Below, one piece after another: positions 1 through 64,000 of a stretch of 64,000 nucleotides of DNA. Location: the IMG/VR virus record IMGVR_UViG_3300033069_000856. One strand, written 5' to 3'. The notes beneath the pieces were generated by a model. That model made no database searches and was not told where the DNA came from. It was given only the letters and a program-made list of their open reading frames with translations. Each line of letters starts with the position of its first letter. Positions within the stretch are counted from its first letter, which is position 1. Origin of the DNA: an uncultured virus (IMG/VR IMGVR_UViG_3300033069_000856) (Duplodnaviria > Heunggongvirae > Uroviricota > Caudoviricetes). Both the position numbers and the translations under genes were made by a program.

Positions 1-39
1 AGATATGAAGCACTCAGATATCTGGGATTCAATCCGGGA

Positions 40-252
40 TTGTTGTGTGCAACTGAATGTGAAGGTGCCATTTTGAGCAATAAGCAGAAATTCATCGTGC
101 ATCTATCTGATCAAGCTACAGGTGACTTTGTAGAGAGGGTCGAGGTAGAAGCGCTAGACAACGTCGAAGCAAGAGAGATTGCTGACGTTCAAGCTACTAA
201 GAAAAAGCTGCAAGTCACACGGCTCTACCCAAAAATTCAAAAGAAGCACTGA
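40..252 (+). CDS. hypothetical protein (true start may be TTG at 73)
   Basis: ORF ending 11 nt before the polymerase gene. Confidence 0.5.
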   Translation: MLCATECEGAILSNKQKFIVHLSDQATGDFVERVEVEALDNVEAREIADVQATKKKLQVTRLYPKIQKKH

Positions 253-263
253 TCGGAAATAGT

Positions 264-2660
264 ATGGAAGTAAACCAAGCAGAAATTGAACTGCCAAATG
301 AGTTAGCTACTGTTGTTAAACCTGTATTTGATTTCGTACCGGAAGGTCCATTCGAGCGCGCAATGAATATGCTTGGGACAACCCAGGACAAGTTCATTGA
401 GCTACTCATATCCAACCGGTACGAGCTTCCAATGGACAAGGAGCTTACTGAGCGGGCCCGGCATATCCCACCTCAGACGTCCCAAGGAGTTATTGGAGCG
501 CATAAGAGCGATGTCCTGATTATCGGCAAAATGCCTAATAACTTCGAGGCTAACACCGGCGTACCCTTTGTTGGGACAGCCGGTAAGCTCTGGAGGGACT
601 TCTTCAAGGACAAGGGCGTTACTACCACCAACTGGATGATCACTTATGCCGTAACATTCCGGGTGCCGGAGTTCCTTGCCGGTAAGGGGCAGATCAAGTC
701 GGCTTACCTGAAGGATGGGTTGGCTCTGCTCAGTAAGGTAGTAGAAGAGGTCCAGCCCAAGTTCGTACTGCTCTTCGGAGCTGACGCACTTAAAGCCTGG
801 AATACGCTCTACGATAAGAAGAGGGCCAGCGCAGAGAAGTTTTCCAACTCTCGAGGTACTGTTCTAAAGTACCCAGATGGGCGGGTTGCTATTTGCTGTA
901 TTAGCCCGAATGATGTTGTTCTGAACCCATCCCAAGCCCCTGAATTTGAGCGTGATCTAAACCTGTTCTTTGAGGTGCTTACTAAAGGTGAAAGAAAATC
1001 ATCCATTAACCCAAAAGTGGATGTAGTAGATACTATTGCTGGGTTAACTACAGCCGTAGATTCTTTCATAAGTCAAACAGACAGGCTAAAATACAGCGTT
1101 GATCTAGAGTGGGGGCCTAATGAGGTTTTACGTACTATCCAGATAGCTAACTGTAAAGAGCACTGTTTGGTTGTCCATCTGAATAAAGCTCTAATGGTAC
1201 CCACAGAGCTTCATACACGATATCCTGAAACTATTGAGCACCTTAAGCGGCTATTTCATCGTAAAGGTGTAGGTATTATCGGGCATAATGTTCGTGGTGA
1301 TATTAAGGTTCTGCGTAAGCAAGGGCTGGATCTTCTACAGCAGTTCTTGCTTGACGGGTTTGATACCATGATCGGGGTGCATACTATTCCTGGCAAAGAA
1401 GAGACTGACAAACAATTAGAGCTTGTCAGCTTTTGTATGCTTGGCACAGATAGGTACGATAAGCCTGTACGCGAATGGTTACGTTCAAACGGGTATGGGG
1501 ATGAGAAGCTTGCCGAACGCGCCTACGGAGATATCCCTGATGATCTTCTTATTCCATATGGTGCTATGGATGCCTGTTGCACTTACGGACTGTTCGAAGT
1601 CATTATCGAAGAAATGAAGAAGTGGCCGGGTGTAGTTGACCTGTATTACAAGGTTTGTCATCCTGTTAATGAGCCAATTTTGGAAATGGAAGAAGAGGGG
1701 CTGCCTGTAGACGTAGATCGCCTGCTAAAGCTATCTGATCTATTTCTAGAAAAGAAAGAACAGCTTTTAGCTGAACTACAGAAGGATATTGGGTGGGAAT
1801 CTCACACTGAGCAAGTTACAGTACAACTAAAGACAACCACCAAAATCAAGACTATAGTGCATGATGGATTTAATCCAGATTCCGTAGATCAGATGCGTGA
1901 GCTGCTATTTGGAATTATCAAGGTTAAGAATGGGGAGCCACAACGCAAGTCCCCGCCTAATGTTAAGTTGCTGAATCTTGAGCCAATCAAGTCTACAGCC
2001 GATTTAAATTGGGATGATGTTGTTGCAGCCAAGAAGACCCACCTCTATAGCCCAAGCACAGACTCAGAGTCTTTAGGTATTCTGGCATCTGAGCACCCTG
2101 TCGTCAGTAAGATCAAGACGTATAAACTGATCTCCCAGGCGACTAAAATGTTCCTGACAAAATATGAGAAACAACCAGATGGTACTATAAAATTTGAAGG
2201 TGGCGTAGGGGCTACGCTATCAGCAGATAACCGTATGCGCACTCGGTTCCGTACTACCTTAGAGACTGGGCGTTACGCCACTAGCCCATCTGCTCAGTGT
2301 TTCCCAAAGAAGACAGAGGCAGATACTCTGGCAGCGTTTAAAGACTCTAACGGAAAAATAGATCCACGATACGCTAGCATCAGGTCTATCTTTGTAGCTA
2401 AGCCTGGGGATGTCCTTATCGAAGGTGACTGGGCGTCAGCAGAGCTGTTCGTATTAGCCGCTATTTCCGGAGATAAGAAGTTTGCGGAGCGGTTAGCTAA
2501 ATCAGATGTCCACTCTGCTACCACTATTGAAATCTTTGCAGATAAGGTAATTGACGGCATCAGGCTCGGCGACTTGAAGGTAGAGGAGTTCGAAAAACTT
2601 CGCAAGACAAGTCCTGGAATGCAAGGTGCTCGAACAGCTATTAAATCATTGTCATTCGGT
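264..2660 (+). CDS. polA: DNA polymerase family A, exon 1 (N-terminal UDG family-4-like domain, 3'-5' exonuclease, polymerase up to motif B)
   Basis: IIGKMPN..E..G.PFVG.AG (UDG4/SPO1-polymerase-like); Exo motifs SVDLE, IGHNVRGD, YGAMDA; TGR; motif A DWASAEL; ends in motif B RTAIKSLSFG at the splice site. Confidence 0.9.
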
Positions 2661-3749
2661 AAAATAATTTGCTATACTTGATGGATGGGGACTCTTCCGA
2701 AAAATACTCTTAGATATTCTAATGTGTGTAAACACTGTAAGACTCGGTTTAACTCTAGCAATAAACTAACTAACACCTGTTCAGCCAAGTGTTTAAAGGC
2801 ATGGCGGACAAAGACAGTGAAATGCAAGAACTGTAAGGTAAAATTTGTGTCCGCCCACCCTAGGACTAAGTTTTGCAGCCAGAGATGTAAATCTGCAAAA
2901 AATACTAGAGACCGACTTAAAGGTGTAAAGCGTGTTTGTCCTAATTGTTGCGAGAAATTTCATCCCCGTTCTACTCCTACCAGGTTCTGCTCGCAATCTT
3001 GTAATATAACATACACAACACTACGGCTAACTAAAGTACTTGAATGCATAGACTGTAGAGAAAAATTTGAATTTTCAGGTAGGACTAAGGCAAAACGCTG
3101 TTTAGCCTGTAGGAGACTATGGGCTAACGTAAAAACCAAAGAGTACGCCATAAAAGTGGGTAAAATAGAAAAGCCCTACGTTGGCTCTGGTGGTAACCAA
3201 AAAGGCGATAAGAACCATCGTTGGAATCCCAACAGTAAATATCATGGGTTTAAGAAACGTGCGGATATTACTTATAGGCGAGCATGCTATAAGTACTGGC
3301 CAAAGAAGTGTATGGCATGTGGTACGCTAAAGAATATACACGTACACCATGTAAACGGTGACCCTAGGGATTCTAGCCCATGGAATTTAGTACCATTGTG
3401 TGTTACCTGTCACATCAGCAAGGTACATAAAGCAGCCGCTAAGAGAGAGACTTCGGAAGAGCTCTTACTAGCATTAGAAGAATACTGGCCAGACGCCAGA
3501 GTTGAAATTGAAAAGTGTAAGCAAAAGTGTGCCGAATTAAAATCGCGGAATGAAGCGAGAAAAGCCAGAACGGCCAACTCGAACCGAAGTACAATCTAAC
3601 AAACTGTACAGGGGCAACGCATAGTGGATGAACCCAGTAATGGAATATAAGCCACCACGAGGCCGCGACACCGTAAGGTGAAAAAGTATGCTGAACTATA
3701 TGGGAACATATAGAAGTTTGGGATAAAAAGCCCAGACGATAACAAATTG
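2661..3749 (+). mobile_element. group I self-splicing intron in polA motif B (1089 nt)
   Basis: 5' exon ends ttcggT and intron ends in G (3749); removal restores KSLSFG|IPYG in frame; IGS tgccgaa 3530-3536 pairs with ttcggta; P3 tcgcgg 3543-3548/ccgcga 3663-3668; P7 gcata 3619-3623/tatgc 3687-3691; P8 cacc-gtaa-ggtg; P9 hairpins. Confidence 0.9.
2685..3599 (+). CDS. intron-encoded HNH homing endonuclease with repeated Cys zinc-ribbon units
   Basis: four CxxC...F...C(S/L)xxC units; C-terminal CMAC...HVHHVNGDPRDSSPWNLVPLCVTCH. Confidence 0.85.
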   Translation: MGTLPKNTLRYSNVCKHCKTRFNSSNKLTNTCSAKCLKAWRTKTVKCKNCKVKFVSAHPRTKFCSQRCKSAKNTRDRLKGVKRVCPNCCEKFHPRSTPTRFCSQSCNITYTTLRLTKVLECIDCREKFEFSGRTKAKRCLACRRLWANVKTKEYAIKVGKIEKPYVGSGGNQKGDKNHRWNPNSKYHGFKKRADITYRRACYKYWPKKCMACGTLKNIHVHHVNGDPRDSSPWNLVPLCVTCHISKVHKAAAKRETSEELLLALEEYWPDARVEIEKCKQKCAELKSRNEARKARTANSNRSTI

Positions 3750-4331
3750 ATACCGTATGGACGAGGACCTAAAGCTATCAGTAGAGAAGTGAGTAAAGCC
3801 GGTGTACCATTTACACCAGATCAAGCTAAAGTAGCCATTAACGCATATCTATCTACATACCCAGACATCGCTAGATATTTGAATGAATGTGCAGATTCTG
3901 TCTTGTCTCCTGGATACATTCAAGGGCTATACGGGCGCTACCGTATGGCGGGTATACTTGAAGATGAAGCAGTTGTGGCCAGCTATCAAAGACAGTTTAA
4001 AAACTGGAGAATCCAAAACGCAATTGGTGACGCAATGTCGATGGCGCTCATTAACTTTTCACGTTTGCGCTCTCTAATCCCTAATATCGACTATCGCATT
4101 TTGTTGAGTATACATGATGCTATACTAGTATCTTGCCCTGGGCCTTGTGCGAAAGACGTCATTGAAAAGGTATTCAAAATTGGTATGACCGATGGGCTAG
4201 TTCTTCCTGGTATTAATGTTAGCCTTCCTCTTGGGACACCAGATATCTACTTGCGATGGGGTGAGAAACCTGATCCTACTAGCCTCGAAGAGATTGGTGT
4301 AGCTCGTGAATATTGTGGATTTAAAGACTAA
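3750..4331 (+). CDS. polA: DNA polymerase family A, exon 2
   Basis: IPYG end of motif B, GY...GRYR, NWRIQ, motif C SIHDA; spliced product 992 aa. Confidence 0.88.
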   Translation: MPYGRGPKAISREVSKAGVPFTPDQAKVAINAYLSTYPDIARYLNECADSVLSPGYIQGLYGRYRMAGILEDEAVVASYQRQFKNWRIQNAIGDAMSMALINFSRLRSLIPNIDYRILLSIHDAILVSCPGPCAKDVIEKVFKIGMTDGLVLPGINVSLPLGTPDIYLRWGEKPDPTSLEEIGVAREYCGFKD

Positions 4332-4373
4332 GATTAGCAGTTAATTTTGCATCATTTTTTGGAGTTTAATTTT

Positions 4374-5729
4374 ATGCGTATTTCTGATCTGAACAGTGGC
4401 GGTAACGGCACACTTCCTGGGATGTTTGTAACCCAAGAGAACTCAGGAATGCAGGTGTATTCTCTGAGCTGGGACCGCCCCACTATCATCAAGATTCTCC
4501 CTGCAGTAGAAGCTCAACAGATTCAGCCATGCTGGAAAAGCCAAGACGAAGTATCTGATTGGGTTCGTACTCTGCCAAAGTATGTCCGTGCAGCAGGCAC
4601 TGCTCGCCGCATCTCCTTTGACTGCACTCTCAGCGCCTCTGAGCAGCACATGTACACTGAGAGCCCCTATGAGCGCATGCGTCGTCTGTTCGACCAGCGT
4701 GCCAAGATGCCGGGCAATGCAGAACTCAAGGTAATGCTGTTTGAGGGTAATGCTACCCGTGGGCCGGTCATGCCGAAGCCTGCAATGTTTGGGGTAGTGG
4801 AATGTGTTATGTATTTTCATGATGGAAAAGACTTCTCAGCCAGGCCTAAGATGAATGTGCTGCAGGTCATCAGCCGCACCGGTCTGCAGAGCCTGACCCG
4901 CCTGCTTCAGCAGCAGTCTGCTGATGGGCGTCCTCTGATTGGGGACCCGATGGACCCGACCAACCGCACTATGTTCCTGTTCCAGCGGAAGGACATTGCT
5001 CCAATGGTTCCACTCGGTTGGACCTTAGGCACCTCTGGTGAGACATCGTCAGCCCCATCAGATGGTAGGGAGTTCAAAGCTCACACGTGCTTTGCAGTGA
5101 CCCCTCCCGCCAATATCATCACCCCAAGCGCCGAGCACATCAAGCAAGCTTGGAAGCCCTGGGAGAAGATTCTGCGCCGCCTCTCAGCAGAAGAGCAACT
5201 TGCACAGCTTTGCTCCGCCTTCGATGCTTGGATCCTCAAAGATGCTTTCATGGGCTCAGAGTTTGAGAGCCGTCTCCCTGATTTCATCAAGAATGCAAAG
5301 GTCGGAATGCCTGTGCAGCAGCCTCAGCAGTTCCAACCCCAGCAGCAGCCACAGCAGTGGCAGACAGCTTCGCACTACCCACAGCAGCCACAGCAGATGT
5401 CTTATCCGCAGCAGCCATGGGGCCAGCCTCAGCCGATGATGCAGCAGCCGCAGCAGCAAAACTGGGCTCCTCAGCAGCCACAGGCTCCACTACAGGCAGC
5501 GCAGCCCTTCGGCAATCCATTCGATACTGGGGAGGGGGATGGGCACGAGGAAGAGCGTATGCAGCCCCAGCAGGCCCCACAGGGCCAGCCTCAGTACCCA
5601 CAGCAGATTCAACCCCCCGCACAAGCGCAGTCTGTGGCTATCCCAACGGGGGCAGTCAACCAGACTCGACTGAACGACAATCTTGCAGCTCTGCAAGGAT
5701 TGGTCAACCGGCGTCCAACAGGTAACTAA
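4374..5729 (+). CDS. putative single-stranded DNA-binding/replication protein with Q/P-rich C-terminal tail
   Basis: directly after the polymerase; IIKILPA resembles gp32-type SSB segments; low-complexity tail; function is inferred. Confidence 0.4.
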   Translation: MRISDLNSGGNGTLPGMFVTQENSGMQVYSLSWDRPTIIKILPAVEAQQIQPCWKSQDEVSDWVRTLPKYVRAAGTARRISFDCTLSASEQHMYTESPYERMRRLFDQRAKMPGNAELKVMLFEGNATRGPVMPKPAMFGVVECVMYFHDGKDFSARPKMNVLQVISRTGLQSLTRLLQQQSADGRPLIGDPMDPTNRTMFLFQRKDIAPMVPLGWTLGTSGETSSAPSDGREFKAHTCFAVTPPANIITPSAEHIKQAWKPWEKILRRLSAEEQLAQLCSAFDAWILKDAFMGSEFESRLPDFIKNAKVGMPVQQPQQFQPQQQPQQWQTASHYPQQPQQMSYPQQPWGQPQPMMQQPQQQNWAPQQPQAPLQAAQPFGNPFDTGEGDGHEEERMQPQQAPQGQPQYPQQIQPPAQAQSVAIPTGAVNQTRLNDNLAALQGLVNRRPTGN

Positions 5730-5738
5730 GGAGGAGAA

Positions 5739-5960
5739 TTGAAGGCATTAGACCTGAAAGTCCCATTGAGTATCCTTAATAGATCTGCGTATCCACAAAG
5801 TGTAGGCGTTAGTATTTATCCCCCTACCCCAGATAAGAGAATAGTTACAGCGTCAAAGACACTTCGTGGTAAGGGGACTAACTTTGACGAGTTCAATGAC
5901 ATCATCTTTTGCCTGCAAATTCCCTTGTATACAGCCGAGTGGTCCAATGAAAACTCTTAA
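5739..5960 (+). CDS. MxTL-family small protein (variant MKAL)
   Basis: strong SD aaggagg, TTG start; heads cluster 1. Confidence 0.65.
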   Translation: MKALDLKVPLSILNRSAYPQSVGVSIYPPTPDKRIVTASKTLRGKGTNFDEFNDIIFCLQIPLYTAEWSNENS

Positions 5961-6162
5961 CTGCATCCAATTGACTGAGTTAAACTATTTGGACTTAACC
6001 CCACTAGATTGTATCGTACTCCCATACGAGGACAGTGCAAGGCCGTGGAGAACAATGAAGTGCTATTACTCATCTACACCCAAGGTTTCTTACTACGGAG
6101 ACACACTTAGTTATCCAGACGCCTTGCGCATTCTTAATGTGAGGTGGACGTACTACACATGA
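5947..6162 (+). CDS. MxTL-family small protein (MKTLN)
   Basis: ATG overlaps upstream stop by 14 nt; RPWR motif. Confidence 0.7.
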   Translation: MKTLNCIQLTELNYLDLTPLDCIVLPYEDSARPWRTMKCYYSSTPKVSYYGDTLSYPDALRILNVRWTYYT

Positions 6163-6410
6163 AAACCTTGAAAAGAACCAAATGGGCTGAGTTAAATCGT
6201 TGGGACTTAGGGTCTTATGTGTGCGTTGGATATAGAATAACTGATAGTCCACATATAGCAATGAGGTACCACCTACCTGTATCTATATTCCAGACTTACT
6301 GGCATGCTTCCCTTGGGTTTTTTGAGTTACTCAAAGCATTAAAGATATCGTTCTTGGAGGTATGTCTAATCCATGCAAACCTTAGAGAATATCCACAATA
6401 CTGTAACTGA
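6159..6410 (+). CDS. MxTL-family small protein (MKTLK)
   Basis: ATGA overlap. Confidence 0.7.
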   Translation: MKTLKRTKWAELNRWDLGSYVCVGYRITDSPHIAMRYHLPVSIFQTYWHASLGFFELLKALKISFLEVCLIHANLREYPQYCN

Positions 6411-6588
6411 AGCAATGGATGAAGGAGACCATAGAAAGCCTCATCCATGCTGCTATACAGGAACCACGAATATCGGAGTATATGCTACAGCTACGTTTAA
6501 GTTCCTGAGTAAGGGTAAAAGGCGTACTGCCTTTTGGTGGGACTGTGAGTTAGGGTGGCCAGGAGTACTAGTTATTTTGGGGATCTAA
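6373..6588 (+). CDS. MxTL-family small protein (MQTLE)
   Basis: SD ggagg, overlapping start. Confidence 0.7.
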   Translation: MQTLENIHNTVTEAMDEGDHRKPHPCCYTGTTNIGVYATATFKFLSKGKRRTAFWWDCELGWPGVLVILGI

Positions 6589-6785
6589 TGGAAACACTTG
6601 AATGCTTGCAAGTATGCATAGCCTCTTTGATATGGCCTGTTAAGTTGTTTTGTATTGAAACCTGGCAGCCTGCTAGACATGGGTATAGAGAAATATACAT
6701 AGCTAGGTATACCCCAGGGTATTCACCGGAACTAACAATCGACTCTACACACTCAGTTCTATTGGATCAGTTAGGGCTACCATGA
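6588..6785 (+). CDS. MxTL-family small protein (METLE)
   Basis: TAATG overlap. Confidence 0.7.
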   Translation: METLECLQVCIASLIWPVKLFCIETWQPARHGYREIYIARYTPGYSPELTIDSTHSVLLDQLGLP

Positions 6786-6982
6786 GTACACTTGAATACA
6801 CTAAAGTGGCATTAGACACTTCAGTGCCGCATACTAGGTTCTTTTGTGATGTTGCATTAGGTACATGGCGAGAGGTTCATTACCTTAGGTACGATGTAAC
6901 ACAGTTGTACTCTAAAGATATAACGAACTGCATCCTTGAATCCAGTCATGAGTCTATGCTCCGTAAATTGAAAATAGGTTAA
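6782..6982 (+). CDS. MxTL-family small protein (MSTLE)
   Basis: ATGA overlap. Confidence 0.7.
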   Translation: MSTLEYTKVALDTSVPHTRFFCDVALGTWREVHYLRYDVTQLYSKDITNCILESSHESMLRKLKIG

Positions 6983-7010
6983 GCTGATCGCGATTAGAGA
7001 ATATTAAGGA

Positions 7011-8297
7011 ATGATTATGGCTAAGAAATCCGCCCCCAAGAAGGAAGAAGATGTGGGCGAAACAGTTACACCCGCTTCACCAGCAAAGCCGTCAGTAAGT
7101 CCGTTCTTTGAGAAAATGCTCCAAGCCAACCAGAAGCGGTTCGGCAAGTCCGGTACGTACGTAGCTACAGAAAACAGTATCGTCGGTCTTGAGCCTTACA
7201 GCATCGCCCTCCAGTATCTGATGCACCTGCAGGTAGTCCCACTACAAGCAATCATCATTATGGCTGGCGAGCCTAAGACCTATAAGACCTCCGGGCTACT
7301 AGAGTTTTGCAAGATGGGTATCCAGAACGTTGGATTCCCGAACCATCCAGGGCTGGGGGCTATTATCAATACCGAAGGCAAGTGGAGCGATAGCAAAGCT
7401 CAGAGCATGCTTCGTGATGATGCGAATAAGTTGGTAATACACCGCTGTACGAGCGTAGAGGAGTGGCAGACAACTGCTACCCACTATCTCTCGAATATGC
7501 GGGATGTGATTGCAAAGAAGAAGGAAGCCATTGCCAGTAAGGCCAAGAACTCAGAGTATAAGGACCTGGTCATCCCTCCGATGATCATCGGTATCGATAG
7601 TCTGACTGGCTCCCAGAGTGAAGCTGTCCAAGAGAAGCTGCTCAAGGAAGGTCATGGTGCTAAGACCTATCAGGACCGAGCGATGCTCAACTGGCAGTGG
7701 TTTGGTACTTGGGGTAGTAATCTGATTGGTCTGCCAGCAACTGTGATTGTGTCACAGCACCTGAAGGATCAACTGAATAATACCTCCGGTATTCCCACTA
7801 AGACCACCTCAGGTGGCACTGCAGATAGCTATGCCTGCAGTATGCAGATCCGAGTTCGTAATGCTGGGGCTATTGACCGGGCAGGGTATGATGGCTGCTA
7901 TCTGAATTGGAGCATGTACTTCAATAGCCTTGGACAAGATAAGAGGAAGATCAAGATCCCGTACATCGAGACGTACGATGACCAGGATAAGCAGTTGGCT
8001 TACTTCGACTGGGATGAGGCGCTGATTCTCTGTCTACTAGAGCGCTTTACTGAGTCTGAGTACAAGTCTCGGCTCCTCGAGGTTACGGGAGACATCACTG
8101 AGTACAGCAAACCAGGGGTAGGCAAGGTCTACTCCTGCGAACGACTAGGTATTTCTAAAGCTGATGCCATGGAGAATGGCGTCACGGCTAAGGTGCTTGG
8201 AGGTATCCTCCAGGACAAGGCGCAGCCGTATCGTGCAGAGCTGCAAAAAGCGCTACGAATCCAGAGTGCATCGATTTGGACCCCCGAGAGTTTCTAA
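7011..8297 (+). CDS. RecA/UvsX-like recombinase ATPase (divergent)
   Basis: Walker A-like GEPKTYKTS, INTEG, Walker B IGIDSL, SQH.K, TSGGTA..Y. Confidence 0.75.
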   Translation: MIMAKKSAPKKEEDVGETVTPASPAKPSVSPFFEKMLQANQKRFGKSGTYVATENSIVGLEPYSIALQYLMHLQVVPLQAIIIMAGEPKTYKTSGLLEFCKMGIQNVGFPNHPGLGAIINTEGKWSDSKAQSMLRDDANKLVIHRCTSVEEWQTTATHYLSNMRDVIAKKKEAIASKAKNSEYKDLVIPPMIIGIDSLTGSQSEAVQEKLLKEGHGAKTYQDRAMLNWQWFGTWGSNLIGLPATVIVSQHLKDQLNNTSGIPTKTTSGGTADSYACSMQIRVRNAGAIDRAGYDGCYLNWSMYFNSLGQDKRKIKIPYIETYDDQDKQLAYFDWDEALILCLLERFTESEYKSRLLEVTGDITEYSKPGVGKVYSCERLGISKADAMENGVTAKVLGGILQDKAQPYRAELQKALRIQSASIWTPESF

Positions 8298-8570
8298 ATG
8301 ACAATTAATACTGCAACACGTCTTATCGGCTCTACCGTGGTAGCTTGGGACCAGGAGAGTGACGGATATGTCGAAGGGAAGCTAGTCAAGGTGTTCGAGG
8401 ACACCGAACAAGCCTCCCTCGAAATCTCGAAGAACACGAGAGTAACGGTCGACCTGGCATTCATCAGCGAAGGCATTGCTGACGAAGTAATCCAGGAAGC
8501 CGAAACCGAGATCGTCAGGGATATCCCTGATTTCTCGGATGATGGTGATGGTGACCTTGAGTTAGTTTGA
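8298..8570 (+). CDS. hypothetical protein
   Basis: abuts recA-like gene; acidic tail. Confidence 0.6.
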   Translation: MTINTATRLIGSTVVAWDQESDGYVEGKLVKVFEDTEQASLEISKNTRVTVDLAFISEGIADEVIQEAETEIVRDIPDFSDDGDGDLELV

Positions 8571-8588
8571 GTTAGTAGAGTTTAACCA

Positions 8589-8620
8589 AAGCGGGAGGGC
8601 GTAAAGTCCTCCCGCTTTTT
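8589..8620 (+). terminator. intrinsic terminator
   Basis: aagcgggagggc-gtaaa-gtcctcccgct stem followed by T run. Confidence 0.75.
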
Positions 8621-8634
8621 CATAGGAGTGTATT

Positions 8635-9153
8635 ATGACCTTTCCGAAGACAGTAGTGTTCAAGAGTGAACTACCCGGTAGTACAATCAAGATGCTTGTG
8701 CTGGAGGCAAGCCACTTAACCCCAACGTTTCCACCGTTCTTCACAGCTTACATCGGTATCCCTTATTCCGAGGAATTAAAAGACGAATTTGAGGTTTGTG
8801 GATCAAAGTCTAATACTAAAGATCCCGGACGTTACTCTGGCCCCAAACCATTGTATGACATAATCCATTGGGGAGAAAAAGGCTCAGTAGCTATGGGTAT
8901 ACTCGAGCATTGCCCATCCTCAGTAACCTACGCAGAGGTAGCCTGTAGCAGCATTGCTGGTGATCGGCCAATAGGTGACAACTGTTACTGGTTCGGGTAT
9001 GATCGAGCCAGCTTCAATGACATAGCACGAAACACAGACACCAAGTCAATGGCCGTAATAAACGCTGAAGTAGATAATGTAATGCACTGGGCTTTTGCAG
9101 TCGATAAGATCATGAAGGGTAAGAATGCAAATCAAAATGCTAACTGTGATTAA
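8635..9153 (+). CDS. hypothetical protein
   Basis: SD aggag; YWFGYD motif. Confidence 0.6.
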   Translation: MTFPKTVVFKSELPGSTIKMLVLEASHLTPTFPPFFTAYIGIPYSEELKDEFEVCGSKSNTKDPGRYSGPKPLYDIIHWGEKGSVAMGILEHCPSSVTYAEVACSSIAGDRPIGDNCYWFGYDRASFNDIARNTDTKSMAVINAEVDNVMHWAFAVDKIMKGKNANQNANCD

Positions 9154-9517
9154 GGAAGAGCACGATATCCGTGCTCTGTACATCAAGGTACCAGTAGTTG
9201 ATGGGGATATGCCGAAGAACTTTCCTGGTAGGGTAGACGGCGTTTGGACAGCATCTATCGACGTCGAGAAATCAAAGATCCAAGGGCATAGCTGGCCAAC
9301 AGACATTACCGTAGACCTTCCTGGTATGGCTGAGGGTCTAGCTGCCTTACTCAATGAGAAGGGTGAGCGAGTACTCACTACCCAAGGTCCAATCAGTATG
9401 TACCTTACCATCAACCCAGATGGGACTATTGAAGGCGGAATTAAAGACAAGGTACTCACGATGGTAAATACGGTTAACGACAAAATCGGTGAGTTGATAG
9501 GGGATGAGCTTGAGTGA
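9125..9517 (+). CDS. hypothetical protein
   Basis: coupled ORF. Confidence 0.6.
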   Translation: MQIKMLTVIKEEHDIRALYIKVPVVDGDMPKNFPGRVDGVWTASIDVEKSKIQGHSWPTDITVDLPGMAEGLAALLNEKGERVLTTQGPISMYLTINPDGTIEGGIKDKVLTMVNTVNDKIGELIGDELE

Positions 9518-9980
9518 TTTCCATGAACTATTCCAAGCCCAGTTAGGTAAGACTAGGATTGACCCAAACAAGGCATTCTCACGCAAGCTAGCTTTTCAGA
9601 TTGCTAAGATCTTAGACGTCACCACGTTTGACGAGATGACATTAGATGTAGCCTTGGCTCCTATCGGACAAGCAGTTGCTATTGCCCAACGTCTAAAGAA
9701 ACCATTTGACCTGAATGAGCTAATGAAGAAAGGGTTGAAGGGCGAGCTCAGGGACTTGCTGGATGAGCTAGAGTCCAGGAACCCAGACGCAGACTTCCGT
9801 ATCGGATTCTTTGGTCGCAGAGGTTCAGGCATGAAGGATATGGTCTTTACCAACTCTGACCTGCTCATCAGCAACCGGTTTTCATACATCCGTATCCCAA
9901 ATCCGCTATCATCAACACCTGAGCTATACCTACAAACGATTGACGGGTTCATCGATAATCTCCCAATGCTTAAGAAGTGA
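9504..9980 (+). CDS. hypothetical protein
   Basis: coupled ORF. Confidence 0.6.
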   Translation: MSLSDFHELFQAQLGKTRIDPNKAFSRKLAFQIAKILDVTTFDEMTLDVALAPIGQAVAIAQRLKKPFDLNELMKKGLKGELRDLLDELESRNPDADFRIGFFGRRGSGMKDMVFTNSDLLISNRFSYIRIPNPLSSTPELYLQTIDGFIDNLPMLKK

Positions 9981-10723
9981 ATATGCAAACAAAGACACCA
10001 TCAGAAACAGCGATCTCCGAAGCAGTGACAGCAGCCAAGACAGTATTCTTGGATGTACGCCGTAAGGCACTGTCAGCCTACTGGGAGATCGGTAAATCAG
10101 CTAATTCCCTAGACACCACCTACGGTGAAGGGACAATCAAACAGTTCGCAACTCGACTACGCCAGGAGCTGGCAGATGAGCTGTCCGAGAGTACCGTATA
10201 CCGGGCACGGCAGTTCTTCCAGAGAACCCCCAGTGATAAACTCCAGATCCTTCTCAACAGTAATGTCTCATGGGGGCAGGTGGTACCTACCCTCAGTGCC
10301 GATAATACTGTAGTAGAAGAGATCATTGACCGGCTTAACAGCGAAGAGATCAAGCCGTCTAGCTTCGCCTCAGAGGTCAAGAAGGCTGCAGAGGTAGCCA
10401 AAGCCGAAGAAGGGTTTGACGATAGCCCAGAACCAGTCCAAGGGGACAGCTTCGATGAGAAGCCTGAAACAGATAAGACCTACAAGTACGCCCTAACTAA
10501 AGCGCTCAGCTCAATTGAAACAGGGATGACAACCCTGGCAGATGTACTTATTCTCATCGACCAATACGCACTGATGACAGAGGGCTCAAAGAAGCTCTAC
10601 AATAAGCAGGTCGATGAGTTGGTTGAGCGACTTAAAGTTCTTAATACTGCAGCTAATAATGTGTACCTTGAGTGTTTGAATAGGCTTAACAATGAGGACG
10701 ACGATACTGAAGCATCTGAGTGA
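9977..10723 (+). CDS. DUF1016/YhcG N-terminal-like DNA-binding protein
   Basis: AYWEIGK...TYGEGTIKQFATRL...LS..TVYRARQFF...SWGQ pattern. Confidence 0.55.
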   Translation: MNMQTKTPSETAISEAVTAAKTVFLDVRRKALSAYWEIGKSANSLDTTYGEGTIKQFATRLRQELADELSESTVYRARQFFQRTPSDKLQILLNSNVSWGQVVPTLSADNTVVEEIIDRLNSEEIKPSSFASEVKKAAEVAKAEEGFDDSPEPVQGDSFDEKPETDKTYKYALTKALSSIETGMTTLADVLILIDQYALMTEGSKKLYNKQVDELVERLKVLNTAANNVYLECLNRLNNEDDDTEASE

Positions 10724-11111
10724 AGCTGCGGAGCTTCTTCAAGATCACCCTTACCAGGGGATACGTGCTATTAACATGCACATTACTCTCCTGGTGAACA
10801 AGAACGACAACATGGTCTCTTATGGGTTTAACCAACCCAAGACCCACCCCAAGGCTATCAAGATGGGCTATGACTACGGGCAGGTCCATTCCGAGTTCGC
10901 AGCAATCCACAAGGTTGGTGTCCACTCGGTTAAGGACATGACGGTGTTTAATTTCCGGTTTAACCACTTAGGTGAACTCCGGATCAGCCGCCCATGTAAG
11001 ATCTGTATGCCTTGGGTTCTAGAGGTCTGCAGATCAGTTGTCTATTCCATTGACAACGCTACGTTTGTAGTAGTGGACAAGTCTGGAGTTGAAACCCTAA
11101 CAATCAAATAG
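10692..11111 (+). CDS. cytidine/dCMP deaminase-superfamily protein
   Basis: GFN, HSE and SRPCKIC zinc-binding motifs. Confidence 0.75.
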   Translation: MRTTILKHLSEAAELLQDHPYQGIRAINMHITLLVNKNDNMVSYGFNQPKTHPKAIKMGYDYGQVHSEFAAIHKVGVHSVKDMTVFNFRFNHLGELRISRPCKICMPWVLEVCRSVVYSIDNATFVVVDKSGVETLTIK

Positions 11112-11113
11112 CT

Positions 11114-11137
11114 AAAAAAAAAGGACCCCATGGTCCT
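11114..11137 (-). terminator. intrinsic terminator
   Basis: A run then aggacc-ccat-ggtcct stem on plus strand. Confidence 0.6.
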
Positions 11138-11145
11138 ATTGTTCC

Positions 11146-11433
11146 TCAACGAGGAATCTCATCAATAGAGATTAACCCAAGGGCAAACGCCGCATGGCCC
11201 AACTCAAAGGCCGCTTGTTTCTTTTCGGAGTAGAGACGGAAAGCCGACTCACTACGGGCTACCCCGCCAAACCTACTTAGGAGGTACTGGGCAACCTCTT
11301 CCTGAAAGTCCTTGGGTTTGTCATCCCCCTTGAGCCAGTTGGCTTTTGCCACCTTCAACTCTGCCAAGGCTTTTTGAAACCCTTTCATTACTTCAGCTTT
11401 TTGATTCACTGTTGTAACCATAACTAGCTCCAC
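11146..11433 (-). CDS. hypothetical protein (promoter cassette)
   Basis: lies between a motif copy and a terminator. Confidence 0.6.
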   Translation of the reverse strand: MELVMVTTVNQKAEVMKGFQKALAELKVAKANWLKGDDKPKDFQEEVAQYLLSRFGGVARSESAFRLYSEKKQAAFELGHAAFALGLISIDEIPR

Positions 11434-11481
11434 GCTTAGCTTGAGGTAGTCTGTAGCCGACTGGCTACATCGGTAAACTCC

Positions 11482-11517
11482 TCAATATATAATGACCCCT
11501 ATCTAGGGGTTGTTAAG
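11482..11517 (-). promoter_or_regulatory. 36-nt phage promoter-like motif, copy 1
   Basis: plus strand tcaatatataatgacccctatctaggggttgttaag. Confidence 0.75.
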
Positions 11518-11526
11518 CTGATACAT

Positions 11527-11550
11527 AAAAAAAGGCCCGTAGGCCTTTTT
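11527..11550. terminator. intrinsic terminator, possibly bidirectional
   Basis: aaaaaaaggcc-cgta-ggccttttt. Confidence 0.7.
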
Positions 11551-11556
11551 ACCAAG

Positions 11557-11742
11557 TTACTTCGAGGACATGCACTGCCGAGCTTTCGCCTTTTTGCGGT
11601 AGCTGGCGATCGCCCACCACAGCCCCAAAACGACCGCGAGGAGGATACACCCTCGAACGGCCCAAACGAGCTGTGTGTCTGCCCCGACTGCCTTTGCCAG
11701 GTCCTTGTCTTGGTACGTGTAACTCTGCATCAATGCTTGCAT
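11557..11742 (-). CDS. small membrane protein (promoter cassette)
   Basis: SD aggag; one hydrophobic helix, basic tail. Confidence 0.65.
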   Translation of the reverse strand: MQALMQSYTYQDKDLAKAVGADTQLVWAVRGCILLAVVLGLWWAIASYRKKAKARQCMSSK

Positions 11743-11772
11743 AGAGACTCCTTTAAATAGAGGTTAAACCAT

Positions 11773-11808
11773 TCAATATATAATGACCCCTATACGGAGG
11801 TTGTTAAG
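11773..11808 (-). promoter_or_regulatory. 36-nt promoter-like motif, copy 2
   Basis: tcaatatataatgacccctatacggaggttgttaag. Confidence 0.75.
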
Positions 11809-11817
11809 TGGATACAT

Positions 11818-11842
11818 AAAAAAAAGCCCCTCCATAGGGGCT
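11818..11842 (-). terminator. intrinsic terminator
   Basis: A run then agcccct-ccat-aggggct. Confidence 0.7.
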
Positions 11843-11868
11843 ATCTGCTTTGTATTCTCAGGCCAGGG

Positions 11869-12663
11869 TTAGTGGCCGTTGAAGTAGTCTGTCACGAACC
11901 GGTTAAAGACCTCAAAGGAGATCTCCCCGGTCGAGTACCTACCCATGTTCTCGATGTAGTCGAGCTTGTCGACCACGCCGTCGCCATTGAGATCAAGGTT
12001 CGGGCGGATCACGTCCAGCACCTGAGCGTTTGCCCAGATCACGATCGGAGGGCCAATCTCCTCCGGCATCTTGACCAGAGCGACCACCAGCCCAACACTC
12101 CCGGCGTTCCCGACTGGTAGACCAGCGTCACTGAAGAAGGCTTCAGTAACACCATCCTCGTCAGCCGGAAGGAAAGTGGGGTTAACCACTTTCTCCACGC
12201 CGCCAGGCAACCGCACGGTCACCTCGAGCATTCGCGTGTTGGCATCCTTGGGAAGCCGAACCGCGAATGATGCACCCTGCCCGATGATCATCGAGCCGGG
12301 CCGAGTCCCCGGTCCCGGAACTGGGGCTGGGCGAGGGCTGGTACCGGGGGGCACGGTTGTGCGGCCCAGACACCACCCGAGCACCGTATTGGCGCCTTCG
12401 TAGCAGGCCTTGCGACCTTCGACTGTGGTGATCTGGTCACAGTCCAGCAGCAGTGCCCGGAAGCACAACCAACAGGACCCAACCGTAGGCGGGTTGCCGA
12501 GGTTGGCACAGGGCGGTCCCGGCTGCTTGGGCTGGAAAGCCCTTGCAGCCGCGCTGGTGCCGTTGGCAGCTTGACTTTGCACCACCGTAGTGGGGGGCTG
12601 TGCCAGAACGAGGGACAGGACAGCGGCAAGAATAAGCATAAGAGTCCTTTCAAACGGGGACAC
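11869..12663 (-). CDS. secreted Cys/Pro-rich protein with C-terminal dockerin/EF-hand-like motif
   Basis: signal peptide; DLNGDGVVDKLDY. Confidence 0.65.
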   Translation of the reverse strand: MSPFERTLMLILAAVLSLVLAQPPTTVVQSQAANGTSAAARAFQPKQPGPPCANLGNPPTVGSCWLCFRALLLDCDQITTVEGRKACYEGANTVLGWCLGRTTVPPGTSPRPAPVPGPGTRPGSMIIGQGASFAVRLPKDANTRMLEVTVRLPGGVEKVVNPTFLPADEDGVTEAFFSDAGLPVGNAGSVGLVVALVKMPEEIGPPIVIWANAQVLDVIRPNLDLNGDGVVDKLDYIENMGRYSTGEISFEVFNRFVTDYFNGH

Positions 12664-12771
12664 CGAACAATACCATGAGTCACGCGCTCATGGGTGAAAG
12701 CCAAGTGTATCAGCACATCGCTAAGAAAGCGAGTGCTGCCAGGATCCATTCTCTCCTACCCATACCACCTC

Positions 12772-12987
12772 CTAGTTGAGTTGCTTGGGTTCTTCCTTCT
12801 TCGCCCGGTTCAGGCTGTCCAAGGCCTTAGCCTCGAGCAGCCACTGTAGTGCTTGAGCTTCCTCAAGCTCCAGTTCTTTCAACTGGATGGGGAGTACCTC
12901 AGGTTTGGAGGAGGCTTCAAACCACCTGGTAAAGGCGGCTCTATACTCCTCAGCTGCCTTGTGCAGATCAGTGTGCTGTGTTACCAC
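12772..12987 (-). CDS. hypothetical protein
   Basis: SD aggag; part of the minus-strand run. Confidence 0.55.
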   Translation of the reverse strand: MVTQHTDLHKAAEEYRAAFTRWFEASSKPEVLPIQLKELELEEAQALQWLLEAKALDSLNRAKKEEPKQLN

Positions 12988-13216
12988 AGGTCAGCACTCC
13001 TTTCGCCTTATCAGCTGCCTTGGCGAGAGCAAGGTAGACCCTCGCCATGTCAACCGCCTGTTCCAAGGCGATCAACTCCAAAGGACTTGCCCGGTCCTCC
13101 AGCAGAGCCTCCTCCCAAGCCAGATGTGTCCTTAGACACTCTTCTCTGGCCTGTTTCACACAATCGTACTGAGTTACTAGGTTCGCCACGCTTCTGCTCC
13201 TTGGCGGCATCTGCAA
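12968..13216 (-). CDS. hypothetical protein (start uncertain)
   Basis: coupled to neighbours but overlaps the 13050-13346 ORF. Confidence 0.4.
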   Translation of the reverse strand: MQMPPRSRSVANLVTQYDCVKQAREECLRTHLAWEEALLEDRASPLELIALEQAVDMARVYLALAKAADKAKGVLTCGNTAH

Positions 13217-13346
13217 TCAACTTCTCGATGGCAGCCGCATAGCCACCGAAAGCATACGCAGCTTCACTGCCTGCGTAGTACTTGACATCTGCACGCATCT
13301 CTTTTGCCAGTTTCTCGAGTTCCTTCAACAGCTCCTTGTTGGCCAC
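13050..13346 (-). CDS. hypothetical protein
   Basis: SD aggag; first gene after motif copy 3. Confidence 0.55.
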   Translation of the reverse strand: MANKELLKELEKLAKEMRADVKYYAGSEAAYAFGGYAAAIEKLIADAAKEQKRGEPSNSVRLCETGQRRVSKDTSGLGGGSAGGPGKSFGVDRLGTGG

Positions 13347-13377
13347 GCTTGAGCTCCTGTGAGGGGTGTTAAATCCT

Positions 13378-13413
13378 TCAATGTATAGTGACCCCCTTTA
13401 AGGGGTTATTAAC
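13378..13413 (-). promoter_or_regulatory. 36-nt promoter-like motif, copy 3
   Basis: tcaatgtatagtgaccccctttaaggggttattaac. Confidence 0.75.
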
Positions 13414-13421
13414 GGACCCCT

Positions 13422-13448
13422 AAAAAAAGGCCCCCTAGGAGGGGGCCT
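13422..13448 (-). terminator. intrinsic terminator
   Basis: A run then ggccccct-agg-agggggcc. Confidence 0.7.
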
Positions 13449-13542
13449 CGATCCCTGGCAAGGGAGAAGCGTGGAAATCCCCCTGCCAGCTAATACCCGG
13501 ATGCGACGTTCTCTGTCGCACCCGGGTAGTCAGGTATGGGGG

Positions 13543-14172
13543 TTATCCAGCCTTCTTGCCGGAGTCAGCGGGCTGTGTTGCCTGCTGGACCTGCACGTTG
13601 TACTTCGACCGCAGGTAATCAGTCAACACCTTGGCCTGCTCCTGCGTGCAGGGTTCGCTCACCTGCACGCCCTTGTAGAACCGACCCTTGAGGTCCACGC
13701 CACGGGAATTGCTTCCCGACGTCACCCGGATGGTCACCTTGTCGGTGGGGGTTTCTGCCGGGGTATCGATCGCGTACGTCACCTCGACGCGCTCGATCGA
13801 CTTGGTGTTGGTGTTCGTCACCAACATGGAGGCCGTCCCGTTGTTCACGTCACCCTGGTTCGGCACCAAGTGCATGACGATGCACGGGAGGGTCTCGTAC
13901 GTCGGCCCGCCCCGCATCCCGTCTGCGGGGTTGACGTCCGAGATCGTGTAGTCGCGCTTCCAGGCATCGCTGATGCCTTGCGCGCTGACGGTGATGGGAC
14001 GCCACAGCCACTGCCACCCTGAGGTGGACTTGTTGCTGGCGAGGTCGGCAGCGGCGTCCTCGACGGCCTTGGTGCCAGGGCCCTTCTTCACCTCTTCCTC
14101 GCCGCAACCCGTGAGGCTGCAAGTGAGGGCGAAGGCGGCGGACAGGGCAACGATCAAAGTTCCACGCTTCAT
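13543..14172 (-). CDS. lipoprotein
   Basis: MKR + hydrophobic core + lipobox LTGC; SD aggag; GC-rich codons. Confidence 0.75.
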   Translation of the reverse strand: MKRGTLIVALSAAFALTCSLTGCGEEEVKKGPGTKAVEDAAADLASNKSTSGWQWLWRPITVSAQGISDAWKRDYTISDVNPADGMRGGPTYETLPCIVMHLVPNQGDVNNGTASMLVTNTNTKSIERVEVTYAIDTPAETPTDKVTIRVTSGSNSRGVDLKGRFYKGVQVSEPCTQEQAKVLTDYLRSKYNVQVQQATQPADSGKKAG

Positions 14173-14250
14173 ACAGAACTCCTTTGTGCTCTCTACACAA
14201 ATTAGGATCCTTTAGGCTCGAACGAAGTTGTTCGGATACCTACAGATCCA

Positions 14251-14416
14251 TCAATATATAGTGACCGGTTTACAGGGGTTCTTAAGCCCTTATTGGCCAC
14301 CATTAATGACTCACTATATAATGACCCCTTTTACTCACTTGTTAAGCCCAAAAAGGCATTCCTCTACGTAGGTAGTAGATTCAATGTATAGTGACCATTA
14401 AGTAAGGAAAATTAAG
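14251..14416 (-). promoter_or_regulatory. three tandem copies (4-6) of the 36-nt promoter-like motif
   Basis: 14251-14286, 14311-14346 and 14381-14416, each TCA.T.TATA.TGAC-N16-TTAAG. Confidence 0.75.
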
Positions 14417-15139
14417 ATGGAGATTCTAGCGTTTTCGGATTGTCATGGCATTCTGCCAGAGGTGACCAATGTAGGGTACGACACTCTATGCATTGCAGGG
14501 GATATCTGTCCAGACTACCGCCCAGTTCGGGGTATTAACAACAGAATCAAGCAAATGGAGTGGGTTCGAGACACATTCGTCCCATGGCTCAATGCAATCA
14601 CTATCCCAAATAAGGTAGTGGTGTTTGGTAACCATGATTGGTTCAGCTTAGAGGCAGGGTACACCAAAGAACTGACTACTCTTTGTAAAGGGGTGCGCTT
14701 TCTCTTTGACTCTTCTGTGACTATTGGTAACGTCAAGTTCTGGGGCTCACCTAGAACCCCTACATTCACTGGATGGGCATGGGAGACCACTGAAGAGAAC
14801 CTAGCGCTAACGTATGCGGACATCCCAGCCGATACTAACGTCATCATCTCCCATGCACCGCCCCGTGGGTACTCAGATGACGATAAAGGCTCCACTGCCC
14901 TACGTGCACATATTGATAAAACCTTCCGTGACTCAGGTGGGGCATTGAAGTTGGTCCTATGTGGGCACATTCACGAGGGCGCAGGTATTTCCGTGGTTGA
15001 TAAAGCTCATAACTATCCTTTAAAGATAGCTAATGTCTCGCTTGTAGATGAACTGTACAATAGGGTCAGAGATCCGCAGGACTTTAATGTGGACCCCGAT
15101 GTTAAGTGGGGCCACCAGGACCTGCATATTAAGTTATAG
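14417..15139 (+). CDS. calcineurin-like metallophosphoesterase
   Basis: SDCHG, AGD, GNHD, SHAPP, GHIHE. Confidence 0.9.
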   Translation: MEILAFSDCHGILPEVTNVGYDTLCIAGDICPDYRPVRGINNRIKQMEWVRDTFVPWLNAITIPNKVVVFGNHDWFSLEAGYTKELTTLCKGVRFLFDSSVTIGNVKFWGSPRTPTFTGWAWETTEENLALTYADIPADTNVIISHAPPRGYSDDDKGSTALRAHIDKTFRDSGGALKLVLCGHIHEGAGISVVDKAHNYPLKIANVSLVDELYNRVRDPQDFNVDPDVKWGHQDLHIKL

Positions 15140-15147
15140 GAGCCTTT

Positions 15148-15363
15148 ATGCAGGTCACTAGCCCTATTACCGTCAAGACAATCCCACCCTTCCGTGTAAA
15201 CCCCACTCTGGACACGCTCAAACGAGCAGCCAGGAATGAACGGGTTATGTGCCAGAGTGGTAAACTTGTTTGGACTAGTGACGGCTCTCCTATTAATGAC
15301 GAAGCAGTACTAGAGTTGCTGGTTAAAGACCAGCTAGATCTGATGCGATTACTCGTAATATGA
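15148..15363 (+). CDS. hypothetical protein
   Basis: SD aggag; coupled. Confidence 0.6.
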   Translation: MQVTSPITVKTIPPFRVNPTLDTLKRAARNERVMCQSGKLVWTSDGSPINDEAVLELLVKDQLDLMRLLVI

Positions 15364-15938
15364 AGACTCGTAGAATTTGCGTATATGGCGCGCCGTCGGC
15401 TGGTAAATCCACGTCGGCAGCGTTCTTATTTTCTGAATTTAAACGGAGGAAACTTGGCCCATCAGTTGAGTTAGTCCAAGAAGCCGCAAAGCGTTGGGCT
15501 TGGACAGGTAGGACGATTGCCCCCGAGGATCAACTGTATATCTTCTCAGAGCAGTTACGCCTGGAAGAGGAACTACTCCGTGCAGGGGTAGATCTAATCA
15601 TCACAGACAGCCCTATCTGGCTGAGTGCCTTCTATGGGGAGAAGATCAAATGCCCACATACTGAAGAGATCCTCTCTATATGTAAGAAGCACGATGAAAA
15701 GTACCCAGCGTTGAATGTATATATCGATCGGGCGGATAGAAAGTTCGATCCTCGAGGTAGATATCAAGACGAAGCAGCAGCTAAGAGTATGGATTTGGAT
15801 CTGCTTGTGTTCCTGTCCTGCAATAAGCTTGTACATGAGACGTCTATCTCGGAAGACTTCGAAGGGCTATGGGAGACTGCTATTGATGCACTAGTTAAAA
15901 CGAACACCATCCAACTTAAAGAGGACTATATTGAGTGA
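15360..15938 (+). CDS. P-loop nucleotide kinase-like ATPase (NadR/AAA_28 type)
   Basis: GAPSAGKST; ELVQEAAK; IITDSP; GRYQDE. Confidence 0.75.
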   Translation: MKTRRICVYGAPSAGKSTSAAFLFSEFKRRKLGPSVELVQEAAKRWAWTGRTIAPEDQLYIFSEQLRLEEELLRAGVDLIITDSPIWLSAFYGEKIKCPHTEEILSICKKHDEKYPALNVYIDRADRKFDPRGRYQDEAAAKSMDLDLLVFLSCNKLVHETSISEDFEGLWETAIDALVKTNTIQLKEDYIE

Positions 15939-16719
15939 ACAGGTTAAACAGTTAGGGGATATCTTCGAGAACTCCCCATTAGAGCGTATCGACATCCCAG
16001 GTGGAGGCTCGGTAGAGCTGCTTGGGGGATCAGGGCGTGATATCACAGTGGCGCAAGCTGCTTGGGTAAGCACAGCTAAGCGACAGAAGAAGGCAACAGA
16101 GATTACTCCCGAGTCTCTAGCTAGGTTCATCAAGTACCTGGCCAAGCACAACCACATCAGCCCTTTCTTCCACAACAGCCTGACCTTCCGGTTGCGTATG
16201 CCAGTGTTTGTTCGAGCACAGTTTGCACGTTCAGGTGTAGGTATCCGGTACACTGAACCGTGTGACCCCTCAGCAGACATTGACCTGCCCATTAATGAGG
16301 AGAGCCGAAGGTATGTCAGCTACACTCCAGAGGTTTGGCACCCGCTAGCGTGGCGCAGGGTTCCTGACAAGAGTATCAAACAAGGATCAGGAGCTGTGAT
16401 CCCAGCAGCCGAAGCAGCCTACTACGATATAAAGGTGCGTGAGCATAACCGAGCTACGCTAGCTTTATACGAAGAAGGCATCAGTCTAGGCTTTGCCCCT
16501 GAGATGGTTAGAGCCATGCTACCCCAAGCCATGTTCACCGAGCTATGGTGCACTATGAGTCTTGGGGCAGCCGCCCGAATTACCGGATTACGCCTTGACA
16601 CTCATGCACAGAAGGAAATTCGTGATTATGCCCAAGCTATTTCCACTATATGTGTGAAGTACTTCCCGATCGCATGGACCGCATTATTTGACAAGGAGCC
16701 TAATAGTGGCCCGATCTAA
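15931..16719 (+). CDS. thyX: FAD-dependent thymidylate synthase
   Basis: AAWVS, HISPF, PVFVRAQFAR, NEESRRY, APEMVRAMLP, LRLDTHAQKEIR. Confidence 0.9.
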   Translation: MSEQVKQLGDIFENSPLERIDIPGGGSVELLGGSGRDITVAQAAWVSTAKRQKKATEITPESLARFIKYLAKHNHISPFFHNSLTFRLRMPVFVRAQFARSGVGIRYTEPCDPSADIDLPINEESRRYVSYTPEVWHPLAWRRVPDKSIKQGSGAVIPAAEAAYYDIKVREHNRATLALYEEGISLGFAPEMVRAMLPQAMFTELWCTMSLGAAARITGLRLDTHAQKEIRDYAQAISTICVKYFPIAWTALFDKEPNSGPI

Positions 16720-17059
16720 GACAGTAATTGATGTAGCTATCCTGCAGGAAATTATCAACAATTTGGAGGCTACCCAGACGTTCAAGAACCGTGGGGACCT
16801 GTTTGTTGCCGCCTCAGCCGGATACGAAGAGAAAGCCAAGAAGAAGATTTCTTCGGTAATGATCTCTAACCGCTTCGATGAGCTTAAACTCACGTGTAAG
16901 ACCGCTAAGAGCACCAGGGGGCGTCCGAAGAACCCGACCACCCCAACCCAGGTACCAGTGTCAAACCCCACCAGGATCAAGAGTATGACCCGTGTGGAGA
17001 TAGCTGGACCGGAAGCTGACATGGACGTTGAGCCCGATCCTGTTGACGAAGAAGTTTAA
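16688..17059 (+). CDS. hypothetical protein, possibly DNA-binding
   Basis: RGRPK AT-hook-like motif; start uncertain. Confidence 0.5.
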   Translation: MTRSLIVARSKTVIDVAILQEIINNLEATQTFKNRGDLFVAASAGYEEKAKKKISSVMISNRFDELKLTCKTAKSTRGRPKNPTTPTQVPVSNPTRIKSMTRVEIAGPEADMDVEPDPVDEEV

Positions 17060-17097
17060 GATTTTCGCAAGACTGCAAAGTTTCCAGGACTCAATTA

Positions 17098-17364
17098 ATG
17101 AGTAATTTTAATCCTTTCGAGACAGACGTACCAAGTTTAGTCCCCGTCTGTCTCAACATAGTTACGAGAACACTCTATTACTTGAAAATCGATAAATCCC
17201 CTAATGAGGTTTTCGAGGATATTCTGTTTGGTATTTGTGGAAATAGAAAGATCCCAGAATCTGAGATCTTTTTAAACGACCGGAAGATGTTTGAGGCGAT
17301 AATCAGATGGAGTGAGACTATGTTTCTTGTCGATGAAGTGGCAAGTAAGCGTCGTACTGATTAA
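17098..17364 (+). CDS. hypothetical protein
   Basis: ORF in plus-strand run. Confidence 0.55.
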   Translation: MSNFNPFETDVPSLVPVCLNIVTRTLYYLKIDKSPNEVFEDILFGICGNRKIPESEIFLNDRKMFEAIIRWSETMFLVDEVASKRRTD

Positions 17365-17385
17365 CCCCAAATAAAAGGATAGCCC

Positions 17386-17742
17386 ATGCACGTTGAACTT
17401 CGTGGCAAGAAGTACAAGCTGGAACGCCGTAAGAAGCTTCCAGAAGGGTTCGACGGATTCTGCTGGGCACCTCACCATAAACGACCAAAGATAGAGACTC
17501 GCAAGGGGCTCCGGGGTAAAACCGAGCTCCTTGTTTACATACATGAGATGCTTCATGCATTAGAGTGGAGTTGGAATGAAAGACGAATCGAAAACCGGAG
17601 TAAGGACCTGGCTGAAGCGCTCTGGAAAATCGGGTACCGCTCAAAAGAAGAAAAAGGTTCCAATCGGCCCCGCTACAAAGCGAGGATTAGCCCTGGTAGG
17701 AAAGTATCTAGAAAACGACATAAGAGAAAACGGAGGATCTAA
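17386..17742 (+). CDS. HExxH zinc-metallopeptidase-like protein
   Basis: IHEMLHA; SD aagga. Confidence 0.55.
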   Translation: MHVELRGKKYKLERRKKLPEGFDGFCWAPHHKRPKIETRKGLRGKTELLVYIHEMLHALEWSWNERRIENRSKDLAEALWKIGYRSKEEKGSNRPRYKARISPGRKVSRKRHKRKRRI

Positions 17743-17889
17743 CCATGAGTTGTTCCGAGGGCTCGATAACCTTGCCCGCGAGGACGTCTTCAAAGCGCTG
17801 CTTTATTTTCAAAAAGTGCAAGCCGCGTCGGCTGGTCTCTCTCAACCGAAGAAGTATCGCCCTGCACCTAGGGACTCAGGAGTGGATTA

Positions 17890-18216
17890 ATGGAAAAACT
17901 AAAAACGTTAGTCAAGTGGGTGGATAACGGTGGTAATGGTTGGGAGCCCATGCTGTTTGATGAGTGGGAGCCATTAGCCAGAGAGAACATCCCCAAAGCT
18001 TTGAACCTGTTCCCTAAACTAGTCCAAGCTGTCTTGCTGCTAGAACAGTTTAGAAACCTACCAGACCCTACTGATTATGATGAATCTTTCTGGTGTGACC
18101 TAAATTACGATATTTGCAGTGCGAATGAAGAACACGCAATGTGGTTCTTAACCAAGCGAGATATTCTGAGCCGTAAGATCGATAAATTGCTAAAGGAAAT
18201 TGAAAGTGTTGAGTAG
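17890..18216 (+). CDS. hypothetical protein
   Basis: coupled ORF. Confidence 0.55.
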   Translation: MEKLKTLVKWVDNGGNGWEPMLFDEWEPLARENIPKALNLFPKLVQAVLLLEQFRNLPDPTDYDESFWCDLNYDICSANEEHAMWFLTKRDILSRKIDKLLKEIESVE

Positions 18217-18580
18217 ACCGACTGTGTATATCGCTTCCCCCTACACCAAAGGGGATGTAGCTATCAATACTCGCTTCCAGTGCGAGATATTCGACCGCCT
18301 TATGACTGATGGGAGGGTGTGGCCTGTTGTGCCACTGTGGTCCCACTTCCAGCATATCTTGTTTCCCCGTGACTACAAGGACTGGATTAACTACGACCTG
18401 GCTATGCTCCCACTGTATGACTGTTGCCTCCGCCTGAATGCAGTAGACACGAAATTGGGATACTACCAGAAAGAGTCAACCGGAGCTGACGGGGAAGTCA
18501 ATGCCTTTATGAAGATGGGTAAACCTGTGTTCTACTCCATCGAAGAGTTGTACGATTGGGTTATTGCAAAGAAAGCCTGA
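18200..18580 (+). CDS. nucleoside 2-deoxyribosyltransferase-like fold protein (DUF4406/DUF1937 type)
   Basis: VYIASPYT...DLAML..DC...ESTGADGE....GKPVF. Confidence 0.7.
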   Translation: MKVLSRPTVYIASPYTKGDVAINTRFQCEIFDRLMTDGRVWPVVPLWSHFQHILFPRDYKDWINYDLAMLPLYDCCLRLNAVDTKLGYYQKESTGADGEVNAFMKMGKPVFYSIEELYDWVIAKKA

Positions 18581-18581
18581 C

Positions 18582-18887
18582 ATGTTTACCCAGACGATTA
18601 TTACCCCCTACACTCAGCTTACCCCTGAGCCCACTTCCGCAGTGTGCTGTAATCACGCTAATGAGGTGCCAGCTCAGTGCGTATGCGCTACCAACTGTTA
18701 CTGTAAGGCAGAGGGCTCATGTGCTCCGCACCGAACAGCCTCAATGGAAGAAGCTAGAAAGTCAGTTAAAGAGTACTTAGCTAAAGTTAGGGAGAAGCAA
18801 ATTCAGCATGAAAAGCTGAACTGGCTTTACCAAAATACCCCAGATTTTTCACTGTTCGGTTTTGGTTTCACGACGTCACCCTATTAA
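18582..18887 (+). CDS. Cys-rich hypothetical protein
   Basis: CCNHANEVPAQCVCATNCYC. Confidence 0.55.
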   Translation: MFTQTIITPYTQLTPEPTSAVCCNHANEVPAQCVCATNCYCKAEGSCAPHRTASMEEARKSVKEYLAKVREKQIQHEKLNWLYQNTPDFSLFGFGFTTSPY

Positions 18888-18898
18888 GGAGTCTTCCC

Positions 18899-19297
18899 AT
18901 GCCGTCCACTATTAATGTCTCTCGTACTGGCCTTGTTGAAACCATGAAGGCGAATCGCGATACTCACCTTAAAGAGTATAACGAGGCTAAGGCCATCTAC
19001 TTGGCCGACTATCAAAAGGAGATGACCGAGAAGTGCGCCAAGTTCCTTGCGCAGCTTGCCAAGGACACTGAGGCTGGAGTAATCAACCCTAATAACAGAG
19101 CTGTCTACAGCAAACTCCAAGCACCAGAGTCTTATGTCTATGAATACGATAACAAGATCGCGATGTTTGAGATGTCAGTGGACAAAAACATTGAACTCAC
19201 CGAGCAGGAATTTCGGCAGTATGTCCGTGATCAATGGAACTGGTCACCTGGGTTTAAAGCCACTACGGCCAATTACCTCAGCAAGACCGGTAACTGA
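18899..19297 (+). CDS. hypothetical phage protein
   Basis: SD aaggag. Confidence 0.65.
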   Translation: MPSTINVSRTGLVETMKANRDTHLKEYNEAKAIYLADYQKEMTEKCAKFLAQLAKDTEAGVINPNNRAVYSKLQAPESYVYEYDNKIAMFEMSVDKNIELTEQEFRQYVRDQWNWSPGFKATTANYLSKTGN

Positions 19298-19343
19298 TAG
19301 CTAAAAGAAAGGGCCCCGTGGCCCGGAGGATTGGCGAGGGTTA

Positions 19344-20159
19344 TTAGCCCTCGCCGTCCATTGCATCCTTCTTCTGCTGCTCCAGCTCGAGGAAGTCCTC
19401 GAGCAGCTGGCACATCACCTTGGCGCGTGGGTTGATCGCCAGGATCAACTCCTTCTCCTTGGGGCCCACCAGCTTGAGCTTCTTGTACCGATCGTCGTTC
19501 CGCACCGTGAAGTGGTGCAGACAATCGTATTGGAAATCACGAGGAGTGTCGTCCTCATCGCGATCCATCTGGTACATCCCCTCCACCTGCTGCACCATCG
19601 GGAGCACAGGCTCTTGGAAAGGCCTGCACATGACGGAGAAGCAGATCAGCTGTGCCGAGAAGCTCTGGCTGTTGATCTTCGCAGCCTCACCGATGAGCAT
19701 CTTCCTGGTCTGCCGGAAGTGCTCGATCATGCCCTCCTCGGCCTTCTCGAACGTCTTCATGATGCAGCTGCTCGGGTTAAGCAAGGGGGACTTCTTGCTC
19801 GTTCCCTTGAGAAGGCACAGCACGTTGCTGCCCAGGACGTGGCAGCCGAAGTTGTCGGCCAGCTCCTGGCAGCGCTCGATCGTCGCCTTCTTCATTTGCT
19901 CGAGGGTCAGGAAGTTGTCCTGGATCAAGGTGGGGCAGCACTTGACCTCAAACCCTCCTGCCTCCATCTCCTGGGGTTCCTGAGGCTCGCCCTCTTCGGG
20001 CTGCCCCATCCCGATCGCGAAGTCCCTGAACCCGGCGAAGTTCGCCGCGTGGATGAGCAGCAGCGGTTTTGGTTTGTCAGTCGCCAGCGGGTTCTTCTCG
20101 GGAAGAGCCTCGCCACAACCACCGCCACAACTATTATCACTGCAATTTTCAGAGGTCAT
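19344..20159 (-). CDS. hypothetical protein (promoter cassette)
   Basis: ATG at 20159 with SD aggag; GC-rich codons; downstream of motif copy 7. Confidence 0.65.
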   Translation of the reverse strand: MTSENCSDNSCGGGCGEALPEKNPLATDKPKPLLLIHAANFAGFRDFAIGMGQPEEGEPQEPQEMEAGGFEVKCCPTLIQDNFLTLEQMKKATIERCQELADNFGCHVLGSNVLCLLKGTSKKSPLLNPSSCIMKTFEKAEEGMIEHFRQTRKMLIGEAAKINSQSFSAQLICFSVMCRPFQEPVLPMVQQVEGMYQMDRDEDDTPRDFQYDCLHHFTVRNDDRYKKLKLVGPKEKELILAINPRAKVMCQLLEDFLELEQQKKDAMDGEG

Positions 20160-20208
20160 ACGCTTCTCCTTAAAGGGGTAATTAAAGCCACGAGATGATA
20201 CACTCATC

Positions 20209-20244
20209 TCACACTATAGTGACAGCAATAAGCAGGAAATTAAG
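20209..20244 (-). promoter_or_regulatory. 36-nt promoter-like motif, copy 7
   Basis: tcacactatagtgacagcaataagcaggaaattaag. Confidence 0.65.
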
Positions 20245-20742
20245 ATGCCAGATACTCTTCGGAAAGTGACCGCCTATACAGACGGTGGTTGCAAGAAACC
20301 AGGTACTCCATCAAGCTATGCATTCCTTGTTCGGTGTGAACAACCGAAGTTCTCTACAGGCGTTGTTGGGTTACTCCTACCAGGTACAAACAACACAGGA
20401 GAGCTTACAGCGTTTATTAGCCTTATGCGGTTCCTGGGCAGCCAACCCTGTGACTTAACTGTCTATGCAGATAGTCAGTATGTCACTAAGGGTGTATCAG
20501 AGTGGCTACCCACCTGGAAAGCCCGTCAATGGCGTAAGTCCAATGGAAAGCCAGTACTGAACCTTGACCTATGGCTAGAGGTAGATAAGCTAATCCAACC
20601 CCACACTATCAACATGCTCTGGGTACCAGGGCACACAGGTAATTCGGATAACGAATGGTGTGATAGGATGTGTACAGAAGCTATGAGTGAGATTGATAAG
20701 AACCCACCTCCGTGGGAAAAGACTGTCTTTGTTGAGGAATAA
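20245..20742 (+). CDS. rnhA: ribonuclease HI
   Basis: YTDGGC, TNNTGEL, ADSQYV, NLDLW, WVPGHTG..NE.CD. Confidence 0.92.
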   Translation: MPDTLRKVTAYTDGGCKKPGTPSSYAFLVRCEQPKFSTGVVGLLLPGTNNTGELTAFISLMRFLGSQPCDLTVYADSQYVTKGVSEWLPTWKARQWRKSNGKPVLNLDLWLEVDKLIQPHTINMLWVPGHTGNSDNEWCDRMCTEAMSEIDKNPPPWEKTVFVEE

Positions 20743-20744
20743 CT

Positions 20745-20933
20745 ATGAGTTCAAATTGGGTAAGCGTTGTTAAAGGTATCATTGCCGGGCTGTTCAAGCT
20801 TCTCGCAATCATTCTCTCAGGGTTTGCTACGTTGGCTATGACTCTATCTGAGTTCATCCAACCATCCCCAGGAAAGGTAATCGATGTCCAACCCCCCAGT
20901 GGAACCGGGAATCCCCCCGGAAATGGAGTTTGA
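20745..20933 (+). CDS. small hydrophobic protein
   Basis: SD gagg; hydrophobic N-terminal half. Confidence 0.5.
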   Translation: MSSNWVSVVKGIIAGLFKLLAIILSGFATLAMTLSEFIQPSPGKVIDVQPPSGTGNPPGNGV

Positions 20934-21267
20934 TAAGATCAGCGAAGCTATCACCAAATTCTACGTACATGACATCGGATCAATCGTGTACTACAAGATG
21001 CTTTCGCTGATCGACCAAATGGTCCGAGACGCACAACCAGGGCACCCGGACTTCCATGTCCGGTTTGCTAAGATAATGTTCCAGGGTATCCATATCCCAG
21101 GGCATGAAGTACTTCCTAGGCCCAGCCCATCAGACATCCGTACTTTGAAGTTTCTTCTCGAGCGGGTTACGGGGGTTAAAGCTGCTCAATCATTTGATAA
21201 CCAATACTTCCCAAGGAAAATAGATGTCCACACCAGTTACGGAACAGACGACCTCTCCCCCACCTGA
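20884..21267 (+). CDS. hypothetical protein
   Basis: coupled ORF. Confidence 0.55.
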   Translation: MSNPPVEPGIPPEMEFDKISEAITKFYVHDIGSIVYYKMLSLIDQMVRDAQPGHPDFHVRFAKIMFQGIHIPGHEVLPRPSPSDIRTLKFLLERVTGVKAAQSFDNQYFPRKIDVHTSYGTDDLSPT

Positions 21268-22357
21268 GATCGTACTTACTGAGTCTCAAGAACTAGCAAA
21301 GACTGAGTGTGTTGAATGGGCAAAGGACGTCAGCATTGACCCAAAGACCAAGACACTCTCAGGTCCAGCCGGTACAGGTAAGACCCAGTTAATCAGTGTA
21401 ATCCAGAAAGAGCTGAGTGATACACTCAAAGTGGCAGTAGCTGCTTTCACCGGTAAGGCTGCTTCTGTTCTACGTGGTAAGGGTGTGCTGTCTGCCCAGA
21501 CCCTGCATAGCCTGATGTACACCCCTGTCACGGTAAACAACCAGCTAGAGTTTCGCCCAGTGTCTAGCCTAGGCGTAGACTTCGTAATCGTGGACGAGAG
21601 TAGCATGGTCGCTAAGGATATCCTTACTGACCTGCTCAAGTACAAGGTGAAGGTACTATTCGTCGGTGACGGAGCACAGCTAGAGCCTATCGGGGATGAC
21701 CCTAATCTGATGGCAGATCCGGACATTCTCCTTACAGAGATCCACCGTCAGGCCCAGGGTAGCCCGATCATTCAGTTCTCGGTAATTCTCCGCAATGGTG
21801 GAGAGTTCCAGAGGGACTTCAACTACGGCACAGTCCCTGGATTAACGATCACTTCCCACTTTAAGTTAGACGACTACATCTACGAAGCTGATCAGGTAAT
21901 TTGTGGGTTTAACAAGACTCGACATGACCTGAACAGGAAGATCCGAGAGAAGCATAACCGGGTTGGCACCTTGGCTATTGGGGATAGGTTGATCTGCTTG
22001 AAGAACAACCGCCTTAAGGGTGTCTACAACGGTATGATCATGACGGTGACTAGCTTCCGTGAATCAGGTTTCAGCAAGAACACACTAATTGTCACCGGTG
22101 TAGACGAGGTTGGTACTGAGTTCAAAGAGCTACCCGTAAGCAAGAAGTGCTTTGGTGAGAACACAGATATCAACAGCTTCAAAGATAGAGAGGTTACCTA
22201 CTGGGATTATGGGTATTGCATTACAGCCCATAAGTCCCAGGGTAGCCAGTGGAAGAACGTCCTAGTAATCGAACAGCTGGCTTCCATGTGGAACCCGGCC
22301 AGATGGAGGTATACAGCATGCACCCGCGCCCAAGAAAATCTAACGTACCTGATATGA
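21224..22357 (+). CDS. SF1B RecD/Dda-like DNA helicase
   Basis: GPAGTGKT, AFTGKAA, VDESSM, GD.AQL.P, EIHRQ, TAHKSQGSQW, YTACTRA. Confidence 0.9.
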   Translation: MSTPVTEQTTSPPPEIVLTESQELAKTECVEWAKDVSIDPKTKTLSGPAGTGKTQLISVIQKELSDTLKVAVAAFTGKAASVLRGKGVLSAQTLHSLMYTPVTVNNQLEFRPVSSLGVDFVIVDESSMVAKDILTDLLKYKVKVLFVGDGAQLEPIGDDPNLMADPDILLTEIHRQAQGSPIIQFSVILRNGGEFQRDFNYGTVPGLTITSHFKLDDYIYEADQVICGFNKTRHDLNRKIREKHNRVGTLAIGDRLICLKNNRLKGVYNGMIMTVTSFRESGFSKNTLIVTGVDEVGTEFKELPVSKKCFGENTDINSFKDREVTYWDYGYCITAHKSQGSQWKNVLVIEQLASMWNPARWRYTACTRAQENLTYLI

Positions 22358-22746
22358 GTCCTCACACGCTAGAGGGTACAACCCTCATTACAAGCTTCAT
22401 GTCCCAAGGCACTGGAGTGCTCCAGTCTGCACCTAAGTATGGAGTGTTCTTCACAGACCAGCTTAAGTTCCTGTGGGGTCAGCCCCTGAATAACCTGGCT
22501 TGGAACTGGCTGCACTCCCTTCGAGCTTCGGTGATTAAGATCACTAAAGACGATGACGACTTTGCAGCTGTTCTATGGGGCGTGACGATCTTTGTCGATA
22601 CCATCGATGGTCAAATGGTTATCAACAATATCAAGCAAGCTGTAGAGGTAGGTGTAGTGGGTATCCCTGAGTCGAATACCCCTAATGGTATTGCCCTTAT
22701 GCGGGCTACTAACGCAGCTATCAAAGCCTCACAACCTGATACCTAA
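22354..22746 (+). CDS. hypothetical protein
   Basis: ATGA overlap with the helicase stop. Confidence 0.55.
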   Translation: MSPHTLEGTTLITSFMSQGTGVLQSAPKYGVFFTDQLKFLWGQPLNNLAWNWLHSLRASVIKITKDDDDFAAVLWGVTIFVDTIDGQMVINNIKQAVEVGVVGIPESNTPNGIALMRATNAAIKASQPDT

Positions 22747-22773
22747 AAAAAAGCCCCGGAAACAATCCGGGGC
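22745..22773 (-). terminator. intrinsic terminator
   Basis: A run then gccccgga-aacaa-tccggggc. Confidence 0.7.
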
Positions 22774-22812
22774 ATAAGCGTGAAGCCTTCTCGACAGTCA
22801 CGCTGGAGTAGC

Positions 22813-23754
22813 TCAGACGACCTTGGCGTAGAAGCCCTTGCGGATCTTCTTGACGACGTTGTCAGCCGCCATCTTGTTCAGGTGGTGGCAAACGTTGCTG
22901 GAGCACTGCCCAGGGCAGTAAGCCAGGATCGCATCTGCGATCTCCTCCGTTTTGAAGGTGATGCGAGGGGGCAAAGCCTGCACAATGGCCTTGGCCTGCT
23001 CGTGCCGTTTGACGTCAGGCACGACGAACGGAATACCACGGAGGTACTTCTTCATCCGCTTCCCATCCCACGCCTCATCATCAAGCCCGCCAGGGGCCTT
23101 GTTGGGAGTGGGTTCTGCAGCAGGGGCAGGGACAGCCACGGTGCTCAACGAAAGACCGTGCTGTGCCAGCTGGCTGTCGTTGATGTCGAGCTTGAGCAAC
23201 TCGATGGTGTCGCTGATGTCAGCGACCGTGATCCGCTCCTCTTCCCGGAGGAGCTCGATGGACTGCTCCATATCGGAGATCTGCTTGCGATACTCAGCCT
23301 TGGTGGCTGCCAGCTTCTGGGTGGACTCCAGCAGCTGACGCAGGAGAGCCATTCCCGGGCTCTCAGGCACAGCAGCAGCGCATGTCACAGGTGCCGCTGG
23401 CTTGCTGGCCTCCTCGTGAAGCACCTGCAGCCGCTGGACAGCAGCGGTCTTGAGGACCTCCGGCTCCTTCTTGGCCATGTCCTCGAAGTGCTTGAGTGCG
23501 GTCTCAAGCTGAGGGATGCTCAGCTTGGACTTCACCACCGAGACCTTGCCGACCTTGAACGGGATGGCCGTCTTCCCGGAGTGGATGTAGAACATGCGCT
23601 CGTTGGTGACTTCCTTGAGAAGGCCAACGCTGCCGTGGGGTGCGCCGTTGTCAGCGAACCCCTTGACTGGGATCGGACGTGTCGGATCAGCCGCTAGCAT
23701 CTTCCTCGCCATGTCAGGGGTGAGGACGAACTGACCGATGTTGAACTTTGCCAT
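22813..23754 (-). CDS. coiled-coil protein with possible C-terminal winged helix (promoter cassette)
   Basis: ATG 23754 with SD ggag; C-terminal VCHHLNKMAADNVVKKIRKGFY; GC-rich codons. Confidence 0.6.
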   Translation of the reverse strand: MAKFNIGQFVLTPDMARKMLAADPTRPIPVKGFADNGAPHGSVGLLKEVTNERMFYIHSGKTAIPFKVGKVSVVKSKLSIPQLETALKHFEDMAKKEPEVLKTAAVQRLQVLHEEASKPAAPVTCAAAVPESPGMALLRQLLESTQKLAATKAEYRKQISDMEQSIELLREEERITVADISDTIELLKLDINDSQLAQHGLSLSTVAVPAPAAEPTPNKAPGGLDDEAWDGKRMKKYLRGIPFVVPDVKRHEQAKAIVQALPPRITFKTEEIADAILAYCPGQCSSNVCHHLNKMAADNVVKKIRKGFYAKVV

Positions 23755-23805
23755 AACACTACTCCATGTCACCAAAGGATAGATTGACGGGATAACATAA
23801 CCCCA

Positions 23806-23841
23806 TCAATCTATAATGACATGTAAGTTAGGGTAATTAAG
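23806..23841 (-). promoter_or_regulatory. 36-nt promoter-like motif, copy 8
   Basis: tcaatctataatgacatgtaagttagggtaattaag. Confidence 0.7.
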
Positions 23842-23844
23842 GGC

Positions 23845-24483
23845 TTAGGATACGAAGCGGCCAATAATCATGGAATTGGCAACTCCAGAACCTGTCGAGA
23901 TCAGGGTGATAACAGAGGTACAACCTGCAATATTGACGCTCTGCTTCTTGGAGAGTAGGTAGCGCTTTACAGTATCTCCGTTGGTAACAGTTACCCCCTG
24001 CCAATTAACTACGTTAGCAGGTACGGTAGTCAGGGCCTGCGTAAGTGACACTGTATTAGCGATCGTGATAGCAGTGGTAGCATCATCTGCAGTAGACGTC
24101 AATGGAACTGGAATTTCCAGGGTTGAGTCAAAGCTAGCCGAAGACACAATACCCGGGTTAGGGTAGACCACATTAGTAGGGTCAGTGCCAGCAAATGGAA
24201 CTAGCCCATATGCGTTCAACACTGTACTGCCAACCGGTGCAGAAGTGCCAGGAATTAGAAGATAGAGCTCTAGGCGAGTACCCACCTTAGGGACCTTTAC
24301 CTGAACTACATTAGCGTCATAGGTAGAGTTCGCCCCAAAGTAAGGAATCGGGTTGGTTGGAAGCGTTGACGCAGCAGTAGCGTTCTTATGGAAGATCGCA
24401 AAACCAGTGCCGTGACTGGTAGTAGCGCTAGTGTTTGTGAATAGCCCAGCAAGTGGGGCGCCAACAGGGTTTGTGCCTGGCAT
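23845..24483 (-). CDS. Thr/Ala-rich protein, possibly virion structural
   Basis: composition; SD gagg. Confidence 0.55.
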   Translation of the reverse strand: MPGTNPVGAPLAGLFTNTSATTSHGTGFAIFHKNATAASTLPTNPIPYFGANSTYDANVVQVKVPKVGTRLELYLLIPGTSAPVGSTVLNAYGLVPFAGTDPTNVVYPNPGIVSSASFDSTLEIPVPLTSTADDATTAITIANTVSLTQALTTVPANVVNWQGVTVTNGDTVKRYLLSKKQSVNIAGCTSVITLISTGSGVANSMIIGRFVS

Positions 24484-24557
24484 TGAGTGTCCTCTTATGG
24501 TAAACTTGGAGATCTGTTACTTGAGTATATCAATTTCTTGTTTTTGGTGGTCATCTA

Positions 24558-25382
24558 GTGCGTGTCAAACCTGTTAAACGTGGTCAAACTATTAGACGGT
24601 TTGACTTATACCAGGCCATGGATATTGAAGCAGTCTCCCAGAGGGTAGGAATTCCTATCCCTTGCTTCACTAACCATGGCAGAGACATCCTACAGCGGCT
24701 ACTTGACATTCGCTGGGTGAAGGGTATACTGATGGACGGGTATCTGACCTGCCCCCTTATGCCTGGGTCTCCCTTTTTCCGGAAATTACCGTATGTACGG
24801 TGGAGCTGGATTGAGCTGGAGATGGATACTATCTATGACCCCTGCCTTTGGCTAGCCACAGCCTCAACCCCAAGGGTAGTCACTGTTAGAGACATTAATC
24901 GAAATTGGTACACCACTGCAAGAGATGATTACCCGCCACTGCCCAGACCCTATGACCGCCGTGTAGACATCGAGCTTCCGTCAGCCTTAAATAAATGGGT
25001 TAAACGAGAACTAGGATATCCTGACTTTCTGACCATTCGGTCACTTAACTGGTTAAAGAAGAAAATAGATACGTGCCCCTATAAAGACGACTTTCTAGAG
25101 TCGACTGACTTTCTTTTCGAAGGAACCGAATATGTCCAACCGTCTATCGTCAACAATGCTTCGCACCGGTTCAAAGCGTCCAAACAGCTTTACAAAATCG
25201 CAAATTACCTTCCTGCGCTCGGAGTTAACCAGGATCCTTCCCGAGCTCCCGCGCGATGGGACCACAACAAAGACTTCCGTGGCAAAGCGCCTGCAACAGT
25301 CCGTCGCGAAAACAATCAAGAGCTGGTCAACAGGGACTCCCAAGCCGACCTGGGAGGTCCAGCAAGCGATCCGAGGGATTAA
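24558..25382 (+). CDS. hypothetical protein
   Basis: 274-codon ORF; 3' end overlaps the next gene. Confidence 0.45.
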   Translation: MRVKPVKRGQTIRRFDLYQAMDIEAVSQRVGIPIPCFTNHGRDILQRLLDIRWVKGILMDGYLTCPLMPGSPFFRKLPYVRWSWIELEMDTIYDPCLWLATASTPRVVTVRDINRNWYTTARDDYPPLPRPYDRRVDIELPSALNKWVKRELGYPDFLTIRSLNWLKKKIDTCPYKDDFLESTDFLFEGTEYVQPSIVNNASHRFKASKQLYKIANYLPALGVNQDPSRAPARWDHNKDFRGKAPATVRRENNQELVNRDSQADLGGPASDPRD

Positions 25383-25980
25383 GAAGGTAACCCGTCGCAA
25401 CGTCGAGACCCTGTATGATGGTCTTGATGTCAAGCTCACATCTGGTCGTAAGTGGCAGGACTACTTCGGACATGGCGTCAAGCTTCCCTCTCCTCGGGTT
25501 ACCCCTGGTAAGCTCCCACGCTTCTCCGAGACCGATCCCACCACTACCCGGGATGCGATCGTTAACGCGGCTAATAACACCGAAGCGCTGCGTAACATGA
25601 TCACAGACCTGACTACCAAGGTTGACAGTCTTACTGCAATGGTTGAAGAGCTCTCAGAGAGTATGCTTGATGTCGAAGACGCCGTCGATCAGGTAGTGGA
25701 TGCCACAGAAGCGCTTGACAAAGAGCCGTGGAAGCCGGTCCCCGGTCTTCCTGCTGTGAGCACTCCTACCATCTGGTTCGGTACCCCCGGTAATATGCAG
25801 TCTTTCCCCGTCAACGACATTAACACCCAGTTCACCATGCAAATCCCCGAGGGTATGAATGCCGACATCCGAACCGCACCTACCACCGATCGATCCCCCG
25901 CACGAGTCGAGATCGCATCGCGATCGACTGCTGACCAGCTTGGAGGTACTCCAACGGAAGGTCAGAGCGAAGTCTCCTGA
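25132..25980 (+). CDS. hypothetical coiled-coil protein
   Basis: SD aagga; heptad segment. Confidence 0.6.
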   Translation: MSNRLSSTMLRTGSKRPNSFTKSQITFLRSELTRILPELPRDGTTTKTSVAKRLQQSVAKTIKSWSTGTPKPTWEVQQAIRGIKKVTRRNVETLYDGLDVKLTSGRKWQDYFGHGVKLPSPRVTPGKLPRFSETDPTTTRDAIVNAANNTEALRNMITDLTTKVDSLTAMVEELSESMLDVEDAVDQVVDATEALDKEPWKPVPGLPAVSTPTIWFGTPGNMQSFPVNDINTQFTMQIPEGMNADIRTAPTTDRSPARVEIASRSTADQLGGTPTEGQSEVS

Positions 25981-26033
25981 TTCGTCTTTCAATTGTCTTG
26001 AGTTAAATAGTTCACCAAATATGAGGTCTTGTA

Positions 26034-27152
26034 ATGACAGAGAAGATTCAGAATCGGCCCTACCAGACACGTGTAATTGATAAGGTAATGGCCGCGATTG
26101 AGGAAGGCCATCAGAACATCCTTGTTTGCTCGCCTACAGGCTCCGGTAAAACCATCATGGCTCATGAGGTTGCACGTAGGCTGTACGAAGAGAAGCAATG
26201 GAAGTACTGTTGGACCGTCATGCGTAAGGTCCTTGTCGAGCAAGCGAAGTGGGAGAACGAAGATAAGTTCGGGCTCACTTCCGGTACGTACATGAGTACC
26301 TTTGCTCGAGCAGAGGACTATCCCAGGGACGTCGAACTCCTTATCGAGGACGAAGCCCAACACTCTGCCTCAGACACGAGCACCAAGCTTTATTCGATAA
26401 TGAAGCCCAAGGTGCACTTAGCTTTCACTGCTACCCCGTTCCGGAGTGACAGGAAGAAGCTATGCTTTAGCAAGTTCATCTTTGATGCTGGGATTAGGCA
26501 GCTAGTGGACGAGAAGTGGCTAAGCGCATTTCACCACTACGCCTTCCCGGAGGAATGGTCACCTGAGAACGTCTCACAGATGTACCTCAATGACCAGGAG
26601 CGCTGGGGGAAGAGTGTCATCTTCTTCCTGCGCCTAGCCGATTGCCATAAGTGTAAGGCCCTGCTTGAACAAGGAGGTGTCCCGTGTGAGGTTGTAGAGG
26701 GTGGTAGCGTTTCCCAACAGGAAGCTGCCATCGAAGCGTTTGAGAAGGGTGAGTTAAAGGTACTGATCAATGTGTTTGTGCTTACGGAGGGGTTTGACGC
26801 CCCTGATCTGAAGACAGTATTTTGTCGGCCAGGCTCCCGAGCCCCCACTGTACAGATGTGCGGCAGGGCATTGAGGAAGCACCCGGATAAGCCGTTTGCA
26901 CAGATTGTTCAGGCCCTCACTACTAAGTATCCGTTTACCGAAGAAGCCAGTGCGGAACGAAGCTTTACCCTGAAAGACAAAGTCTGGGTCGATACCCAGT
27001 ACAATGAGAAAGCTCTGTCACAGGTTCGACTTGTTGTAGCCCGGTCTATGCTTCACACCAAAGAAGCCCCTATGCCTGACTACATTAAGAAGAAAATGGC
27101 TAAGGTTCGCCCTTGGCGCAGGTTCGGTAATCAAGATAATCAAGGATTTTAA
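26034..27152 (+). CDS. SF2 DExH-box helicase
   Basis: LRPYQ-like NRPYQ, SPTGSGKT, DEAQH, TATP.R, LTEGFDAP, QMCGRALR. Confidence 0.9.
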   Translation: MTEKIQNRPYQTRVIDKVMAAIEEGHQNILVCSPTGSGKTIMAHEVARRLYEEKQWKYCWTVMRKVLVEQAKWENEDKFGLTSGTYMSTFARAEDYPRDVELLIEDEAQHSASDTSTKLYSIMKPKVHLAFTATPFRSDRKKLCFSKFIFDAGIRQLVDEKWLSAFHHYAFPEEWSPENVSQMYLNDQERWGKSVIFFLRLADCHKCKALLEQGGVPCEVVEGGSVSQQEAAIEAFEKGELKVLINVFVLTEGFDAPDLKTVFCRPGSRAPTVQMCGRALRKHPDKPFAQIVQALTTKYPFTEEASAERSFTLKDKVWVDTQYNEKALSQVRLVVARSMLHTKEAPMPDYIKKKMAKVRPWRRFGNQDNQGF

Positions 27153-27232
27153 TTAGCCTCGTGTATTAGGAAGACTACGACACCGGATGTTCCGGCAGTT
27201 TACGCTTCCGCCAAATTTGTGGAGTCTTATAT

Positions 27233-28345
27233 ATGCTTGCAATTCCTGAAATGGTTTCTACTGTTCTTCCCGTCAACGCCCTGAAGATCGAGTACGATGG
27301 CGATACCTCTAAGTTCAAGAGCATGGCAGACTATGACCGGGCTACCCGGTTTGTTCTGCCTGATGGTCAGCGCATGAAGGCTGATAAGCGCTTCTGGACC
27401 AGCTTCTGCCAGACCTTCTCGTTCAGCCGTAACATCTTCAACCTGTTCGATACGGCTGAAGTGCTTACTCGTCTGGCCAAGGTTCATTCCCCTGTTGCCC
27501 GGTTCACCTATGAGAAGGGCGGCAACCTTCTCAGCTGTACGAACCCTAAGCGTACCATTGTCGGTGCGCCGATCGTTGAGCAGCTGTTCAAGAAGTTCAA
27601 CGGCACCAACCTGTCGTATGCGAACGGTATCATCTCCGGTCAGTTCAACAGCCCGTTCAGCTCTAAGTTTGCAGTGGTAGGTAAGCAGGACTCAGAGTTC
27701 AGCACCGGCTATACACTCGAGATCCCTCTCGATGGTTACGGTGTTCCATCTGCGTACCTTATGCTTGTTCGCCAGGTTTGCACCAATGGAGCTGTCGCCC
27801 GCACTCCCGCATTCCGCACGTCGTTTAGTCTTGGTAAGGATGAGACTGACTATGCACCGGTCCTGAATCGTGCATTTGAAAGCTTTAACGATGAAGAGGG
27901 TTATCACGCATTCCGGCAGCGCATGGAGATCTGTGCGCGTAGCTGGGCCAGCCTGAACAACTTCTTCACCCTGAACCGCGCCATTAACCATGGCACCAAA
28001 GCAGAAGGCTGGGGGCTTCTGGAGCGGGTTAAGCTTAAGGACCAGCTGAACAAGCTAGCTAAGGATCCGGTGTTCCTGTACGGGCTGAGCGACAACTCAG
28101 AGATCAGCAGTGCGAAGCTGCGGGCCTATCCTGTGCAGACCACCCTCTACGACATGATCAACTTCGCGACTGAGGTGACTACACATCGGTTCAAGACTCT
28201 GCATGGCCGTAATGCCCTGTACAGCTGGCTCGGGTCAATCCTGACTGAGCCTATTGATCTGGAGGACTCCTGCACCTCAACCCCGGACTTCAAGGATTTC
28301 TACCTCGATACGGCTTTTGCAACCCGTACCGCTGATACTGTTTGA
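27233..28345 (+). CDS. DUF932-like protein
   Basis: DG....AYLMLVRQVCTNGAV and TLYDMINFATE..TH patterns. Confidence 0.6.
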   Translation: MLAIPEMVSTVLPVNALKIEYDGDTSKFKSMADYDRATRFVLPDGQRMKADKRFWTSFCQTFSFSRNIFNLFDTAEVLTRLAKVHSPVARFTYEKGGNLLSCTNPKRTIVGAPIVEQLFKKFNGTNLSYANGIISGQFNSPFSSKFAVVGKQDSEFSTGYTLEIPLDGYGVPSAYLMLVRQVCTNGAVARTPAFRTSFSLGKDETDYAPVLNRAFESFNDEEGYHAFRQRMEICARSWASLNNFFTLNRAINHGTKAEGWGLLERVKLKDQLNKLAKDPVFLYGLSDNSEISSAKLRAYPVQTTLYDMINFATEVTTHRFKTLHGRNALYSWLGSILTEPIDLEDSCTSTPDFKDFYLDTAFATRTADTV

Positions 28346-28611
28346 GATTTGACAATTCGTATTTTTTGGAGCGCTTAATGGAATTCTCTACGCTTACCCG
28401 GATTGACCCCACCTCTGGTGCGACCGTCAACCGTCTACCTGCAACAACTGTTCCCGCCGCTCGGCCTTGGACTTTTGTAGACACCTGTGTGTATCCTCTG
28501 GCAAAGGTGCACCAGGCCATCGGAACTGAGCTGATCGTAGATCAGAGCACCGGTGCTGTCTATTTTGTTCCTGCTGTCGAACTCGGTAAGCAGTCTTCAC
28601 GTATGTCTTGA
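28342..28611 (+). CDS. hypothetical protein (start probably 28378)
   Basis: SD ggag before MEFST. Confidence 0.5.
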   Translation: MRFDNSYFLERLMEFSTLTRIDPTSGATVNRLPATTVPAARPWTFVDTCVYPLAKVHQAIGTELIVDQSTGAVYFVPAVELGKQSSRMS

Positions 28612-28648
28612 TGTCATGAAGCGCCTCTACCTCTAAAATCTCGCCGGG

Positions 28649-29395
28649 TCAGTGTAAAATTGACCCGGTGATTATCGGCTCAACTTCGGTGCCACTGCTC
28701 CAAGTGATGATCTCTTCAACACCAATGCAAACTCCGTAATTGCCGCCTAGTGTTCCTTCGATCATTCCTACCAACGCACCTGAATCATCGAATACACCGG
28801 AACCTGATTGCCCTGCGAACACAGGAGTAGCAATACAGAATTTGCTGATATTATTGAGCGGAGTTAGAATATTCTCACGACTAACAATTACCTTGGAATA
28901 CATCCAAGTTAAGTCGTTTATTGTTGAGTTGATTTCTACAGATGGATTACCGATTGTTTGAAGTTCTTGTCCGAGTTTAGGATTCTTGCTCCGGAGTTTG
29001 GTAGACTGGAGCACCTGCCGTGAAGTAAGCCCATCTACCTTATACAACGATAAATCAAACCCACCAGGGAATGGCCCGCATTTGATTAGAGTACATTTGT
29101 AATCCTTGGTGCCGTTGATCTCATACGGAAAGGTAATGTCCTCTACCTGTTCTACAGCTCCATACGCACCAACTACGCCGTGTGCTACACTCAAGATATA
29201 CACATCGTCCTGGTAAGTAAGCACATTACCTGTAAAGCGAGACCCACTAAGCACTGTACCTGTAGTTACCTCAACCGTAGCTGCGAACATCTTGTAGGGA
29301 ACGAATGACAACGAGTCCAAAGGTACGGAAGTGCGAGTAGTGCATGCGCTCAGAAAGATACCTAAGGCGAATAGCAAACCTTTAAAAAGATTCAT
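28649..29395 (-). CDS. trypsin-like serine protease, lipoprotein
   Basis: lipobox LSAC; triad SVAH, DLSL, GQSGSGVF. Confidence 0.8.
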   Translation of the reverse strand: MNLFKGLLFALGIFLSACTTRTSVPLDSLSFVPYKMFAATVEVTTGTVLSGSRFTGNVLTYQDDVYILSVAHGVVGAYGAVEQVEDITFPYEINGTKDYKCTLIKCGPFPGGFDLSLYKVDGLTSRQVLQSTKLRSKNPKLGQELQTIGNPSVEINSTINDLTWMYSKVIVSRENILTPLNNISKFCIATPVFAGQSGSGVFDDSGALVGMIEGTLGGNYGVCIGVEEIITWSSGTEVEPIITGSILH

Positions 29396-29441
29396 ATGGG
29401 AAGCCCTTGTTAGTTGGGTTTCAATCTGGTTAACTACGTAT

Positions 29442-30056
29442 ATGAACGAACAAGAAAAGTGTTACCTAGGCTTAGACCTGGCAACGAAAACTGGCTACTC
29501 CTTGCTGACCTCTACAGGTGAGCACGTAGCCTCAGGTGTGTGGAACTTTAAAGCAAAGAGCGGGGAAGACGAGCGGCATGGATTACTCGCCTTCCGTACT
29601 CAATTATCTCAGATTCAAAAAGACCACCCGCAAATTACCGCCATTTTCTTTGAGAAAGTGGACTTCTGCGTTGCAATGCTGGCATACCGTAAGCACTGTA
29701 TGCTGGCAGCGGTACTAGAGCTATTTTCCCTGGATACCAATTTACCGTTAATTCCAGTGGCCGTGGGTACCTTGAAGAAGTACGCCACAGGCGATGGCAG
29801 GGCAGACAAGTCAGAGATGATTGCTGCCGCTAAGAAGGCTTACCCTGTTATCCAGTTCGAGGATGACAACCATGCAGACTCGATCCTAATAGCCCATTGG
29901 GGTGTCCACTATATCCAATCAGGAGGGTCTTTGACCGAACTCCCAGGAGACACCAAAACAAAGAAGGCTCTTGGAGGTAAGGGGCATAAGGGGACCAAAG
30001 TTAAAAAGAAGAAGCCAAAGCAATTTAAGCGTAATCGATTTAAGGGGATCAAATGA
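29442..30056 (+). CDS. ruvC: RuvC-like Holliday junction resolvase
   Basis: LGLDLATKTG, FEKV, LKKYATGDGRADK, DDNHADSI. Confidence 0.85.
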   Translation: MNEQEKCYLGLDLATKTGYSLLTSTGEHVASGVWNFKAKSGEDERHGLLAFRTQLSQIQKDHPQITAIFFEKVDFCVAMLAYRKHCMLAAVLELFSLDTNLPLIPVAVGTLKKYATGDGRADKSEMIAAAKKAYPVIQFEDDNHADSILIAHWGVHYIQSGGSLTELPGDTKTKKALGGKGHKGTKVKKKKPKQFKRNRFKGIK

Positions 30057-30511
30057 GTAATTATGATGAGAATGGCATGCTCCTACCTGATGAGGGGTTC
30101 GGGTTGGAAGTCACAGAAAAGCCCGCTACGTTCGTCTCAGGTGCGGTACGAAGCGACAGCACAGGTCGCGGCCACTATGAGGATGTATCCCCTCTAGCAA
30201 TGGACAGGCTCGCCAAGCACCTAGAGCTTGGTGCTAAGGAACACGGCCCATGGAACTACATGCTCGGGATGGGCATGAAGCGAGGAATGCAAAGCGTTTT
30301 TCGCCATGGGTATAAGTACATGTACCATAAGCTGACTGGTATCCCTCCCAAGGAAGACCATCTGTCAGCCATGCTGTTTGGAATCATTAGCCTGATCCAC
30401 ACCGAAGAGATGATTAAGTTAGGTCTGGCTTCACCAGCGCTGGACGACATCCCAACGTTAGAAACATTGAAAGCCGCAGCAGCAAAACGTCAACAGAATA
30501 AGGATCATTAA
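30053..30511 (+). CDS. dATP/dGTP diphosphohydrolase-like protein (DUF5664 type)
   Basis: SGAVRS...GRG.Y.....A..RLA...E.GA...G.WN...G......S..RH....EDHL.A. Confidence 0.75.
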   Translation: MSNYDENGMLLPDEGFGLEVTEKPATFVSGAVRSDSTGRGHYEDVSPLAMDRLAKHLELGAKEHGPWNYMLGMGMKRGMQSVFRHGYKYMYHKLTGIPPKEDHLSAMLFGIISLIHTEEMIKLGLASPALDDIPTLETLKAAAAKRQQNKDH

Positions 30512-31185
30512 TGGCCAGTACTGTAACAGCTACTAACAAGGCTCGTGAACTACAGGTTAAGGCTATTGAAGCTAAGATGCTTCGAGAGACCACAGAGAGC
30601 GTCCATACCACACTGAAGAAGGAATGGGATAAGCGTACCAAGGAAGCTAACGCCCTGTTTAATAAGCTGTCCGCTTCTGAGCGCCGAGTGGCTATTGCCA
30701 AGGATGTGCTCGTCCAGCTTAAGGCTAAGCGATACAAGGCGACCTCGGGTACTTATGTCGACTTCAAGAACCCACTTATCGAGTACGATAATGTCGTTGA
30801 CCTTAAGGACGCCCCTCTGTGCGCCCTTTCAGAGGGGGTCAAGTGCCAAGTCTGTGCTCGCGGTTCTATGTTCATGTCGGCATGCGGGCTGTTCGATAAG
30901 GTAACAGCTAAGGACATGGGCATGGATGAAGGATTCTCCAGCTCTTTGGATGGCTTCAATCCCGATTTTCAGGCATATGAGGACCGCTTCTTCCCTCGCA
31001 AGCAGCTTGCTCTGATTGAAGCCGCTTTTGAAGGTGACGATGTGCAGGACCTTCTCACAGATGACCAACAGGTAGCAGCCCGGAAGTGGTACAAGGCCCA
31101 CAAGGGTGGAGCAGAGGTTCGTCTCAAGGCTATCATGCAGAACATCATCCGCAACAAGGGTACCTTCGTCCTGCCCAAGCGCTAA
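30511..31185 (+). CDS. hypothetical phage protein
   Basis: TAATG coupling; CQVCARG. Confidence 0.65.
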   Translation: MASTVTATNKARELQVKAIEAKMLRETTESVHTTLKKEWDKRTKEANALFNKLSASERRVAIAKDVLVQLKAKRYKATSGTYVDFKNPLIEYDNVVDLKDAPLCALSEGVKCQVCARGSMFMSACGLFDKVTAKDMGMDEGFSSSLDGFNPDFQAYEDRFFPRKQLALIEAAFEGDDVQDLLTDDQQVAARKWYKAHKGGAEVRLKAIMQNIIRNKGTFVLPKR

Positions 31186-31252
31186 TTGATTTTCGATAAA
31201 TAAGATTGTCCTAACCCTTAAAGGGTAATTCGCTTTTAATTTTGGAGTCTCG

Positions 31253-34200
31253 ATGCTCTCTGTTAAGAACGTGCCTAGCACAAAAACATTTACTCGCGAT
31301 GAGGCCATGAAGGCCAGCATGGAATACTTCAAGGGCGACAAGTTCGCCGCTGATGTGTTCTTGAATAAGTACGCACTCATCGGAGACGATAACAAGTTTC
31401 TCGAGTCTACCCCGGAAGCTATGCACTGGCGCATGGCTCGGGAGTTTGCTCGTATTGAAAAGAACTACCCCAACCCTATGTCGGAGCAGGAGATCTTTGA
31501 CCTGTTCCATCAGTTCAAGTACGTTATCCCCCAGGGCTCTCCAATGAGCGCCATTGGTAACGATAAGTACATGCAGAGCCTTAGCAACTGCTTTGTGATC
31601 AAGTCCCCTACTGACTCGTACGCAGGTATCCTGCGGACAGACCAGGAGGAAGCACAGATCATGAAGCGCCGGGGTGGGGTAGGCTTTGATATTAGTGAAA
31701 TTCGACCCAAGGGAATGGCCACCAGTAACGCAGCCCGTACCACAGATGGTATTGGTGTGTTCATGGAGCGGTTCTCTAACACATGTCGAGAGGTGGCCCA
31801 AGGTGGTCGTCGGGGTGCACTGATGCTTTCAGTCTCCTGCCACCACCCTGAGATCCGGACATTCATCGACATCAAGCGTGACCGGAAGAAGGTCACCGGG
31901 GCGAACTGTAGTATTCGACTGTCTAACGAATTCATGGAGGCAGTCCGGGCTAACGAGGAGGTAGAGCTTCGTTGGCCAGTGGATTCAGCCACTCCAAAGA
32001 TTCGAGAGAAGACAGACGCAAAGAAGTTGTGGGACTCGATCATTGATGCGGCTTGGACCAGTGCAGAACCAGGACTACTGTTCTGGGACACAGTCAAGGC
32101 AATGACCCCAGCGGATATCTATGCGTCAGTTGGCTATGCCAGCATCTCGACTAACCCATGCGTTACTGAAGATACTTGGATCATGACGGCCAATGGTCCA
32201 ACTCAGGTTAAGGATCTAGTAGGTATCCCCTTCGATGCATTGGTTAGTGGTCAGGCTTACAAGTCCCCAAAGGGGTTTTGGAAGACTGGAAACAAAGATA
32301 CCATCAAGATTACTACGGCAGAGGGGTTCTCTATCCAATGTACCCCTAACCATAAATTGCTTACTTTGAACGCTCAAGGCCAAGAGGAGTGGAAGGAAGC
32401 TAAAGATTTAGTTACAGGTACTCGACTAGTTCTGGATAACCACTCTAATCAGACTTGGAACGGCTCTGGCACGTATGGAGAAGGGTACCTTCTTGGCTCT
32501 CTAATTGGAGACGGCTGCATTTCTTCTGGAACTGCACATCTTTCCTGGTGGGGCTCGACCAAGAAGCACATGTACGAGTTCGTTTCAGAGCTCGCTCAAA
32601 ACTCTTTAAAGTGCCGTGCAGACCTTGGAACAGGGAACACTGAGTCAGACTACTGCACAACTCTGGATAAAGTTGGATTTAACTCTGTAGGGCTTAAGCA
32701 CCTTGCAGATGATTACAACCTAACTGAGGCTAAGAATATCACCCCGGAGATTGAGGCTTCTAGTCCTGATTTCTATCGTGGTATTTTGAGCGGATGGTTT
32801 GATGCAGACGGGACGGTTGGCTACTCTAGCAGCAAGCAGAGTACTTCTGTCCGGTTATGCTCTGTTAATCTTCAAAATCTCTATGCCGCGCAAAGGATGC
32901 TTGCTCGCCTTGGTATTATCTCGAAGATTTACACTAATCGTAGAGAAGCAGGTACTAGATTGCTTCCAGATGGTAAGGGTGGTAGCAAACCTTATCACTG
33001 TCAGGCAACTCACGAACTGTGCATCTCTAAGACAAACGTTCTAAGGTTCCAAGAGCGAGTTGGTTTCGCAGACCCGGACAAGTCAGAAAAGTTAGCAGCA
33101 GTGATTGATAAGCTAAGTGAAAGCAATAGAGGGTTCTACAAAGAATCTTTTACTGCTAAAGTAGCCTCGCTGACACAGTCAGGTACTCAAGATGTATACG
33201 ACTGTACAGTAGAGACAGTTCATCGTTTTGACGCAAATGGTATTACGGCCCATAATTGTGCCGAATTAATCCTTTCTCAATACGACAGCTGCCGCTTATT
33301 GTGTCTCAACCTCATGTCATTTGTCAGTGACCCATACACAGCGAATGCTCGGTTCAATTTCACGAAGTATCGTGCGATTGTCCTCAAAGCACAGCGGCTG
33401 ATGGATGACCTTGTGGACCTTGAGATCGAGGCTATCGATAAGATCCTGAAGAAGATCGTTACAGACCCGGATGACCAGGAGACTAAGGCTTACGAGCTGA
33501 AGCTCTGGCAGAACATCCGGGAAGCGGCTGTCAACGGACGTCGTACTGGGTTAGGTATTACTGCGCTAGGAGACACTATCGCAGCCCTTGGGATGAAGTA
33601 CGGTGACAAGGATAGCATCCAGTTCACCTCTGACATCTACAAGGCCCTTGCAGTAGAGTCCTACCGTAGCTCGGTAATCATGGCTAAGGAGCGTGGGCCG
33701 TTCCCCGTATTCAGCCACAAGCTGGAAGACGGGCACCCGTTCCTTCAGCGCATCTGGGACGAAGACCCAGAACTGTACAGCCTGTATGTGGCTCACGGTC
33801 GTCGCAATATCGCGAATACCACTACAGCACCTACCGGGTCAGTCAGTACGCTTACTCAGACAACCTCCGGTATTGAGCCAGCAGCGTTTATCCACTACTG
33901 CCGTCGTCGTAAGGTAAATCCTTCCGATAAGAACGTACGGGTAGACTTTGTTGACCAGACTGGTGACTCTTGGGAAGAGTACCTGATGACTCACAAGGGC
34001 TTCTTGGACTGGGCTAAGATCAACGGTAAGATCAAAGACTGGACCGATGAAGAGGCCCGTAAGTACGATAAGGATGTGGACATCCCGTTCTTTAAAGAGT
34101 CTCCTTACTTTGGCGCTACGTGCAATGACGTAGATTGGCTCGCCAGTGTAGAGATTCAGGCAGCAGCCCAGAAGTGGGTCTGCCATGCAATCAGCAAGAC

Positions 34201-34846
34201 CTGCAACCTACCTAAGACAGCTACCCGTGAGCTGGTCAGCCAGGTCTACATGAAGGCCTGGGAGTCAGGTTGCAAGGGGTTCACTGTTTATCGGGACGGT
34301 TGCCGTTCCGGTGTAATTGTGACCAACGACGAGAAGACAAAGAAGGAAGAGTGGAAGAAGCGTCCACAGTCTATCAGCTGTGACGTCTTCCCCAAGGTAA
34401 TGGTTAAGGGTTCGCCGTTCTTTGTTATCGTCGGTAAGCAGGAAGACCGCCCTTATGAGGTATTTGCTGGCGTTGGAGCATTGGATACCCACGCAGCCTC
34501 TGGGCAAGTTATCAAGCATAAGCGTGGTGAATACGAGTTCATCGCAGACGACGGATCTCGTGTATCCAATGTCTGTGATCTCGCTACGGATGATTGTGGA
34601 GCAATTACTCGGTTAATGAGTCTCGCCCTTCGTCACAACGTAGACATCAAGTTCATCATCCAGCAGCTCGAGAAGACACCGGGTGACCTGAATAGTTTTG
34701 GTCGTGCTATTGCGCGAACCTTGAAGAAGTATATCCCTGACGGAGAAAAGGAAAATGGTACAACCTGTCCCCAGTGCGGAAATAACTCAGTCACGCGTCA
34801 AGAGGGCTGTATCTCGTGTGCGTGCGGTTGGAGTAAATGTAGCTAG
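31253..34846 (+). CDS. nrdJ: class II (adenosylcobalamin) ribonucleotide reductase containing an intein
   Basis: SLSNCF, RRGGVG, QGGRRGALM, AEPG, TNP|CAE, RRTGLG, TAPTGS, GIEP, KGFTVYRDG; C-terminal Cys cluster; no nrdB in window. Confidence 0.88.
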   Translation: MLSVKNVPSTKTFTRDEAMKASMEYFKGDKFAADVFLNKYALIGDDNKFLESTPEAMHWRMAREFARIEKNYPNPMSEQEIFDLFHQFKYVIPQGSPMSAIGNDKYMQSLSNCFVIKSPTDSYAGILRTDQEEAQIMKRRGGVGFDISEIRPKGMATSNAARTTDGIGVFMERFSNTCREVAQGGRRGALMLSVSCHHPEIRTFIDIKRDRKKVTGANCSIRLSNEFMEAVRANEEVELRWPVDSATPKIREKTDAKKLWDSIIDAAWTSAEPGLLFWDTVKAMTPADIYASVGYASISTNPCVTEDTWIMTANGPTQVKDLVGIPFDALVSGQAYKSPKGFWKTGNKDTIKITTAEGFSIQCTPNHKLLTLNAQGQEEWKEAKDLVTGTRLVLDNHSNQTWNGSGTYGEGYLLGSLIGDGCISSGTAHLSWWGSTKKHMYEFVSELAQNSLKCRADLGTGNTESDYCTTLDKVGFNSVGLKHLADDYNLTEAKNITPEIEASSPDFYRGILSGWFDADGTVGYSSSKQSTSVRLCSVNLQNLYAAQRMLARLGIISKIYTNRREAGTRLLPDGKGGSKPYHCQATHELCISKTNVLRFQERVGFADPDKSEKLAAVIDKLSESNRGFYKESFTAKVASLTQSGTQDVYDCTVETVHRFDANGITAHNCAELILSQYDSCRLLCLNLMSFVSDPYTANARFNFTKYRAIVLKAQRLMDDLVDLEIEAIDKILKKIVTDPDDQETKAYELKLWQNIREAAVNGRRTGLGITALGDTIAALGMKYGDKDSIQFTSDIYKALAVESYRSSVIMAKERGPFPVFSHKLEDGHPFLQRIWDEDPELYSLYVAHGRRNIANTTTAPTGSVSTLTQTTSGIEPAAFIHYCRRRKVNPSDKNVRVDFVDQTGDSWEEYLMTHKGFLDWAKINGKIKDWTDEEARKYDKDVDIPFFKESPYFGATCNDVDWLASVEIQAAAQKWVCHAISKTCNLPKTATRELVSQVYMKAWESGCKGFTVYRDGCRSGVIVTNDEKTKKEEWKKRPQSISCDVFPKVMVKGSPFFVIVGKQEDRPYEVFAGVGALDTHAASGQVIKHKRGEYEFIADDGSRVSNVCDLATDDCGAITRLMSLALRHNVDIKFIIQQLEKTPGDLNSFGRAIARTLKKYIPDGEKENGTTCPQCGNNSVTRQEGCISCACGWSKCS
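32159..33256 (+). mobile_element. intein (366 aa) with LAGLIDADG homing endonuclease
   Basis: starts CVTEDT, block B CTPNHK, LLGSLIGDG and LSGWFDADG, ends VYD...ITAHN before Cys+1. Confidence 0.92.
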
Positions 34847-34883
34847 TTGGGTTTGGCATAGCACGGTATGTTTCCTCTGGGAC

Positions 34884-35372
34884 ATGCGGTACCGTTTGTC
34901 AATGCCTATCCCGGTACATTATCACCTAGTGCCAGGGGCTGTGAAGCCGCTTAATGCACATGCTGATGATGGCTGCTACGATATCGTGGCTACTACAGAC
35001 CCGGAGATTACAACTCTACCGGATGGGTCAATCAATGTTCGGTATGACACTGGCCTGCGTATTGCCCTGCCACTAGGGTGGCATACACTAATCTTTCCCC
35101 GCAGCAGTATTACCAAGTACGGGCTGGTTCTTGGGAATGGTGTAGGATACGCGGACAATGGATTCCGGGGCACTTTCCGGGTCTCGTTCAAGTACGTGGG
35201 TGACAAGCCCTTTACTCTAGACCGAGCCGGGCTTCCCAAGAAGGGGGAGCGCATTGCCCAGATTACTTTTGTATACTCCCCTAAGACAAGATTCTTTAAA
35301 GCGGATAGTGAACTTCAACTCCCAGTCAGCCACAGAGGCGAAAATGGCTGGGGCTCAACAGGAAAAACATGA
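34884..35372 (+). CDS. dut: trimeric dUTPase
   Basis: YDI, PRSS, GYADNGFRG, RIAQ, RGENGWGSTG; start 34884 or 34902. Confidence 0.88.
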   Translation: MRYRLSMPIPVHYHLVPGAVKPLNAHADDGCYDIVATTDPEITTLPDGSINVRYDTGLRIALPLGWHTLIFPRSSITKYGLVLGNGVGYADNGFRGTFRVSFKYVGDKPFTLDRAGLPKKGERIAQITFVYSPKTRFFKADSELQLPVSHRGENGWGSTGKT

Positions 35373-35638
35373 ACGAACAAGAAGCAAAGATTGAGTCGAC
35401 TAAGCTCGCACAGGGTTACAACCTCTGGGTGAACATGTACACTACGATTGTCTCCAGCCCCATGTCAGTCGAGATGTACAAGGAGAACCCTGGTACGTTC
35501 ATGGAGCGTGCAAAGACCCTCGCCTATGAGATGGCTGGTGCCATCGCAGAGGAGGGGGTTAATGTAGAGGCCAAGATGGCTGCCATCAAGGTCGACGTCT
35601 CCGCTGGGCCTGCTAACATGAAGCTCGTTACGCCGTAA
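35369..35638 (+). CDS. hypothetical protein
   Basis: ATGA overlap. Confidence 0.6.
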   Translation: MNEQEAKIESTKLAQGYNLWVNMYTTIVSSPMSVEMYKENPGTFMERAKTLAYEMAGAIAEEGVNVEAKMAAIKVDVSAGPANMKLVTP

Positions 35639-35689
35639 TAATCCCCCGGGTAAGGTTGAGAAGCCCTACCCGGGCTTAGGAGTGCATTT

Positions 35690-36040
35690 ATGAGTGGTTT
35701 GAAGTTGAAGTCGAACAATCAAGCTATTATCAACATGCAAGTTATTTCTCTATCCTGTGACGAAGAACTCGTCAGGTTGGTTTTTGCAGACGGAAAGGAA
35801 ATTATGGTCATGCCCTACGAAGTAAAGACTATGGTTATTGGTGGACCTCAGAAGGACGAAGGGGCAGAAGACCCTGACGATCTTGATGATGTGTTAGACG
35901 ACGATAAGACTGAGTTTGACGATACTACAGATGACTTCACCTTTGACGATGATGATGACCTGGAAGATGGTAAGTTTGAAGAGGATGAAGAGGTAGACGA
36001 TTCTGATGAGTTCGTACCTGACCCCGATAAGGACATTTAA
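35690..36040 (+). CDS. hypothetical protein with very acidic C-terminal half
   Basis: SD aggag; D/E-rich tail. Confidence 0.6.
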   Translation: MSGLKLKSNNQAIINMQVISLSCDEELVRLVFADGKEIMVMPYEVKTMVIGGPQKDEGAEDPDDLDDVLDDDKTEFDDTTDDFTFDDDDDLEDGKFEEDEEVDDSDEFVPDPDKDI

Positions 36041-36925
36041 GTGCTGACACAAGTCACAACCTGCCACGGTGATTCAAACGTAGTCTTGGCGAATGTGCAT
36101 AGATGGTTGGCCTCCAGTATTGATCAGTTAGTCCTAGTCGACTACGCCTGCCCTAATAACGTAGGCAAACTCCTACTCAACAAAGCAGCCGGTAAGAACG
36201 GTAAGCTTACTATCATCCAGGTAGACCCTAAGGAAGCTGGCCCGTTCTACAACCAAGCCAGAGCTAAGAACATTGGAGCTAAGGCAGCCAAGGGAGAGTA
36301 CCTACTCTTCCTTGATGCTCGAGCGACTGTCAATAACGACTTTATTGAAGAGGTTAAGCTCCAGCTAGAAGGGCAGGAAAGCACAGACACTGAAGCAGGA
36401 GGGGATGTAGCACCTGTCTGTCCTTCTATGTTCATCTGCCAGGATGCAGTGAAATTCATCAATAAAGATGGATACAAGGAAGCAGCTAAGTACACCAAAG
36501 AGATCCAGTCTGGGGCACCGCTTAAGTTCAACCAGCTAATTGTGCGGAATTCAGTTCTGTACAACCTGAATGGGTTTAATGAGGCTAACCTGGTACCGGG
36601 ATTAGAGGTGGTAGATTTCCTATGCCGAGCATTTAGCGATGAAACCAAGTACGCAACATCAACTGAATTTGGATACACTCTGGATGAGGCCATCAGCTTC
36701 AGGTTTAAAGAGCCGTCCCCTGATACGGCGGAGTCGTCGATTAAAGAGGTTTTACTTAACAGAGATACAGACAAGAATGTCGAAGCGCTTGACCTATACA
36801 GTATTATGAGGGAAATGAGCCCTCGAGCCCAACCAGGTAAACGCTTTGGCATCAATGGCTACAATAAGAATGTTCGCATGTTTGTGGGAGGCTCAGAACG
36901 AGTCTTTAACCCAGGATTAGATTAA
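36041..36925 (+). CDS. GT-A fold glycosyltransferase-like protein
   Basis: VLVDY, ARAKNIGAKAAKGEYLLFLDA, LNGFNE. Confidence 0.7.
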   Translation: MLTQVTTCHGDSNVVLANVHRWLASSIDQLVLVDYACPNNVGKLLLNKAAGKNGKLTIIQVDPKEAGPFYNQARAKNIGAKAAKGEYLLFLDARATVNNDFIEEVKLQLEGQESTDTEAGGDVAPVCPSMFICQDAVKFINKDGYKEAAKYTKEIQSGAPLKFNQLIVRNSVLYNLNGFNEANLVPGLEVVDFLCRAFSDETKYATSTEFGYTLDEAISFRFKEPSPDTAESSIKEVLLNRDTDKNVEALDLYSIMREMSPRAQPGKRFGINGYNKNVRMFVGGSERVFNPGLD

Positions 36926-37498
36926 ATGGAAAATGGACCACTGTTACCAGGCGACCCAGACTCTGGGTTGGAAATTGATATCAAGCCAAGCACTAGCTTG
37001 GACGAGCTGAACAAGCGGCAAGACGCAGCTTCATATGAGGCTGAGATGACCCGGCTCCGTATCAAGGTGCCATCCGGAGTAATTGCCCGGGTAGAGAGTA
37101 TCACCGATACGGACCACATCATTGCGTATACTGACATCGGTACGTCAGTAGTGCTACACCGAGCCCAGGCTATTGAACGCCTAGGGGCTATGTTCAGCTT
37201 AATCATGAACTCCACTGGTTCCGATCGGCCAGAGGAAGTAGAGCGCGACATCGAGTGCTGTATCATGATCTTCCGGGCAGTATGCAAGAATGGGGCAGCG
37301 AGAGGTAAGAAGTACTCGGCCCCATATATCAAGCAGTTCGAGCAGATGCTGCTAGACCTGTATAAGAAGTACAAGAACCGCCCCGATCGCCTGCAAACGT
37401 CAGGCAATAAGCCAGGTTGGAATGACAACCAAGCCCCAAGAGAGTTTGACATTTCGTCCGAAGGTAAGATTATCCCAGTGCACCAGAACCCAAAATAA
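36926..37498 (+). CDS. hypothetical protein
   Basis: abutting ORF. Confidence 0.6.
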   Translation: MENGPLLPGDPDSGLEIDIKPSTSLDELNKRQDAASYEAEMTRLRIKVPSGVIARVESITDTDHIIAYTDIGTSVVLHRAQAIERLGAMFSLIMNSTGSDRPEEVERDIECCIMIFRAVCKNGAARGKKYSAPYIKQFEQMLLDLYKKYKNRPDRLQTSGNKPGWNDNQAPREFDISSEGKIIPVHQNPK

Positions 37499-38195
37499 GA
37501 TCCAGGTAGAGTGTCTGTACCTTCTAGGGTGCACCCTGGTCGGTCAGTCCTTTGCCAGGTTCGTTAGCGCAGTGGCTTCTACGCTGAACTGCCCACAATC
37601 AGTTCTAGTGACTAGCCTTAGTGGGTTCATGGGACAGCTTTTAACAGCAGAAAGGTTACGTCTCATTGCTGGCTTCTGTGCCAGCGTTGAGGATAGACTA
37701 AGATTAGGCGATGCAGTGATGCCCCCATCCTCTGGTGCAGATCCAGGATGGAATGTAATAGAGGTGATGGACCTGCAGCCCACCACCCTTGGCATCGACC
37801 TGATCTGTACGGTAGTCTATGGAAATGCATATGGAGCAAGAGTCACTAAAGCAGTACAGGTGGATGGACCAGCTATATACGGAATGTACCGTAAGGCTGG
37901 GATCATTGGGCGTAGACGCAAACAAGCTTTTCCGCGTGACCTTGTCGGTATGTTATTCCTTGTCGATCTAGTAGCCACAGACAAGAATGCTGAAGGGTTA
38001 ACCTTCTGGCAAATAGATCAGCCATCAGTATTAGATACAAGAAATTCAAAGTTAATCAGGGAACGTAAGAAGCCTTGTCCAATAGGCAAGACGCATCCCT
38101 GCGCCTTCTGCATGGTAGGTAAGAACGAATGCCACAGGGCAGTAAGGCCAGTAACAATTACAGTGGAGAATAAGAATGTCAGTGTTGCAGTTTAA
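37422..38195 (+). CDS. hypothetical protein with C-terminal Cys cluster (start uncertain, possibly near 37629)
   Basis: CP.....CAFC......C. Confidence 0.5.
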   Translation: MTTKPQESLTFRPKVRLSQCTRTQNKIQVECLYLLGCTLVGQSFARFVSAVASTLNCPQSVLVTSLSGFMGQLLTAERLRLIAGFCASVEDRLRLGDAVMPPSSGADPGWNVIEVMDLQPTTLGIDLICTVVYGNAYGARVTKAVQVDGPAIYGMYRKAGIIGRRRKQAFPRDLVGMLFLVDLVATDKNAEGLTFWQIDQPSVLDTRNSKLIRERKKPCPIGKTHPCAFCMVGKNECHRAVRPVTITVENKNVSVAV

Positions 38196-38763
38196 ATCAA
38201 CTATCAAAGGCCAGCAGCTACAGTCAGTGGATAAAGAGACCTTCTGGTTGTCCCCAACCAGAGACATTGTCTATAACTTCATCCCGTTCTGCCATAAGGC
38301 GTTTGCCTATATGGAGAATCATAAGAACCCTGTCGTAGTTGACTACTATGCCAGGGGAGGGACTGAGGAAGAGATGGCAGCTTTCGCTAAAGCAATGGTT
38401 GCCTTCGTCAAAGAGACTAAGCTCTACAAAGAAGGCGACAAAGTTCAGCAAGCAGTAACTCGTTCAGGTATCTTGGACTTCCCTCCTAGAGTCCATGGCC
38501 TGTTTGGGTATGCCTACACTATGGTGACTATCAGTCACTACTACAACAGCCTGTCCACCAGCCAGAACGGTGAGATTGACACTGAAGCCTTCTTTAAAGT
38601 TGAGTACCTGGAATACAGCATTAAGCCTAGTTGGAAGTCTTGGAAAGGAATTAAAGCATGGTTCAAGCAGAAGTTCGCGAAGGAAGCCCCGTCATCACCG
38701 ACACCCTCCTTGCCCGCCTCAACCGAAAGTCCACAGCCCGAGTCCGACTCGAAGACGTCATGA
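38176..38763 (+). CDS. hypothetical protein
   Basis: SD ggag. Confidence 0.6.
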   Translation: MSVLQFKSTIKGQQLQSVDKETFWLSPTRDIVYNFIPFCHKAFAYMENHKNPVVVDYYARGGTEEEMAAFAKAMVAFVKETKLYKEGDKVQQAVTRSGILDFPPRVHGLFGYAYTMVTISHYYNSLSTSQNGEIDTEAFFKVEYLEYSIKPSWKSWKGIKAWFKQKFAKEAPSSPTPSLPASTESPQPESDSKTS

Positions 38764-39200
38764 AGGACTCGGCCTTGGCTGTGTACTCCTACGCTCCTTT
38801 GACCATGGCCACCAATGTCCTGTACGGCTATGGTGGTGGGCTGAACATGGAGATCCAGTACGAGGCAGAGACCAAGAACCAACTCACCTATGGGTTGATT
38901 CAGTTCGAGAACGTCCAGACCCTCAAAATCAACGATATCGCAGTACGCAGTTGGCGGTGCATGCCTAAGGATCAATTCGAGGCATTCGAAAAGCACATGG
39001 CTGAGTCTGCGTTCAAGCTCGATGCTTCAGACGATTTGGAAGCTGCCCTGAAAGTCAACTGGGGGGCTTATACACTCAAGTTGGGAAATGGGTTCCCCAT
39101 CTTCACTTGTAAGGTGGCCGTACCACAGCACCCTTACTTGAAGGTGAGCACCAATACTACAGATTCGCAAGCAGCAGTGACTATTACTAAAGTAGAGTAA
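38760..39200 (+). CDS. hypothetical protein
   Basis: ATGA overlap. Confidence 0.6.
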   Translation: MKDSALAVYSYAPLTMATNVLYGYGGGLNMEIQYEAETKNQLTYGLIQFENVQTLKINDIAVRSWRCMPKDQFEAFEKHMAESAFKLDASDDLEAALKVNWGAYTLKLGNGFPIFTCKVAVPQHPYLKVSTNTTDSQAAVTITKVE

Positions 39201-39203
39201 TTC

Positions 39204-39455
39204 ATGGATATTCGTATTACAGACCCCTCCGCTATTGATGCGGAGTTGGTTGCGGGCACAGACGGTGCGTGGCAGTTGAACTTCTACAAAAGCCGCAAAC
39301 ACGCTAATGCCCACCTTATTGAAACAGTTAGTCAAGGCGGCACTGTCCTTGGTAGATACCTTATTAGGGTTGCCCCTAATGGGAGTGTGTCCTTAGAGAA
39401 CTTAGGAGATACCTTTGAGCCAGAATCCGACCAGCCAACCAATTCCAACTCCTGA
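39204..39455 (+). CDS. hypothetical protein
   Basis: coupled ORF. Confidence 0.55.
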   Translation: MDIRITDPSAIDAELVAGTDGAWQLNFYKSRKHANAHLIETVSQGGTVLGRYLIRVAPNGSVSLENLGDTFEPESDQPTNSNS

Positions 39456-39819
39456 GGAGTCCCCTGTAACCGTGGTCAATGAGGCCCTAAAGCCTTTCTC
39501 TGACAAGGTAACCCTTATCGTCTCGGCTAGCATTAACCGTGTAGAGCTGGAGTCAGCCGGGGTAACCTTTGCTAACCGGGATGCCCATATCGGGTTATTC
39601 ACCGGTACCCTGGATGAGATATTCAAGTTAATCGATGATTGCTCTCTACCCCCTACCGATGTCAAGATCATTGGTAAGAACGGGGTGACTGCCGACTTCT
39701 TTATTGAGCCTCCCAAGTACTGCCTGAAGTTAGACGGGTTTAACTACGTTGGCGGCAATGTCTCGAACTCGGTAGTCAGGTTTAAAACAGGTAATTACAT
39801 CATCCCTATGCCTACTTAA
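39415..39819 (+). CDS. hypothetical protein
   Basis: SD aggag, TTG start. Confidence 0.55.
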   Translation: MSQNPTSQPIPTPEESPVTVVNEALKPFSDKVTLIVSASINRVELESAGVTFANRDAHIGLFTGTLDEIFKLIDDCSLPPTDVKIIGKNGVTADFFIEPPKYCLKLDGFNYVGGNVSNSVVRFKTGNYIIPMPT

Positions 39820-39850
39820 TTTCTGGCATATATGCGTCAATATATCTTGG
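39815..39850 (+). promoter_or_regulatory. 36-nt promoter-like motif, copy 9 (plus-strand orientation)
   Basis: cttaatttctggcatatatgcgtcaatatatcttgg aligns without gaps to the reverse complement of copy 1 (cttaac...gtcattatatattga). Confidence 0.65.
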
Positions 39851-40297
39851 ACCTGTCTTTAGACTTTCAGTCTGATTGATGGGTATAGTCCCTCCCTTGG
39901 AACGCCGCCTGGGGTCCTAGCCCCTTGCCTGAGTTGAGCCTTAGTTCCCGCTCTGTGCTCCTCAGCTGCCGTACAGTCACATGTACGGCAGCGGCACAGC
40001 CCCACCAGTTAATTATGGCCGAAACCACTCCCCTCCCCCTAGTACGGTCCAGCAGAGCGTATGTGGCGGAGAATGTGGTTTATCTGGGTTAGTCGTAACA
40101 CCCAGTAGGCGGTGGAGCAATCCACTGATAACCATTTTGGCTTGTGGGGCTTTGCCGCTGTAAAAGGCGGGGGCGCTAAGGTGCCCAGTTGTTCAGGTGC
40201 ATTAATATTATGTCACTTAGAGAGTAGCGGTCGGTTAGCCGACTATGATGGGCCAATTAGGCTCCTCTCGCTGGACACTGGGTACCTTAGCGCCCCT
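39851..40297 (+). ncRNA. unidentified large structured RNA or leader (about 450 nt)
   Basis: no credible ORF; many stems with plus-strand G-U pairs, a GCAA tetraloop and a 20-bp stem 40170-40189/40277-40296; promoter motif immediately upstream. Confidence 0.6.
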
Positions 40298-40312
40298 TAC
40301 AAGGAGATAAGA

Positions 40313-40528
40313 ATGGTCAGCGTGGTTGCTATCAAGGACGGGAGCAACAAGAAGCCGGTATTCGACTGTGTCATCAAGGAAGATGATCACGAGGGACTTG
40401 GAAGAGTCTGTGAGTCCCTGAAGTTGGATCAGCCTGTGTTTGACGAGGCTGTGGCTTCAGCGATTTTCAATAAAAAGAAAGTCGCCTTGACAGTTCGCGG
40501 GATGAGGGTTGTAATCCAAGCCGATTGA
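40313..40528 (+). CDS. hypothetical protein (71 aa)
   Basis: SD aaggag then ATG 40313. Confidence 0.6.
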   Translation: MVSVVAIKDGSNKKPVFDCVIKEDDHEGLGRVCESLKLDQPVFDEAVASAIFNKKKVALTVRGMRVVIQAD

Positions 40529-40574
40529 TTCTCGCAGAGCCTGCGAGAATCGAGTAGACTATAGGTAAGCCCTT

Positions 40575-40626
40575 AAGGGCTCCATTCTTTTTGCTGTTCA
40601 TATATAACAAAAAGAATGGAGCCCTT
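40575..40626. repeat. 19-bp perfect inverted repeat
   Basis: aagggctccattctttttg / caaaaagaatggagccctt. Confidence 0.85.
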
Positions 40627-40698
40627 CGTTTCTTAACCGCTAACTGCTCTCCCATTTGTTTTACGTATTGAGATATCTATGGTTGGAACCCTACAATA

Positions 40699-41061
40699 AT
40701 GGCTCGTCGCAGCAAAGCGAAGAGATGGAAGGAAAGACTTCAAACCCCGCATAAGCGGATAACGAAGCTAGACCTTCTAATAGATCCAACCATACCCGTT
40801 CCATTGAGCCGAGAAAAAGCTCGAGAGCTTAAAGCTTGGCTCAACGAATATAAAGCTAAATCAGGTTGTGTCAATAGCTGCGGGGAGACCCACCCTGCAG
40901 CTTTGAGCTTTCATCATAGAGTGCGGTCTCAGAAGGCCTTTTGCATTGGCGAAAGTCATAAGCTCGGTAAGACTAAGACCCAGGTCGAAGCCGAGGTTGC
41001 TAAATGTGATGTCATCTGCCATAATTGTCACGCTAAATTGCATTGGCGTGAGACCCACTAA
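40699..41061 (+). CDS. small HNH endonuclease
   Basis: CVNSCG...LSFHH...KCDVICHNCHAKLH. Confidence 0.8.
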   Translation: MARRSKAKRWKERLQTPHKRITKLDLLIDPTIPVPLSREKARELKAWLNEYKAKSGCVNSCGETHPAALSFHHRVRSQKAFCIGESHKLGKTKTQVEAEVAKCDVICHNCHAKLHWRETH

Positions 41062-41101
41062 ACAGTAAATTAACAAACAAATAAGATCACGGAGGTGCTC
41101 C

Positions 41102-42523
41102 TTGCGAGTCGCTGTCGTGTTTGGCGTTTTCTCCGATACTAACAAACGGACACCTGCTCCGTTTGTTCGCGCTAATACCCTTAGCGTGATCACTGTCGCT
41201 AATCCCCATTGTGCTGTCACCATGAACCTGCGGAGTGTCATTCCTCAGGATAACGGTGATATTCACATCGGGGCTGTCGGTTACCCGTACACCCCTGAGA
41301 AGCACGATCTCTCTATCAAAGAGGTTCGGGCTACGAAGAGTGGAAAGGTGAACTTCAAGAGCTCTTCCAAGTCAGCCTCCGGCGTGCCGGTGGAGTTCGA
41401 CTTCAACTCCAAGAAGTGGCTCGACATCAACGGTAAAGAACACCATGCTTCTGGTGTTAAGCCGGTTGAGGTTCGGTACAACTTCAAGGAAAAGCGGTAC
41501 CTGGACTCAGCGGGGGTGGCCTACCCCTATGAGTTCGTGCGTTTCCGCTTCTACAACAGCTTCGTTCTGGACAACCACCGGCGTGCGTTAGAGGCCGGGC
41601 AGACCAGCAACCAAGACCAGCCCTACATCAACTGGATGGAGGAGATCGAGGCCAAGAAGGGTGGGCATGTCCTTGACGAGGGTGTGCCCATCGGCAGGGC
41701 CATGTCCGATATCCTTCGTCAGTTGTACATCAATCGAGAGCTGGCGCTGACCTCTCAGATTGAGATGCCTGAGTTCTTTGTCAGCAGCGTTACCCCTATC
41801 GAGTACGACAACGATGTGCTTGACCAGGATATCCTCACCATTGCGAGGAGTCCTGGCAATCGGTTGGCGTGTGAGCGCCCTCCGTTTGAAGGGTTCATCC
41901 AGGGTGCTACCCATGACGGTGAGTCCATGCTGGTGGACTTCCAGCGAGTCTCAAGGGCGACAACGCCCAAGGGTCACATTTTCAAGGTAACGGACGCTCC
42001 TCAGACAATCGTTATCCCGGATCCGAACCAAGTGGTCTCGGTGAATGGGGAGCCTATTGATCTGGCTGTGGGTACCGAAGTCCACCCGTCCAGGGTCGTG
42101 AATCCGTTGAAGGCGGTAATGCGGCTCATCCCGTATGACCCCAGCTATGCGTCCATCAGAGAGGTGGAAGAGCGCTGTGGAAAGGCGCTCATCCACTACG
42201 TTCGACAGCAGCTAGTCGAACAGTCCACCCCGGTTATCCAAGGCATCAAGAGCGTAGCCCTGCGGTACGTTAAGAAGCTGCCACCGGACTACAACCCCAA
42301 CAACGTCTGGGCTCGTACAGGGCACAGCCAGTACATCTATGAAATGCCCGTTGGGGCGTTCACAGGTCAGATTGGCCGTATCAAGTACGACTTCCTGCAC
42401 CACCCATGGTTTGATCGATCAGCATCGTACTACAGTAAGAGAGAGCCTGTAGGCCTGCGCCCCGGCACCCCGGTTCGGGTTGTCGATAAGCAGGCAAACC
42501 CTGGTGTTCCTCAGAACGCGTGA
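41102..42523 (+). CDS. hypothetical protein (473 aa)
   Basis: SD ggagg, TTG start. Confidence 0.7.
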   Translation: MRVAVVFGVFSDTNKRTPAPFVRANTLSVITVANPHCAVTMNLRSVIPQDNGDIHIGAVGYPYTPEKHDLSIKEVRATKSGKVNFKSSSKSASGVPVEFDFNSKKWLDINGKEHHASGVKPVEVRYNFKEKRYLDSAGVAYPYEFVRFRFYNSFVLDNHRRALEAGQTSNQDQPYINWMEEIEAKKGGHVLDEGVPIGRAMSDILRQLYINRELALTSQIEMPEFFVSSVTPIEYDNDVLDQDILTIARSPGNRLACERPPFEGFIQGATHDGESMLVDFQRVSRATTPKGHIFKVTDAPQTIVIPDPNQVVSVNGEPIDLAVGTEVHPSRVVNPLKAVMRLIPYDPSYASIREVEERCGKALIHYVRQQLVEQSTPVIQGIKSVALRYVKKLPPDYNPNNVWARTGHSQYIYEMPVGAFTGQIGRIKYDFLHHPWFDRSASYYSKREPVGLRPGTPVRVVDKQANPGVPQNA

Positions 42524-42531
42524 CAACTTAA

Positions 42532-42560
42532 CGAGTGTGGGGCACAAACTCCCACACTCG
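42532..42560 (+). terminator. hairpin (terminator or processing site) ahead of MxTL cluster 2
   Basis: cgagtgtggg-gcacaaact-cccacactcg. Confidence 0.45.
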
Positions 42561-42574
42561 ATTTCGGGGAGAAC

Positions 42575-42937
42575 ATGAAGACCTTAAACACAACACGAAA
42601 GATCATCTTATGTAGTGCTTACTGGGTAAGAGGTGAGAGGAGTGGTTACTACACCCCTTGGGTGCGGTCTGTCAATATCCTTAAGTGCCCAGACTTTCAG
42701 CATGGGCATCTAAAGATCGCAGTTATCTCCGATAGGAGAGAGTTACAAAAGCCTAAATCTATGCGGGCTCTTATACAGTTTGCTAAACGCAAGAAACGTG
42801 CACCATCGATGACAGCCACTATCAATGGTAGGACGAGTCAAACGTACCTTCACATGGCATATGTGGTGGATTTGGTCGTCCCCCCTGCGGATGCCTCTGT
42901 GCCATTGCCGAAAGTTAAGAGGTACATCCAGATATGA
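42575..42937 (+). CDS. MxTL-family protein (MKTLN)
   Basis: SD ggag; PW motif. Confidence 0.7.
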   Translation: MKTLNTTRKIILCSAYWVRGERSGYYTPWVRSVNILKCPDFQHGHLKIAVISDRRELQKPKSMRALIQFAKRKKRAPSMTATINGRTSQTYLHMAYVVDLVVPPADASVPLPKVKRYIQI

Positions 42938-43251
42938 AAACGCTGATTGATCGGGAGCTTCTGTTGACTCCCGTAGGTATGCCTCAATGGGGGTCTAGAG
43001 AGGATGCGTTTGCTAGCCTGTCAACTGTAGCTGGTAGCGAGTATACGACATACTTCGGCAATGACAGGTATAGGGTCAGGGTCTTTTGGAATTGGGCAAG
43101 TGTAAGTTTACCTCGCATTGCCGGATACCCAGTGTCCGAAAGTAAAACTGATCCGTGTATTTGGAGGCTGTACAAATCACTGGCCAATTCCCCAATGATT
43201 GGGCAGACATGGAATACTGATGAAAATACTACGGCCTTGTTACATCAATAA
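42934..43251 (+). CDS. MxTL-family protein (MKTLI)
   Basis: ATGA overlap. Confidence 0.7.
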   Translation: MKTLIDRELLLTPVGMPQWGSREDAFASLSTVAGSEYTTYFGNDRYRVRVFWNWASVSLPRIAGYPVSESKTDPCIWRLYKSLANSPMIGQTWNTDENTTALLHQ

Positions 43252-43648
43252 GGATTTCAAGCTCTTTGTAACGTTTCTTAAGGACATCCAAAGTGAGATG
43301 TTCTTTGCACTGGGCGCACACTACTTGATAGCGTGCCCATACAAGGGGCCATACGCAGGTGCAAAGCCCGCTGTCTGGAGTAGCAGCAAGTACTCAGACG
43401 CCTTCATCGAAAGAGCCACAAGCATCTTTCATAAGAGGTACGTGCTGTTCAGGAAATCTCCATTCTTAAACGTAACCAGGGTAAAAACGGTTAATGATAG
43501 GGAGTTGCACACTGTCTTCCTATCCAGAACTAATACGGCTATAGCTAAGATATTGACTGATCCTCATTTAATTTATAGCTTGCAGAACTGGTGGGGGGTA
43601 AAAGGTACCCCCGAATTCTTCTATTTCACTGACTTCTTTCCGTCTTAA
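43220..43648 (+). CDS. MxTL-family variant (MKIL)
   Basis: overlapping start. Confidence 0.6.
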   Translation: MKILRPCYINKDFKLFVTFLKDIQSEMFFALGAHYLIACPYKGPYAGAKPAVWSSSKYSDAFIERATSIFHKRYVLFRKSPFLNVTRVKTVNDRELHTVFLSRTNTAIAKILTDPHLIYSLQNWWGVKGTPEFFYFTDFFPS

Positions 43649-43667
43649 TTTTGTTGGAATTTTGCAT

Positions 43668-44306
43668 ATGAAAACTTTGTCAAAGCCTCGTTCGAAGATG
43701 TTCATGACTCCCCGCCACGACAAGGCATACTGCCATGTCTTAGCCTGGTTGTTTGACACCTTCACTCTACCTGTTCAGAAATCCAGCTACAAATGCGCTA
43801 TCGGGTTTAATATCGAGAAACAGCGCGCTACAAAGAGTACCCCTGAACACTTGAAGTACTGGTCGTTCAGTGTAACCTCAGGTGTACTTAACGGAACTCC
43901 TGTCCTTCAAACGCAGACAAACATGTCAGCCTCGTCTGCAAAGCGTAGTAATGTTGGAGAGGTGCTCGACGTCGGGACCCACTTGTTGAGAATAGTCTCC
44001 AAAGACCAAGAAATTACTCCTTCCAAGATTACCCGTAGGTACGCGTGGTATTCGTACAATACGGATCTTGGATATACCGAAGAAATGCTGCAGAGTATCC
44101 CAGGGGCTACAAAGGACGAGTCTCCGGTTACCAAGTCCGTGCAGGTTCATTGCTCGGTCTCGTCTTCCTACTATGAGCCCCGTGTCAGCATCAAGGGTGT
44201 GTCAGAGCATAGGATGACTGTCTGTGATTATGCACCTATTAGCTCTGTCCACTCACCTTGGCTATCCACAGTAGGAGTCTGGTATAAAAACTCTAAGAAA
44301 AAATAA
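43668..44306 (+). CDS. MxTL-family protein (MKTLS, 212 aa)
   Basis: ATG 43668. Confidence 0.7.
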   Translation: MKTLSKPRSKMFMTPRHDKAYCHVLAWLFDTFTLPVQKSSYKCAIGFNIEKQRATKSTPEHLKYWSFSVTSGVLNGTPVLQTQTNMSASSAKRSNVGEVLDVGTHLLRIVSKDQEITPSKITRRYAWYSYNTDLGYTEEMLQSIPGATKDESPVTKSVQVHCSVSSSYYEPRVSIKGVSEHRMTVCDYAPISSVHSPWLSTVGVWYKNSKKK

Positions 44307-44553
44307 GACGTCTCACCTGTGCTCATTCTTCAAAGACGAGGAATTCCGAGCTACGTGCGACAAGGTGTTTGCCCATATAACCATTAAAGCGTCTTGGCAT
44401 GAGAACCCAGATAAGAGCTATGGCCGGTATAGGGCTATCTCATTCCGCGACAGATTTAGTGCAAATGGTAACGCTGTACATGTTGATAGCGTCCTCCATA
44501 TCATTTGCCAGAAAGAGGTAACCTACCCAGGATTTGCCATTGAAAACCTTTAA
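44284..44553 (+). CDS. MxTL-family protein with ATA start (ATA-AAA-ACT-CTA)
   Basis: SD aggag upstream; open and in frame with the 44365 ORF. Confidence 0.6.
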   Translation: MKTLRKNKTSHLCSFFKDEEFRATCDKVFAHITIKASWHENPDKSYGRYRAISFRDRFSANGNAVHVDSVLHIICQKEVTYPGFAIENL

Positions 44554-44851
44554 CCCGGTTGAAGATAAGTCCATCAGAATTGAACTCCGATCTTGGAGGG
44601 GGTACATCCTTGCGCCTTCCATTGATGTGTTTCTGTTCCGTTCGGTTGATTGCGAAAGGATGCGTAGATTTAGCTCTGTCATCCAAGTGATCCTTGTTAA
44701 GGACACATCTACGTCAGGTGGAGTCTACTTACGTCGTGCACCCAACGCACAATCTGCCCTCGAATTTATAGCCACTGTTGCCCCTAATTGCCGATGTAAG
44801 AGGACCAAGGAGACGTTCTATGAATTCGGCTTTAGAATCAACAGACTTTGA
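44540..44851 (+). CDS. MxTL-family variant (MKTF)
   Basis: TTG start, 14-nt overlap. Confidence 0.6.
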   Translation: MKTFNPVEDKSIRIELRSWRGYILAPSIDVFLFRSVDCERMRRFSSVIQVILVKDTSTSGGVYLRRAPNAQSALEFIATVAPNCRCKRTKETFYEFGFRINRL

Positions 44852-45134
44852 CGCCTTCAGAAACCCTTCGACAAGGGCAGCTAGGCTGGGGTATACCGCG
44901 TTTGAGTTGATCAGGCAGTCAATCATTTCAGCAGCGTTTGACCGCCCTAGGTGCTACATCAATGTTCGTAGGTTCAACGCTGGTTCAACTATGGCGGATT
45001 TCACTGAGATCTGTGTATTCAATTGCACGGATCACTATCAACCGGGTTTCTGTGTTCATGAATCAGAGGCAATAGAGCAACTATGTTCACGCTGGACACT
45101 AAAAAAGCCACAGGCTGCATCAAACAGTTCATAG
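44820..45134 (+). CDS. small protein within MxTL cluster 2 (MNSAL)
   Basis: SD aaggag. Confidence 0.55.
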   Translation: MNSALESTDFDAFRNPSTRAARLGYTAFELIRQSIISAAFDRPRCYINVRRFNAGSTMADFTEICVFNCTDHYQPGFCVHESEAIEQLCSRWTLKKPQAASNSS

Positions 45135-45502
45135 TTGAGCTGGACGACAAGCAGCCTACGTATAACAGTTTGCGGTCTTTGTGTAAAAGCAAAAAGCTGA
45201 CCGGCAATTTACGAGTAAGATTTGATCATTGGCTCACTTCGAATTTCCGTGATATACGCGCCAATGGGTGCACTGATATGAGCCCAAGGTTTGTATGGGG
45301 TACCACACCAGCGTGGTGTTGGAAGAGTGTTCCTGAGTTAGTGATGTTCTATACAGTAGACATTTTTTCTTGGGATACACCGCCCATGACAGTGGGTAGA
45401 GTACCATCCCCAAACAACATGTACCAGTTAGTCCCGAATAATCGTAAAATTAAGCCTGTGCGTTTCGCAAACATTTTTGGTGCCTTGAAACACGTCCTTT
45501 AA
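45083..45502 (+). CDS. MxTL-family protein (MFTLD)
   Basis: overlapping start. Confidence 0.6.
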   Translation: MFTLDTKKATGCIKQFIVELDDKQPTYNSLRSLCKSKKLTGNLRVRFDHWLTSNFRDIRANGCTDMSPRFVWGTTPAWCWKSVPELVMFYTVDIFSWDTPPMTVGRVPSPNNMYQLVPNNRKIKPVRFANIFGALKHVL

Positions 45503-45514
45503 AAGGAAAAACGA

Positions 45515-46000
45515 ATGACGACCAAGAACGAAACCCCCGCAAAGAAGACCGAAGACGCAGTTGACAACTTCATCCGCAAGCCTGACAAGACGCCCCAGTT
45601 CTCCGACATGGACGGCGCCAAGCTCTACAAGCGCATCTTCGAGGAGCCCTTCGGCATCACCTACCAGCAGTTCACCGGCGCCACCCTGCGCTTCCTGATC
45701 GAGAAGTGCATGACCAGCCTCACCCTCGAGCGCAGCATGTGCTTCGAGAAGAGCAAGTTCTTCGGCTTCTACCCTGGCGGCGACAAGGACAAGATCGACG
45801 GCTACCCCGTGGCCTTCGCGGTCAAGCCCATGACCTCCTTCCGCAGCGAGGCCGGGTTCGGCTGCATCGGTGACATCAACAAGCCCGAGTTCGGGGATGT
45901 CGCCGCTGTGCAGCTGTTCCTCGGCTGCATCGGTCGCTCTTACTTCAAGGGCATCAACTTCGAGATGGTGGAAGACGTCAAGCCTGCCAAGGCTGGCTAA
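45515..46000 (+). CDS. hypothetical protein, strongly C/G-ending codons
   Basis: SD aagga. Confidence 0.7.
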   Translation: MTTKNETPAKKTEDAVDNFIRKPDKTPQFSDMDGAKLYKRIFEEPFGITYQQFTGATLRFLIEKCMTSLTLERSMCFEKSKFFGFYPGGDKDKIDGYPVAFAVKPMTSFRSEAGFGCIGDINKPEFGDVAAVQLFLGCIGRSYFKGINFEMVEDVKPAKAG

Positions 46001-46073
46001 TCCATCGCCTCTGTCCAAGAACCGTTTCAACGTCAAATAACAGTCCTCTAGACTTGCAACCACGAAAGAAACC

Positions 46074-47291
46074 ATGGCAAAGACAGAAACCAAGACTCCC
46101 GCCAAGAACCCTGACTACTGCTGCAAGGTCAAGCGCTCGGACTTCAACGAGCTCAAGGCCCGCATGGAAGCCAGCCGTCGCAACTTCGGTCCCTGCGACT
46201 TTAAGGCAGCGGAGAAGGCGCTCTTCAACATCTACGACAAGATGGGATTCAACCGCCCCAAAATCATCAAGGTGGCTGGGTTCCACGAGCTCTACACCAA
46301 GTTCAATGACGGCACCATCAAGGCCAGCACGCTCGCGTCGCCCCTCATGCGGGACTTCGCGTGCCACGCCGCCTTCGACAACAAGCAGGACCTCAGCAAG
46401 TTCCCCGGCTACGTCAACATCCTCTCTGAGTTTGTTGTCAACCCGAACGAGCTGCGGGTCATGCAGGAGGAGCAGCGGCGCCAAGGCCGTGCTGTCACTG
46501 AGAAGCTGAACCTCGAAGAGCCCTCCTCCAGGATGGCCTTCGACAGCTTCTACCAGGGCTTCACCGCCCTGGATGCCGAGGCGTCCCCGCTCCACACGTT
46601 CATGGACATTCTCACTACCGAGAAGAAGGTCCCCCTGGAGCGCGCTCTCCAGTTCGTCGTCCAGCACATCTCCACGATGAAGCTGGTCTACTTCGCCTCG
46701 CTCATGGCCCGCTCTGAGTTCGGCATCTTCCCCTTCAACACCTGGGAGCACGACTGGGTTGACCTCGCGGACAACTGCGGGTTCTTCGTTCCCTACGGCG
46801 ACACCGTGGTCCTCGGAGAGCGCCCGGTTCGTGTCAGCCAGGACGATCGCCTCCGCCTCGACAACGAGAAGGAAGCGGCGTTCGAAGGTCGGGATGGCCT
46901 CAAGATCTACTACGTCGACGGGGTTCGCCTCTCCGACTCGAAGATCGTGACCAACCCGAAGTCCCAGACGATCGACGAGATCGTCAAGGAGCCGAATGCG
47001 GAAATCCGTGCAATCCGCATGCGGCTCTTCGGTATGCTCGAGTTCGTCCAGAAGACGAACCCGAGGGTGATCGACAAGCGGGACCCGGCCCAGTCCAGCC
47101 GCAAGATCATCGAGATGCTCTGCGAATCCGACGCCATCCAGGGTCGGCGCATCTTCGTGTGCCAGTGCATCAGCACTGGCCGCGTCTTCAACCTCTACGT
47201 ACCCCAGAACATCAACACCTGCGGTCAGGCTCAGGAATGGCTTATGGGTCAGCCAGGAATCACTGAGAAGGACTGCCTGTTGACGACTTGA
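46074..47291 (+). CDS. DUF6745-like domain protein
   Basis: ERP.....D...RL.....A....DG..IY..DGV...EPNAEIR...CISTGRVF.L.VP....C..A..W. Confidence 0.7.
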   Translation: MAKTETKTPAKNPDYCCKVKRSDFNELKARMEASRRNFGPCDFKAAEKALFNIYDKMGFNRPKIIKVAGFHELYTKFNDGTIKASTLASPLMRDFACHAAFDNKQDLSKFPGYVNILSEFVVNPNELRVMQEEQRRQGRAVTEKLNLEEPSSRMAFDSFYQGFTALDAEASPLHTFMDILTTEKKVPLERALQFVVQHISTMKLVYFASLMARSEFGIFPFNTWEHDWVDLADNCGFFVPYGDTVVLGERPVRVSQDDRLRLDNEKEAAFEGRDGLKIYYVDGVRLSDSKIVTNPKSQTIDEIVKEPNAEIRAIRMRLFGMLEFVQKTNPRVIDKRDPAQSSRKIIEMLCESDAIQGRRIFVCQCISTGRVFNLYVPQNINTCGQAQEWLMGQPGITEKDCLLTT

Positions 47292-47383
47292 GCTCGGAAA
47301 CCTGATACACTAGTTAGATCGAACCGCTGGACCGAAAACAGCAACAAGATACATACTCGCTTTGGTTTGCAAAAGGAATCGTT

Positions 47384-47911
47384 ATGAACAAGACCGCTGC
47401 CCCCGTGTCCACCGAGCTCGCCTCCCTCAAGACCGCTGCCGACATCGCCAAGGCGATCCAGGCAAACAAGGCCCTGCTGGAGAACCGCTCGGCGGATGAC
47501 AACCGCGTCGCCACCTTCGGTGACGCGGCCAAGCCCAGCGAGTTCGCTCGCCAGGGTGACATCTACGCCATCTACTACGGCGCCGAGGTCGGCAACTGCT
47601 GGAAGAAGATCGAGGCCCCGAGCGGGCTCCAGCTGGCTCCCGGCAACAACCCCGGCAGCCGCCACATCCTGAGCCACGGCAACGGTGTGACGTTCTACGA
47701 GGTGAACTTCAAGGACACGCCCGACCCCAAGAACCCCAGCAAGAAGATGGCTTTCGAGCCCACGCTGGTCGGGATGGCGTTCAAGACCGAGAAGCGCGTG
47801 ACCATCACGCACCCCGAGCACGACCACATCGACCTGGCCCCGGGCGTCTACATCATCACGTTCCAGCGCGAGGCGACCGACGTCTCGGCGTTCCGCCGCG
47901 TCCTGGACTGA
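47384..47911 (+). CDS. conserved RQGD-type partner of DUF6745 proteins
   Basis: RQGD, LAPG...GSRH, HPEH..I.L.PG.Y....QRE...RRV.D. Confidence 0.7.
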   Translation: MNKTAAPVSTELASLKTAADIAKAIQANKALLENRSADDNRVATFGDAAKPSEFARQGDIYAIYYGAEVGNCWKKIEAPSGLQLAPGNNPGSRHILSHGNGVTFYEVNFKDTPDPKNPSKKMAFEPTLVGMAFKTEKRVTITHPEHDHIDLAPGVYIITFQREATDVSAFRRVLD

Positions 47912-47949
47912 TCCTCTGCCGGTAATACCGGCACAAGTTAGCTAGTCAA

Positions 47950-47982
47950 GAGCCGGGGGCAGAAATGTCCCCGGCTTCTTTT
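47950..47982 (+). terminator. intrinsic terminator
   Basis: agccgggggca-gaaa-tgtccccggct then tctttt. Confidence 0.6.
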
Positions 47983-48438
47983 ATGCAGACATTTTTGCCA
48001 CACACTGGTTTTCATGAATCTGCCAGTTGCTTAGACAGGGCTAGACTAGGTAAACAAAGAGTAGAGGTTTTACAACTGCTCACTGCCCTGTCTATGAAGG
48101 CTGAAGGTATTAAGTCTGGCTGGCAGAACCACCCAGCGTGCCTGATGTGGGTAGGCCATAGGTATGCCCTAGCTGCGTATGGAATTGCCGTGTGCGATGA
48201 ATGGATTAGCAGAGGGTATAAAGACACGCTGCGACCTAGGTTACAGTCTATTCTTAAGGAATTAGAGTCCATCGGGGAATCCCTAGAAAACCCAGCTTGG
48301 TTGGGGGTACATGAGTTCCATGCCTCCCATCGAGCTCGTCTTCTAATGAAAGACCCTGAGCATTACGGTAAGTTTGGGTGGGTAGAAGAACCCTGCGGCC
48401 CTGAAGGGTATTGGTGGCCGACAAAGAACGGATACTAA
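47983..48438 (+). CDS. pyrimidine-dimer DNA glycosylase-like protein (MSMEG_6728/DenV type)
   Basis: MQTFLP, LD..RLGKQRVE, GW.NHPA..MW, EW..RGYKD, H.SHR..L..KDP..Y. Confidence 0.85.
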   Translation: MQTFLPHTGFHESASCLDRARLGKQRVEVLQLLTALSMKAEGIKSGWQNHPACLMWVGHRYALAAYGIAVCDEWISRGYKDTLRPRLQSILKELESIGESLENPAWLGVHEFHASHRARLLMKDPEHYGKFGWVEEPCGPEGYWWPTKNGY

Positions 48439-48473
48439 CTAAAGCAGCAGAGCTTAACGGTTCTGCTGGTTTT

Positions 48474-50147
48474 ATGAACACACCTTGCGGTCCTGATATC
48501 AAAACTATTAATGTAGCTAATATTCGCCTTGGCTTTGCAACTAATAGCAGCAGTACTCACAGTGTTGTCATCAATCCCGAAAGGTTCGGAGAAGTGGAGT
48601 GGCCCTTGCAGGAGTTCTTACGCGTTCTTGTGCGTGATTCTTCGGAGAATTACAGGATAACCGACCATAACCATCGGCTGGTCCTGTTCGCCAAGAGCCT
48701 GTACTGCTCCTTGGTTGGCGCCATTGGCAGCCAGGCTGCCCAGGCTACGGTGTGTGAGTTCTGCTGTGTCGACCGGCACGTGCTCACCCACTACGAGACT
48801 GAGGATGAGATCCGCATGGTGATCCCGACAACCAAGGTCGGCGGTGGCCTCAAAGATCCTCGCCCATTCAGCAGGTCGGACAGGGAAGACGTTCACCCCA
48901 CTACGTACTGCGAGGAGTACCTGCGAGACCTGATGAACTTCCTGGTCTCCAACAAGTCCGTTGGCTGGGTCCGCACTCGGGACAATGATGAGGGCCTGGA
49001 CGAAGAGGGTGGTGACCTGCGGGACAGGCTTGCGCCTGGGCACTATGCGGGTACCACCTTGAGCCTGGATCCTCGCAGCCAATGGGTTGCCAGGGCTGAT
49101 GGGCCTTGGTGGGTCCTGATGAACCGCCTGACCGGTGCCAAGCTCCGGGTCAATTTCTCGGATATGGAGGCGACCTACCCGAAGTCTACTCTGCCGGAGT
49201 TGGTGGATATTAAGATCACCGACTTCTGCCCCTACAACTGCTCCTTCTGCTACCAGGGCAGCACCAAGGACGGCAAGCACTCTAAGGAAGCCGACCTGGA
49301 CAAGTACATCCAGGTGCTGAAAGCAATGGGTACGTTCGAAGTGGCGATTGGTGGTGGTGAGCCCACACTCCATCCCAAGTTCAACTTGTTCATCCAGTCC
49401 CTCTACAACGCCGGTATTCAGCCCAACTTCACTACCAGGAACCTGGCGTTCTTCAAGAAGGAAGAGAACCTCAAACTCATCCAGGGCACAGGAGCCAAGT
49501 TCGCCGTCAGCGTCGACACGTTGAAGGCAGCCAAAGAAGCTGTTGAACAGCTTGAGGCCTCTCTGTTTATCCGTGAAATTGCAGACGGTATTAAGGTCCC
49601 ACAAGGGATCAGCTCGTACTGCCGGGATCAGAACCCGTACACCCTGCAGGTGATCCTTGGCAGTGACGTAGAGGCGGTGGTCGACATACTTCTCTACGCC
49701 AGCACTAAGAGCATCAATGTCACCTTGCTCGGGTATAAGACTACCGGGCGAGGCGCTATTGACTTGAAGGTGAAGGGCACCACCATCAAGAAGCTGCAGT
49801 CTGCCTATGCCAAGGAGTTCTCCACTCGGATCGAGCAGCTTCTCGACCAGTACAAGTTCCGCATCTCGATCGGCGTGGATACCCTCGCCATCGAGCAGCT
49901 CCCGTTCCTCAAGGGAGACAAGTACAGATATCAAGTTACAGCGGCTGAGGGGAAGTTCTCCATGTACATTGATGCTGTGGCCAACGTGATGGGCAGCAGC
50001 AGTTACGTGGAGCCGGAAGCCTATGTTCCGATCCCCATGAAAGCCCCCAAGGCTAAGGCTAAGGAATGGGAAGAGATCCCAAACCAGCCTGACCTTGATT
50101 TCCGTGGTATGTATACAGCAATCGCTAAAACTTATGCTGAATGGTGA
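48474..50147 (+). CDS. radical SAM protein with N-terminal GFATNSSS domain
   Basis: CPYNCSFC, AIGGGEP; N-terminal IRLGFATNSSSTHS. Confidence 0.85.
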   Translation: MNTPCGPDIKTINVANIRLGFATNSSSTHSVVINPERFGEVEWPLQEFLRVLVRDSSENYRITDHNHRLVLFAKSLYCSLVGAIGSQAAQATVCEFCCVDRHVLTHYETEDEIRMVIPTTKVGGGLKDPRPFSRSDREDVHPTTYCEEYLRDLMNFLVSNKSVGWVRTRDNDEGLDEEGGDLRDRLAPGHYAGTTLSLDPRSQWVARADGPWWVLMNRLTGAKLRVNFSDMEATYPKSTLPELVDIKITDFCPYNCSFCYQGSTKDGKHSKEADLDKYIQVLKAMGTFEVAIGGGEPTLHPKFNLFIQSLYNAGIQPNFTTRNLAFFKKEENLKLIQGTGAKFAVSVDTLKAAKEAVEQLEASLFIREIADGIKVPQGISSYCRDQNPYTLQVILGSDVEAVVDILLYASTKSINVTLLGYKTTGRGAIDLKVKGTTIKKLQSAYAKEFSTRIEQLLDQYKFRISIGVDTLAIEQLPFLKGDKYRYQVTAAEGKFSMYIDAVANVMGSSSYVEPEAYVPIPMKAPKAKAKEWEEIPNQPDLDFRGMYTAIAKTYAEW

Positions 50148-50776
50148 TTATGGATGAAGAGTTTCAAACAATCCTGAATAATTTGAACGAATGGTTGACT
50201 AAGTTCGACCCTCCGGCAGAAGGGGCCGAACAGCCAGAAGAGTCAGAGCATGGGCAAACAATCGCCATGCTGGCCTTGTTCGAGGTTCTGCTACGAGCAG
50301 CTATTACAAACCCAAGCGTTGCTGTGAACATCATCAACGCATCAAATACGCTCGAGAGTTCTCTGGTTGGAGTACATGGCGGCGTAGCCATGCACAACCA
50401 GGCTGACCTGTTCGTGAATTCCCTGCTTAATACGTGCTTACGTACGCACCTGTTTTCAGAGATATTCAAGAGCATTGCTGATAAGGCGATTAAAGAGTGC
50501 GAGGGTACCAAGAACATCCCAGTTCAAAGTATCGCCGTACCTGATCACCTGTACTACGATCCGTCGATTGCCAAGGCTGCCAGCCAACGATTCTCCAAAG
50601 ACATGTTCCAGCAGACCGGGAACAAGTTTGTAACCGAGGAGAAAAACGAGGATGGTCCAGTAGTGCAGATGGCCCGCATCAGCGCTATGGAGTCGCTGTA
50701 CATTTTCCAGAATGCTCTGGATTCAGCCCGAGACTCGATCACCCAAACGATCGATCGTCTCCGAGAACAAAACTAG
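50141..50776 (+). CDS. hypothetical protein
   Basis: coupled ORF. Confidence 0.6.
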   Translation: MVIMDEEFQTILNNLNEWLTKFDPPAEGAEQPEESEHGQTIAMLALFEVLLRAAITNPSVAVNIINASNTLESSLVGVHGGVAMHNQADLFVNSLLNTCLRTHLFSEIFKSIADKAIKECEGTKNIPVQSIAVPDHLYYDPSIAKAASQRFSKDMFQQTGNKFVTEEKNEDGPVVQMARISAMESLYIFQNALDSARDSITQTIDRLREQN

Positions 50777-50837
50777 TTCACGTTGGAAATCTTCAACACA
50801 AGGACGGATGCCTGGGGTAACCCCTTGGCATCCACTT

Positions 50838-51302
50838 ATGAAAACACTAGACCTCAAATCGAAGTTTGAGCTTGGTGCAGTAATTCCCAATTATGAGGCT
50901 CTACTAGCCGCATTAAAAGGGAATTACTACATGCTTCCAGGTACTGTTAAATCGTACTTTAGCCATTTTTTTACTCGTTGTTTTGTTAACTTGTTGGGCT
51001 CAATGGTAGGTATGCAGGTTACCTCTACCTGGGATACAACTATTAATTTGACGTGCTCTTGGTCTACAATGTCAGTGGATTTCTCTGTATCCCACATATC
51101 CCCTCTACACTTGTACAACAAGCTCAAGAGGACCTTCTGGCACAAAGGTGTGTTTATTCACGTGGATTATACAAAGCATCAACAGTTTACTGCAGAAGAG
51201 CGTGGATTTTTCACGAACTGGGATAATGGTAGGTTGGTAATTTCATCTAAAGGCAAACGGTTCATGGAGATCTATGAAAACATTACAGGTATCAAGCGTT
51301 AA
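50838..51302 (+). CDS. MxTL-family protein (MKTLD)
   Basis: ATG 50838 after a hairpin; starts cluster 3. Confidence 0.7.
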   Translation: MKTLDLKSKFELGAVIPNYEALLAALKGNYYMLPGTVKSYFSHFFTRCFVNLLGSMVGMQVTSTWDTTINLTCSWSTMSVDFSVSHISPLHLYNKLKRTFWHKGVFIHVDYTKHQQFTAEERGFFTNWDNGRLVISSKGKRFMEIYENITGIKR

Positions 51303-51465
51303 GCTGGACAAGTCTTTAACTTACTTCTATGGCATGTTGACTACGCTCAACATATCCAGTGTTAGGCCTACCCTTGTGGCAAAGTTCTTCGGAGAGTTGC
51401 TTATTACCTTCCGTAGGCAGCACCATATGAACATCGTTTGGTTGAAAGTAGGTACCGTCAAATGA
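51274..51465 (+). CDS. MxTL-family protein (MKTLQ)
   Basis: SD ggag, overlap. Confidence 0.7.
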   Translation: MKTLQVSSVKLDKSLTYFYGMLTTLNISSVRPTLVAKFFGELLITFRRQHHMNIVWLKVGTVK

Positions 51466-51845
51466 AGTGCTTAGTGTCCACTAAGATCGTTGAGGGTATT
51501 TACTTCTGCGTTCAGTTCGAGCCCCAGCAGTGGAGCGAAGAATACTGGTGCAGGACGTTGCTATCTTGGGCATGTGTTCTATCCTCGTGCTCCCAGCCTA
51601 AGCAGGGTGCGATAGGCGCCATCAAAGTACGCTGGCCCAAGAGTTACACCAGTGAAGGTAGGGTGGTTACGTTCATTAACCAAAGAGGTATGGCTACTAG
51701 CAGGATAATTCCTCCTCCGTACAAGAACACTAAGCCAGTTAGGGATATTCGCATAGAAGCGCATAGGGCAGAATTTGACCTGACCACCAGCAACTTAGCC
51801 AAAGGAATGTATGAAGACTCTTCAATACACCCACCCAAACATTGA
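51462..51845 (+). CDS. MxTL-family variant (MKCL)
   Basis: ATGA overlap. Confidence 0.6.
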   Translation: MKCLVSTKIVEGIYFCVQFEPQQWSEEYWCRTLLSWACVLSSCSQPKQGAIGAIKVRWPKSYTSEGRVVTFINQRGMATSRIIPPPYKNTKPVRDIRIEAHRAEFDLTTSNLAKGMYEDSSIHPPKH

Positions 51846-52188
51846 AGTACCTGAGAGAGTATGCGTCGCAGAGGATGACTACGAATTGGGTATTAACAGA
51901 CTGATGAACCAGATTGCTTTTTTACAGAAGCGTAGGGGTAGCCGCAGGTCCAAGGTGCATAACAGGGACAGTTCAGATGACTTTATGCCGGTTACAGGGG
52001 CGACCTACGCCCGTATTACTCCAGCTCGAACTTGGGTTTCTAGCTATGCAGTGACTATGGGCTGGGAAGTACTGATGGAGAGGACATTCAACTACAGATA
52101 CTGTACCCCAGATTATAATAAGCACCCTAATTGGGCAGGTATCTACTCTTGGCCACGTACATTTGACCTACCAGAAACAGAGGACTAA
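51811..52188 (+). CDS. MxTL-family protein (MKTLQ)
   Basis: SD aagga. Confidence 0.7.
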   Translation: MKTLQYTHPNIEVPERVCVAEDDYELGINRLMNQIAFLQKRRGSRRSKVHNRDSSDDFMPVTGATYARITPARTWVSSYAVTMGWEVLMERTFNYRYCTPDYNKHPNWAGIYSWPRTFDLPETED

Positions 52189-52587
52189 ATGAAAACACTC
52201 TACACCATAACTCTTAAATACAGTGATAGGAGTGATGAATATTCCGAAATGTATTCATCAGATTACACCGGCGATCATTTCCTTGAGCTGACATTTAATC
52301 AACGGAAGATTAGGCCAGTGAGGGATACTTATGTGGTTGAAGAGGGATTTGCTGGGGCTGCCTACACAATGAAAGCCGAGTCAGCTCTGAGCAAGCATTC
52401 TTGTGCTAAGCTTGAGGATTGGTGCAGACCTTACCATGTAGGTAGGTTAGATAGTACGTTTGATCCAGAGTGGTACACTCAGCGCTACCCAGAGGCAACC
52501 AAGCTCTGGAAAGATTCGCTTGATCGAGATGAGACCATGGTACTCAGGAGACATTTCATTGAAAACACTTCAGTACACAAATTGTGA
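52189..52587 (+). CDS. MxTL-family protein (MKTLY)
   Basis: abuts upstream stop. Confidence 0.7.
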   Translation: MKTLYTITLKYSDRSDEYSEMYSSDYTGDHFLELTFNQRKIRPVRDTYVVEEGFAGAAYTMKAESALSKHSCAKLEDWCRPYHVGRLDSTFDPEWYTQRYPEATKLWKDSLDRDETMVLRRHFIENTSVHKL

Positions 52588-52825
52588 AGTCTTGGACTGC
52601 AGCACCTCTGGTGGTTATCTGATATCGTATGGGCCTTATATACTTAATGCCTTGTGCACTCCGTGGAGAAAACTGAAATGGTATTCAGTCTTACGATATC
52701 AAGCATTAATATACCGCTTTAGAACACGCGATAGCCTTTATCAGAATGTGGATTGTCGATGCAAACCCAGAACTAAATTCAAGGATTTTGACTTACTGAT
52801 GGAGGTCTCTCATGAAAACACTTGA
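52559..52825 (+). CDS. MxTL-family protein, paralogue group A (TTG start)
   Basis: SD aggag; PWRK, VD.R. Confidence 0.65.
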   Translation: MKTLQYTNCEVLDCSTSGGYLISYGPYILNALCTPWRKLKWYSVLRYQALIYRFRTRDSLYQNVDCRCKPRTKFKDFDLLMEVSHENT

Positions 52826-53072
52826 TTGGGTTAAGCTAGCCAATTCACGAAGAAGGTCTGAGGTCCAGCCGTACACCTATAGGGGTATAACTGACACACT
52901 CATATACCTAAGCAGTCGTTGGCGTAAAACTAAGTTTGACTGGCAGGATACTGACGTTAGGCTTAGTGCCGGAGAGCTCGGTAGATACTGGGTCTTACCT
53001 TTGGACAAACGCTACAGGACTAAAGACTGGGATAGCGTTGCACTGTTCCCCTTATCGGTGGTCGTCAAATGA
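52812..53072 (+). CDS. MxTL-family protein, group A
   Basis: SD ggagg; RWRK, LPLD.RY. Confidence 0.7.
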   Translation: MKTLDWVKLANSRRRSEVQPYTYRGITDTLIYLSSRWRKTKFDWQDTDVRLSAGELGRYWVLPLDKRYRTKDWDSVALFPLSVVVK

Positions 53073-53323
53073 AAACACTGAACCTAACTGTCTTATACAA
53101 ACCTATCCCTAGTAACTACAGTCCAGCTTTAGCGTATAGCATAAAGCTCTGCCTAACCAGGATGTCGCAGCCATGGCATAAACGCTTAAAGATTTGGGAC
53201 TCAAACGTAGTACGGTGGAGTAGGATCGGATTTACACGTATGTATGACCTTCCAGTTGATGATAGGTTCAAGTTCAAAGACTTCGTATCCCAAAAGGACT
53301 TTCTCATCCTGAAGTTCAAATGA
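53069..53323 (+). CDS. MxTL-family protein, group A
   Basis: RMSQPWHK, YDLPVDDRF. Confidence 0.7.
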   Translation: MKTLNLTVLYKPIPSNYSPALAYSIKLCLTRMSQPWHKRLKIWDSNVVRWSRIGFTRMYDLPVDDRFKFKDFVSQKDFLILKFK

Positions 53324-53583
53324 AAACACTCAATTTCGTTAAATTAGCCAAGAATGATATAGTCAGATTTTGCTCTGCCGATAATGAACTGGCAAATATA
53401 CGCTGCATGCTATCTAGAATGTCAAGACCATGGCGTAAGCATTTGTACGTAGGTGAGGGTTCTAGTGTGTCTTGGCACAGAACTGGATTCGTGTATGTGT
53501 ACGATTTGCCAGTGGATAATAGGTACAACGAACTAGATTACTTAACCGATTTACCGCTTGCCCTAACGATCAAAATCAAATGA
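53320..53583 (+). CDS. MxTL-family protein, group A
   Basis: RMSRPWRK, YDLPVDNRY. Confidence 0.7.
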   Translation: MKTLNFVKLAKNDIVRFCSADNELANIRCMLSRMSRPWRKHLYVGEGSSVSWHRTGFVYVYDLPVDNRYNELDYLTDLPLALTIKIK

Positions 53584-53843
53584 GAACACTAGACTGGCCT
53601 CAGTTAAACCCACCACCTCTTACATGGCGTGGCCTATCAGAGGTTGTTCTTAATGAACTAAATGATGCTTTGCACGTGCTTTCACTCCCATGGGCGTCAT
53701 CAAAAACAGTTAATAACCACTGTACGATACACGGCAATCGTTATGGCTTTCTGAATATTTGGGATGCTCATCTGGATATGCGGTATAAGCCCAGGCCGTT
53801 CATGTCAGACAACGCACTCCAATTGTTGATAGAGGTTAAATGA
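53580..53843 (+). CDS. MxTL-family protein, group A (MRTL)
   Basis: SLPW, WDAHLDMRY. Confidence 0.7.
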   Translation: MRTLDWPQLNPPPLTWRGLSEVVLNELNDALHVLSLPWASSKTVNNHCTIHGNRYGFLNIWDAHLDMRYKPRPFMSDNALQLLIEVK

Positions 53844-54142
53844 AAACACTACGAGCCCAAAATCTCAGTTATGCAGAACAGAACTCAGCTAAGACTTTAC
53901 GGTTCTGCTTCAACATGATGACCGGTCTCCGGTACCTGGTGGTGGACCAGCACAAGCCTGGCTCCCTTAAAAGCCTTCCAAGGATGAATCCAAGAGCTGT
54001 AGTCAAGTTCAAGAAGGATAACGTAGAGTGCTCCCGCAGTTCTGCCCGTGGTAAGGAAGAGCAGGCCAAGGAAGGGCACCACTGGTCAAGGCCCATCTAC
54101 GGGGCCTTCTCGATTAACTCAGAACTTGACACCAGTATTTGA
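53840..54142 (+). CDS. MxTL-family protein (MKTLR)
   Basis: ATGA overlap. Confidence 0.7.
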   Translation: MKTLRAQNLSYAEQNSAKTLRFCFNMMTGLRYLVVDQHKPGSLKSLPRMNPRAVVKFKKDNVECSRSSARGKEEQAKEGHHWSRPIYGAFSINSELDTSI

Positions 54143-54172
54143 CTTCTAAGCCAAACCAGGTAAACTACATAA

Positions 54173-54796
54173 ATGGCAACAATTACCCCTAATACTCAGT
54201 ACCAGCCCGGATCAGTTCCTGGATTCGAGAGCTTCACAATGATCCCTACTAGCAAGTCAACCGCTACAGGGGATGATTTCTCTGGTTTGGCTATGGGAGG
54301 GTACTCCCCCCATGAGGCCGCCCCTACCTTGGAATATGATGAAAATGGTAGGGCCTATGGGGTACGTGATCCCCAGACTGGGCGTATCTACAACGTTTCT
54401 AATCTACCGCCCAATGTGACCAGCCAGGACCTCGCTAACTTCATTGCCAGCGTCCGGATGCCCCCTAAGGTACAAAGCGCCCCAGCGGTCTCTAATGCCC
54501 CCAGGAAGCAAGCTATGGAGAAGCCTAGAACCACCTCCAATATTGTCCTGAAGCTTAATGGTATTAAAGTCTCATTAGCGGTATTAGAGGGTATTGTCAG
54601 CGATGACAGGACCAGCTTAATGCTGATATTCCCTTCCGAGAACGAACAACCAATTGAACTAGATAGACAGCTAGAGGGCCTTGTATTCGCCCTCCCCACC
54701 TGTAGCCTAGTGTGTAGCTACTACGGGCAGAAGTTCAACCTGAAGTCCGGTGACACTGCGGTTATCTTTTTGATCGACTCGATCCAGGATAGCTAA
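54173..54796 (+). CDS. hypothetical protein interrupting the MxTL array
   Basis: no MxTL; preceded by ttgact-N16-taaact sigma70-like promoter, possibly leaderless. Confidence 0.65.
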   Translation: MATITPNTQYQPGSVPGFESFTMIPTSKSTATGDDFSGLAMGGYSPHEAAPTLEYDENGRAYGVRDPQTGRIYNVSNLPPNVTSQDLANFIASVRMPPKVQSAPAVSNAPRKQAMEKPRTTSNIVLKLNGIKVSLAVLEGIVSDDRTSLMLIFPSENEQPIELDRQLEGLVFALPTCSLVCSYYGQKFNLKSGDTAVIFLIDSIQDS

Positions 54797-54808
54797 AAGA
54801 AAGCACAA

Positions 54809-55069
54809 ATGAAAACACTGAAGAATCCCCGGTGGCTTCACCTGGGGATTTTGTGGCATTGTATTAAGAACTGGAAAGAGAGCGTTAAGAACCATGGTAT
54901 CCACACCTTCCTACAGTCGACCCACTTAATGGCTCTTGGCAGGAGGGTAGAGCTCCTAAATGACGTAGCCACCTTGTCGAGCTACCCTATGTTCTTCGGT
55001 AGTACTCCTAGTAATAACATATGTAGGAAGACTGAGATTAGGCGGAGGAAGTACCAATTCAAACGCTAA
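54809..55069 (+). CDS. MxTL-family protein (MKTLK)
   Basis: ATG 54809. Confidence 0.7.
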   Translation: MKTLKNPRWLHLGILWHCIKNWKESVKNHGIHTFLQSTHLMALGRRVELLNDVATLSSYPMFFGSTPSNNICRKTEIRRRKYQFKR

Positions 55070-55377
55070 AGTCTTCTGACGTGTTCATTACGCACGAACC
55101 TTTTATAGACAATTACGATACTAGTTATTACCTTTCGCTGCTGTATGTTGAGCAGCAAGTAGACAAGTTTAAACTGAGGTGGGAGTGGTATGCTGTTACT
55201 GGTGCACGTATTAAGTTTGATAACGTGTTAAGAAGGGGAAAATGCTCGCTATTGTTCCAGCACCTATACACAGAAGAAGTCAAGGATAGAAAAGAAATGG
55301 GTATAGGCTGTGCCCTAGCCGACTGGCCCCATATCCCTAGCACACAAATCAAACTCTCAAGTAGGACATTCCTATGA
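55057..55377 (+). CDS. MxTL-family protein with ATT start (ATT-CAA-ACG-CTA), group B
   Basis: SD ggagg; in frame with the 55081 ORF; paralogue of the next gene. Confidence 0.65.
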   Translation: MQTLKSSDVFITHEPFIDNYDTSYYLSLLYVEQQVDKFKLRWEWYAVTGARIKFDNVLRRGKCSLLFQHLYTEEVKDRKEMGIGCALADWPHIPSTQIKLSSRTFL

Positions 55378-55712
55378 AAACACTACACACAACTAATGTT
55401 CTTGTCATCAAAGACAAAGGCTCTCGGCCTCGGCAGCACTCTGCCCTTTCAAGGTTATACGTTGAACAGCCGGAGGTTGACAAGTATAAGGTAGGCTATA
55501 CCTGGTTCGCTTCCTTAGGTGTGTCTATTAAGTTACGTGGGTGGGGCGGAGTAGCAGTTGGCATGCTACGAACTCAGTTATTCGTAGAAGAGAATTACCC
55601 AGGTAGGCAGTTTGGGGCAGGGTCTGGAGTAGACAACTGGCCCCTAGTCTCTAATAACAGGGTTGACCTGAACTGGAACTTCTACAATGAACACTTTACA
55701 CCCGCTTACTAG
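55374..55712 (+). CDS. MxTL-family protein, group B
   Basis: LS.LYVEQ..VDK.K shared with previous gene. Confidence 0.7.
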   Translation: MKTLHTTNVLVIKDKGSRPRQHSALSRLYVEQPEVDKYKVGYTWFASLGVSIKLRGWGGVAVGMLRTQLFVEENYPGRQFGAGSGVDNWPLVSNNRVDLNWNFYNEHFTPAY

Positions 55713-55908
55713 TGCATTGGCTGCGTTCTCATACCCACAGAAAAAGTACTATGCCAGGTATACCGTTACCCATCACAGGTACTACAAGCAATTCAAGCTT
55801 CTGCCAGCAAAGAGGCATTGGCGCTCGCAACTATATGGAGCCTCAATCACTCCAGTAATGTACGGGACAAAAATGCCAGAAGGTTGGAAAGAAAAATGGA
55901 CACACTGA
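55687..55908 (+). CDS. MxTL-family protein (MNTL)
   Basis: overlap. Confidence 0.65.
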   Translation: MNTLHPLTSALAAFSYPQKKYYARYTVTHHRYYKQFKLLPAKRHWRSQLYGASITPVMYGTKMPEGWKEKWTH

Positions 55909-56270
55909 AAAACAAAGACGACTACAGGTTAGCCAGGTTTAATGAGTTGTGCAAACCTGATTCAGATAGAGCGCGTACTGCTAGAGTGCATGCTCAATGT
56001 GACGTCAGTAAATGGTTCTGGCCTAAAACTAGCCCATTCTCTTTGGGAAGGTGTGGCCCTCTCGACCCGATTGCCCTTTCTTCCATATATAACCCCGGGA
56101 TAGCTGCAGTAATCACTGACCTGGACTTCTATGGGGCTAGCATCAAAGACGTTAAGACGCTTTATTACGTTGCTGTAGACACAGTAATTAACGCAGCTTC
56201 GTTAGATAAAGTGTTATGGCACGGCAAGGTAAGAATCACAATCTATAGCTCTAAATATAGAAGGGGCTAA
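55896..56270 (+). CDS. MxTL-family protein (MDTL)
   Basis: overlap. Confidence 0.65.
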   Translation: MDTLKNKDDYRLARFNELCKPDSDRARTARVHAQCDVSKWFWPKTSPFSLGRCGPLDPIALSSIYNPGIAAVITDLDFYGASIKDVKTLYYVAVDTVINAASLDKVLWHGKVRITIYSSKYRRG

Positions 56271-56271
56271 A

Positions 56272-56529
56272 ATGGACTCAACTCTACAAGTAGATTGGGA
56301 TGAACTAGAGCTCAAGGACTTACCGTCAGTTGTACTTGCGAGAGGTACTTGGGATGGGGCATACGCATATAGAGTAACTACCAGGTTTTACAACAAAAGT
56401 ATGCCTATCCGCTCAGCAGCTTCACCCCATAAGTTTCGTTCATTTGTGCTAACTCTTGAGTCCACCCCATCATGGCTAAGTCCTTTGCCCTCTATCTTCT
56501 ATGCCTACAAACCGGAGTTACCCTGGTAA
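56272..56529 (+). CDS. MxTL-family variant (MDSTL)
   Basis: abutting. Confidence 0.65.
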   Translation: MDSTLQVDWDELELKDLPSVVLARGTWDGAYAYRVTTRFYNKSMPIRSAASPHKFRSFVLTLESTPSWLSPLPSIFYAYKPELPW

Positions 56530-56804
56530 TGAAAACACTAAGAGCTCAAACGATTAAAGCAAGAACAGCTACACGACCCCCATTCTTAGGTCACCACCAT
56601 TACTTACAAACATGGGGAGCAAGGGCGGTAGTTGATCCAGCTGCTGCGACCGATGACAACATATGCCGTACTTGCCGAATTCGTAATGGCATCGCTGACA
56701 TACTTCAAGAGGCTGCTGATTATTGCCATTTAGTTTGGGTTAGCCAAGAAGAGTGGCGTAGCTCTAATAGTATGGAGTTCATATGCAAACACTCAAACCG
56801 GTAG
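56529..56804 (+). CDS. MxTL-family protein (MKTLR)
   Basis: TAATG overlap; CxxC. Confidence 0.7.
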   Translation: MKTLRAQTIKARTATRPPFLGHHHYLQTWGARAVVDPAAATDDNICRTCRIRNGIADILQEAADYCHLVWVSQEEWRSSNSMEFICKHSNR

Positions 56805-57001
56805 AAGACCTTTTAGTGGAAGAACTTGTGTTTCCTTGTGTATTACCCAAGAGAACTAAGACGCCGCTATGGCACGGCGATCTAGGTTATAGGGTACTAG
56901 AGCTTCAACGTAAAAATTGTGAGTGTGAAGTTTGTGCAGAAGCTGTAGGATTTTCTGACGTACTACACCTACTTAAAGTAGGGAAATATGAAAACCCTTA
57001 G
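56783..57001 (+). CDS. MxTL-family protein (MQTL)
   Basis: SD ggag; CxCxxC. Confidence 0.7.
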   Translation: MQTLKPVEDLLVEELVFPCVLPKRTKTPLWHGDLGYRVLELQRKNCECEVCAEAVGFSDVLHLLKVGKYENP

Positions 57002-57257
57002 TAACACCATTCAACTAGATGTCTGTATACAAGATGATGCTCCGTTTACTTGGCATAAGATGAACACAAGACATAGCGTAGGTGAGAACTATAAGTCCTA
57101 TTCTTATTCAATAACCATTAGGTCTGGTGGTTGCCAGTGTGGCCAATGTGTTCAAGAGAGGTACCTGATCTCTTTTCATCGTATTAAAGACCTGTATACA
57201 CAAGGAGATCCTCATTACTCATTGCTTGCAGATCCATTACGCTTTGATGAGCTTTAG
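56988..57257 (+). CDS. MxTL-family protein (MKTLS)
   Basis: 14-nt overlap; CxCxxC. Confidence 0.7.
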   Translation: MKTLSNTIQLDVCIQDDAPFTWHKMNTRHSVGENYKSYSYSITIRSGGCQCGQCVQERYLISFHRIKDLYTQGDPHYSLLADPLRFDEL

Positions 57258-57462
57258 TCCTCCGAAGATAATAGATCGGCCATGGCTTATGATCGGCGTA
57301 CACATCACCAACTGGTACATGTGGTTAGAGAACCTAGGTGTTATCCAGTTCGCGTCAGGTGGCTCGGCCTACTTACCTACTATGGGTCGACATTCAATCA
57401 GTGGTATTCGCCCTACTTACGGTTTCATAGATGAAAACCCTCAACTTCAATCTAAGCTTTGA
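57247..57462 (+). CDS. small array protein without a clear MxTL (start uncertain)
   Basis: fills an array slot; RPW motif. Confidence 0.5.
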   Translation: MSFSPPKIIDRPWLMIGVHITNWYMWLENLGVIQFASGGSAYLPTMGRHSISGIRPTYGFIDENPQLQSKL

Positions 57463-57649
57463 TACTGACTTTAATGCCCATGCTGATATATTGCCTACTA
57501 CTCCCAGTCTGTACAAGTGGTTCGCCTGGTCTAAGGTAGTGAAGTTCATACTCAAGTTTCCAAGTTCCACTAGTAATCTAGACCGCAGTGCTCGCCATGT
57601 TTTGCGTATACCAGCAATATACTACCCATTCAGTCCGTGGGAGGATTAA
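57431..57649 (+). CDS. MxTL-family protein (MKTLN)
   Basis: overlap. Confidence 0.7.
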   Translation: MKTLNFNLSFDTDFNAHADILPTTPSLYKWFAWSKVVKFILKFPSSTSNLDRSARHVLRIPAIYYPFSPWED

Positions 57650-57858
57650 TGAAGACACTCCAAGACAGAAAACGATTGCTAGCTAAGAATGGGAAATATG
57701 GGGTATACACTTACCCGCATAAGACGCTTGTTCACTATAGTGTGATCAAGGGAGAGGCGCTCTGGAAGTTAGGGCGTAACTCCCATTCCAGTAAAATATC
57801 CTTTACCCAAGTACTCAAGGCATTTAAGCTATGGGAGCTAGTACGTGCAAACCCTTAA
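57649..57858 (+). CDS. MxTL-family protein (MKTLQ)
   Basis: SD ggagg, TAATG. Confidence 0.7.
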   Translation: MKTLQDRKRLLAKNGKYGVYTYPHKTLVHYSVIKGEALWKLGRNSHSSKISFTQVLKAFKLWELVRANP

Positions 57859-58099
57859 AGACATCTCGATTATTGGCATCATGAACTTCAAGTGCAGGCA
57901 GTTTACGGCCCCAGAATTGGCGCATGAGGACAGCATCATTTATCCTTGGGGCATTAAGATACTAACTCGTGAAGGTCTCTGCTACTTCTTTGACAAATAT
58001 GACGACCGTAAAAAGGTACGCTCGGAGGCGGGCATCACCTACAAGTCAGCCCTGCGGTGCATCCGGTGCCTGCACTTGTTGAAGAAGGTAAAGCTGTGA
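57845..58099 (+). CDS. MxTL-family protein (GTG, MQTL)
   Basis: SD ggag; 14-nt overlap. Confidence 0.7.
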   Translation: MQTLKDISIIGIMNFKCRQFTAPELAHEDSIIYPWGIKILTREGLCYFFDKYDDRKKVRSEAGITYKSALRCIRCLHLLKKVKL

Positions 58100-58368
58100 G
58101 GACTCTAGACTGTATTGGTATCGATTTCAGCTTTAACCCAGATTTCATGATGGCACAATACTATACAAGTGATTTTGGTGTGGAGGCTGGTATACATATT
58201 TACGCATCCGCGCTCTGGGTTGAGTTCTCTACTGTCCCAATTGAGATATTTGCCTTTGTTTGGAGAAAGCTAAATGCACACACTAGAACACCACTCCCAG
58301 ATCATTACCGAGACGTTCCAAGCTCAGTACATCCCGTCATTAGACGGCAGGAGGAGTTGGATCGGTGA
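58096..58368 (+). CDS. MxTL-family protein (GTG, MRTL)
   Basis: GTGA overlap. Confidence 0.65.
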   Translation: MRTLDCIGIDFSFNPDFMMAQYYTSDFGVEAGIHIYASALWVEFSTVPIEIFAFVWRKLNAHTRTPLPDHYRDVPSSVHPVIRRQEELDR

Positions 58369-58563
58369 CTACTGGGTACTCCCAGATGTGACTTAACTTA
58401 GGTACGAAGCCGAGGTAGGTATGTACTTCAAGAAGAAGGTGTTTGTACCCCCTGGTGAGTTTCATGGGTTGGAGTACAACACACTACACTCCAGGACCAA
58501 CTTTCTTAACCCAACATCCATCCCGCACTATCGTTGGGTGCATGTCTACATGGAGGCGTACAA

Positions 58564-58896
58564 ATGGTAACTCTTGACTTGACCCAGTTCCCAGAGCAGT
58601 TACCTAATATCCCAGAGCTAGAGAAGGCCCGCAAGCCGTGGGTGTTCACCAACATATGCGGTCTTTACTCTACAGACCTACTGATAGAGCTTCTTCTATA
58701 CCACTATGCCCTAGGTATGTACGTTAACCCCAATAGTAACTATGTACTGGCAGAGAGGTCGGCCAGGAGACATATGCATAGGCTTTATTTCTCTCAGTCT
58801 TACTTTACCTTCGGACAAGTGAACAAAGCCGTCTACCTGATATTCCGTATCCCTGTGCTGGAAAAGGTGGATATTGCCCTGACTGGTCTAATATAG
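58564..58896 (+). CDS. MxTL-family protein (MVTL)
   Basis: SD ggagg; KPW. Confidence 0.7.
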   Translation: MVTLDLTQFPEQLPNIPELEKARKPWVFTNICGLYSTDLLIELLLYHYALGMYVNPNSNYVLAERSARRHMHRLYFSQSYFTFGQVNKAVYLIFRIPVLEKVDIALTGLI

Positions 58897-58965
58897 GGCT
58901 AATCCAAGCCTGCATAAACCAAGCTAATTTGTTAAAATAGGGGTGACCCTATTTAAAGGAAAACT

Positions 58966-59112
58966 ATGAATACGAACATCAATCAATTTGAGAAGAATGG
59001 CGAATCTCCCCGTTGCAACTGTAAGTGCGCCTGCAGCACTCCTAAGGAGATGCTAGCTAAGAAGGCGGAGGAAGCCAAGAAGGCCGCTGGAAGTGCTTCG
59101 ACACCCAAGTAA
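58966..59112 (+). CDS. 48-aa Cys/Lys-rich peptide
   Basis: SD aagga; MNTNINQFEKNGESPRCNCKCACS...; below ORF-track size cutoff. Confidence 0.55.
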   Translation: MNTNINQFEKNGESPRCNCKCACSTPKEMLAKKAEEAKKAAGSASTPK

Positions 59113-59184
59113 AACAATCGCGATTAGCTCTAGAGCTGATTAGCGTTTGCCTAGAGCTTTAACCCCTATAACCTAAGGAATGGT

Positions 59185-59511
59185 ATGCAAACCATTGACC
59201 ACTCTACCTACACGGTAGCTGAGGTTTTATCGTTCGTGGTTTATTCTGTTCCAGCATACGCTATGGAAAGCGTAGAACACCATTATGCGTATCGTACCAA
59301 TGCTGTGCCCGAGTTTAACTTAGCCGAAGTTAGACTCCCATTCTTTGATCACCTAATGGGAACAGTACTGACATACCACATTGCATGGCGTGAATACATG
59401 CACCCATACAGGTATGTTCATTACATCAATTACCCTGCTGACAGGAGTGGGGGAGATACTAGAAGAATCACATATTTCGGGGTTGGTTTATCTCAAGGAA
59501 AGCATCGATGA
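59185..59511 (+). CDS. MxTL-family variant (MQTI)
   Basis: SD aagga. Confidence 0.65.
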   Translation: MQTIDHSTYTVAEVLSFVVYSVPAYAMESVEHHYAYRTNAVPEFNLAEVRLPFFDHLMGTVLTYHIAWREYMHPYRYVHYINYPADRSGGDTRRITYFGVGLSQGKHR

Positions 59512-59831
59512 AAACACTCGAAGGGCATACAAAGTTGATAGCTGATCTCTGGAAGAGCCTAGAGCCATGGCAGTGCTACAACCCTGCTGCTGTAAAGTAT
59601 GATAACGAGAGAATAGTTGACATTTATAGGCCTGGTGATAGCCTGTTTATAGAGCTTTCCGGGCAAATGCTATCAGTGGTATACGGGATTAGTAACAATA
59701 GTGATGTGAGTAAAGTTGGATCGTGTCACGAGGTTTGGGATACTGAGCGAGGCTGGGAGGGTGGTCACCAGATAGGTTGGAGGTTCAACAGATACTTAAC
59801 AGCGGCAGAGATGGTAAGGGACATCGTATGA
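59508..59831 (+). CDS. MxTL-family protein, group C
   Basis: ATGA; EPW...LFIELSGQM. Confidence 0.7.
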   Translation: MKTLEGHTKLIADLWKSLEPWQCYNPAAVKYDNERIVDIYRPGDSLFIELSGQMLSVVYGISNNSDVSKVGSCHEVWDTERGWEGGHQIGWRFNRYLTAAEMVRDIV

Positions 59832-60073
59832 ACACACTCAAAGACCCCAAAGACCCTGAGACAGCATTTACTTACTCAGCTAATACGCGTTGGGAACTAA
59901 ATTATTCATGCAACATCTGTGGGCATACTGACCTACCAGATAAGGACCTGTTCCAAGAGCTGCACTCTCAAATGAAAATCTACAGCGCCCACTTAAACTC
60001 AGAGGGCTGCTTAGATTTTCGTTCATCTGCAGACAATGGATACAGAACGTCTAGCCTGTGGCAATACGAATGA
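59828..60073 (+). CDS. MxTL-family protein (MNTL), group C
   Basis: ATGA; LFQELHSQM. Confidence 0.7.
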   Translation: MNTLKDPKDPETAFTYSANTRWELNYSCNICGHTDLPDKDLFQELHSQMKIYSAHLNSEGCLDFRSSADNGYRTSSLWQYE

Positions 60074-60381
60074 ACACACTTATCAGTGACTCTTCAATAG
60101 TTGATGAGTTTAAGCAAAACATACCCCCTTGGCGGGCGAATTACTCTCACACAGATATTCAAGAATTAGCTGAGTTAAGAATCAAGAATACGGATAGTCC
60201 TCTGTTCATGACATGCATAGAGATCGTGTACACCCCGTACAACCTTGGCGATGGGTACGGATATCTGGGGTTTGCCGCTTATGAGAATAATCAGCACTTC
60301 CGTCTTGTTCACTTTACGGCTTATGAATCAATAGGCAATTCAAAGAAGCCATGGGAGGTGCTACATGACGACTCTCATTGA
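60070..60381 (+). CDS. MxTL-family protein (MNTL), group C
   Basis: ATGA; PPW. Confidence 0.7.
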   Translation: MNTLISDSSIVDEFKQNIPPWRANYSHTDIQELAELRIKNTDSPLFMTCIEIVYTPYNLGDGYGYLGFAAYENNQHFRLVHFTAYESIGNSKKPWEVLHDDSH

Positions 60382-60679
60382 TCCAAAAATTTGCATACAT
60401 GAGGTGTACAGTTGTTTACCGAAGTGGGTAGAGAGTAGTAAGGTTACGCCAGTGAACTACCACATCCTTAGTTTACACTTAGACGTGCCCTTTCTACCTG
60501 CCCTGTTCAAGCAGATGCTTAGTGTGCATGAGTTCTGTAGTGGTAAGGCTAACTCCCTAGGATGGTGCCTTCATGCTTTAGCTCCTGATAGCATGACAGC
60601 AGATGCTCACTACTATATAGGTCTTATCTACAATCCTAACCTGGAGCATAAAGGTGAATGTATTTTCCCAAGACTCTGA
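60365..60679 (+). CDS. MxTL-family protein (MTTL), group C
   Basis: SD ggagg; PKW...LFKQM. Confidence 0.7.
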   Translation: MTTLIDPKICIHEVYSCLPKWVESSKVTPVNYHILSLHLDVPFLPALFKQMLSVHEFCSGKANSLGWCLHALAPDSMTADAHYYIGLIYNPNLEHKGECIFPRL

Positions 60680-60872
60680 GGTAGTTCTCGAAGAATTCGC
60701 TTCCTATATATCTCCATGGTGCTTTTACTATACAGCCGGTCAGTTCTTGCTAGAGTACTTGCACTCCGAGCTTTACCACAATCAATCGATAAGAAGCGTG
60801 GCTAAGCTGGAAAAGACTGGTGCGTTCGGAACAATAACAGCCGAATGGAGGTACCGTGAGTACTTTGGATAA
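60654..60872 (+). CDS. array protein, group C, lacking MxTL (MNVF)
   Basis: SD ggag; SPW...LEYLHSEL. Confidence 0.6.
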   Translation: MNVFSQDSEVVLEEFASYISPWCFYYTAGQFLLEYLHSELYHNQSIRSVAKLEKTGAFGTITAEWRYREYFG

Positions 60873-61128
60873 AGACAAATTCGACACTGACTTCCTTACT
60901 CCATGGTATGAGCCTTGGAGGTACAACGCAGATAAGCATTTTGCTCACAAGTTTAGCCAACTTTTCAGTGAACTAGAGGAAGAGATGATTAGATACAGGA
61001 GTGAATGCCCGCTAGGTGTTTACTTACTACTAGAACAGCCAGAAAGCGGATGGAGCATAGAACTTCGGCAATGTCACCCGATAGTCTCACGATTCGGCAA
61101 TTGGAGGCAGAATGCCCACGCTAATTGA
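60856..61128 (+). CDS. MxTL-family protein (GTG, MSTL), group C
   Basis: SD ggagg; EPW...LFSELEEEM. Confidence 0.7.
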   Translation: MSTLDKDKFDTDFLTPWYEPWRYNADKHFAHKFSQLFSELEEEMIRYRSECPLGVYLLLEQPESGWSIELRQCHPIVSRFGNWRQNAHAN

Positions 61129-61414
61129 CTGCTTCAGCAAGACCGCAGCATACTCTGTGCTTTGGGATGAGTTCTTCCAATCAATGAGCCCTTGGCAGAC
61201 AGGGCACACTACTAGAGTTCCAATTGAAGGTCTACGCAGGCCCAGGCTGTTGAACTTCTTGTGCTTCCAATTACTAGAGTATGATGCCCGCCATCCAATC
61301 CAAGGTATAGCCCTAATGTACTTTAGGGAGTCTTATTGGATAGTGAGCTACGATAAGTCTAAGTTTAAAGGGAGGGACTATGCAGACCTTGGAATTAAGC
61401 GTTACGGTCGATGA
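61112..61414 (+). CDS. MxTL-family protein (MPTL), group C
   Basis: SD ggagg; SPW. Confidence 0.7.
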   Translation: MPTLIDCFSKTAAYSVLWDEFFQSMSPWQTGHTTRVPIEGLRRPRLLNFLCFQLLEYDARHPIQGIALMYFRESYWIVSYDKSKFKGRDYADLGIKRYGR

Positions 61415-61616
61415 CCGCTTAGTGGATAGCCTGAAAGATTGGTGGGTTTGGAGGTCGATTAAACTATCGACTAGGTCCTTTGACTTAGCCTTCATCAAGT
61501 ACCTATACCATCAAATATTCGAGTACAGGATTAGGCAAGATACCGGGGATGGCGTCTATTTTTATGTGTTTGACATTAGGCCTTTCTACTTTAAAATGTG
61601 GCTGAAGAGGACATAG
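61380..61616 (+). CDS. MxTL-family protein (MQTL)
   Basis: SD ggagg. Confidence 0.7.
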   Translation: MQTLELSVTVDDRLVDSLKDWWVWRSIKLSTRSFDLAFIKYLYHQIFEYRIRQDTGDGVYFYVFDIRPFYFKMWLKRT

Positions 61617-61618
61617 CT

Positions 61619-61870
61619 ATGCAGACACTTGAGTCTTGTGATCCACCTGTGTTGATCATTAACCTAGATCCGCCTTCAGGTAAGTACGCATTCATAGCAG
61701 CAGCCCACCCAGAACTAGACTTACTATATAGGCTTGTCAGGATACTCAGTGACTGGGAGTATAAGAAGCGTAATGACTGGGTAATCTATCCGGATTTCTT
61801 CCATGCATGGTATCCAGACGTCGGGCGAGAGCTCTCTAAAGCCAGATGCTTTAAAAGGTGGCACCCATGA
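61619..61870 (+). CDS. MxTL-family protein (MQTL)
   Basis: SD gagg; ATG 61619. Confidence 0.7.
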   Translation: MQTLESCDPPVLIINLDPPSGKYAFIAAAHPELDLLYRLVRILSDWEYKKRNDWVIYPDFFHAWYPDVGRELSKARCFKRWHP

Positions 61871-62079
61871 AAACACTAAGATACCCAAGAGACTTGAAGC
61901 AGCTCGACTTCAATCTAGTCCCCAATGTAAAGTACTGGCTATCCTATCCACCCCTTTTTCGTGATTTGCTTCTACTTATGTACACGCTCTACGTTACTGC
62001 ATGGGACAGGTGTGTATTCAACCTAGCTGACATCTCTTACAACCAAGCCTCTACTGCCACTTGGAGACGACATAAATGA
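61867..62079 (+). CDS. MxTL-family protein (MKTLR)
   Basis: ATGA. Confidence 0.7.
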   Translation: MKTLRYPRDLKQLDFNLVPNVKYWLSYPPLFRDLLLLMYTLYVTAWDRCVFNLADISYNQASTATWRRHK

Positions 62080-62345
62080 ATACTCTGGACGGCAACACTA
62101 CGGTTAAGCATGACTTACTGTCTTTTGTAGTTCCTTGGAGATTAGAAAGAAAGATTGAGTGGTTTTACGATCCGCACCCTGATACGCCCTTATTAACAGA
62201 GATCTTTGAGCAAATGCACCACGCATTCCTGGAACTTACATACCCCAAGCGTTGTAGTGCTACTACCCGCAGGGCATCTATTACTACGAAGACACGTAGA
62301 GAACCGCTGTTGCACCTGCACCTCAAACAATACATGTTGGTCTAA
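62076..62345 (+). CDS. MxTL-family protein (MNTL), group C
   Basis: ATGA; VPW...IFEQM. Confidence 0.7.
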   Translation: MNTLDGNTTVKHDLLSFVVPWRLERKIEWFYDPHPDTPLLTEIFEQMHHAFLELTYPKRCSATTRRASITTKTRREPLLHLHLKQYMLV

Positions 62346-62347
62346 CC

Positions 62348-62602
62348 TTGAAAACACTAACACTGTACGAACCTATTGACCTTGACATTAAGAGATTACC
62401 CGGCCCTGCCTACATAGTAGATATGCTGCGTAGCAGGCTAGAGATATTTCAGCAATTAGCTACTGCGGCGAAGTACATTGTAGAAGCGATTGACCCATCA
62501 CGTAGGAAGTACAACTTCCACGCTTATGGCTGGGGAAGTACCGAGACAGTCTCTGGGATTTTCACTGAATACAAGGAAGTCATCTTATTCCTTAGGCACT
62601 AA
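62348..62602 (+). CDS. MxTL-family protein (TTG, MKTL)
   Basis: 2 nt after upstream stop. Confidence 0.65.
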   Translation: MKTLTLYEPIDLDIKRLPGPAYIVDMLRSRLEIFQQLATAAKYIVEAIDPSRRKYNFHAYGWGSTETVSGIFTEYKEVILFLRH

Positions 62603-62829
62603 TGAAAACACTCCAACTAGAGCTGATAGCTCCGTTCTCAAATATTGGCATAGACACTCTTTGGTACTACGCAAGTCACCGTACAGTAATAGGTAACCTA
62701 CCAACTGACTGTAAAGGGTTCATGATGTTTGGGACTGTGATATGTGATTATCTAAGCGTACACCAGCTATACGCTATCAATCTATTCACACACTCTAGCT
62801 TGCGCCTAAGGCAGAAGGTATGGGCATGA
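62602..62829 (+). CDS. MxTL-family protein (MKTLQ)
   Basis: TAATG. Confidence 0.7.
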   Translation: MKTLQLELIAPFSNIGIDTLWYYASHRTVIGNLPTDCKGFMMFGTVICDYLSVHQLYAINLFTHSSLRLRQKVWA

Positions 62830-63086
62830 ACACACTTATTACATTTGACGTACTTTCTACTGTTCAAAAACAACCAATAGAAGACTTCTATAAAGTCCTA
62901 AATGTGTGCAGGACCAGGTTCTCCGCATTTGACTACGGTATAAAACCCCACACTATGTACAACTGGTGGGGTTTTGAGTTCTCTAACACACGCGTGTACT
63001 CAATGCTGGTGTTGGAAGGTCCCAGAAAAATGGCCTTTCATTGGTGGGTGACAAGTATAATGGAGGCACGCTATGCCGACCCTTGA
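62826..63086 (+). CDS. MxTL-family protein (MNTL)
   Basis: ATGA. Confidence 0.7.
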   Translation: MNTLITFDVLSTVQKQPIEDFYKVLNVCRTRFSAFDYGIKPHTMYNWWGFEFSNTRVYSMLVLEGPRKMAFHWWVTSIMEARYADP

Positions 63087-63309
63087 GTACATTGCCGTCC
63101 AATTGATCGTGTTTGACGAGCCGCTATACAAGTTTAATCATGTATTCGATCTTTACAGAACAGGTCAAGTAGGCTGCTACTTTGACAGCTGTCCTTTGAA
63201 GCACGGTGAGTGGATATTACTTACACATGTACGCTGGCGTTCACTGTGTGTGACGTACTTACCCGAAGTAGCTTTCCAATACTCCTTAACCAGATGGTGG
63301 CTAGTCTAA
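63073..63309 (+). CDS. MxTL-family protein (MPTL)
   Basis: SD ggagg; 14-nt overlap. Confidence 0.7.
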   Translation: MPTLEYIAVQLIVFDEPLYKFNHVFDLYRTGQVGCYFDSCPLKHGEWILLTHVRWRSLCVTYLPEVAFQYSLTRWWLV

Positions 63310-63590
63310 TGCACACACTCAAATCACATGCTAATATGTTTGTCGGATTTGACACAATCTCCATTGCGCCTTGGAGCAGGGTGTACGAGCATCGCGAAAA
63401 CCCGCATACCCATAAAGGCTATTACGTTGATAATGGTAAGTTTGAGACGGAAAGAACAATCTTAGGTCGTGATTTCGTACTTCGTTACGGGTTCTGCAGC
63501 TTTAACTATGGCCCGTTTGAGCAGCTGGCGTGGTGGACTTCGCAATACACTGACTATACTGAGAATGCGCTAGGAGAGAATAGGGTATGA
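63309..63590 (+). CDS. MxTL-family protein (MHTL)
   Basis: TAATG; APW. Confidence 0.7.
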   Translation: MHTLKSHANMFVGFDTISIAPWSRVYEHRENPHTHKGYYVDNGKFETERTILGRDFVLRYGFCSFNYGPFEQLAWWTSQYTDYTENALGENRV

Positions 63591-63847
63591 AAACACTCAA
63601 GTCCGGGATACAAAAGTTAACCCCGCCATCTATGAGCTCCATGACACGTAATAACCTTGTTGCGGTTGATTACTTAAAAAGCAAGTGCAGCTTGTTACAG
63701 AACTTAGCTGCATTGTGCTGGGAGCTTGACGCCCAAGGAGTAATGGAGGCATTTGCTTACCCAAGTAATAGGCCCCGTATCTGCGAGGTAATATGGATAG
63801 GATTTGATAATGACTCATACCACAGATTGTCAAGGCTCGCACAATGA
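63587..63847 (+). CDS. MxTL-family protein (MKTLK)
   Basis: ATGA. Confidence 0.7.
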   Translation: MKTLKSGIQKLTPPSMSSMTRNNLVAVDYLKSKCSLLQNLAALCWELDAQGVMEAFAYPSNRPRICEVIWIGFDNDSYHRLSRLAQ

Positions 63848-64000
63848 ACACGCTCAACCCCAGTACTTCAATCGAGCTGATTGGTTTTGATGCTGCTCTA
63901 GATATCAGCTATATCTTAATTCAGTCCCTAGAGTTCACCGAGGCTTGGAACACATTTAGGATGTATTACACCAATAGGCCTCACTTGAGGATTGGCTATC
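63844..64000 (+). CDS. MxTL-family protein (MNTL), runs off the window end
   Basis: ATGA overlap; open to the window edge. Confidence 0.6.
   Translation, partial: MNTLNPSTSIELIGFDAALDISYILIQSLEFTEAWNTFRMYYTNRPHLRIGY

Follow-up and report, generated by a model that had tools for sequence, protein, structure and literature searches.

A folded non-coding stretch

The locus raises the question of what resides in about 450 nt on the plus strand (39851-40297) where each of the three plus-strand frames contains stop codons. The window referred to below is the whole 64-kb stretch of uncultured-virus DNA that was analysed. The folded stretch is a real, unclassified element, and its RNA is a solid candidate for function rather than a demonstrated case. 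It is read here, with a probability of roughly 0.4, as the cis-acting leader (or an intercistronic RNA) of a short phage transcription unit. A sequence-only reading had proposed a phage ncRNA-type element, and this stands: the stretch is non-coding, strongly folded on the plus strand, outside the catalogued families and kept in strain relatives. Its 3' border had been set a few bases before the Shine-Dalgarno sequence of the gene starting at 40313, and the folded stretch does adjoin the ribosome-binding site of that gene. The stretch had also been called the longest without a credible gene. The 493 nt at 39820-40312 indeed carry none, but the superlative hinges on judgement: a gene-poor rival of 760 nt (11112-11871) has no plus-strand ORF of at least 50 aa, its only ORFs lying on the minus strand (95 and 61 aa).

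The plus strand of 39851-40297 folds to -218.6 kcal/mol, compared with -158.8 +/- 5.9 for shuffled sequences (z -10.17), and 0 of 100 shuffles equalled the native sequence, so that the folding comparison suggested along with the proposal came out in its favour. The minus strand gave a z of -5.63 in the same comparison. A window-wide scan places the strongest local fold of the 64 kb within this stretch, and its four domains are individually significant (z -3.8, -3.8, -6.5 and -9.2). Mismatches had been said to resolve as G-U on the plus strand; 13 of the 154 predicted pairs are G.U. AT skew is negative in the folded stretch and positive in the flanking genes.

The RNA does not belong to a catalogued family. 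Rfam 15 (4227 models) gave no match at gathering score in the whole window, in agreement with the earlier failure to recognise a known RNA. Relaxing the threshold to E up to 10 gave 3 matches in 39700-40450 and 16 in 39500-41300. All resemble miRNA or sRNA hairpins, and their scores of 7-25 bits fall short of the respective cut-offs (35-176). ARAGORN found no tRNA or tmRNA gene in the whole window, and no paralogue of the RNA lies elsewhere in the 64 kb.

Related sequences are few. Searches with blastn found nothing for 39300-41100 among GenBank phages or for 39820-40312 among plasmids, and tblastn of the 473-aa protein and of the protein relative P0007 found nothing among phages. IMG/VR viral contigs contain no relative of the 473-aa or 134-aa protein, of the 71-aa protein (searched as an alignment) or of the DUF6745 protein, and a related-locus search of metagenome and genome contigs was empty. 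Two exact RNA patterns are absent from IMG/VR viral contigs, and metagenome contigs are likewise empty. The protein relatives are single Logan-derived sequences only, and the proteins of the more distant relatives have 45-59% identity; P0009-P0011, from a representative search, were rejected as repeat-driven false positives. Word searches of the literature found no published description of the RNA.

Motif at the 5' border

A perfect, self-matching 10-bp palindrome, GCATATATGC (39826-39835, assigned to neither strand), separates the end of the 134-codon gene (stop at 39817-39819) from a promoter-like core. The relative X5 has no listed difference from 39778 to 39866, which spans the palindrome.

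The window contains a recurrent promoter-like motif, TCAATnTATArTGACC with a downstream TTAAG. Canonical copies lie at 11482, 11773, 13378, 14251, 14311, 14381 and 23806. Its core TCAATATAT occurs four times, always on the plus strand (0.27 expected), and the pattern TCAATNTATNNTG(N)ACC has six matches, all on the plus strand (0.00 expected). A gap-free 36-nt copy of the promoter had been placed directly before the RNA, which was not borne out on two counts. The 35 nt at 39816-39850 do not recur in the window, even with as many as 3 mismatches allowed, and the site itself, TCAATATATCTTGGACC (39837-39853, plus strand), is a divergent copy, identified from the core and pattern counts. It has the 9-nt core and TG..ACC in common with the others, and differs in an extra base found in this copy only, in TATCTT instead of TATAAT/TATAGT, and in having no downstream TTAAG. 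Transcription may instead come from upstream, a point that counts against a leader.

Domains of the RNA

Domain 1 (39851-39884, plus strand) is a two-tier hairpin with a UUC loop (-13.6 kcal/mol, z -3.84), and it contains the agact-ttc-agtct stem (39861-39873) of the first reading. In X5 the change at 39867 falls in the loop and that at 39874 converts a G.U to an A-U pair. Between domains 1 and 2 lies a C-rich single-stranded linker, CUCCCUUG (39892-39899, plus strand), with no listed difference in X5. Its predicted partner is the Shine-Dalgarno (SD) region at 40300-40307, with thermodynamic pair probabilities of 0.55-0.97 for transcripts starting at 39851.

Domain 2 (39899-39999, plus strand; -46.6 kcal/mol, z -3.79) has three hairpins, at 39911-39924, 39929-39965 and 39966-39992, the last a perfect 11-bp hairpin. 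Across 39904-39996 it has at most one unlisted difference from X5. Domain 3 (39990-40159, plus strand; -83.6 kcal/mol, z -6.46) has an interrupted 25-bp closing stem leading to a three-hairpin junction, and the fold places the junction hairpins on the plus strand at 40022-40081, 40084-40105 and 40110-40127. The apical part of this domain, about 40020-40130, is hypervariable between strains. Domain 4 (40170-40296, plus strand; -74.6 kcal/mol, z -9.16) is a 20-bp duplex with one G.U that continues, after a one-base bulge, in a 6-bp extension, with a three-way junction closed by it. Among near-perfect inverted repeats it ranks first in the window, and it is also the top plus-strand outlier of the window-wide scan.

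All of the stems listed in the sequence-only reading exist as complementary segments at the positions given there. These include ggaac/gttcc (39899-39903/39944-39948), ctgtgct/ggcacag (39953-39959/39993-39999, around the 11-bp hairpin), and the 20-nt arms 40170-40189/40277-40296 with gttcag/ctggac and gagag/ctctc; gccccac/gtggggc, ctgggt/acccag and cggtgga-GCAA-tccactg were located as well. Most are used in the minimum-energy fold. That fold prefers competing pairings to ggaac/gttcc, ctgtgct/ggcacag and tggtttatc/gataacca, so these three are best seen as alternatives. Two features picked out by eye, a pairing of a CCUA loop with a UAGG linker and a self-complementary AAUAUU loop, were discarded as not conserved or not above chance. 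With 450 nt and four independent domains, the RNA far exceeds what SD masking and a cleavage site would need, an observation that runs counter to a leader.

Changes between strain relatives

The relatives are public sequencing contigs. Fifteen runs from five studies contain part of the stretch; none is on record as RNA, and three wastewater libraries are guessed to be RNA. Four relatives were compared (X4, X5, X9 and X11), each as separate contigs, none of them joined across the region. Positions refer to listed substitutions up to 40115, where scoring ends. Outside the listing are 32 differences, and, of the substitutions, 14 of the 28 of X5 and 9 of the 20 of X9.

The 5' third of the RNA has four listed differences in 146 nt, and the 5' part of the RNA varies less than the coding sequence next to it. 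The upstream 134-codon gene has 22 listed differences, 20 of them at third codon positions. The indels that relatives carry in the folded stretch are of 1, 1, 3, 4, 1, +1 and +1 nt. Relatives lack 8 of the 18 nt of hairpin 40110-40127, and X5 has 14 substitutions and 10 deleted letters within 40031-40127, with the fold energy still kept.

The observed strain changes preserve the fold better than random ones. With the X5 changes, 40000-40150 folds to -59.9 kcal/mol compared with -42.3 +/- 5.6 for equally many random changes (1 in 1000 as good), although this largest test is flattered, since the null scatters deletions and the real ones cluster in one hairpin. Hairpin 40036-40070 with the X5 changes has -16.1 versus a null of -8.0 +/- 3.1 (fraction 0.0135). 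A double compensatory change occurs once (40044 A>G with 40060 U>C), and two one-sided changes keep pairing. Unpaired positions (34%) take 10 of the 18 listed substitutions (p 0.049), and four of the eight at paired positions break a predicted pair.

The 71-codon gene and the proposed unit

The folded RNA ends beside a ribosome-binding site (40300-40312, plus strand), made up of the Shine-Dalgarno AAGGAG (40301-40306) and its spacer, for which pairing is predicted within the full leader. The site serves a conserved 71-codon gene (40313-40528, plus strand). The gene has two relatives of 70-71 aa with 45-46% identity. It is probably co-transcribed with the leader; no terminator-like site separates the two, and one lies behind the gene. 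A more distant relative has homologues of both the 71-aa and the 473-aa protein, each on a contig of 14,799 nt, and these are probably one and the same contig. The model of the 473-aa protein is poor (pLDDT 34.7). That of the 71-aa protein is confident (pLDDT 89.5), with the order strand-strand-helix-helix-strand-strand. It has no Pfam or PHROG family and no Foldseek match at E up to 0.001, and its best VIA match (Z 5.8) is a designed protein.

Two hairpins follow. A 13-bp hairpin (40525-40553, plus strand) overlaps the stop of the small gene; the fold of 40520-40640 has a z of -7.76. Behind it, a perfect 19-bp inverted repeat (40575-40593/40608-40626) followed by a U-rich tail forms a plus-strand element (40575-40637) that is terminator-like and/or may be a second duplex processing site. 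In the scan by 150-nt windows this hairpin ranks second on both strands. The 71-codon gene is flanked by the two best near-perfect inverted repeats of the 64 kb (20 nt, 95%; 19 nt, 100%).

The leader contains a segment complementary to the SD, and the two are predicted to be paired. In the full leader the predicted unpaired probability of the SD (40300-40306) is 0.01-0.37. When the 5' end is set at 40286 the SD is predicted to be partly free (0.11-1.0). In a transcript from 39600 it is predicted to pair with another segment, 39958-39962. For a T7-type RNase III site the expected length is some two turns of RNA helix, or at least about 20 bp. The 20-bp duplex of domain 4 and its 6 bp have this length, and the duplex may be regarded as a candidate RNase III-type processing site.

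We infer a transcription start, a cleavage and an effect on translation. The unit would begin at the motif (39837-39853) and comprise the folded RNA of about 450 nt, the 71-codon gene and, behind it, two strong hairpins, at 40525-40553 and at 40575-40626, the second with the U-rich tail. In the intact transcript, pairing of the C-rich segment 39892-39899 with the SD would keep the small gene untranslated. An RNase III-type enzyme may then cut the 26-bp near-perfect duplex adjoining the SD, which would detach the leader and free the ribosome-binding site. With the 19-bp duplex downstream of the gene also taking part, the products would be a small mRNA protected by hairpins and, apart from it, a stable folded RNA of about 430 nt.

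Alternative explanations

The RNA may instead found a new family of structured RNAs that stand alone and act in trans. It would be the 5' part of a transcript from which processing releases it, with the small gene a mere neighbour. This is a tentative but substantial possibility. Its four independently stable domains (z -3.8 to -9.2) are more than a translational operator needs, no Rfam family matches, and the conserved 5' third with a hypervariable domain 3 apex resembles the core and periphery typical of functional RNAs. The 26-bp duplex would supply a defined, protected 3' end. The target of such an RNA might, equally tentatively, be a protein, a host defence factor or the RNA itself through self-assembly. 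However, no terminator separates the RNA from the gene, homologues in the databases searched are confined to one narrow phage lineage, there is no sign of abundance or of a partner, and the 71-aa protein lacks both a basic character and a recognised RNA-binding fold. A more specific version is rather doubtful: a new class of four-domain phage RNA of about 450 nt, cut from its transcript at the duplex and acting in trans as more than a translational leader, with a conserved 5' core and a strain-hypervariable apical module (about 40020-40130) for a variable partner, such as a host defence or RNA-binding factor. Put-like antitermination in cis, in which the nascent leader binds polymerase and allows read-through of the terminator into the HNH endonuclease gene and the 24-kb run beyond, appears unlikely. 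The RNA does lie directly behind a promoter-like motif and upstream of the terminator-like 19-bp hairpin with its U-rich tail, such an element would need a strong terminator just downstream, and every gene downstream of the leader is on the plus strand. It is, however, several times larger than known put elements, and the HNH gene, which is the next downstream, has its own sigma70-like site. The 13-bp and 19-bp hairpins directly behind the small gene also speak against a leader for the whole 24-kb run. The boxA of the E. coli rrn operons has a 13-nt consensus, which may not be that of the host; it has no plus-strand match in 39851-40297 at up to 3 mismatches, and boxA-like matches in the whole window at that threshold number 21, with 19.1 expected.

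Inverted repeats are dense here and include the perfect palindrome 39826-39835, and the minus strand also beats its shuffles, as might be seen if they were DNA structures or protein sites of a replication origin, packaging site or recombination site. The strand asymmetry (z -10.2 versus -5.6) makes such a DNA-level element very unlikely, as does the conversion of 13 G.U pairs to C.A mismatches on the other strand. The region also has no direct repeats or iterons, its G+C is above the window mean rather than AT-rich, and the change at 39903 in a relative creates a new G.U pair. A self-splicing intron or mobile ribozyme might be tied to the HNH homing-endonuclease gene 400 nt downstream, in a genome with other selfish elements (its DNA polymerase gene is split by an HNH gene, and its ribonucleotide reductase has an intein). 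This is disfavoured as highly improbable: no group I, group II or small-ribozyme model matches at E up to 10 (Intron_gpI with permissive filters), hairpin 39966-39992 lacks both the bulge and a GNRA loop, and no reverse-transcriptase gene was noted nearby. The relative of the upstream gene is equally long (134 aa), and the 71-codon and 473-codon genes each have their own SD and start. Fused forms are absent from the two relatives of the 473-aa and the one of the 134-aa protein, a weak test with so few. That the stretch is a non-functional spacer, its fold a by-product of composition or chance, is hardly credible when no shuffle folds equally well, the stretch is the top outlier of the window, its 5' part differs less than adjacent coding sequence and natural changes keep the fold energy; in its favour, a review (PMC8250186) points out that the fold of a single sequence is by itself weak evidence of functional structure.

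Comparison with known RNAs

Phage T7 has an early-region leader with sites for RNase III processing, one of them immediately before gene 0.3. Here, too, a leader of several hundred nt would lie behind a phage promoter, with a long duplex directly upstream of the ribosome-binding site of the first gene. Duplex hairpins flank genes in both, and protective ends would remain after cleavage. The two have no sequence or family relation, however, and the present duplex exceeds that of T7 in length, is almost perfect (20+6 bp) and forms the closing helix of a three-way junction. The T7 leader is mostly unstructured RNA carrying promoters, whereas four stable domains are found here, with cleavage as a proposal.

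In the lambda N-leader, RNase III cleavage of the 5' leader relieves a structure that hinders translation. The likeness lies in a predicted long-range structure that sequesters the SD and in the adjoining duplex as RNase target. The present RNA differs in being much larger and known from thermodynamic prediction alone, with no nut or boxA found. The put element of HK022 consists of two stem-loops, each well under 100 nt. Like the present RNA it is structured, would act while nascent, and is placed between a promoter just ahead of it and a terminator further on, but the RNA here has about 450 nt and four domains.

GOLLD, ROOL, raiA, OLE and HEARO are large "ornate" RNAs with Rfam families, treated in cryo-EM work (PMC12286853). 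Like them, the present RNA is large, multi-domain and strongly folded, and some ornate families occur in phages and prophages. It matches none of their covariance models, at gathering score or at E up to 10, and, unlike them, adjoins a ribosome-binding site and lacks its own terminator. As an unclassified structured RNA from uncultured phage sequence it also resembles the candidates predicted in viral and phage contigs (PMC10690425).

Large structured phage RNAs are few and their function is mostly obscure, and the present one is unusually well defined for a single sequence. It has the most stable fold in 64 kb and clear domain borders, and the SD masking and the two duplexes that bracket the gene are directly testable. 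Should it act in trans, the large phage RNAs, a short list so far, would gain a new family; should it be a leader, one small gene would be under elaborate RNA-level control. The phage lineage is almost unrelated to anything cultured: most of the scanned proteins have no family, and the best DNA polymerase match is to T5-like phages, with 24-26% identity.

A folded non-coding RNA between two phage genes

The interval 39820-40312 separates a 134-codon gene (39415-39819) from a 71-codon gene (40313-40528), which AAGGAG at 40301-40306 provides with a good Shine-Dalgarno sequence. Within it, 39851-40297 on the + strand carries an RNA element that is real, non-coding, strongly and strand-specifically folded and outside the catalogued families, in a novel phage lineage; its function we infer. 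The sequence-only reading, which placed a structured RNA directly behind a gap-free copy of a promoter motif, holds as a whole apart from the gap-free copy. All three + frames contain stops (5, 8 and 11), and the ORFs are short ones or a 5' extension of the 71-codon frame. The stretch also has a negative AT skew and a G+C content that rises to 52-58%, and differs in this from the flanking genes. The direct evidence that it is non-coding is the lack of codon periodicity together with the indel sizes in X5, a strain-level relative. Third codon positions hold 20 of the 22 listed strain differences in the upstream 134-codon gene, and third-position periodicity is absent from those of the RNA region, where X5 has deletions of 1, 1, 3, 4 and 1 nt and two insertions of 1 nt each.

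No Rfam 15 family matches at its gathering score anywhere in the window. Around the RNA region, every match at E up to 10 was a hairpin resembling a miRNA or sRNA model, at 7-25 bits against cut-offs of 35-176, and none came from a model of a group I or group II intron, a riboswitch, an ornate RNA or a small ribozyme. ARAGORN finds no tRNA or tmRNA in the window, in agreement with the sequence-only reading.

Fold and its significance

The + strand of the region has a folding energy of -218.6 kcal/mol; 100 dinucleotide shuffles average -158.8 +/- 5.9 (z -10.17), and not one of them is as stable. The - strand has a z of -5.63. G.U pairs make up 13 of the 154 predicted + strand pairs. Folded alone, each domain is more stable than expected, with z of -3.84 for domain 1 (39851-39884), -3.79 for domain 2 (39899-39999), -6.46 for domain 3 (39990-40159) and -9.16 for domain 4 (40168-40297). 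The region is thus modelled as a chain of independently stable + strand domains; the long-range helices of the whole-region fold are weakly supported (pair probabilities of about 0.5). All of the stems named from the sequence are present where they had been placed, and most are used in the minimum-energy fold. Three of them (ggaac/gttcc, ctgtgct/ggcacag and tggtttatc/gataacca) are displaced by competing pairings, so alternative pairings remain in domain 2 and at the base of domain 3. When every 150-nt window of the 64-kb sequence was folded and the energy regressed on G+C, the strongest + strand outlier was 40151-40300 (z -5.1) and the second was 40501-40650, directly 3' of the small gene.

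Strain variation and possible selection on structure

Parts of the stretch are present in 15 sequencing runs from five studies (river, wastewater and marine), and four of these runs provided the contigs compared here. X4 has seven pieces, all identical to the window. X5 covers 39715-39996 with 8 differences and no gaps, and 40000-40458 with 28 differences and 12 gap letters; X9 covers 40036-40518 (20 differences, 10 gap letters) and X11 40155-40449 (4 differences). Conservation along the RNA is uneven. In X5, 39778-39866 has no listed difference and 39851-39996 has four among those listed (one of that contig's differences is unlisted); 40031-40127 has 14 listed substitutions and 10 deleted letters. 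Both X5 and X9 lack 8 of the 18 nt that form the GNRA-capped hairpin at 40110-40127. The segment 40020-40130 is thus a strain-hypervariable spot inside the RNA, the 5' part being by contrast about 3% divergent, and it could be under relaxed constraint or diversifying selection. Assembly contigs from three runs end in or near it.

Eighteen listed substitutions, from a listing that reaches only to 40115 and lacks 32 differences, were mapped onto the fold. Ten fall at unpaired positions, which account for 34% of all positions in the region (binomial p 0.049), two are one-sided changes that keep the pair (G.U to A-U and C-G to U-G), and two form a compensatory A-U to G-C exchange at 40044/40060. 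The remaining four break predicted pairs; two of them hit the opposite partners of a single terminal G.U pair, and a third falls in the deleted hairpin. With the X5 changes applied, the predicted energy of 40000-40150 is -59.9, against -42.3 +/- 5.6 for equal numbers of random changes (fraction as good 0.001), with -23.9 against -15.9 +/- 4.5 for 40019-40084 (0.046) and -16.1 against -8.0 +/- 3.1 for 40036-40070 (0.0135); this null spreads deletions that in X5 cluster in one hairpin, and the relatives compared are close ones. The energy comparison gives moderate support, short of proof, for selection on RNA structure.

Possible roles of the RNA

No terminator-like site lies between the RNA and the 71-codon gene. 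The window has 18 reported inverted repeats, only two of them above 90% complementarity, and the small gene lies between these two. One has 20-nt arms at 40170-40189/40277-40296, in domain 4; its duplex continues for six further pairs past a one-base bulge, with 4 nt left between its end and the Shine-Dalgarno region. The other, with 19-nt arms at 40575-40593/40608-40626, is a perfect repeat with a U-rich tail, and follows a 13-bp hairpin that spans the stop codon of the gene. RNase III substrates are duplexes of about two turns, and the early genes of phage T7 are bracketed by duplex sites of this type. The two long duplexes flanking the 71-codon gene resemble that arrangement, and by prediction are candidate sites. 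The Shine-Dalgarno region has its complement in a C-rich linker (39892-39899), and is predicted to be paired in transcripts from 39851 (unpaired probability 0.01-0.37) and partly free when the 5' end is set at 40286. For a transcript from 39600, a second CUCCU segment (39958-39962) is the predicted partner instead.

We put at roughly 40% the reading that the folded RNA is a cis-acting leader that would mask the ribosome-binding site of the small gene until duplex-specific cleavage removes it, leaving the folded RNA free and the small mRNA protected by hairpins. Its main weakness is that 450 nt in four domains go far beyond what masking requires. That size fits a reading in which the RNA is itself the product, acts in trans and founds a new family, as do the conservation of the 5' core and the hypervariability of the apical module; this reading is somewhat less probable. 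The put-like antitermination suggested in the sequence-only reading, acting across the downstream terminator, has a low probability, and the evidence is neutral on it; an E. coli-type boxA, a consensus that may not be the host's, was not found in the RNA region.

An element acting as DNA is hard to reconcile with the strand asymmetry of folding, the G.U pairs and the lack of iterons, and has a very low probability. Slighter again are the chances of an intron or mobile ribozyme, which is countered by the lack of a covariance-model match, the equal length of the upstream gene's relative and the start signals that the downstream genes carry of their own, and equally those of a region without function.

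On sequence comparison the 71-aa protein is real, with a conserved length and 19 invariant columns in a three-sequence alignment, and its model is confident (pLDDT 89.5; strand-strand-helix-helix-strand-strand). It is not basic, so nothing marks it as the leader's RNA-binding partner.

Promoter-like motif

A recurrent + strand motif, TCAATnTATArTGACC with TTAAG about 15 nt on, occurs at 11482, 11773, 13378, 14251, 14311, 14381 and 23806, often with a short hairpin behind the motif. Three tandem copies stop 36 nt short of the start codon at 14417, a placement in keeping with a promoter. The motif shows no recognisable -35 element and probably represents a phage-specific class of promoter. The copy before the RNA (39837-39853) has the common 9-nt core (four occurrences, all +, against 0.27 expected) and TG..ACC. 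It has one extra base, TATCTT in place of TATAAT/TATAGT and no TTAAG, which makes it a divergent relative; the 35 nt taken for a gap-free copy are single in the window at up to 3 mismatches. As in some canonical copies, the final ACC starts a hairpin (39851-39884). No terminator-like site was found between the upstream gene and this copy, so read-through from upstream is as possible as a start at the putative promoter.

Among the local folds of the window, 13401-13600 ranks third in stability (both strands, z about -4.3); it lies directly 3' of the 13378 copy and overlaps competing + and - strand ORFs. A 760-nt segment at 11112-11871 is a candidate second non-coding region. Its + strand lacks ORFs of at least 50 aa, its - strand has just two, of 95 and 61 aa, and Rfam gave nothing there at E up to 1; it contains two promoter-like motif copies and terminator-like hairpins.

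Phage lineage and other features

Sequence comparisons place the phage very remote from cultured phages. The locus has no DNA match among GenBank phages, and the DNA polymerase is closest to those of T5-like phages (24-26% identity). PHROG families were matched by 6 of 19 proteins in one scan and 3 of 30 in another, and Pfam families by 6 of 19 and 11 of 27. The flanking proteins have just one or two relatives each among billions of sequences, all from Logan contigs: one for the 134-aa protein (66% identity, equal length), two for the 71-aa protein (46% and 45%, 70-71 aa) and two for the 473-aa protein encoded downstream (84% and 59%). Protein, exact-pattern and nucleotide searches of viral, metagenome and genome contigs, GenBank phages and plasmids gave no related DNA locus.

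A free-standing gene for a 120-aa HNH endonuclease (40699-41061) separates the small gene from the conserved 473-aa gene; it has its own sigma70-like site (TTGAGA-18-TACAAT, 40668-40697) and also occurs in the X5 relative. Many small ORFs at 52000-63600 and 5940-6610 share an ATGAAAACACT (M-K-T-L) start, which makes up several direct-repeat families (D3-D8), and none of 15 scanned ORFs of at least 100 aa from 52.2-63.6 kb matched a PHROG family. A dATP/dGTP diphosphohydrolase N-terminal domain, ThyX, a family 2 glycosyltransferase and a 578-aa radical SAM protein belong to a nucleotide-metabolism/modification gene set (30053-30511, 15931-16719, 36041-36925 and 48411-50147) that is perhaps a sign of modified DNA bases; the scanned ORFs included no recognisable PurZ-like gene. 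The gene for the family A DNA polymerase (264-4331) is in two parts: the polymerase domain begins in part 1 (264-2681), which holds its first half together with a uracil-DNA-glycosylase-like domain and an exonuclease, part 2 (3747-4331) encodes the remainder, and a 304-aa HNH endonuclease ORF (2685-3599) lies between them. Residues roughly 340-668 of the ribonucleotide reductase large subunit (31253-34846) are an intein that carries a LAGLIDADG endonuclease domain.

Follow-up and report, generated by a model that had tools for sequence, protein, structure and literature searches.

Very short N-terminal motifs define large, fast-diverging families of small proteins with unrelated bodies in oomycetes (RxLR) and Plasmodium (PEXEL). 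To our knowledge, nothing comparable to these effector motifs has been described for phages. T4-type phages carry PeSLs, mobile intergenic repeats that combine a promoter with a stem-loop. [quoted passage not shown] It is also reported, as far as the sources used here go, that both nucleotide and amino-acid identity can count in translation-enhancing gene starts (PMC6920384, PMC12661326).

Here we analyze a 64,000-nt stretch (the window) of the uncultured river phage IMGVR_UViG_3300033069_000856 (Caudoviricetes), in which a long array of small genes shares an M-x-T-L start. No tag array of this kind was found in literature searches, and the tag has the look of an address label, of a sort not yet described, that is carried by many accessory proteins. 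The features discussed below are collected in Table 1.

Table 1 Features of the window, with coordinates counted from its first nucleotide
Feature	Position	Strand	Description
Mini-cluster 1	5947..6982	+	5 tagged small genes (MKTL, MKTL, MQTL, METL, MSTL), downstream of split DNA polymerase
Mini-cluster 2	42575..45502	+	MKTL 42575, MKTL 42934, MKTL 43668, MKTF 44540, MFTL 45083
Radical SAM gene	48411..50147	+	Anchor for finding relatives
Untagged gene	50141..50776	+	211 aa, directly upstream of array
Main array	50838..64000	+	46 small genes packed head-to-tail, 39 with M-x-T-L start (our own tiling)
First array gene	50838..51302	+	Sole array gene with detectable orthologue (P0133)
Paralogue group A	52559..53843	+	5 genes of about 86 aa; S-x-P-W-R-K and DLP-x-D-x-RY motifs in common
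MATI gene	54173..54796	+	207 aa, inside array, near-variant start M-A-T-I; no family (Pfam, PHROG)
Paralogue pair C	55081..55712	+	55081 untagged (MFIT...), 55374 MKTL...; phmmer E=4.6e-10 without first 5 residues
Paralogue group B	59508..63590	+	9 genes with P-W motif (59508, 59828, 60070, 60365, 60654, 60856, 61112, 62076, 63309); unrelated tagged genes interspersed
Tiled array genes without exact tag	51462, 54173, 55081, 56272, 58966, 59185, 60654		7 genes: MKCL, MATI, MFIT, MDSTL, MNTN, MQTI, MNVF, respectively

Results

The array and the excess of tagged starts

In our tiling, where the choice of starts was steered by the motif itself, 39 of the 46 array genes start with M-x-T-L, in good agreement with the original prediction of about 40 such ORFs. 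The close packing described there was also recovered, with 15 ATGA overlaps, 4 TAATG junctions and 15 longer overlaps (13–35 nt) among the 46 junctions, 34 of which are overlapping. It is also evident that the array runs past the window edge, as had been proposed: the terminal gene at 63844 is still open at the window end, and contigs from public runs carry on for a further 6.4–7.9 kb. IMG gene calls coincide with the chosen starts in 8 of 10 exact look-ups, the other 2 having no match, and the database copy of the 50838 gene (P0132) starts 10 codons upstream of the start chosen here.

We searched both strands of the window for NNN-ACN-(CTN/TTR) directly after a start codon, in frames that stay open for 40 codons or more. 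There are 58 matches on the + strand and 4 on the − strand. Forty-one matches lie at or after 50838, two of them doubtful (51337 lies inside 51274, and the overlapping ORF at 58274 has 40 aa). Thr-Leu occupies residues 3–4 in 39 of the 176 candidate array starts (22%), as against 307 of 57,034 starts (0.54%) when 160 loci from other large phages served as controls, a comparison that upholds the original prediction. Of the 139 array starts that stay open for 60 codons or more, Thr-Leu is found at these residues 38 times and the runner-up dipeptide twice. The M-x-T-L excess is genuine and far above chance.

The array ORFs look coding by sequence criteria. A codon model trained on the core genes prefers the called frame in all 38 array ORFs to which it was applied, which disfavors the view that they are untranslated. 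Stop-free stretches of at least 60 codons on the + strand add up to 1.15 times the region length, compared with a mean of 0.40 in shuffles (maximum 0.62), and a G-rich stretch resembling an SD site precedes the tagged starts at −12 to −8.

Conservation of the peptide and of its codons

Across the 49 tagged starts (ATG 44, GTG 3 and TTG 2), all four Thr codons and all six Leu codons are used, as had been noted, and the seven Thr/Leu codon examples given earlier were all correct on rechecking. When all 46 tiled genes are counted, those without the tag among them, the information content is 0.73/0.91/0.25 over codon 2, 1.50/1.64/0.41 over codon 3, 1.00/1.64/0.05 over codon 4 and 0.26/0.60/0.11 over codon 5, whereas it does not exceed 0.19 at any position in 40 other genes. 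The constraint is codon-periodic, strong at codon positions 1–2 and weak or absent at the wobble position, and the wobble position of Leu4 is free. Eight tagged starts use a TTR leucine codon, against one plausible ACN-TTY start (MKTF 44540), and the replacements seen at residue 4 are conservative (I, I and F). The tag is found behind strong SD sites (23 genes) as well as weak or absent ones (25 genes), and with ATG, GTG and TTG starts alike. Conservation is limited to the 4–5 N-terminal residues. In 48 tagged proteins, none of positions 6–16 favors a particular residue (top count 10 of 48), and Glu does not predominate at any of them.

Codon choice at the tag is non-neutral, which implies that these bases are also under some selection at the nucleotide level. 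Thr3 is encoded by ACA in 27 of 49 cases, compared with a background of 29% (p=2e-4); the Leu4 codons are CTN rather than TTR by 41:8 (p=0.002); and Lys2 is AAA rather than AAG by 22:3, the background being 43:57. ACA at Thr3 accounts for 17 of 25 genes with weak SD and 10 of 23 with strong SD, a difference that is not significant (p=0.14, Fisher's exact test). We conclude that the peptide is under selection and that, in addition, A-rich codons (AAA, ACA) are preferred. The peptide is the main conserved object, given the codon periodicity, the free Leu wobble, the conservative I/I/F replacements and an orthologue that keeps the tag. The earlier view that the peptide rather than the DNA is conserved holds for the periodicity and the Leu wobble, but not for ACA and CTN, which are over-used.

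Tagged genes outside the array

The tag is not a property of the array only, as had been supposed. The two mini-clusters together contribute 9 further tagged genes (5 + 4), with MKTF 44540 as an extra near-variant. Mini-cluster 1 has no Pfam or PHROG match; the 43668 product of mini-cluster 2 is 212 aa long, and its IMG gene call agrees with the chosen start. The claim that recognizable enzyme genes lack the tag stood for the core genes (0 of 23) and failed for the HNH endonuclease gene at 2685, which starts MGTL and is the one tagged case among about 20 annotated genes. The tag is far from equally common in core genes; it is specific to the class of small orphans and was not found on replication or nucleotide-metabolism genes.

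Protein bodies and paralogue groups

Searches of Pfam and PHROGs with 55 proteins returned one weak match each, in keeping with a tag attached to a large and diverse set of small proteins. After removal of the first 5 residues, the bodies gave only 5 phmmer pairs. Sixteen genes fall into three paralogue groups, and the remainder are singletons even in profile searches, so that the description of the bodies as mostly unalignable save for local paralogue groups was borne out. For group A, a search of 5.8 billion proteins gave no homologue beyond the window, and its AF2 model is unreliable (pLDDT 45). Group B emerged from a profile search that left out the first 5 residues and used reversed decoys; its member 60654 carries MNVF in place of the tag, and its AF2 model is weak (pLDDT 60), with residues 1–5 below 50 and a helix predicted at 5–24. 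Comparison of the two groups with hhalign revealed no relationship (probability of about 1%). At the level of these comparisons, the bodies were shown to be mostly unrelated to one another. A P-W motif occurs in both groups and, by eye, in some singletons.

The tagged class comprises at least 48 small, soluble, mostly basic and aromatic-rich orphan proteins. They range from 63 to 212 aa (median 87 aa). One of 47 is TM-like, and the median pI is 8.9, exceeding 8 in 26 of 47 and falling below 6 in 8 of 47.

Orthologue and flanking genes

The orthologue P0133 is 69% identical with the 50838 product over residues 1–52 and has MKTL at the aligned position, while residues 5–8 all differ; this is a single pair, and 4/4 identity of the tag at 69% overall is not significant alone. 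One relative of the radical SAM gene was found (P0005, 67%), reported on a contig of 4,626 nt, the same length as for P0133. The product of the untagged gene upstream of the array gave no family and no structural match. The array is located behind replication genes on the same strand, and neither promoter-like sites (12 vs. 23.4 expected) nor terminator-like sites (12 vs. 12.2 expected) are in excess within it. Its position behind same-strand replication genes and its lack of a promoter excess give it the look of an early or middle region, not a late one. No structural module is present in the 64-kb window, and no protease or adaptor was recognized there.

Discussion

These results are best read as M-[K/N/Q...]-T-L-[polar] being a protein-level N-terminal recognition tag that the phage lineage keeps on its small orphans, a reading to which we give a probability slightly better than even (about 0.55). 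One common partner would read the free N-terminus and give all tagged proteins the same fate. By analogy with the T4 CTS on polymorphic internal proteins, our best guess, a tentative one, is that this fate might be packaging into the procapsid, so that the proteins are injected along with the DNA; the solubility and the mostly, but not uniformly, basic pI of the proteins would fit it. Timed proteolysis or hand-over to an unfoldase is a somewhat weaker candidate, followed by docking to another common hub. Against a recognition tag stand the conservation of 4–5 residues only, with no fixed Glu or cleavage motif, the early or middle look of the array, and the non-neutral choice of codons. The A-rich codons are most simply explained by selection on the start region atop the peptide constraint, which would favor an open, efficiently initiated start in tightly coupled genes. 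A bolder form, possible but rather unlikely in our judgment, is that a dedicated reader of a four-residue code (Met-x-Thr-Leu, then polar) marks more than 50 orphans for a common fate, either as a co-injected effector library about 10 times the size of the T4 internal-protein set or through an N-recognin-like system that sorts or times the accessory proteome.

A serious rival, although we judge it unlikely, is that AUG-AAA-ACA-CUN-VAN, or the nascent M-K-T-L, is a host-specific optimum of initiation or early elongation in a coupled polycistronic array, and that the mature N-terminus has no function of its own. A translation-level role keeps its standing because part of the signal, the AAA/ACA bias, is at the nucleotide level; the excess of ACA is greater at weak SD sites, the overlapping junctions fit coupled translation, and codons 3–5 and A-rich first six codons are reported to be capable of altering yield greatly, by nucleotide as well as amino-acid effects, in the published work consulted (PMC6920384, PMC12661326). 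However, the Leu wobble is completely free, C at +10 and T at +11 are not A-rich, and the favorable motifs named in the parts of PMC6920384 used here are K|N-Y|I rather than T-L. Moreover, none of the 23 core genes of the same phage uses such a signal, and the tag is equally kept behind strong SD sites, the SD-class difference being insignificant as given above.

The similar sizes, the tandem arrangement, the three local paralogue groups and the shared P-W motif could also be accounted for by tandem duplication from a single ancestor, with MxTL as the last recognizable piece of one hyper-divergent family, kept for its structural role in a common fold and not as a separable tag. We find this improbable: groups A and B do not match each other by hhalign, most members are singletons even by profile search, and tagged lengths are widely spread; residues 1–5 are of low confidence and precede the first helix in the group B model, the one usable model though a weak one (pLDDT 60), and 60654 and 55081 retain the body without the tag. 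Exchange at the DNA level has still less in its favor. The 11-mer ATGAAAACACT would be a micro-homology site for PeSL-like gain, loss or swap of cassettes, with the peptide as a by-product. All array repeat families with at least three copies do center on the tag-coding sequence, and the unrelated genes 53839 and 56528 share their 5′ end (91% over 23 nt, both MKTLRAQ). Yet the exact 11-mer is present at only about 13 of 49 starts with freely varying wobble, it is very short for homologous exchange, promoter or stem-loop repeats do not flank it, and neither promoters nor terminators are in excess. That the motif is a non-coding repeat in untranslated ORFs is scarcely credible in view of the uniform frame preference, the extent of the stop-free stretches, the correct spacing of the SD-like sites and the protein-level conservation of one orthologue.

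If the recognition tag is an address label, it offers a sequence-only way to pick out the full co-regulated accessory set of a phage, and about 50 orphans beyond the reach of homology annotation become candidates for anti-defence or host takeover. The four residues would also be a handle for isolating the reader and for loading foreign proteins, and the T4 capsid-targeting idea would come to cover a large library where it now covers a few genes. If the signal instead acts in translation, it would be a natural example of an early-elongation code that is unusually strict and limited to one class of genes.

Unlike the array tag, RxLR and PEXEL are preceded by a signal peptide and have their role in secretion by eukaryotes; no export is implied for the array. 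Like PeSLs, the array has a short conserved sequence that recurs next to the ends of novel small ORFs within a plastic region of a large phage, but its only repeat sits inside the coding start, and promoter or hairpin repeats are absent. With translation-enhancing first codons, as characterized in the sources used (PMC6920384, PMC12661326), it shares AAA at codon 2, an A-rich codon 3 and an effect within the first five codons; it differs from them in having Thr-Leu instead of K|N-Y|I at codons 3–4, in a Leu codon that is not A-rich, and in a signal that a single gene class carries and the 23 core genes lack. The T4 CTS, as described in the accounts cited, is likewise a short N-terminal peptide common to small proteins that differ in the rest of their sequence; the T4 proteins are non-essential and basic and come from a polymorphic locus, and the CTS string also opens with M-K-T (PMC8442874). 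In contrast, the array tag is 4–5 residues long, coincides with the CTS in M-K-T only and has no further sequence homology with it. No T4-style cleavage motif follows the tag in the tagged proteins, and such genes number a few in T4 but at least 48 in this phage.

The Array and the Frequency of Its Tag

At least 48 orphan small proteins of this phage carry a class-specific motif, M-x-T-L (the tag), at the peptide level at their N-termini, written in A-rich codons, and their genes are tightly coupled. We searched the window for a start codon followed by one arbitrary codon and then by codons for Thr and Leu, in reading frames open for 40 or more codons. This pattern has 58 matches on the plus strand and four on the minus strand; 41 matches are located at or after 50838. 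When 50838-64000 was tiled into genes, 39 of the 46 genes were found to start with M-x-T-L, which bears out the giant head-to-tail array of the original prediction, and the other seven are mostly near-variants (MKCL, MATI, MQTI, MDSTL, MNTN, MNVF and MFIT). Junctions between the tiled genes comprise 15 ATGA overlaps, four TAATG junctions and 15 longer overlaps, besides some short gaps. Two ORFs were dropped from the gene set, 51337 as an internal ORF and 58274 as a 40-aa overlapping ORF. The array was also expected to run past the window edge, and contigs in public runs do continue for 6.4-7.9 kb beyond it.

Among starts on the plus strand of the array with at least 60 open codons, Thr-Leu is the dipeptide at residues 3 and 4 in 38 of 139, and the runner-up dipeptide occurs twice. 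With at least 50 open codons, the rate is 22% in the array (39/176) and 2.2% in the remaining window (16/726), the latter mostly from the two mini-clusters of tagged genes. It is only 0.54% (307/57,034), with a maximum of five per strand, in 160 control loci (about 2.4 Mb) surrounding distant radical SAM homologs of other large phages. The tag is on none of the 23 core genes that served as a reference set. The excess over chance is evident in the count, and the original statement that enzyme genes lack the tag stands for all 23 core genes but not for the HNH endonuclease at 2685 (MGTL), the sole tagged gene among the annotated ones. MKT alone was rejected as a mark of the class: the thymidylate kinase starts M-K-T-R, without Leu4.

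Location of the features in the window (single numbers are gene starts)
Feature	Coordinates	Strand	Remarks
Tag array	50838-64000	+	
Mini-cluster	5947-6982	+	five tagged genes
Mini-cluster	42575-45502	+	four tagged genes, plus MKTF at 44540
Group A	52559-53843	+	five paralogous genes
Group B	between 59508 and 63590	+	nine genes with a P-W motif in common, from an iterated profile
Pair C	55081 and 55374	+	paralogous pair
Longer common 5′ end	53839-53861 / 56528-56550		91% over 23 nt, both MKTLRAQ; genes otherwise unrelated
Longer common 5′ end	60070 and 62826		ATGAACACACTTAT
Longer common 5′ end	55684 and 63841		MNTL-x-P
Untagged 48-aa ORF in an array gap	58966-59112		Cys and Lys rich, CNCKCAC motif, Lys/Ala-rich tail
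Family A DNA polymerase	264-4331		UDG-like domain fused at the N-terminus
Polymerase part	264-2681		phrog_17 positions 476-1071
Polymerase part	3747-4331		phrog_17 positions 1074-1235
HNH endonuclease	2685-3599		exactly separates the two polymerase parts
Thymidylate kinase	15360-15938		
Ribonucleotide reductase large subunit	31253-34846		intein with LAGLIDADG domain (Pfam Intein_splicing, LAGLIDADG_3)
GC-rich islands	12001-14000, 46001-48000		GC 0.59-0.60 vs 0.44-0.51 in the remaining window
DUF6745 protein	46074-47291		inside the second GC-rich island
Short matches to contigs of other organisms in public runs	45793-45830, 47809-47868, 49245-49446		
Radical SAM enzyme	48411-50147		

Evidence for Coding

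The original prediction treated these ORFs as translated genes, and sequence evidence supports coding. For all 38 array genes scored, a codon-frame model trained on the 23 core genes favored the called frame, and it followed the frame when this was shifted (38/38 when read in frame +1, 35/38 in +2). Stretches of 60 or more codons without a stop on the plus strand total 1.15 times the length of the region, compared with a mean of 0.40 and a maximum of 0.62 in shuffles, and a Shine-Dalgarno-like G-rich signal lies at -12 to -8. For eight of ten proteins looked up, the sequence starting at M-x-T-L is the exact record of an independent gene caller; for 50838, the first array gene, this caller begins 10 codons upstream, but the call for its ortholog in another phage begins at MKTL. 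The exact look-ups also revealed a second, near-identical contig with one difference in 212 residues. Promoter-like and terminator-like sites show no enrichment in the array, which fits long polycistronic transcription.

Constraint at the Peptide and Nucleotide Levels

We then calculated information content over all 46 tiled genes, including the untagged ones, so that the outcome is not forced by motif selection. The values at the three positions are 0.73, 0.91 and 0.25 for codon 2, 1.50, 1.64 and 0.41 for codon 3, 1.00, 1.64 and 0.05 for codon 4, and 0.26, 0.60 and 0.11 for codon 5, with none from codon 6 onward, and they do not exceed 0.19 anywhere in 40 other genes of the window. The constraint is therefore shaped like the genetic code across five codons, and the motif reads M, mostly K/N/Q, T, L and a polar residue, position +14 being A in 37 of 49 tagged starts. 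Each of the six Leu codons occurs at residue 4, with a random wobble position; among the tagged starts whose Leu codon begins with T, the third base is always a purine (8 TTR), MKTF at 44540 being the only plausible ACN-TTY start. Residue 4 is replaced by I, I and F. The tag is present whether the SD site is strong (23 genes) or weak to absent (25 genes), and it occurs with ATG, GTG and TTG starts. Given this indifference to SD strength and start codon and the random Leu wobble, we read the pattern as selection acting on the peptide.

It is worth noting that codon choice within the tag is also biased. Thr3 is encoded by ACA in 27 of 49 tagged starts, compared with 29% in the bodies (P = 2×10−4), the CTN:TTR ratio is 41:8 against an expected 62:38 (P = 0.002), and AAA:AAG is 22:3 against 43:57. 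The ACA preference is seen behind weak SD sites (17/25, P = 6×10−5) and less so behind strong ones (10/23, P = 0.17), the difference between the two classes not being significant (P = 0.14, Fisher's exact test). Besides the peptide constraint there is thus a superimposed bias toward start regions that are open and rich in A, in agreement with a publication reporting that A content within the first six codons has an effect (PMC12661326). The codon examples listed in the original prediction were each correct on re-reading; its claim that the peptide rather than the DNA is conserved holds for the codon-shaped constraint and the six Leu codons, but has to be tempered by the ACA, CTN and AAA biases.

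Protein Bodies and Paralogous Groups

All-against-all BLASTP of the 58 pattern matches yielded six pairs, one of them trivial, and phmmer with the first five residues cut and reversed decoys yielded five. The paralogous sets are groups A and B and pair C, and the remaining tagged genes, about 35, are singletons, so the bodies beyond the tag are mostly unalignable except in local paralogous sets, as had been noted by eye. In two group members, 60654 (MNVF) and 55081, the body is retained and the tag is absent. The three longer common 5′ ends listed in the table could possibly have arisen by exchange or recent duplication.

Pfam and PHROGs each returned one weak, sub-threshold row among 55 proteins. 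Among 5.8 billion proteins, searches with the profile of group A and with protein 43668 (212 aa) matched only the phage's own records. AF2 models were too weak for use in group A (pLDDT 45) and in group B (pLDDT 60), where residues 1-5 fall below 50 and are followed by a helix at 5-24. Foldseek against PDB gave no match at E ≤ 0.001, the ESM Atlas no usable match for 59508 or for 50141, the untagged 211-aa gene directly before the array, and a PDB sequence search no meaningful match for 50141 or the 207-aa MATI gene 54173. The tagged proteins are soluble, one of 47 having a TM-like segment. Their median length is 87 aa and their median pI 8.9, and they are unusually rich in Trp (3.0%) and Tyr (5.5%), for which the window's other proteins have values of 1.5-1.8% and about 3%, respectively. 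Ala, Gly and Glu are scarcer in them than in the phage's other proteins, and the array is more AT-rich (GC3 0.49 vs 0.57).

The Phage and Relatives of the Array

The window comes from a large uncultured tailed phage. Besides the genes in the table, Pfam and PHROGs recognized a UvsX-like recombinase, Dda-like and other helicases, RNase H, a RuvC-like resolvase, ThyX and dUTPase. The interruption of the polymerase looks like a homing-endonuclease-associated gene split, and the genes in the GC-rich islands were possibly acquired horizontally. No tRNA or Rfam family was found within the window, and 44001-52000 had no blastn match among GenBank phages; in tblastn, the DNA polymerase was matched best by T5-like phages, with an identity of about 25%. 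In the protein collection, the genes sit on contigs of 72,293 and 71,882 nt. Four public runs from two studies, one run labeled as a riverine metagenome, carry the stretch with zero differences, and there is therefore no natural variation to analyze; no RNA run is among the listed runs carrying it.

The radical SAM protein alone had no match among viral or metagenome contigs. Its alignment retrieved 80 loci each from viral and metagenome contigs and 19 from genomes, with identities of at most 38% save for a fragment of 84 residues that matched at 48% (L088). The scan for TL starts covered the 160 viral and metagenome loci, which have at most five per strand, and found no tag array among them. 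A DNA pattern search of viral contigs for two tag 11-mers spaced 240-270 nt returned eight loci and no array. One chance find of that search is an unrelated, low-GC IMG/VR contig (L003) with three successive small MKTLKDI genes on the minus strand at about 2531-3240, a tandem paralogous trio.

A full HMMER search detected a single relative of the first array protein, P0133 (90 aa), with 69% identity over residues 1-52; used as a query, P0133 had no match among viral contigs. Its N-terminus (MKTLHHRF) is identical to that in the window (MKTLDLKS) at residues 1-4 and different at all of residues 5-8. The one other close relative is P0005, a radical SAM protein that shares 67% identity with the enzyme of the window. 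Synteny beside the array is probably kept, because P0005 and P0133 are each recorded on a 4,626-nt contig. The suggestion to look for the array in related phages has thus been answered in part, by an ortholog starting with MKTL but by no array among the 160 loci scanned.

Discussion

We favor, with a probability of roughly 0.55, a tag that acts at the level of the protein and has one common reader: the free N-terminus would be recognized by one partner, which would confer the same fate on all tagged proteins. A purely translational role of the tag is a less likely alternative. One study (PMC6920384) indicates that codons 3-5 can act via both nucleotides and amino acids, but the favorable motifs it reports are K|N-Y|I, and the core genes of the same phage do without T-L. 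It is improbable that a single hyper-divergent fold lies behind all the tagged genes; profile-profile comparison found groups A and B to be unrelated. A recombination junction at the DNA level is very unlikely: every multi-copy repeat in the array is tag-coding sequence, as such a junction would have it, but the array contains no promoter or hairpin repeats like the PeSL cassettes (intergenic promoter plus stem-loop) of T4-type phages.

If the tag is indeed read at the protein level, the fate of the tagged proteins could be capsid loading, a tentative proposal by analogy with T4, or, somewhat less probably, timed turnover. The original prediction recognized no previously described array of such size, and likewise no published description was found in the literature on phage MKTL, the T4 capsid targeting sequence (CTS), N-terminal tags of small phage genes or ClpX N-terminal tags. 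Among described systems, the T4 CTS comes nearest. In one account, the internal proteins of T4 are highly basic, and any protein fused to the CTS of about 10 residues stays in the head (PMC8442874); another account presents the internal proteins as a highly diverse, defense-countering set with the CTS alone in common (PMC3012670). The soluble and mostly basic character of the tagged set would fit this likeness. In contrast to the CTS, however, the tag has just four to five conserved residues and no cleavage motif after it, and the position of the tagged genes behind replication genes counts against membership of the T4 internal proteins. We provisionally regard the M-x-T-L array as a variant of a known idea, that of an N-terminal targeting peptide common to polymorphic phage proteins.
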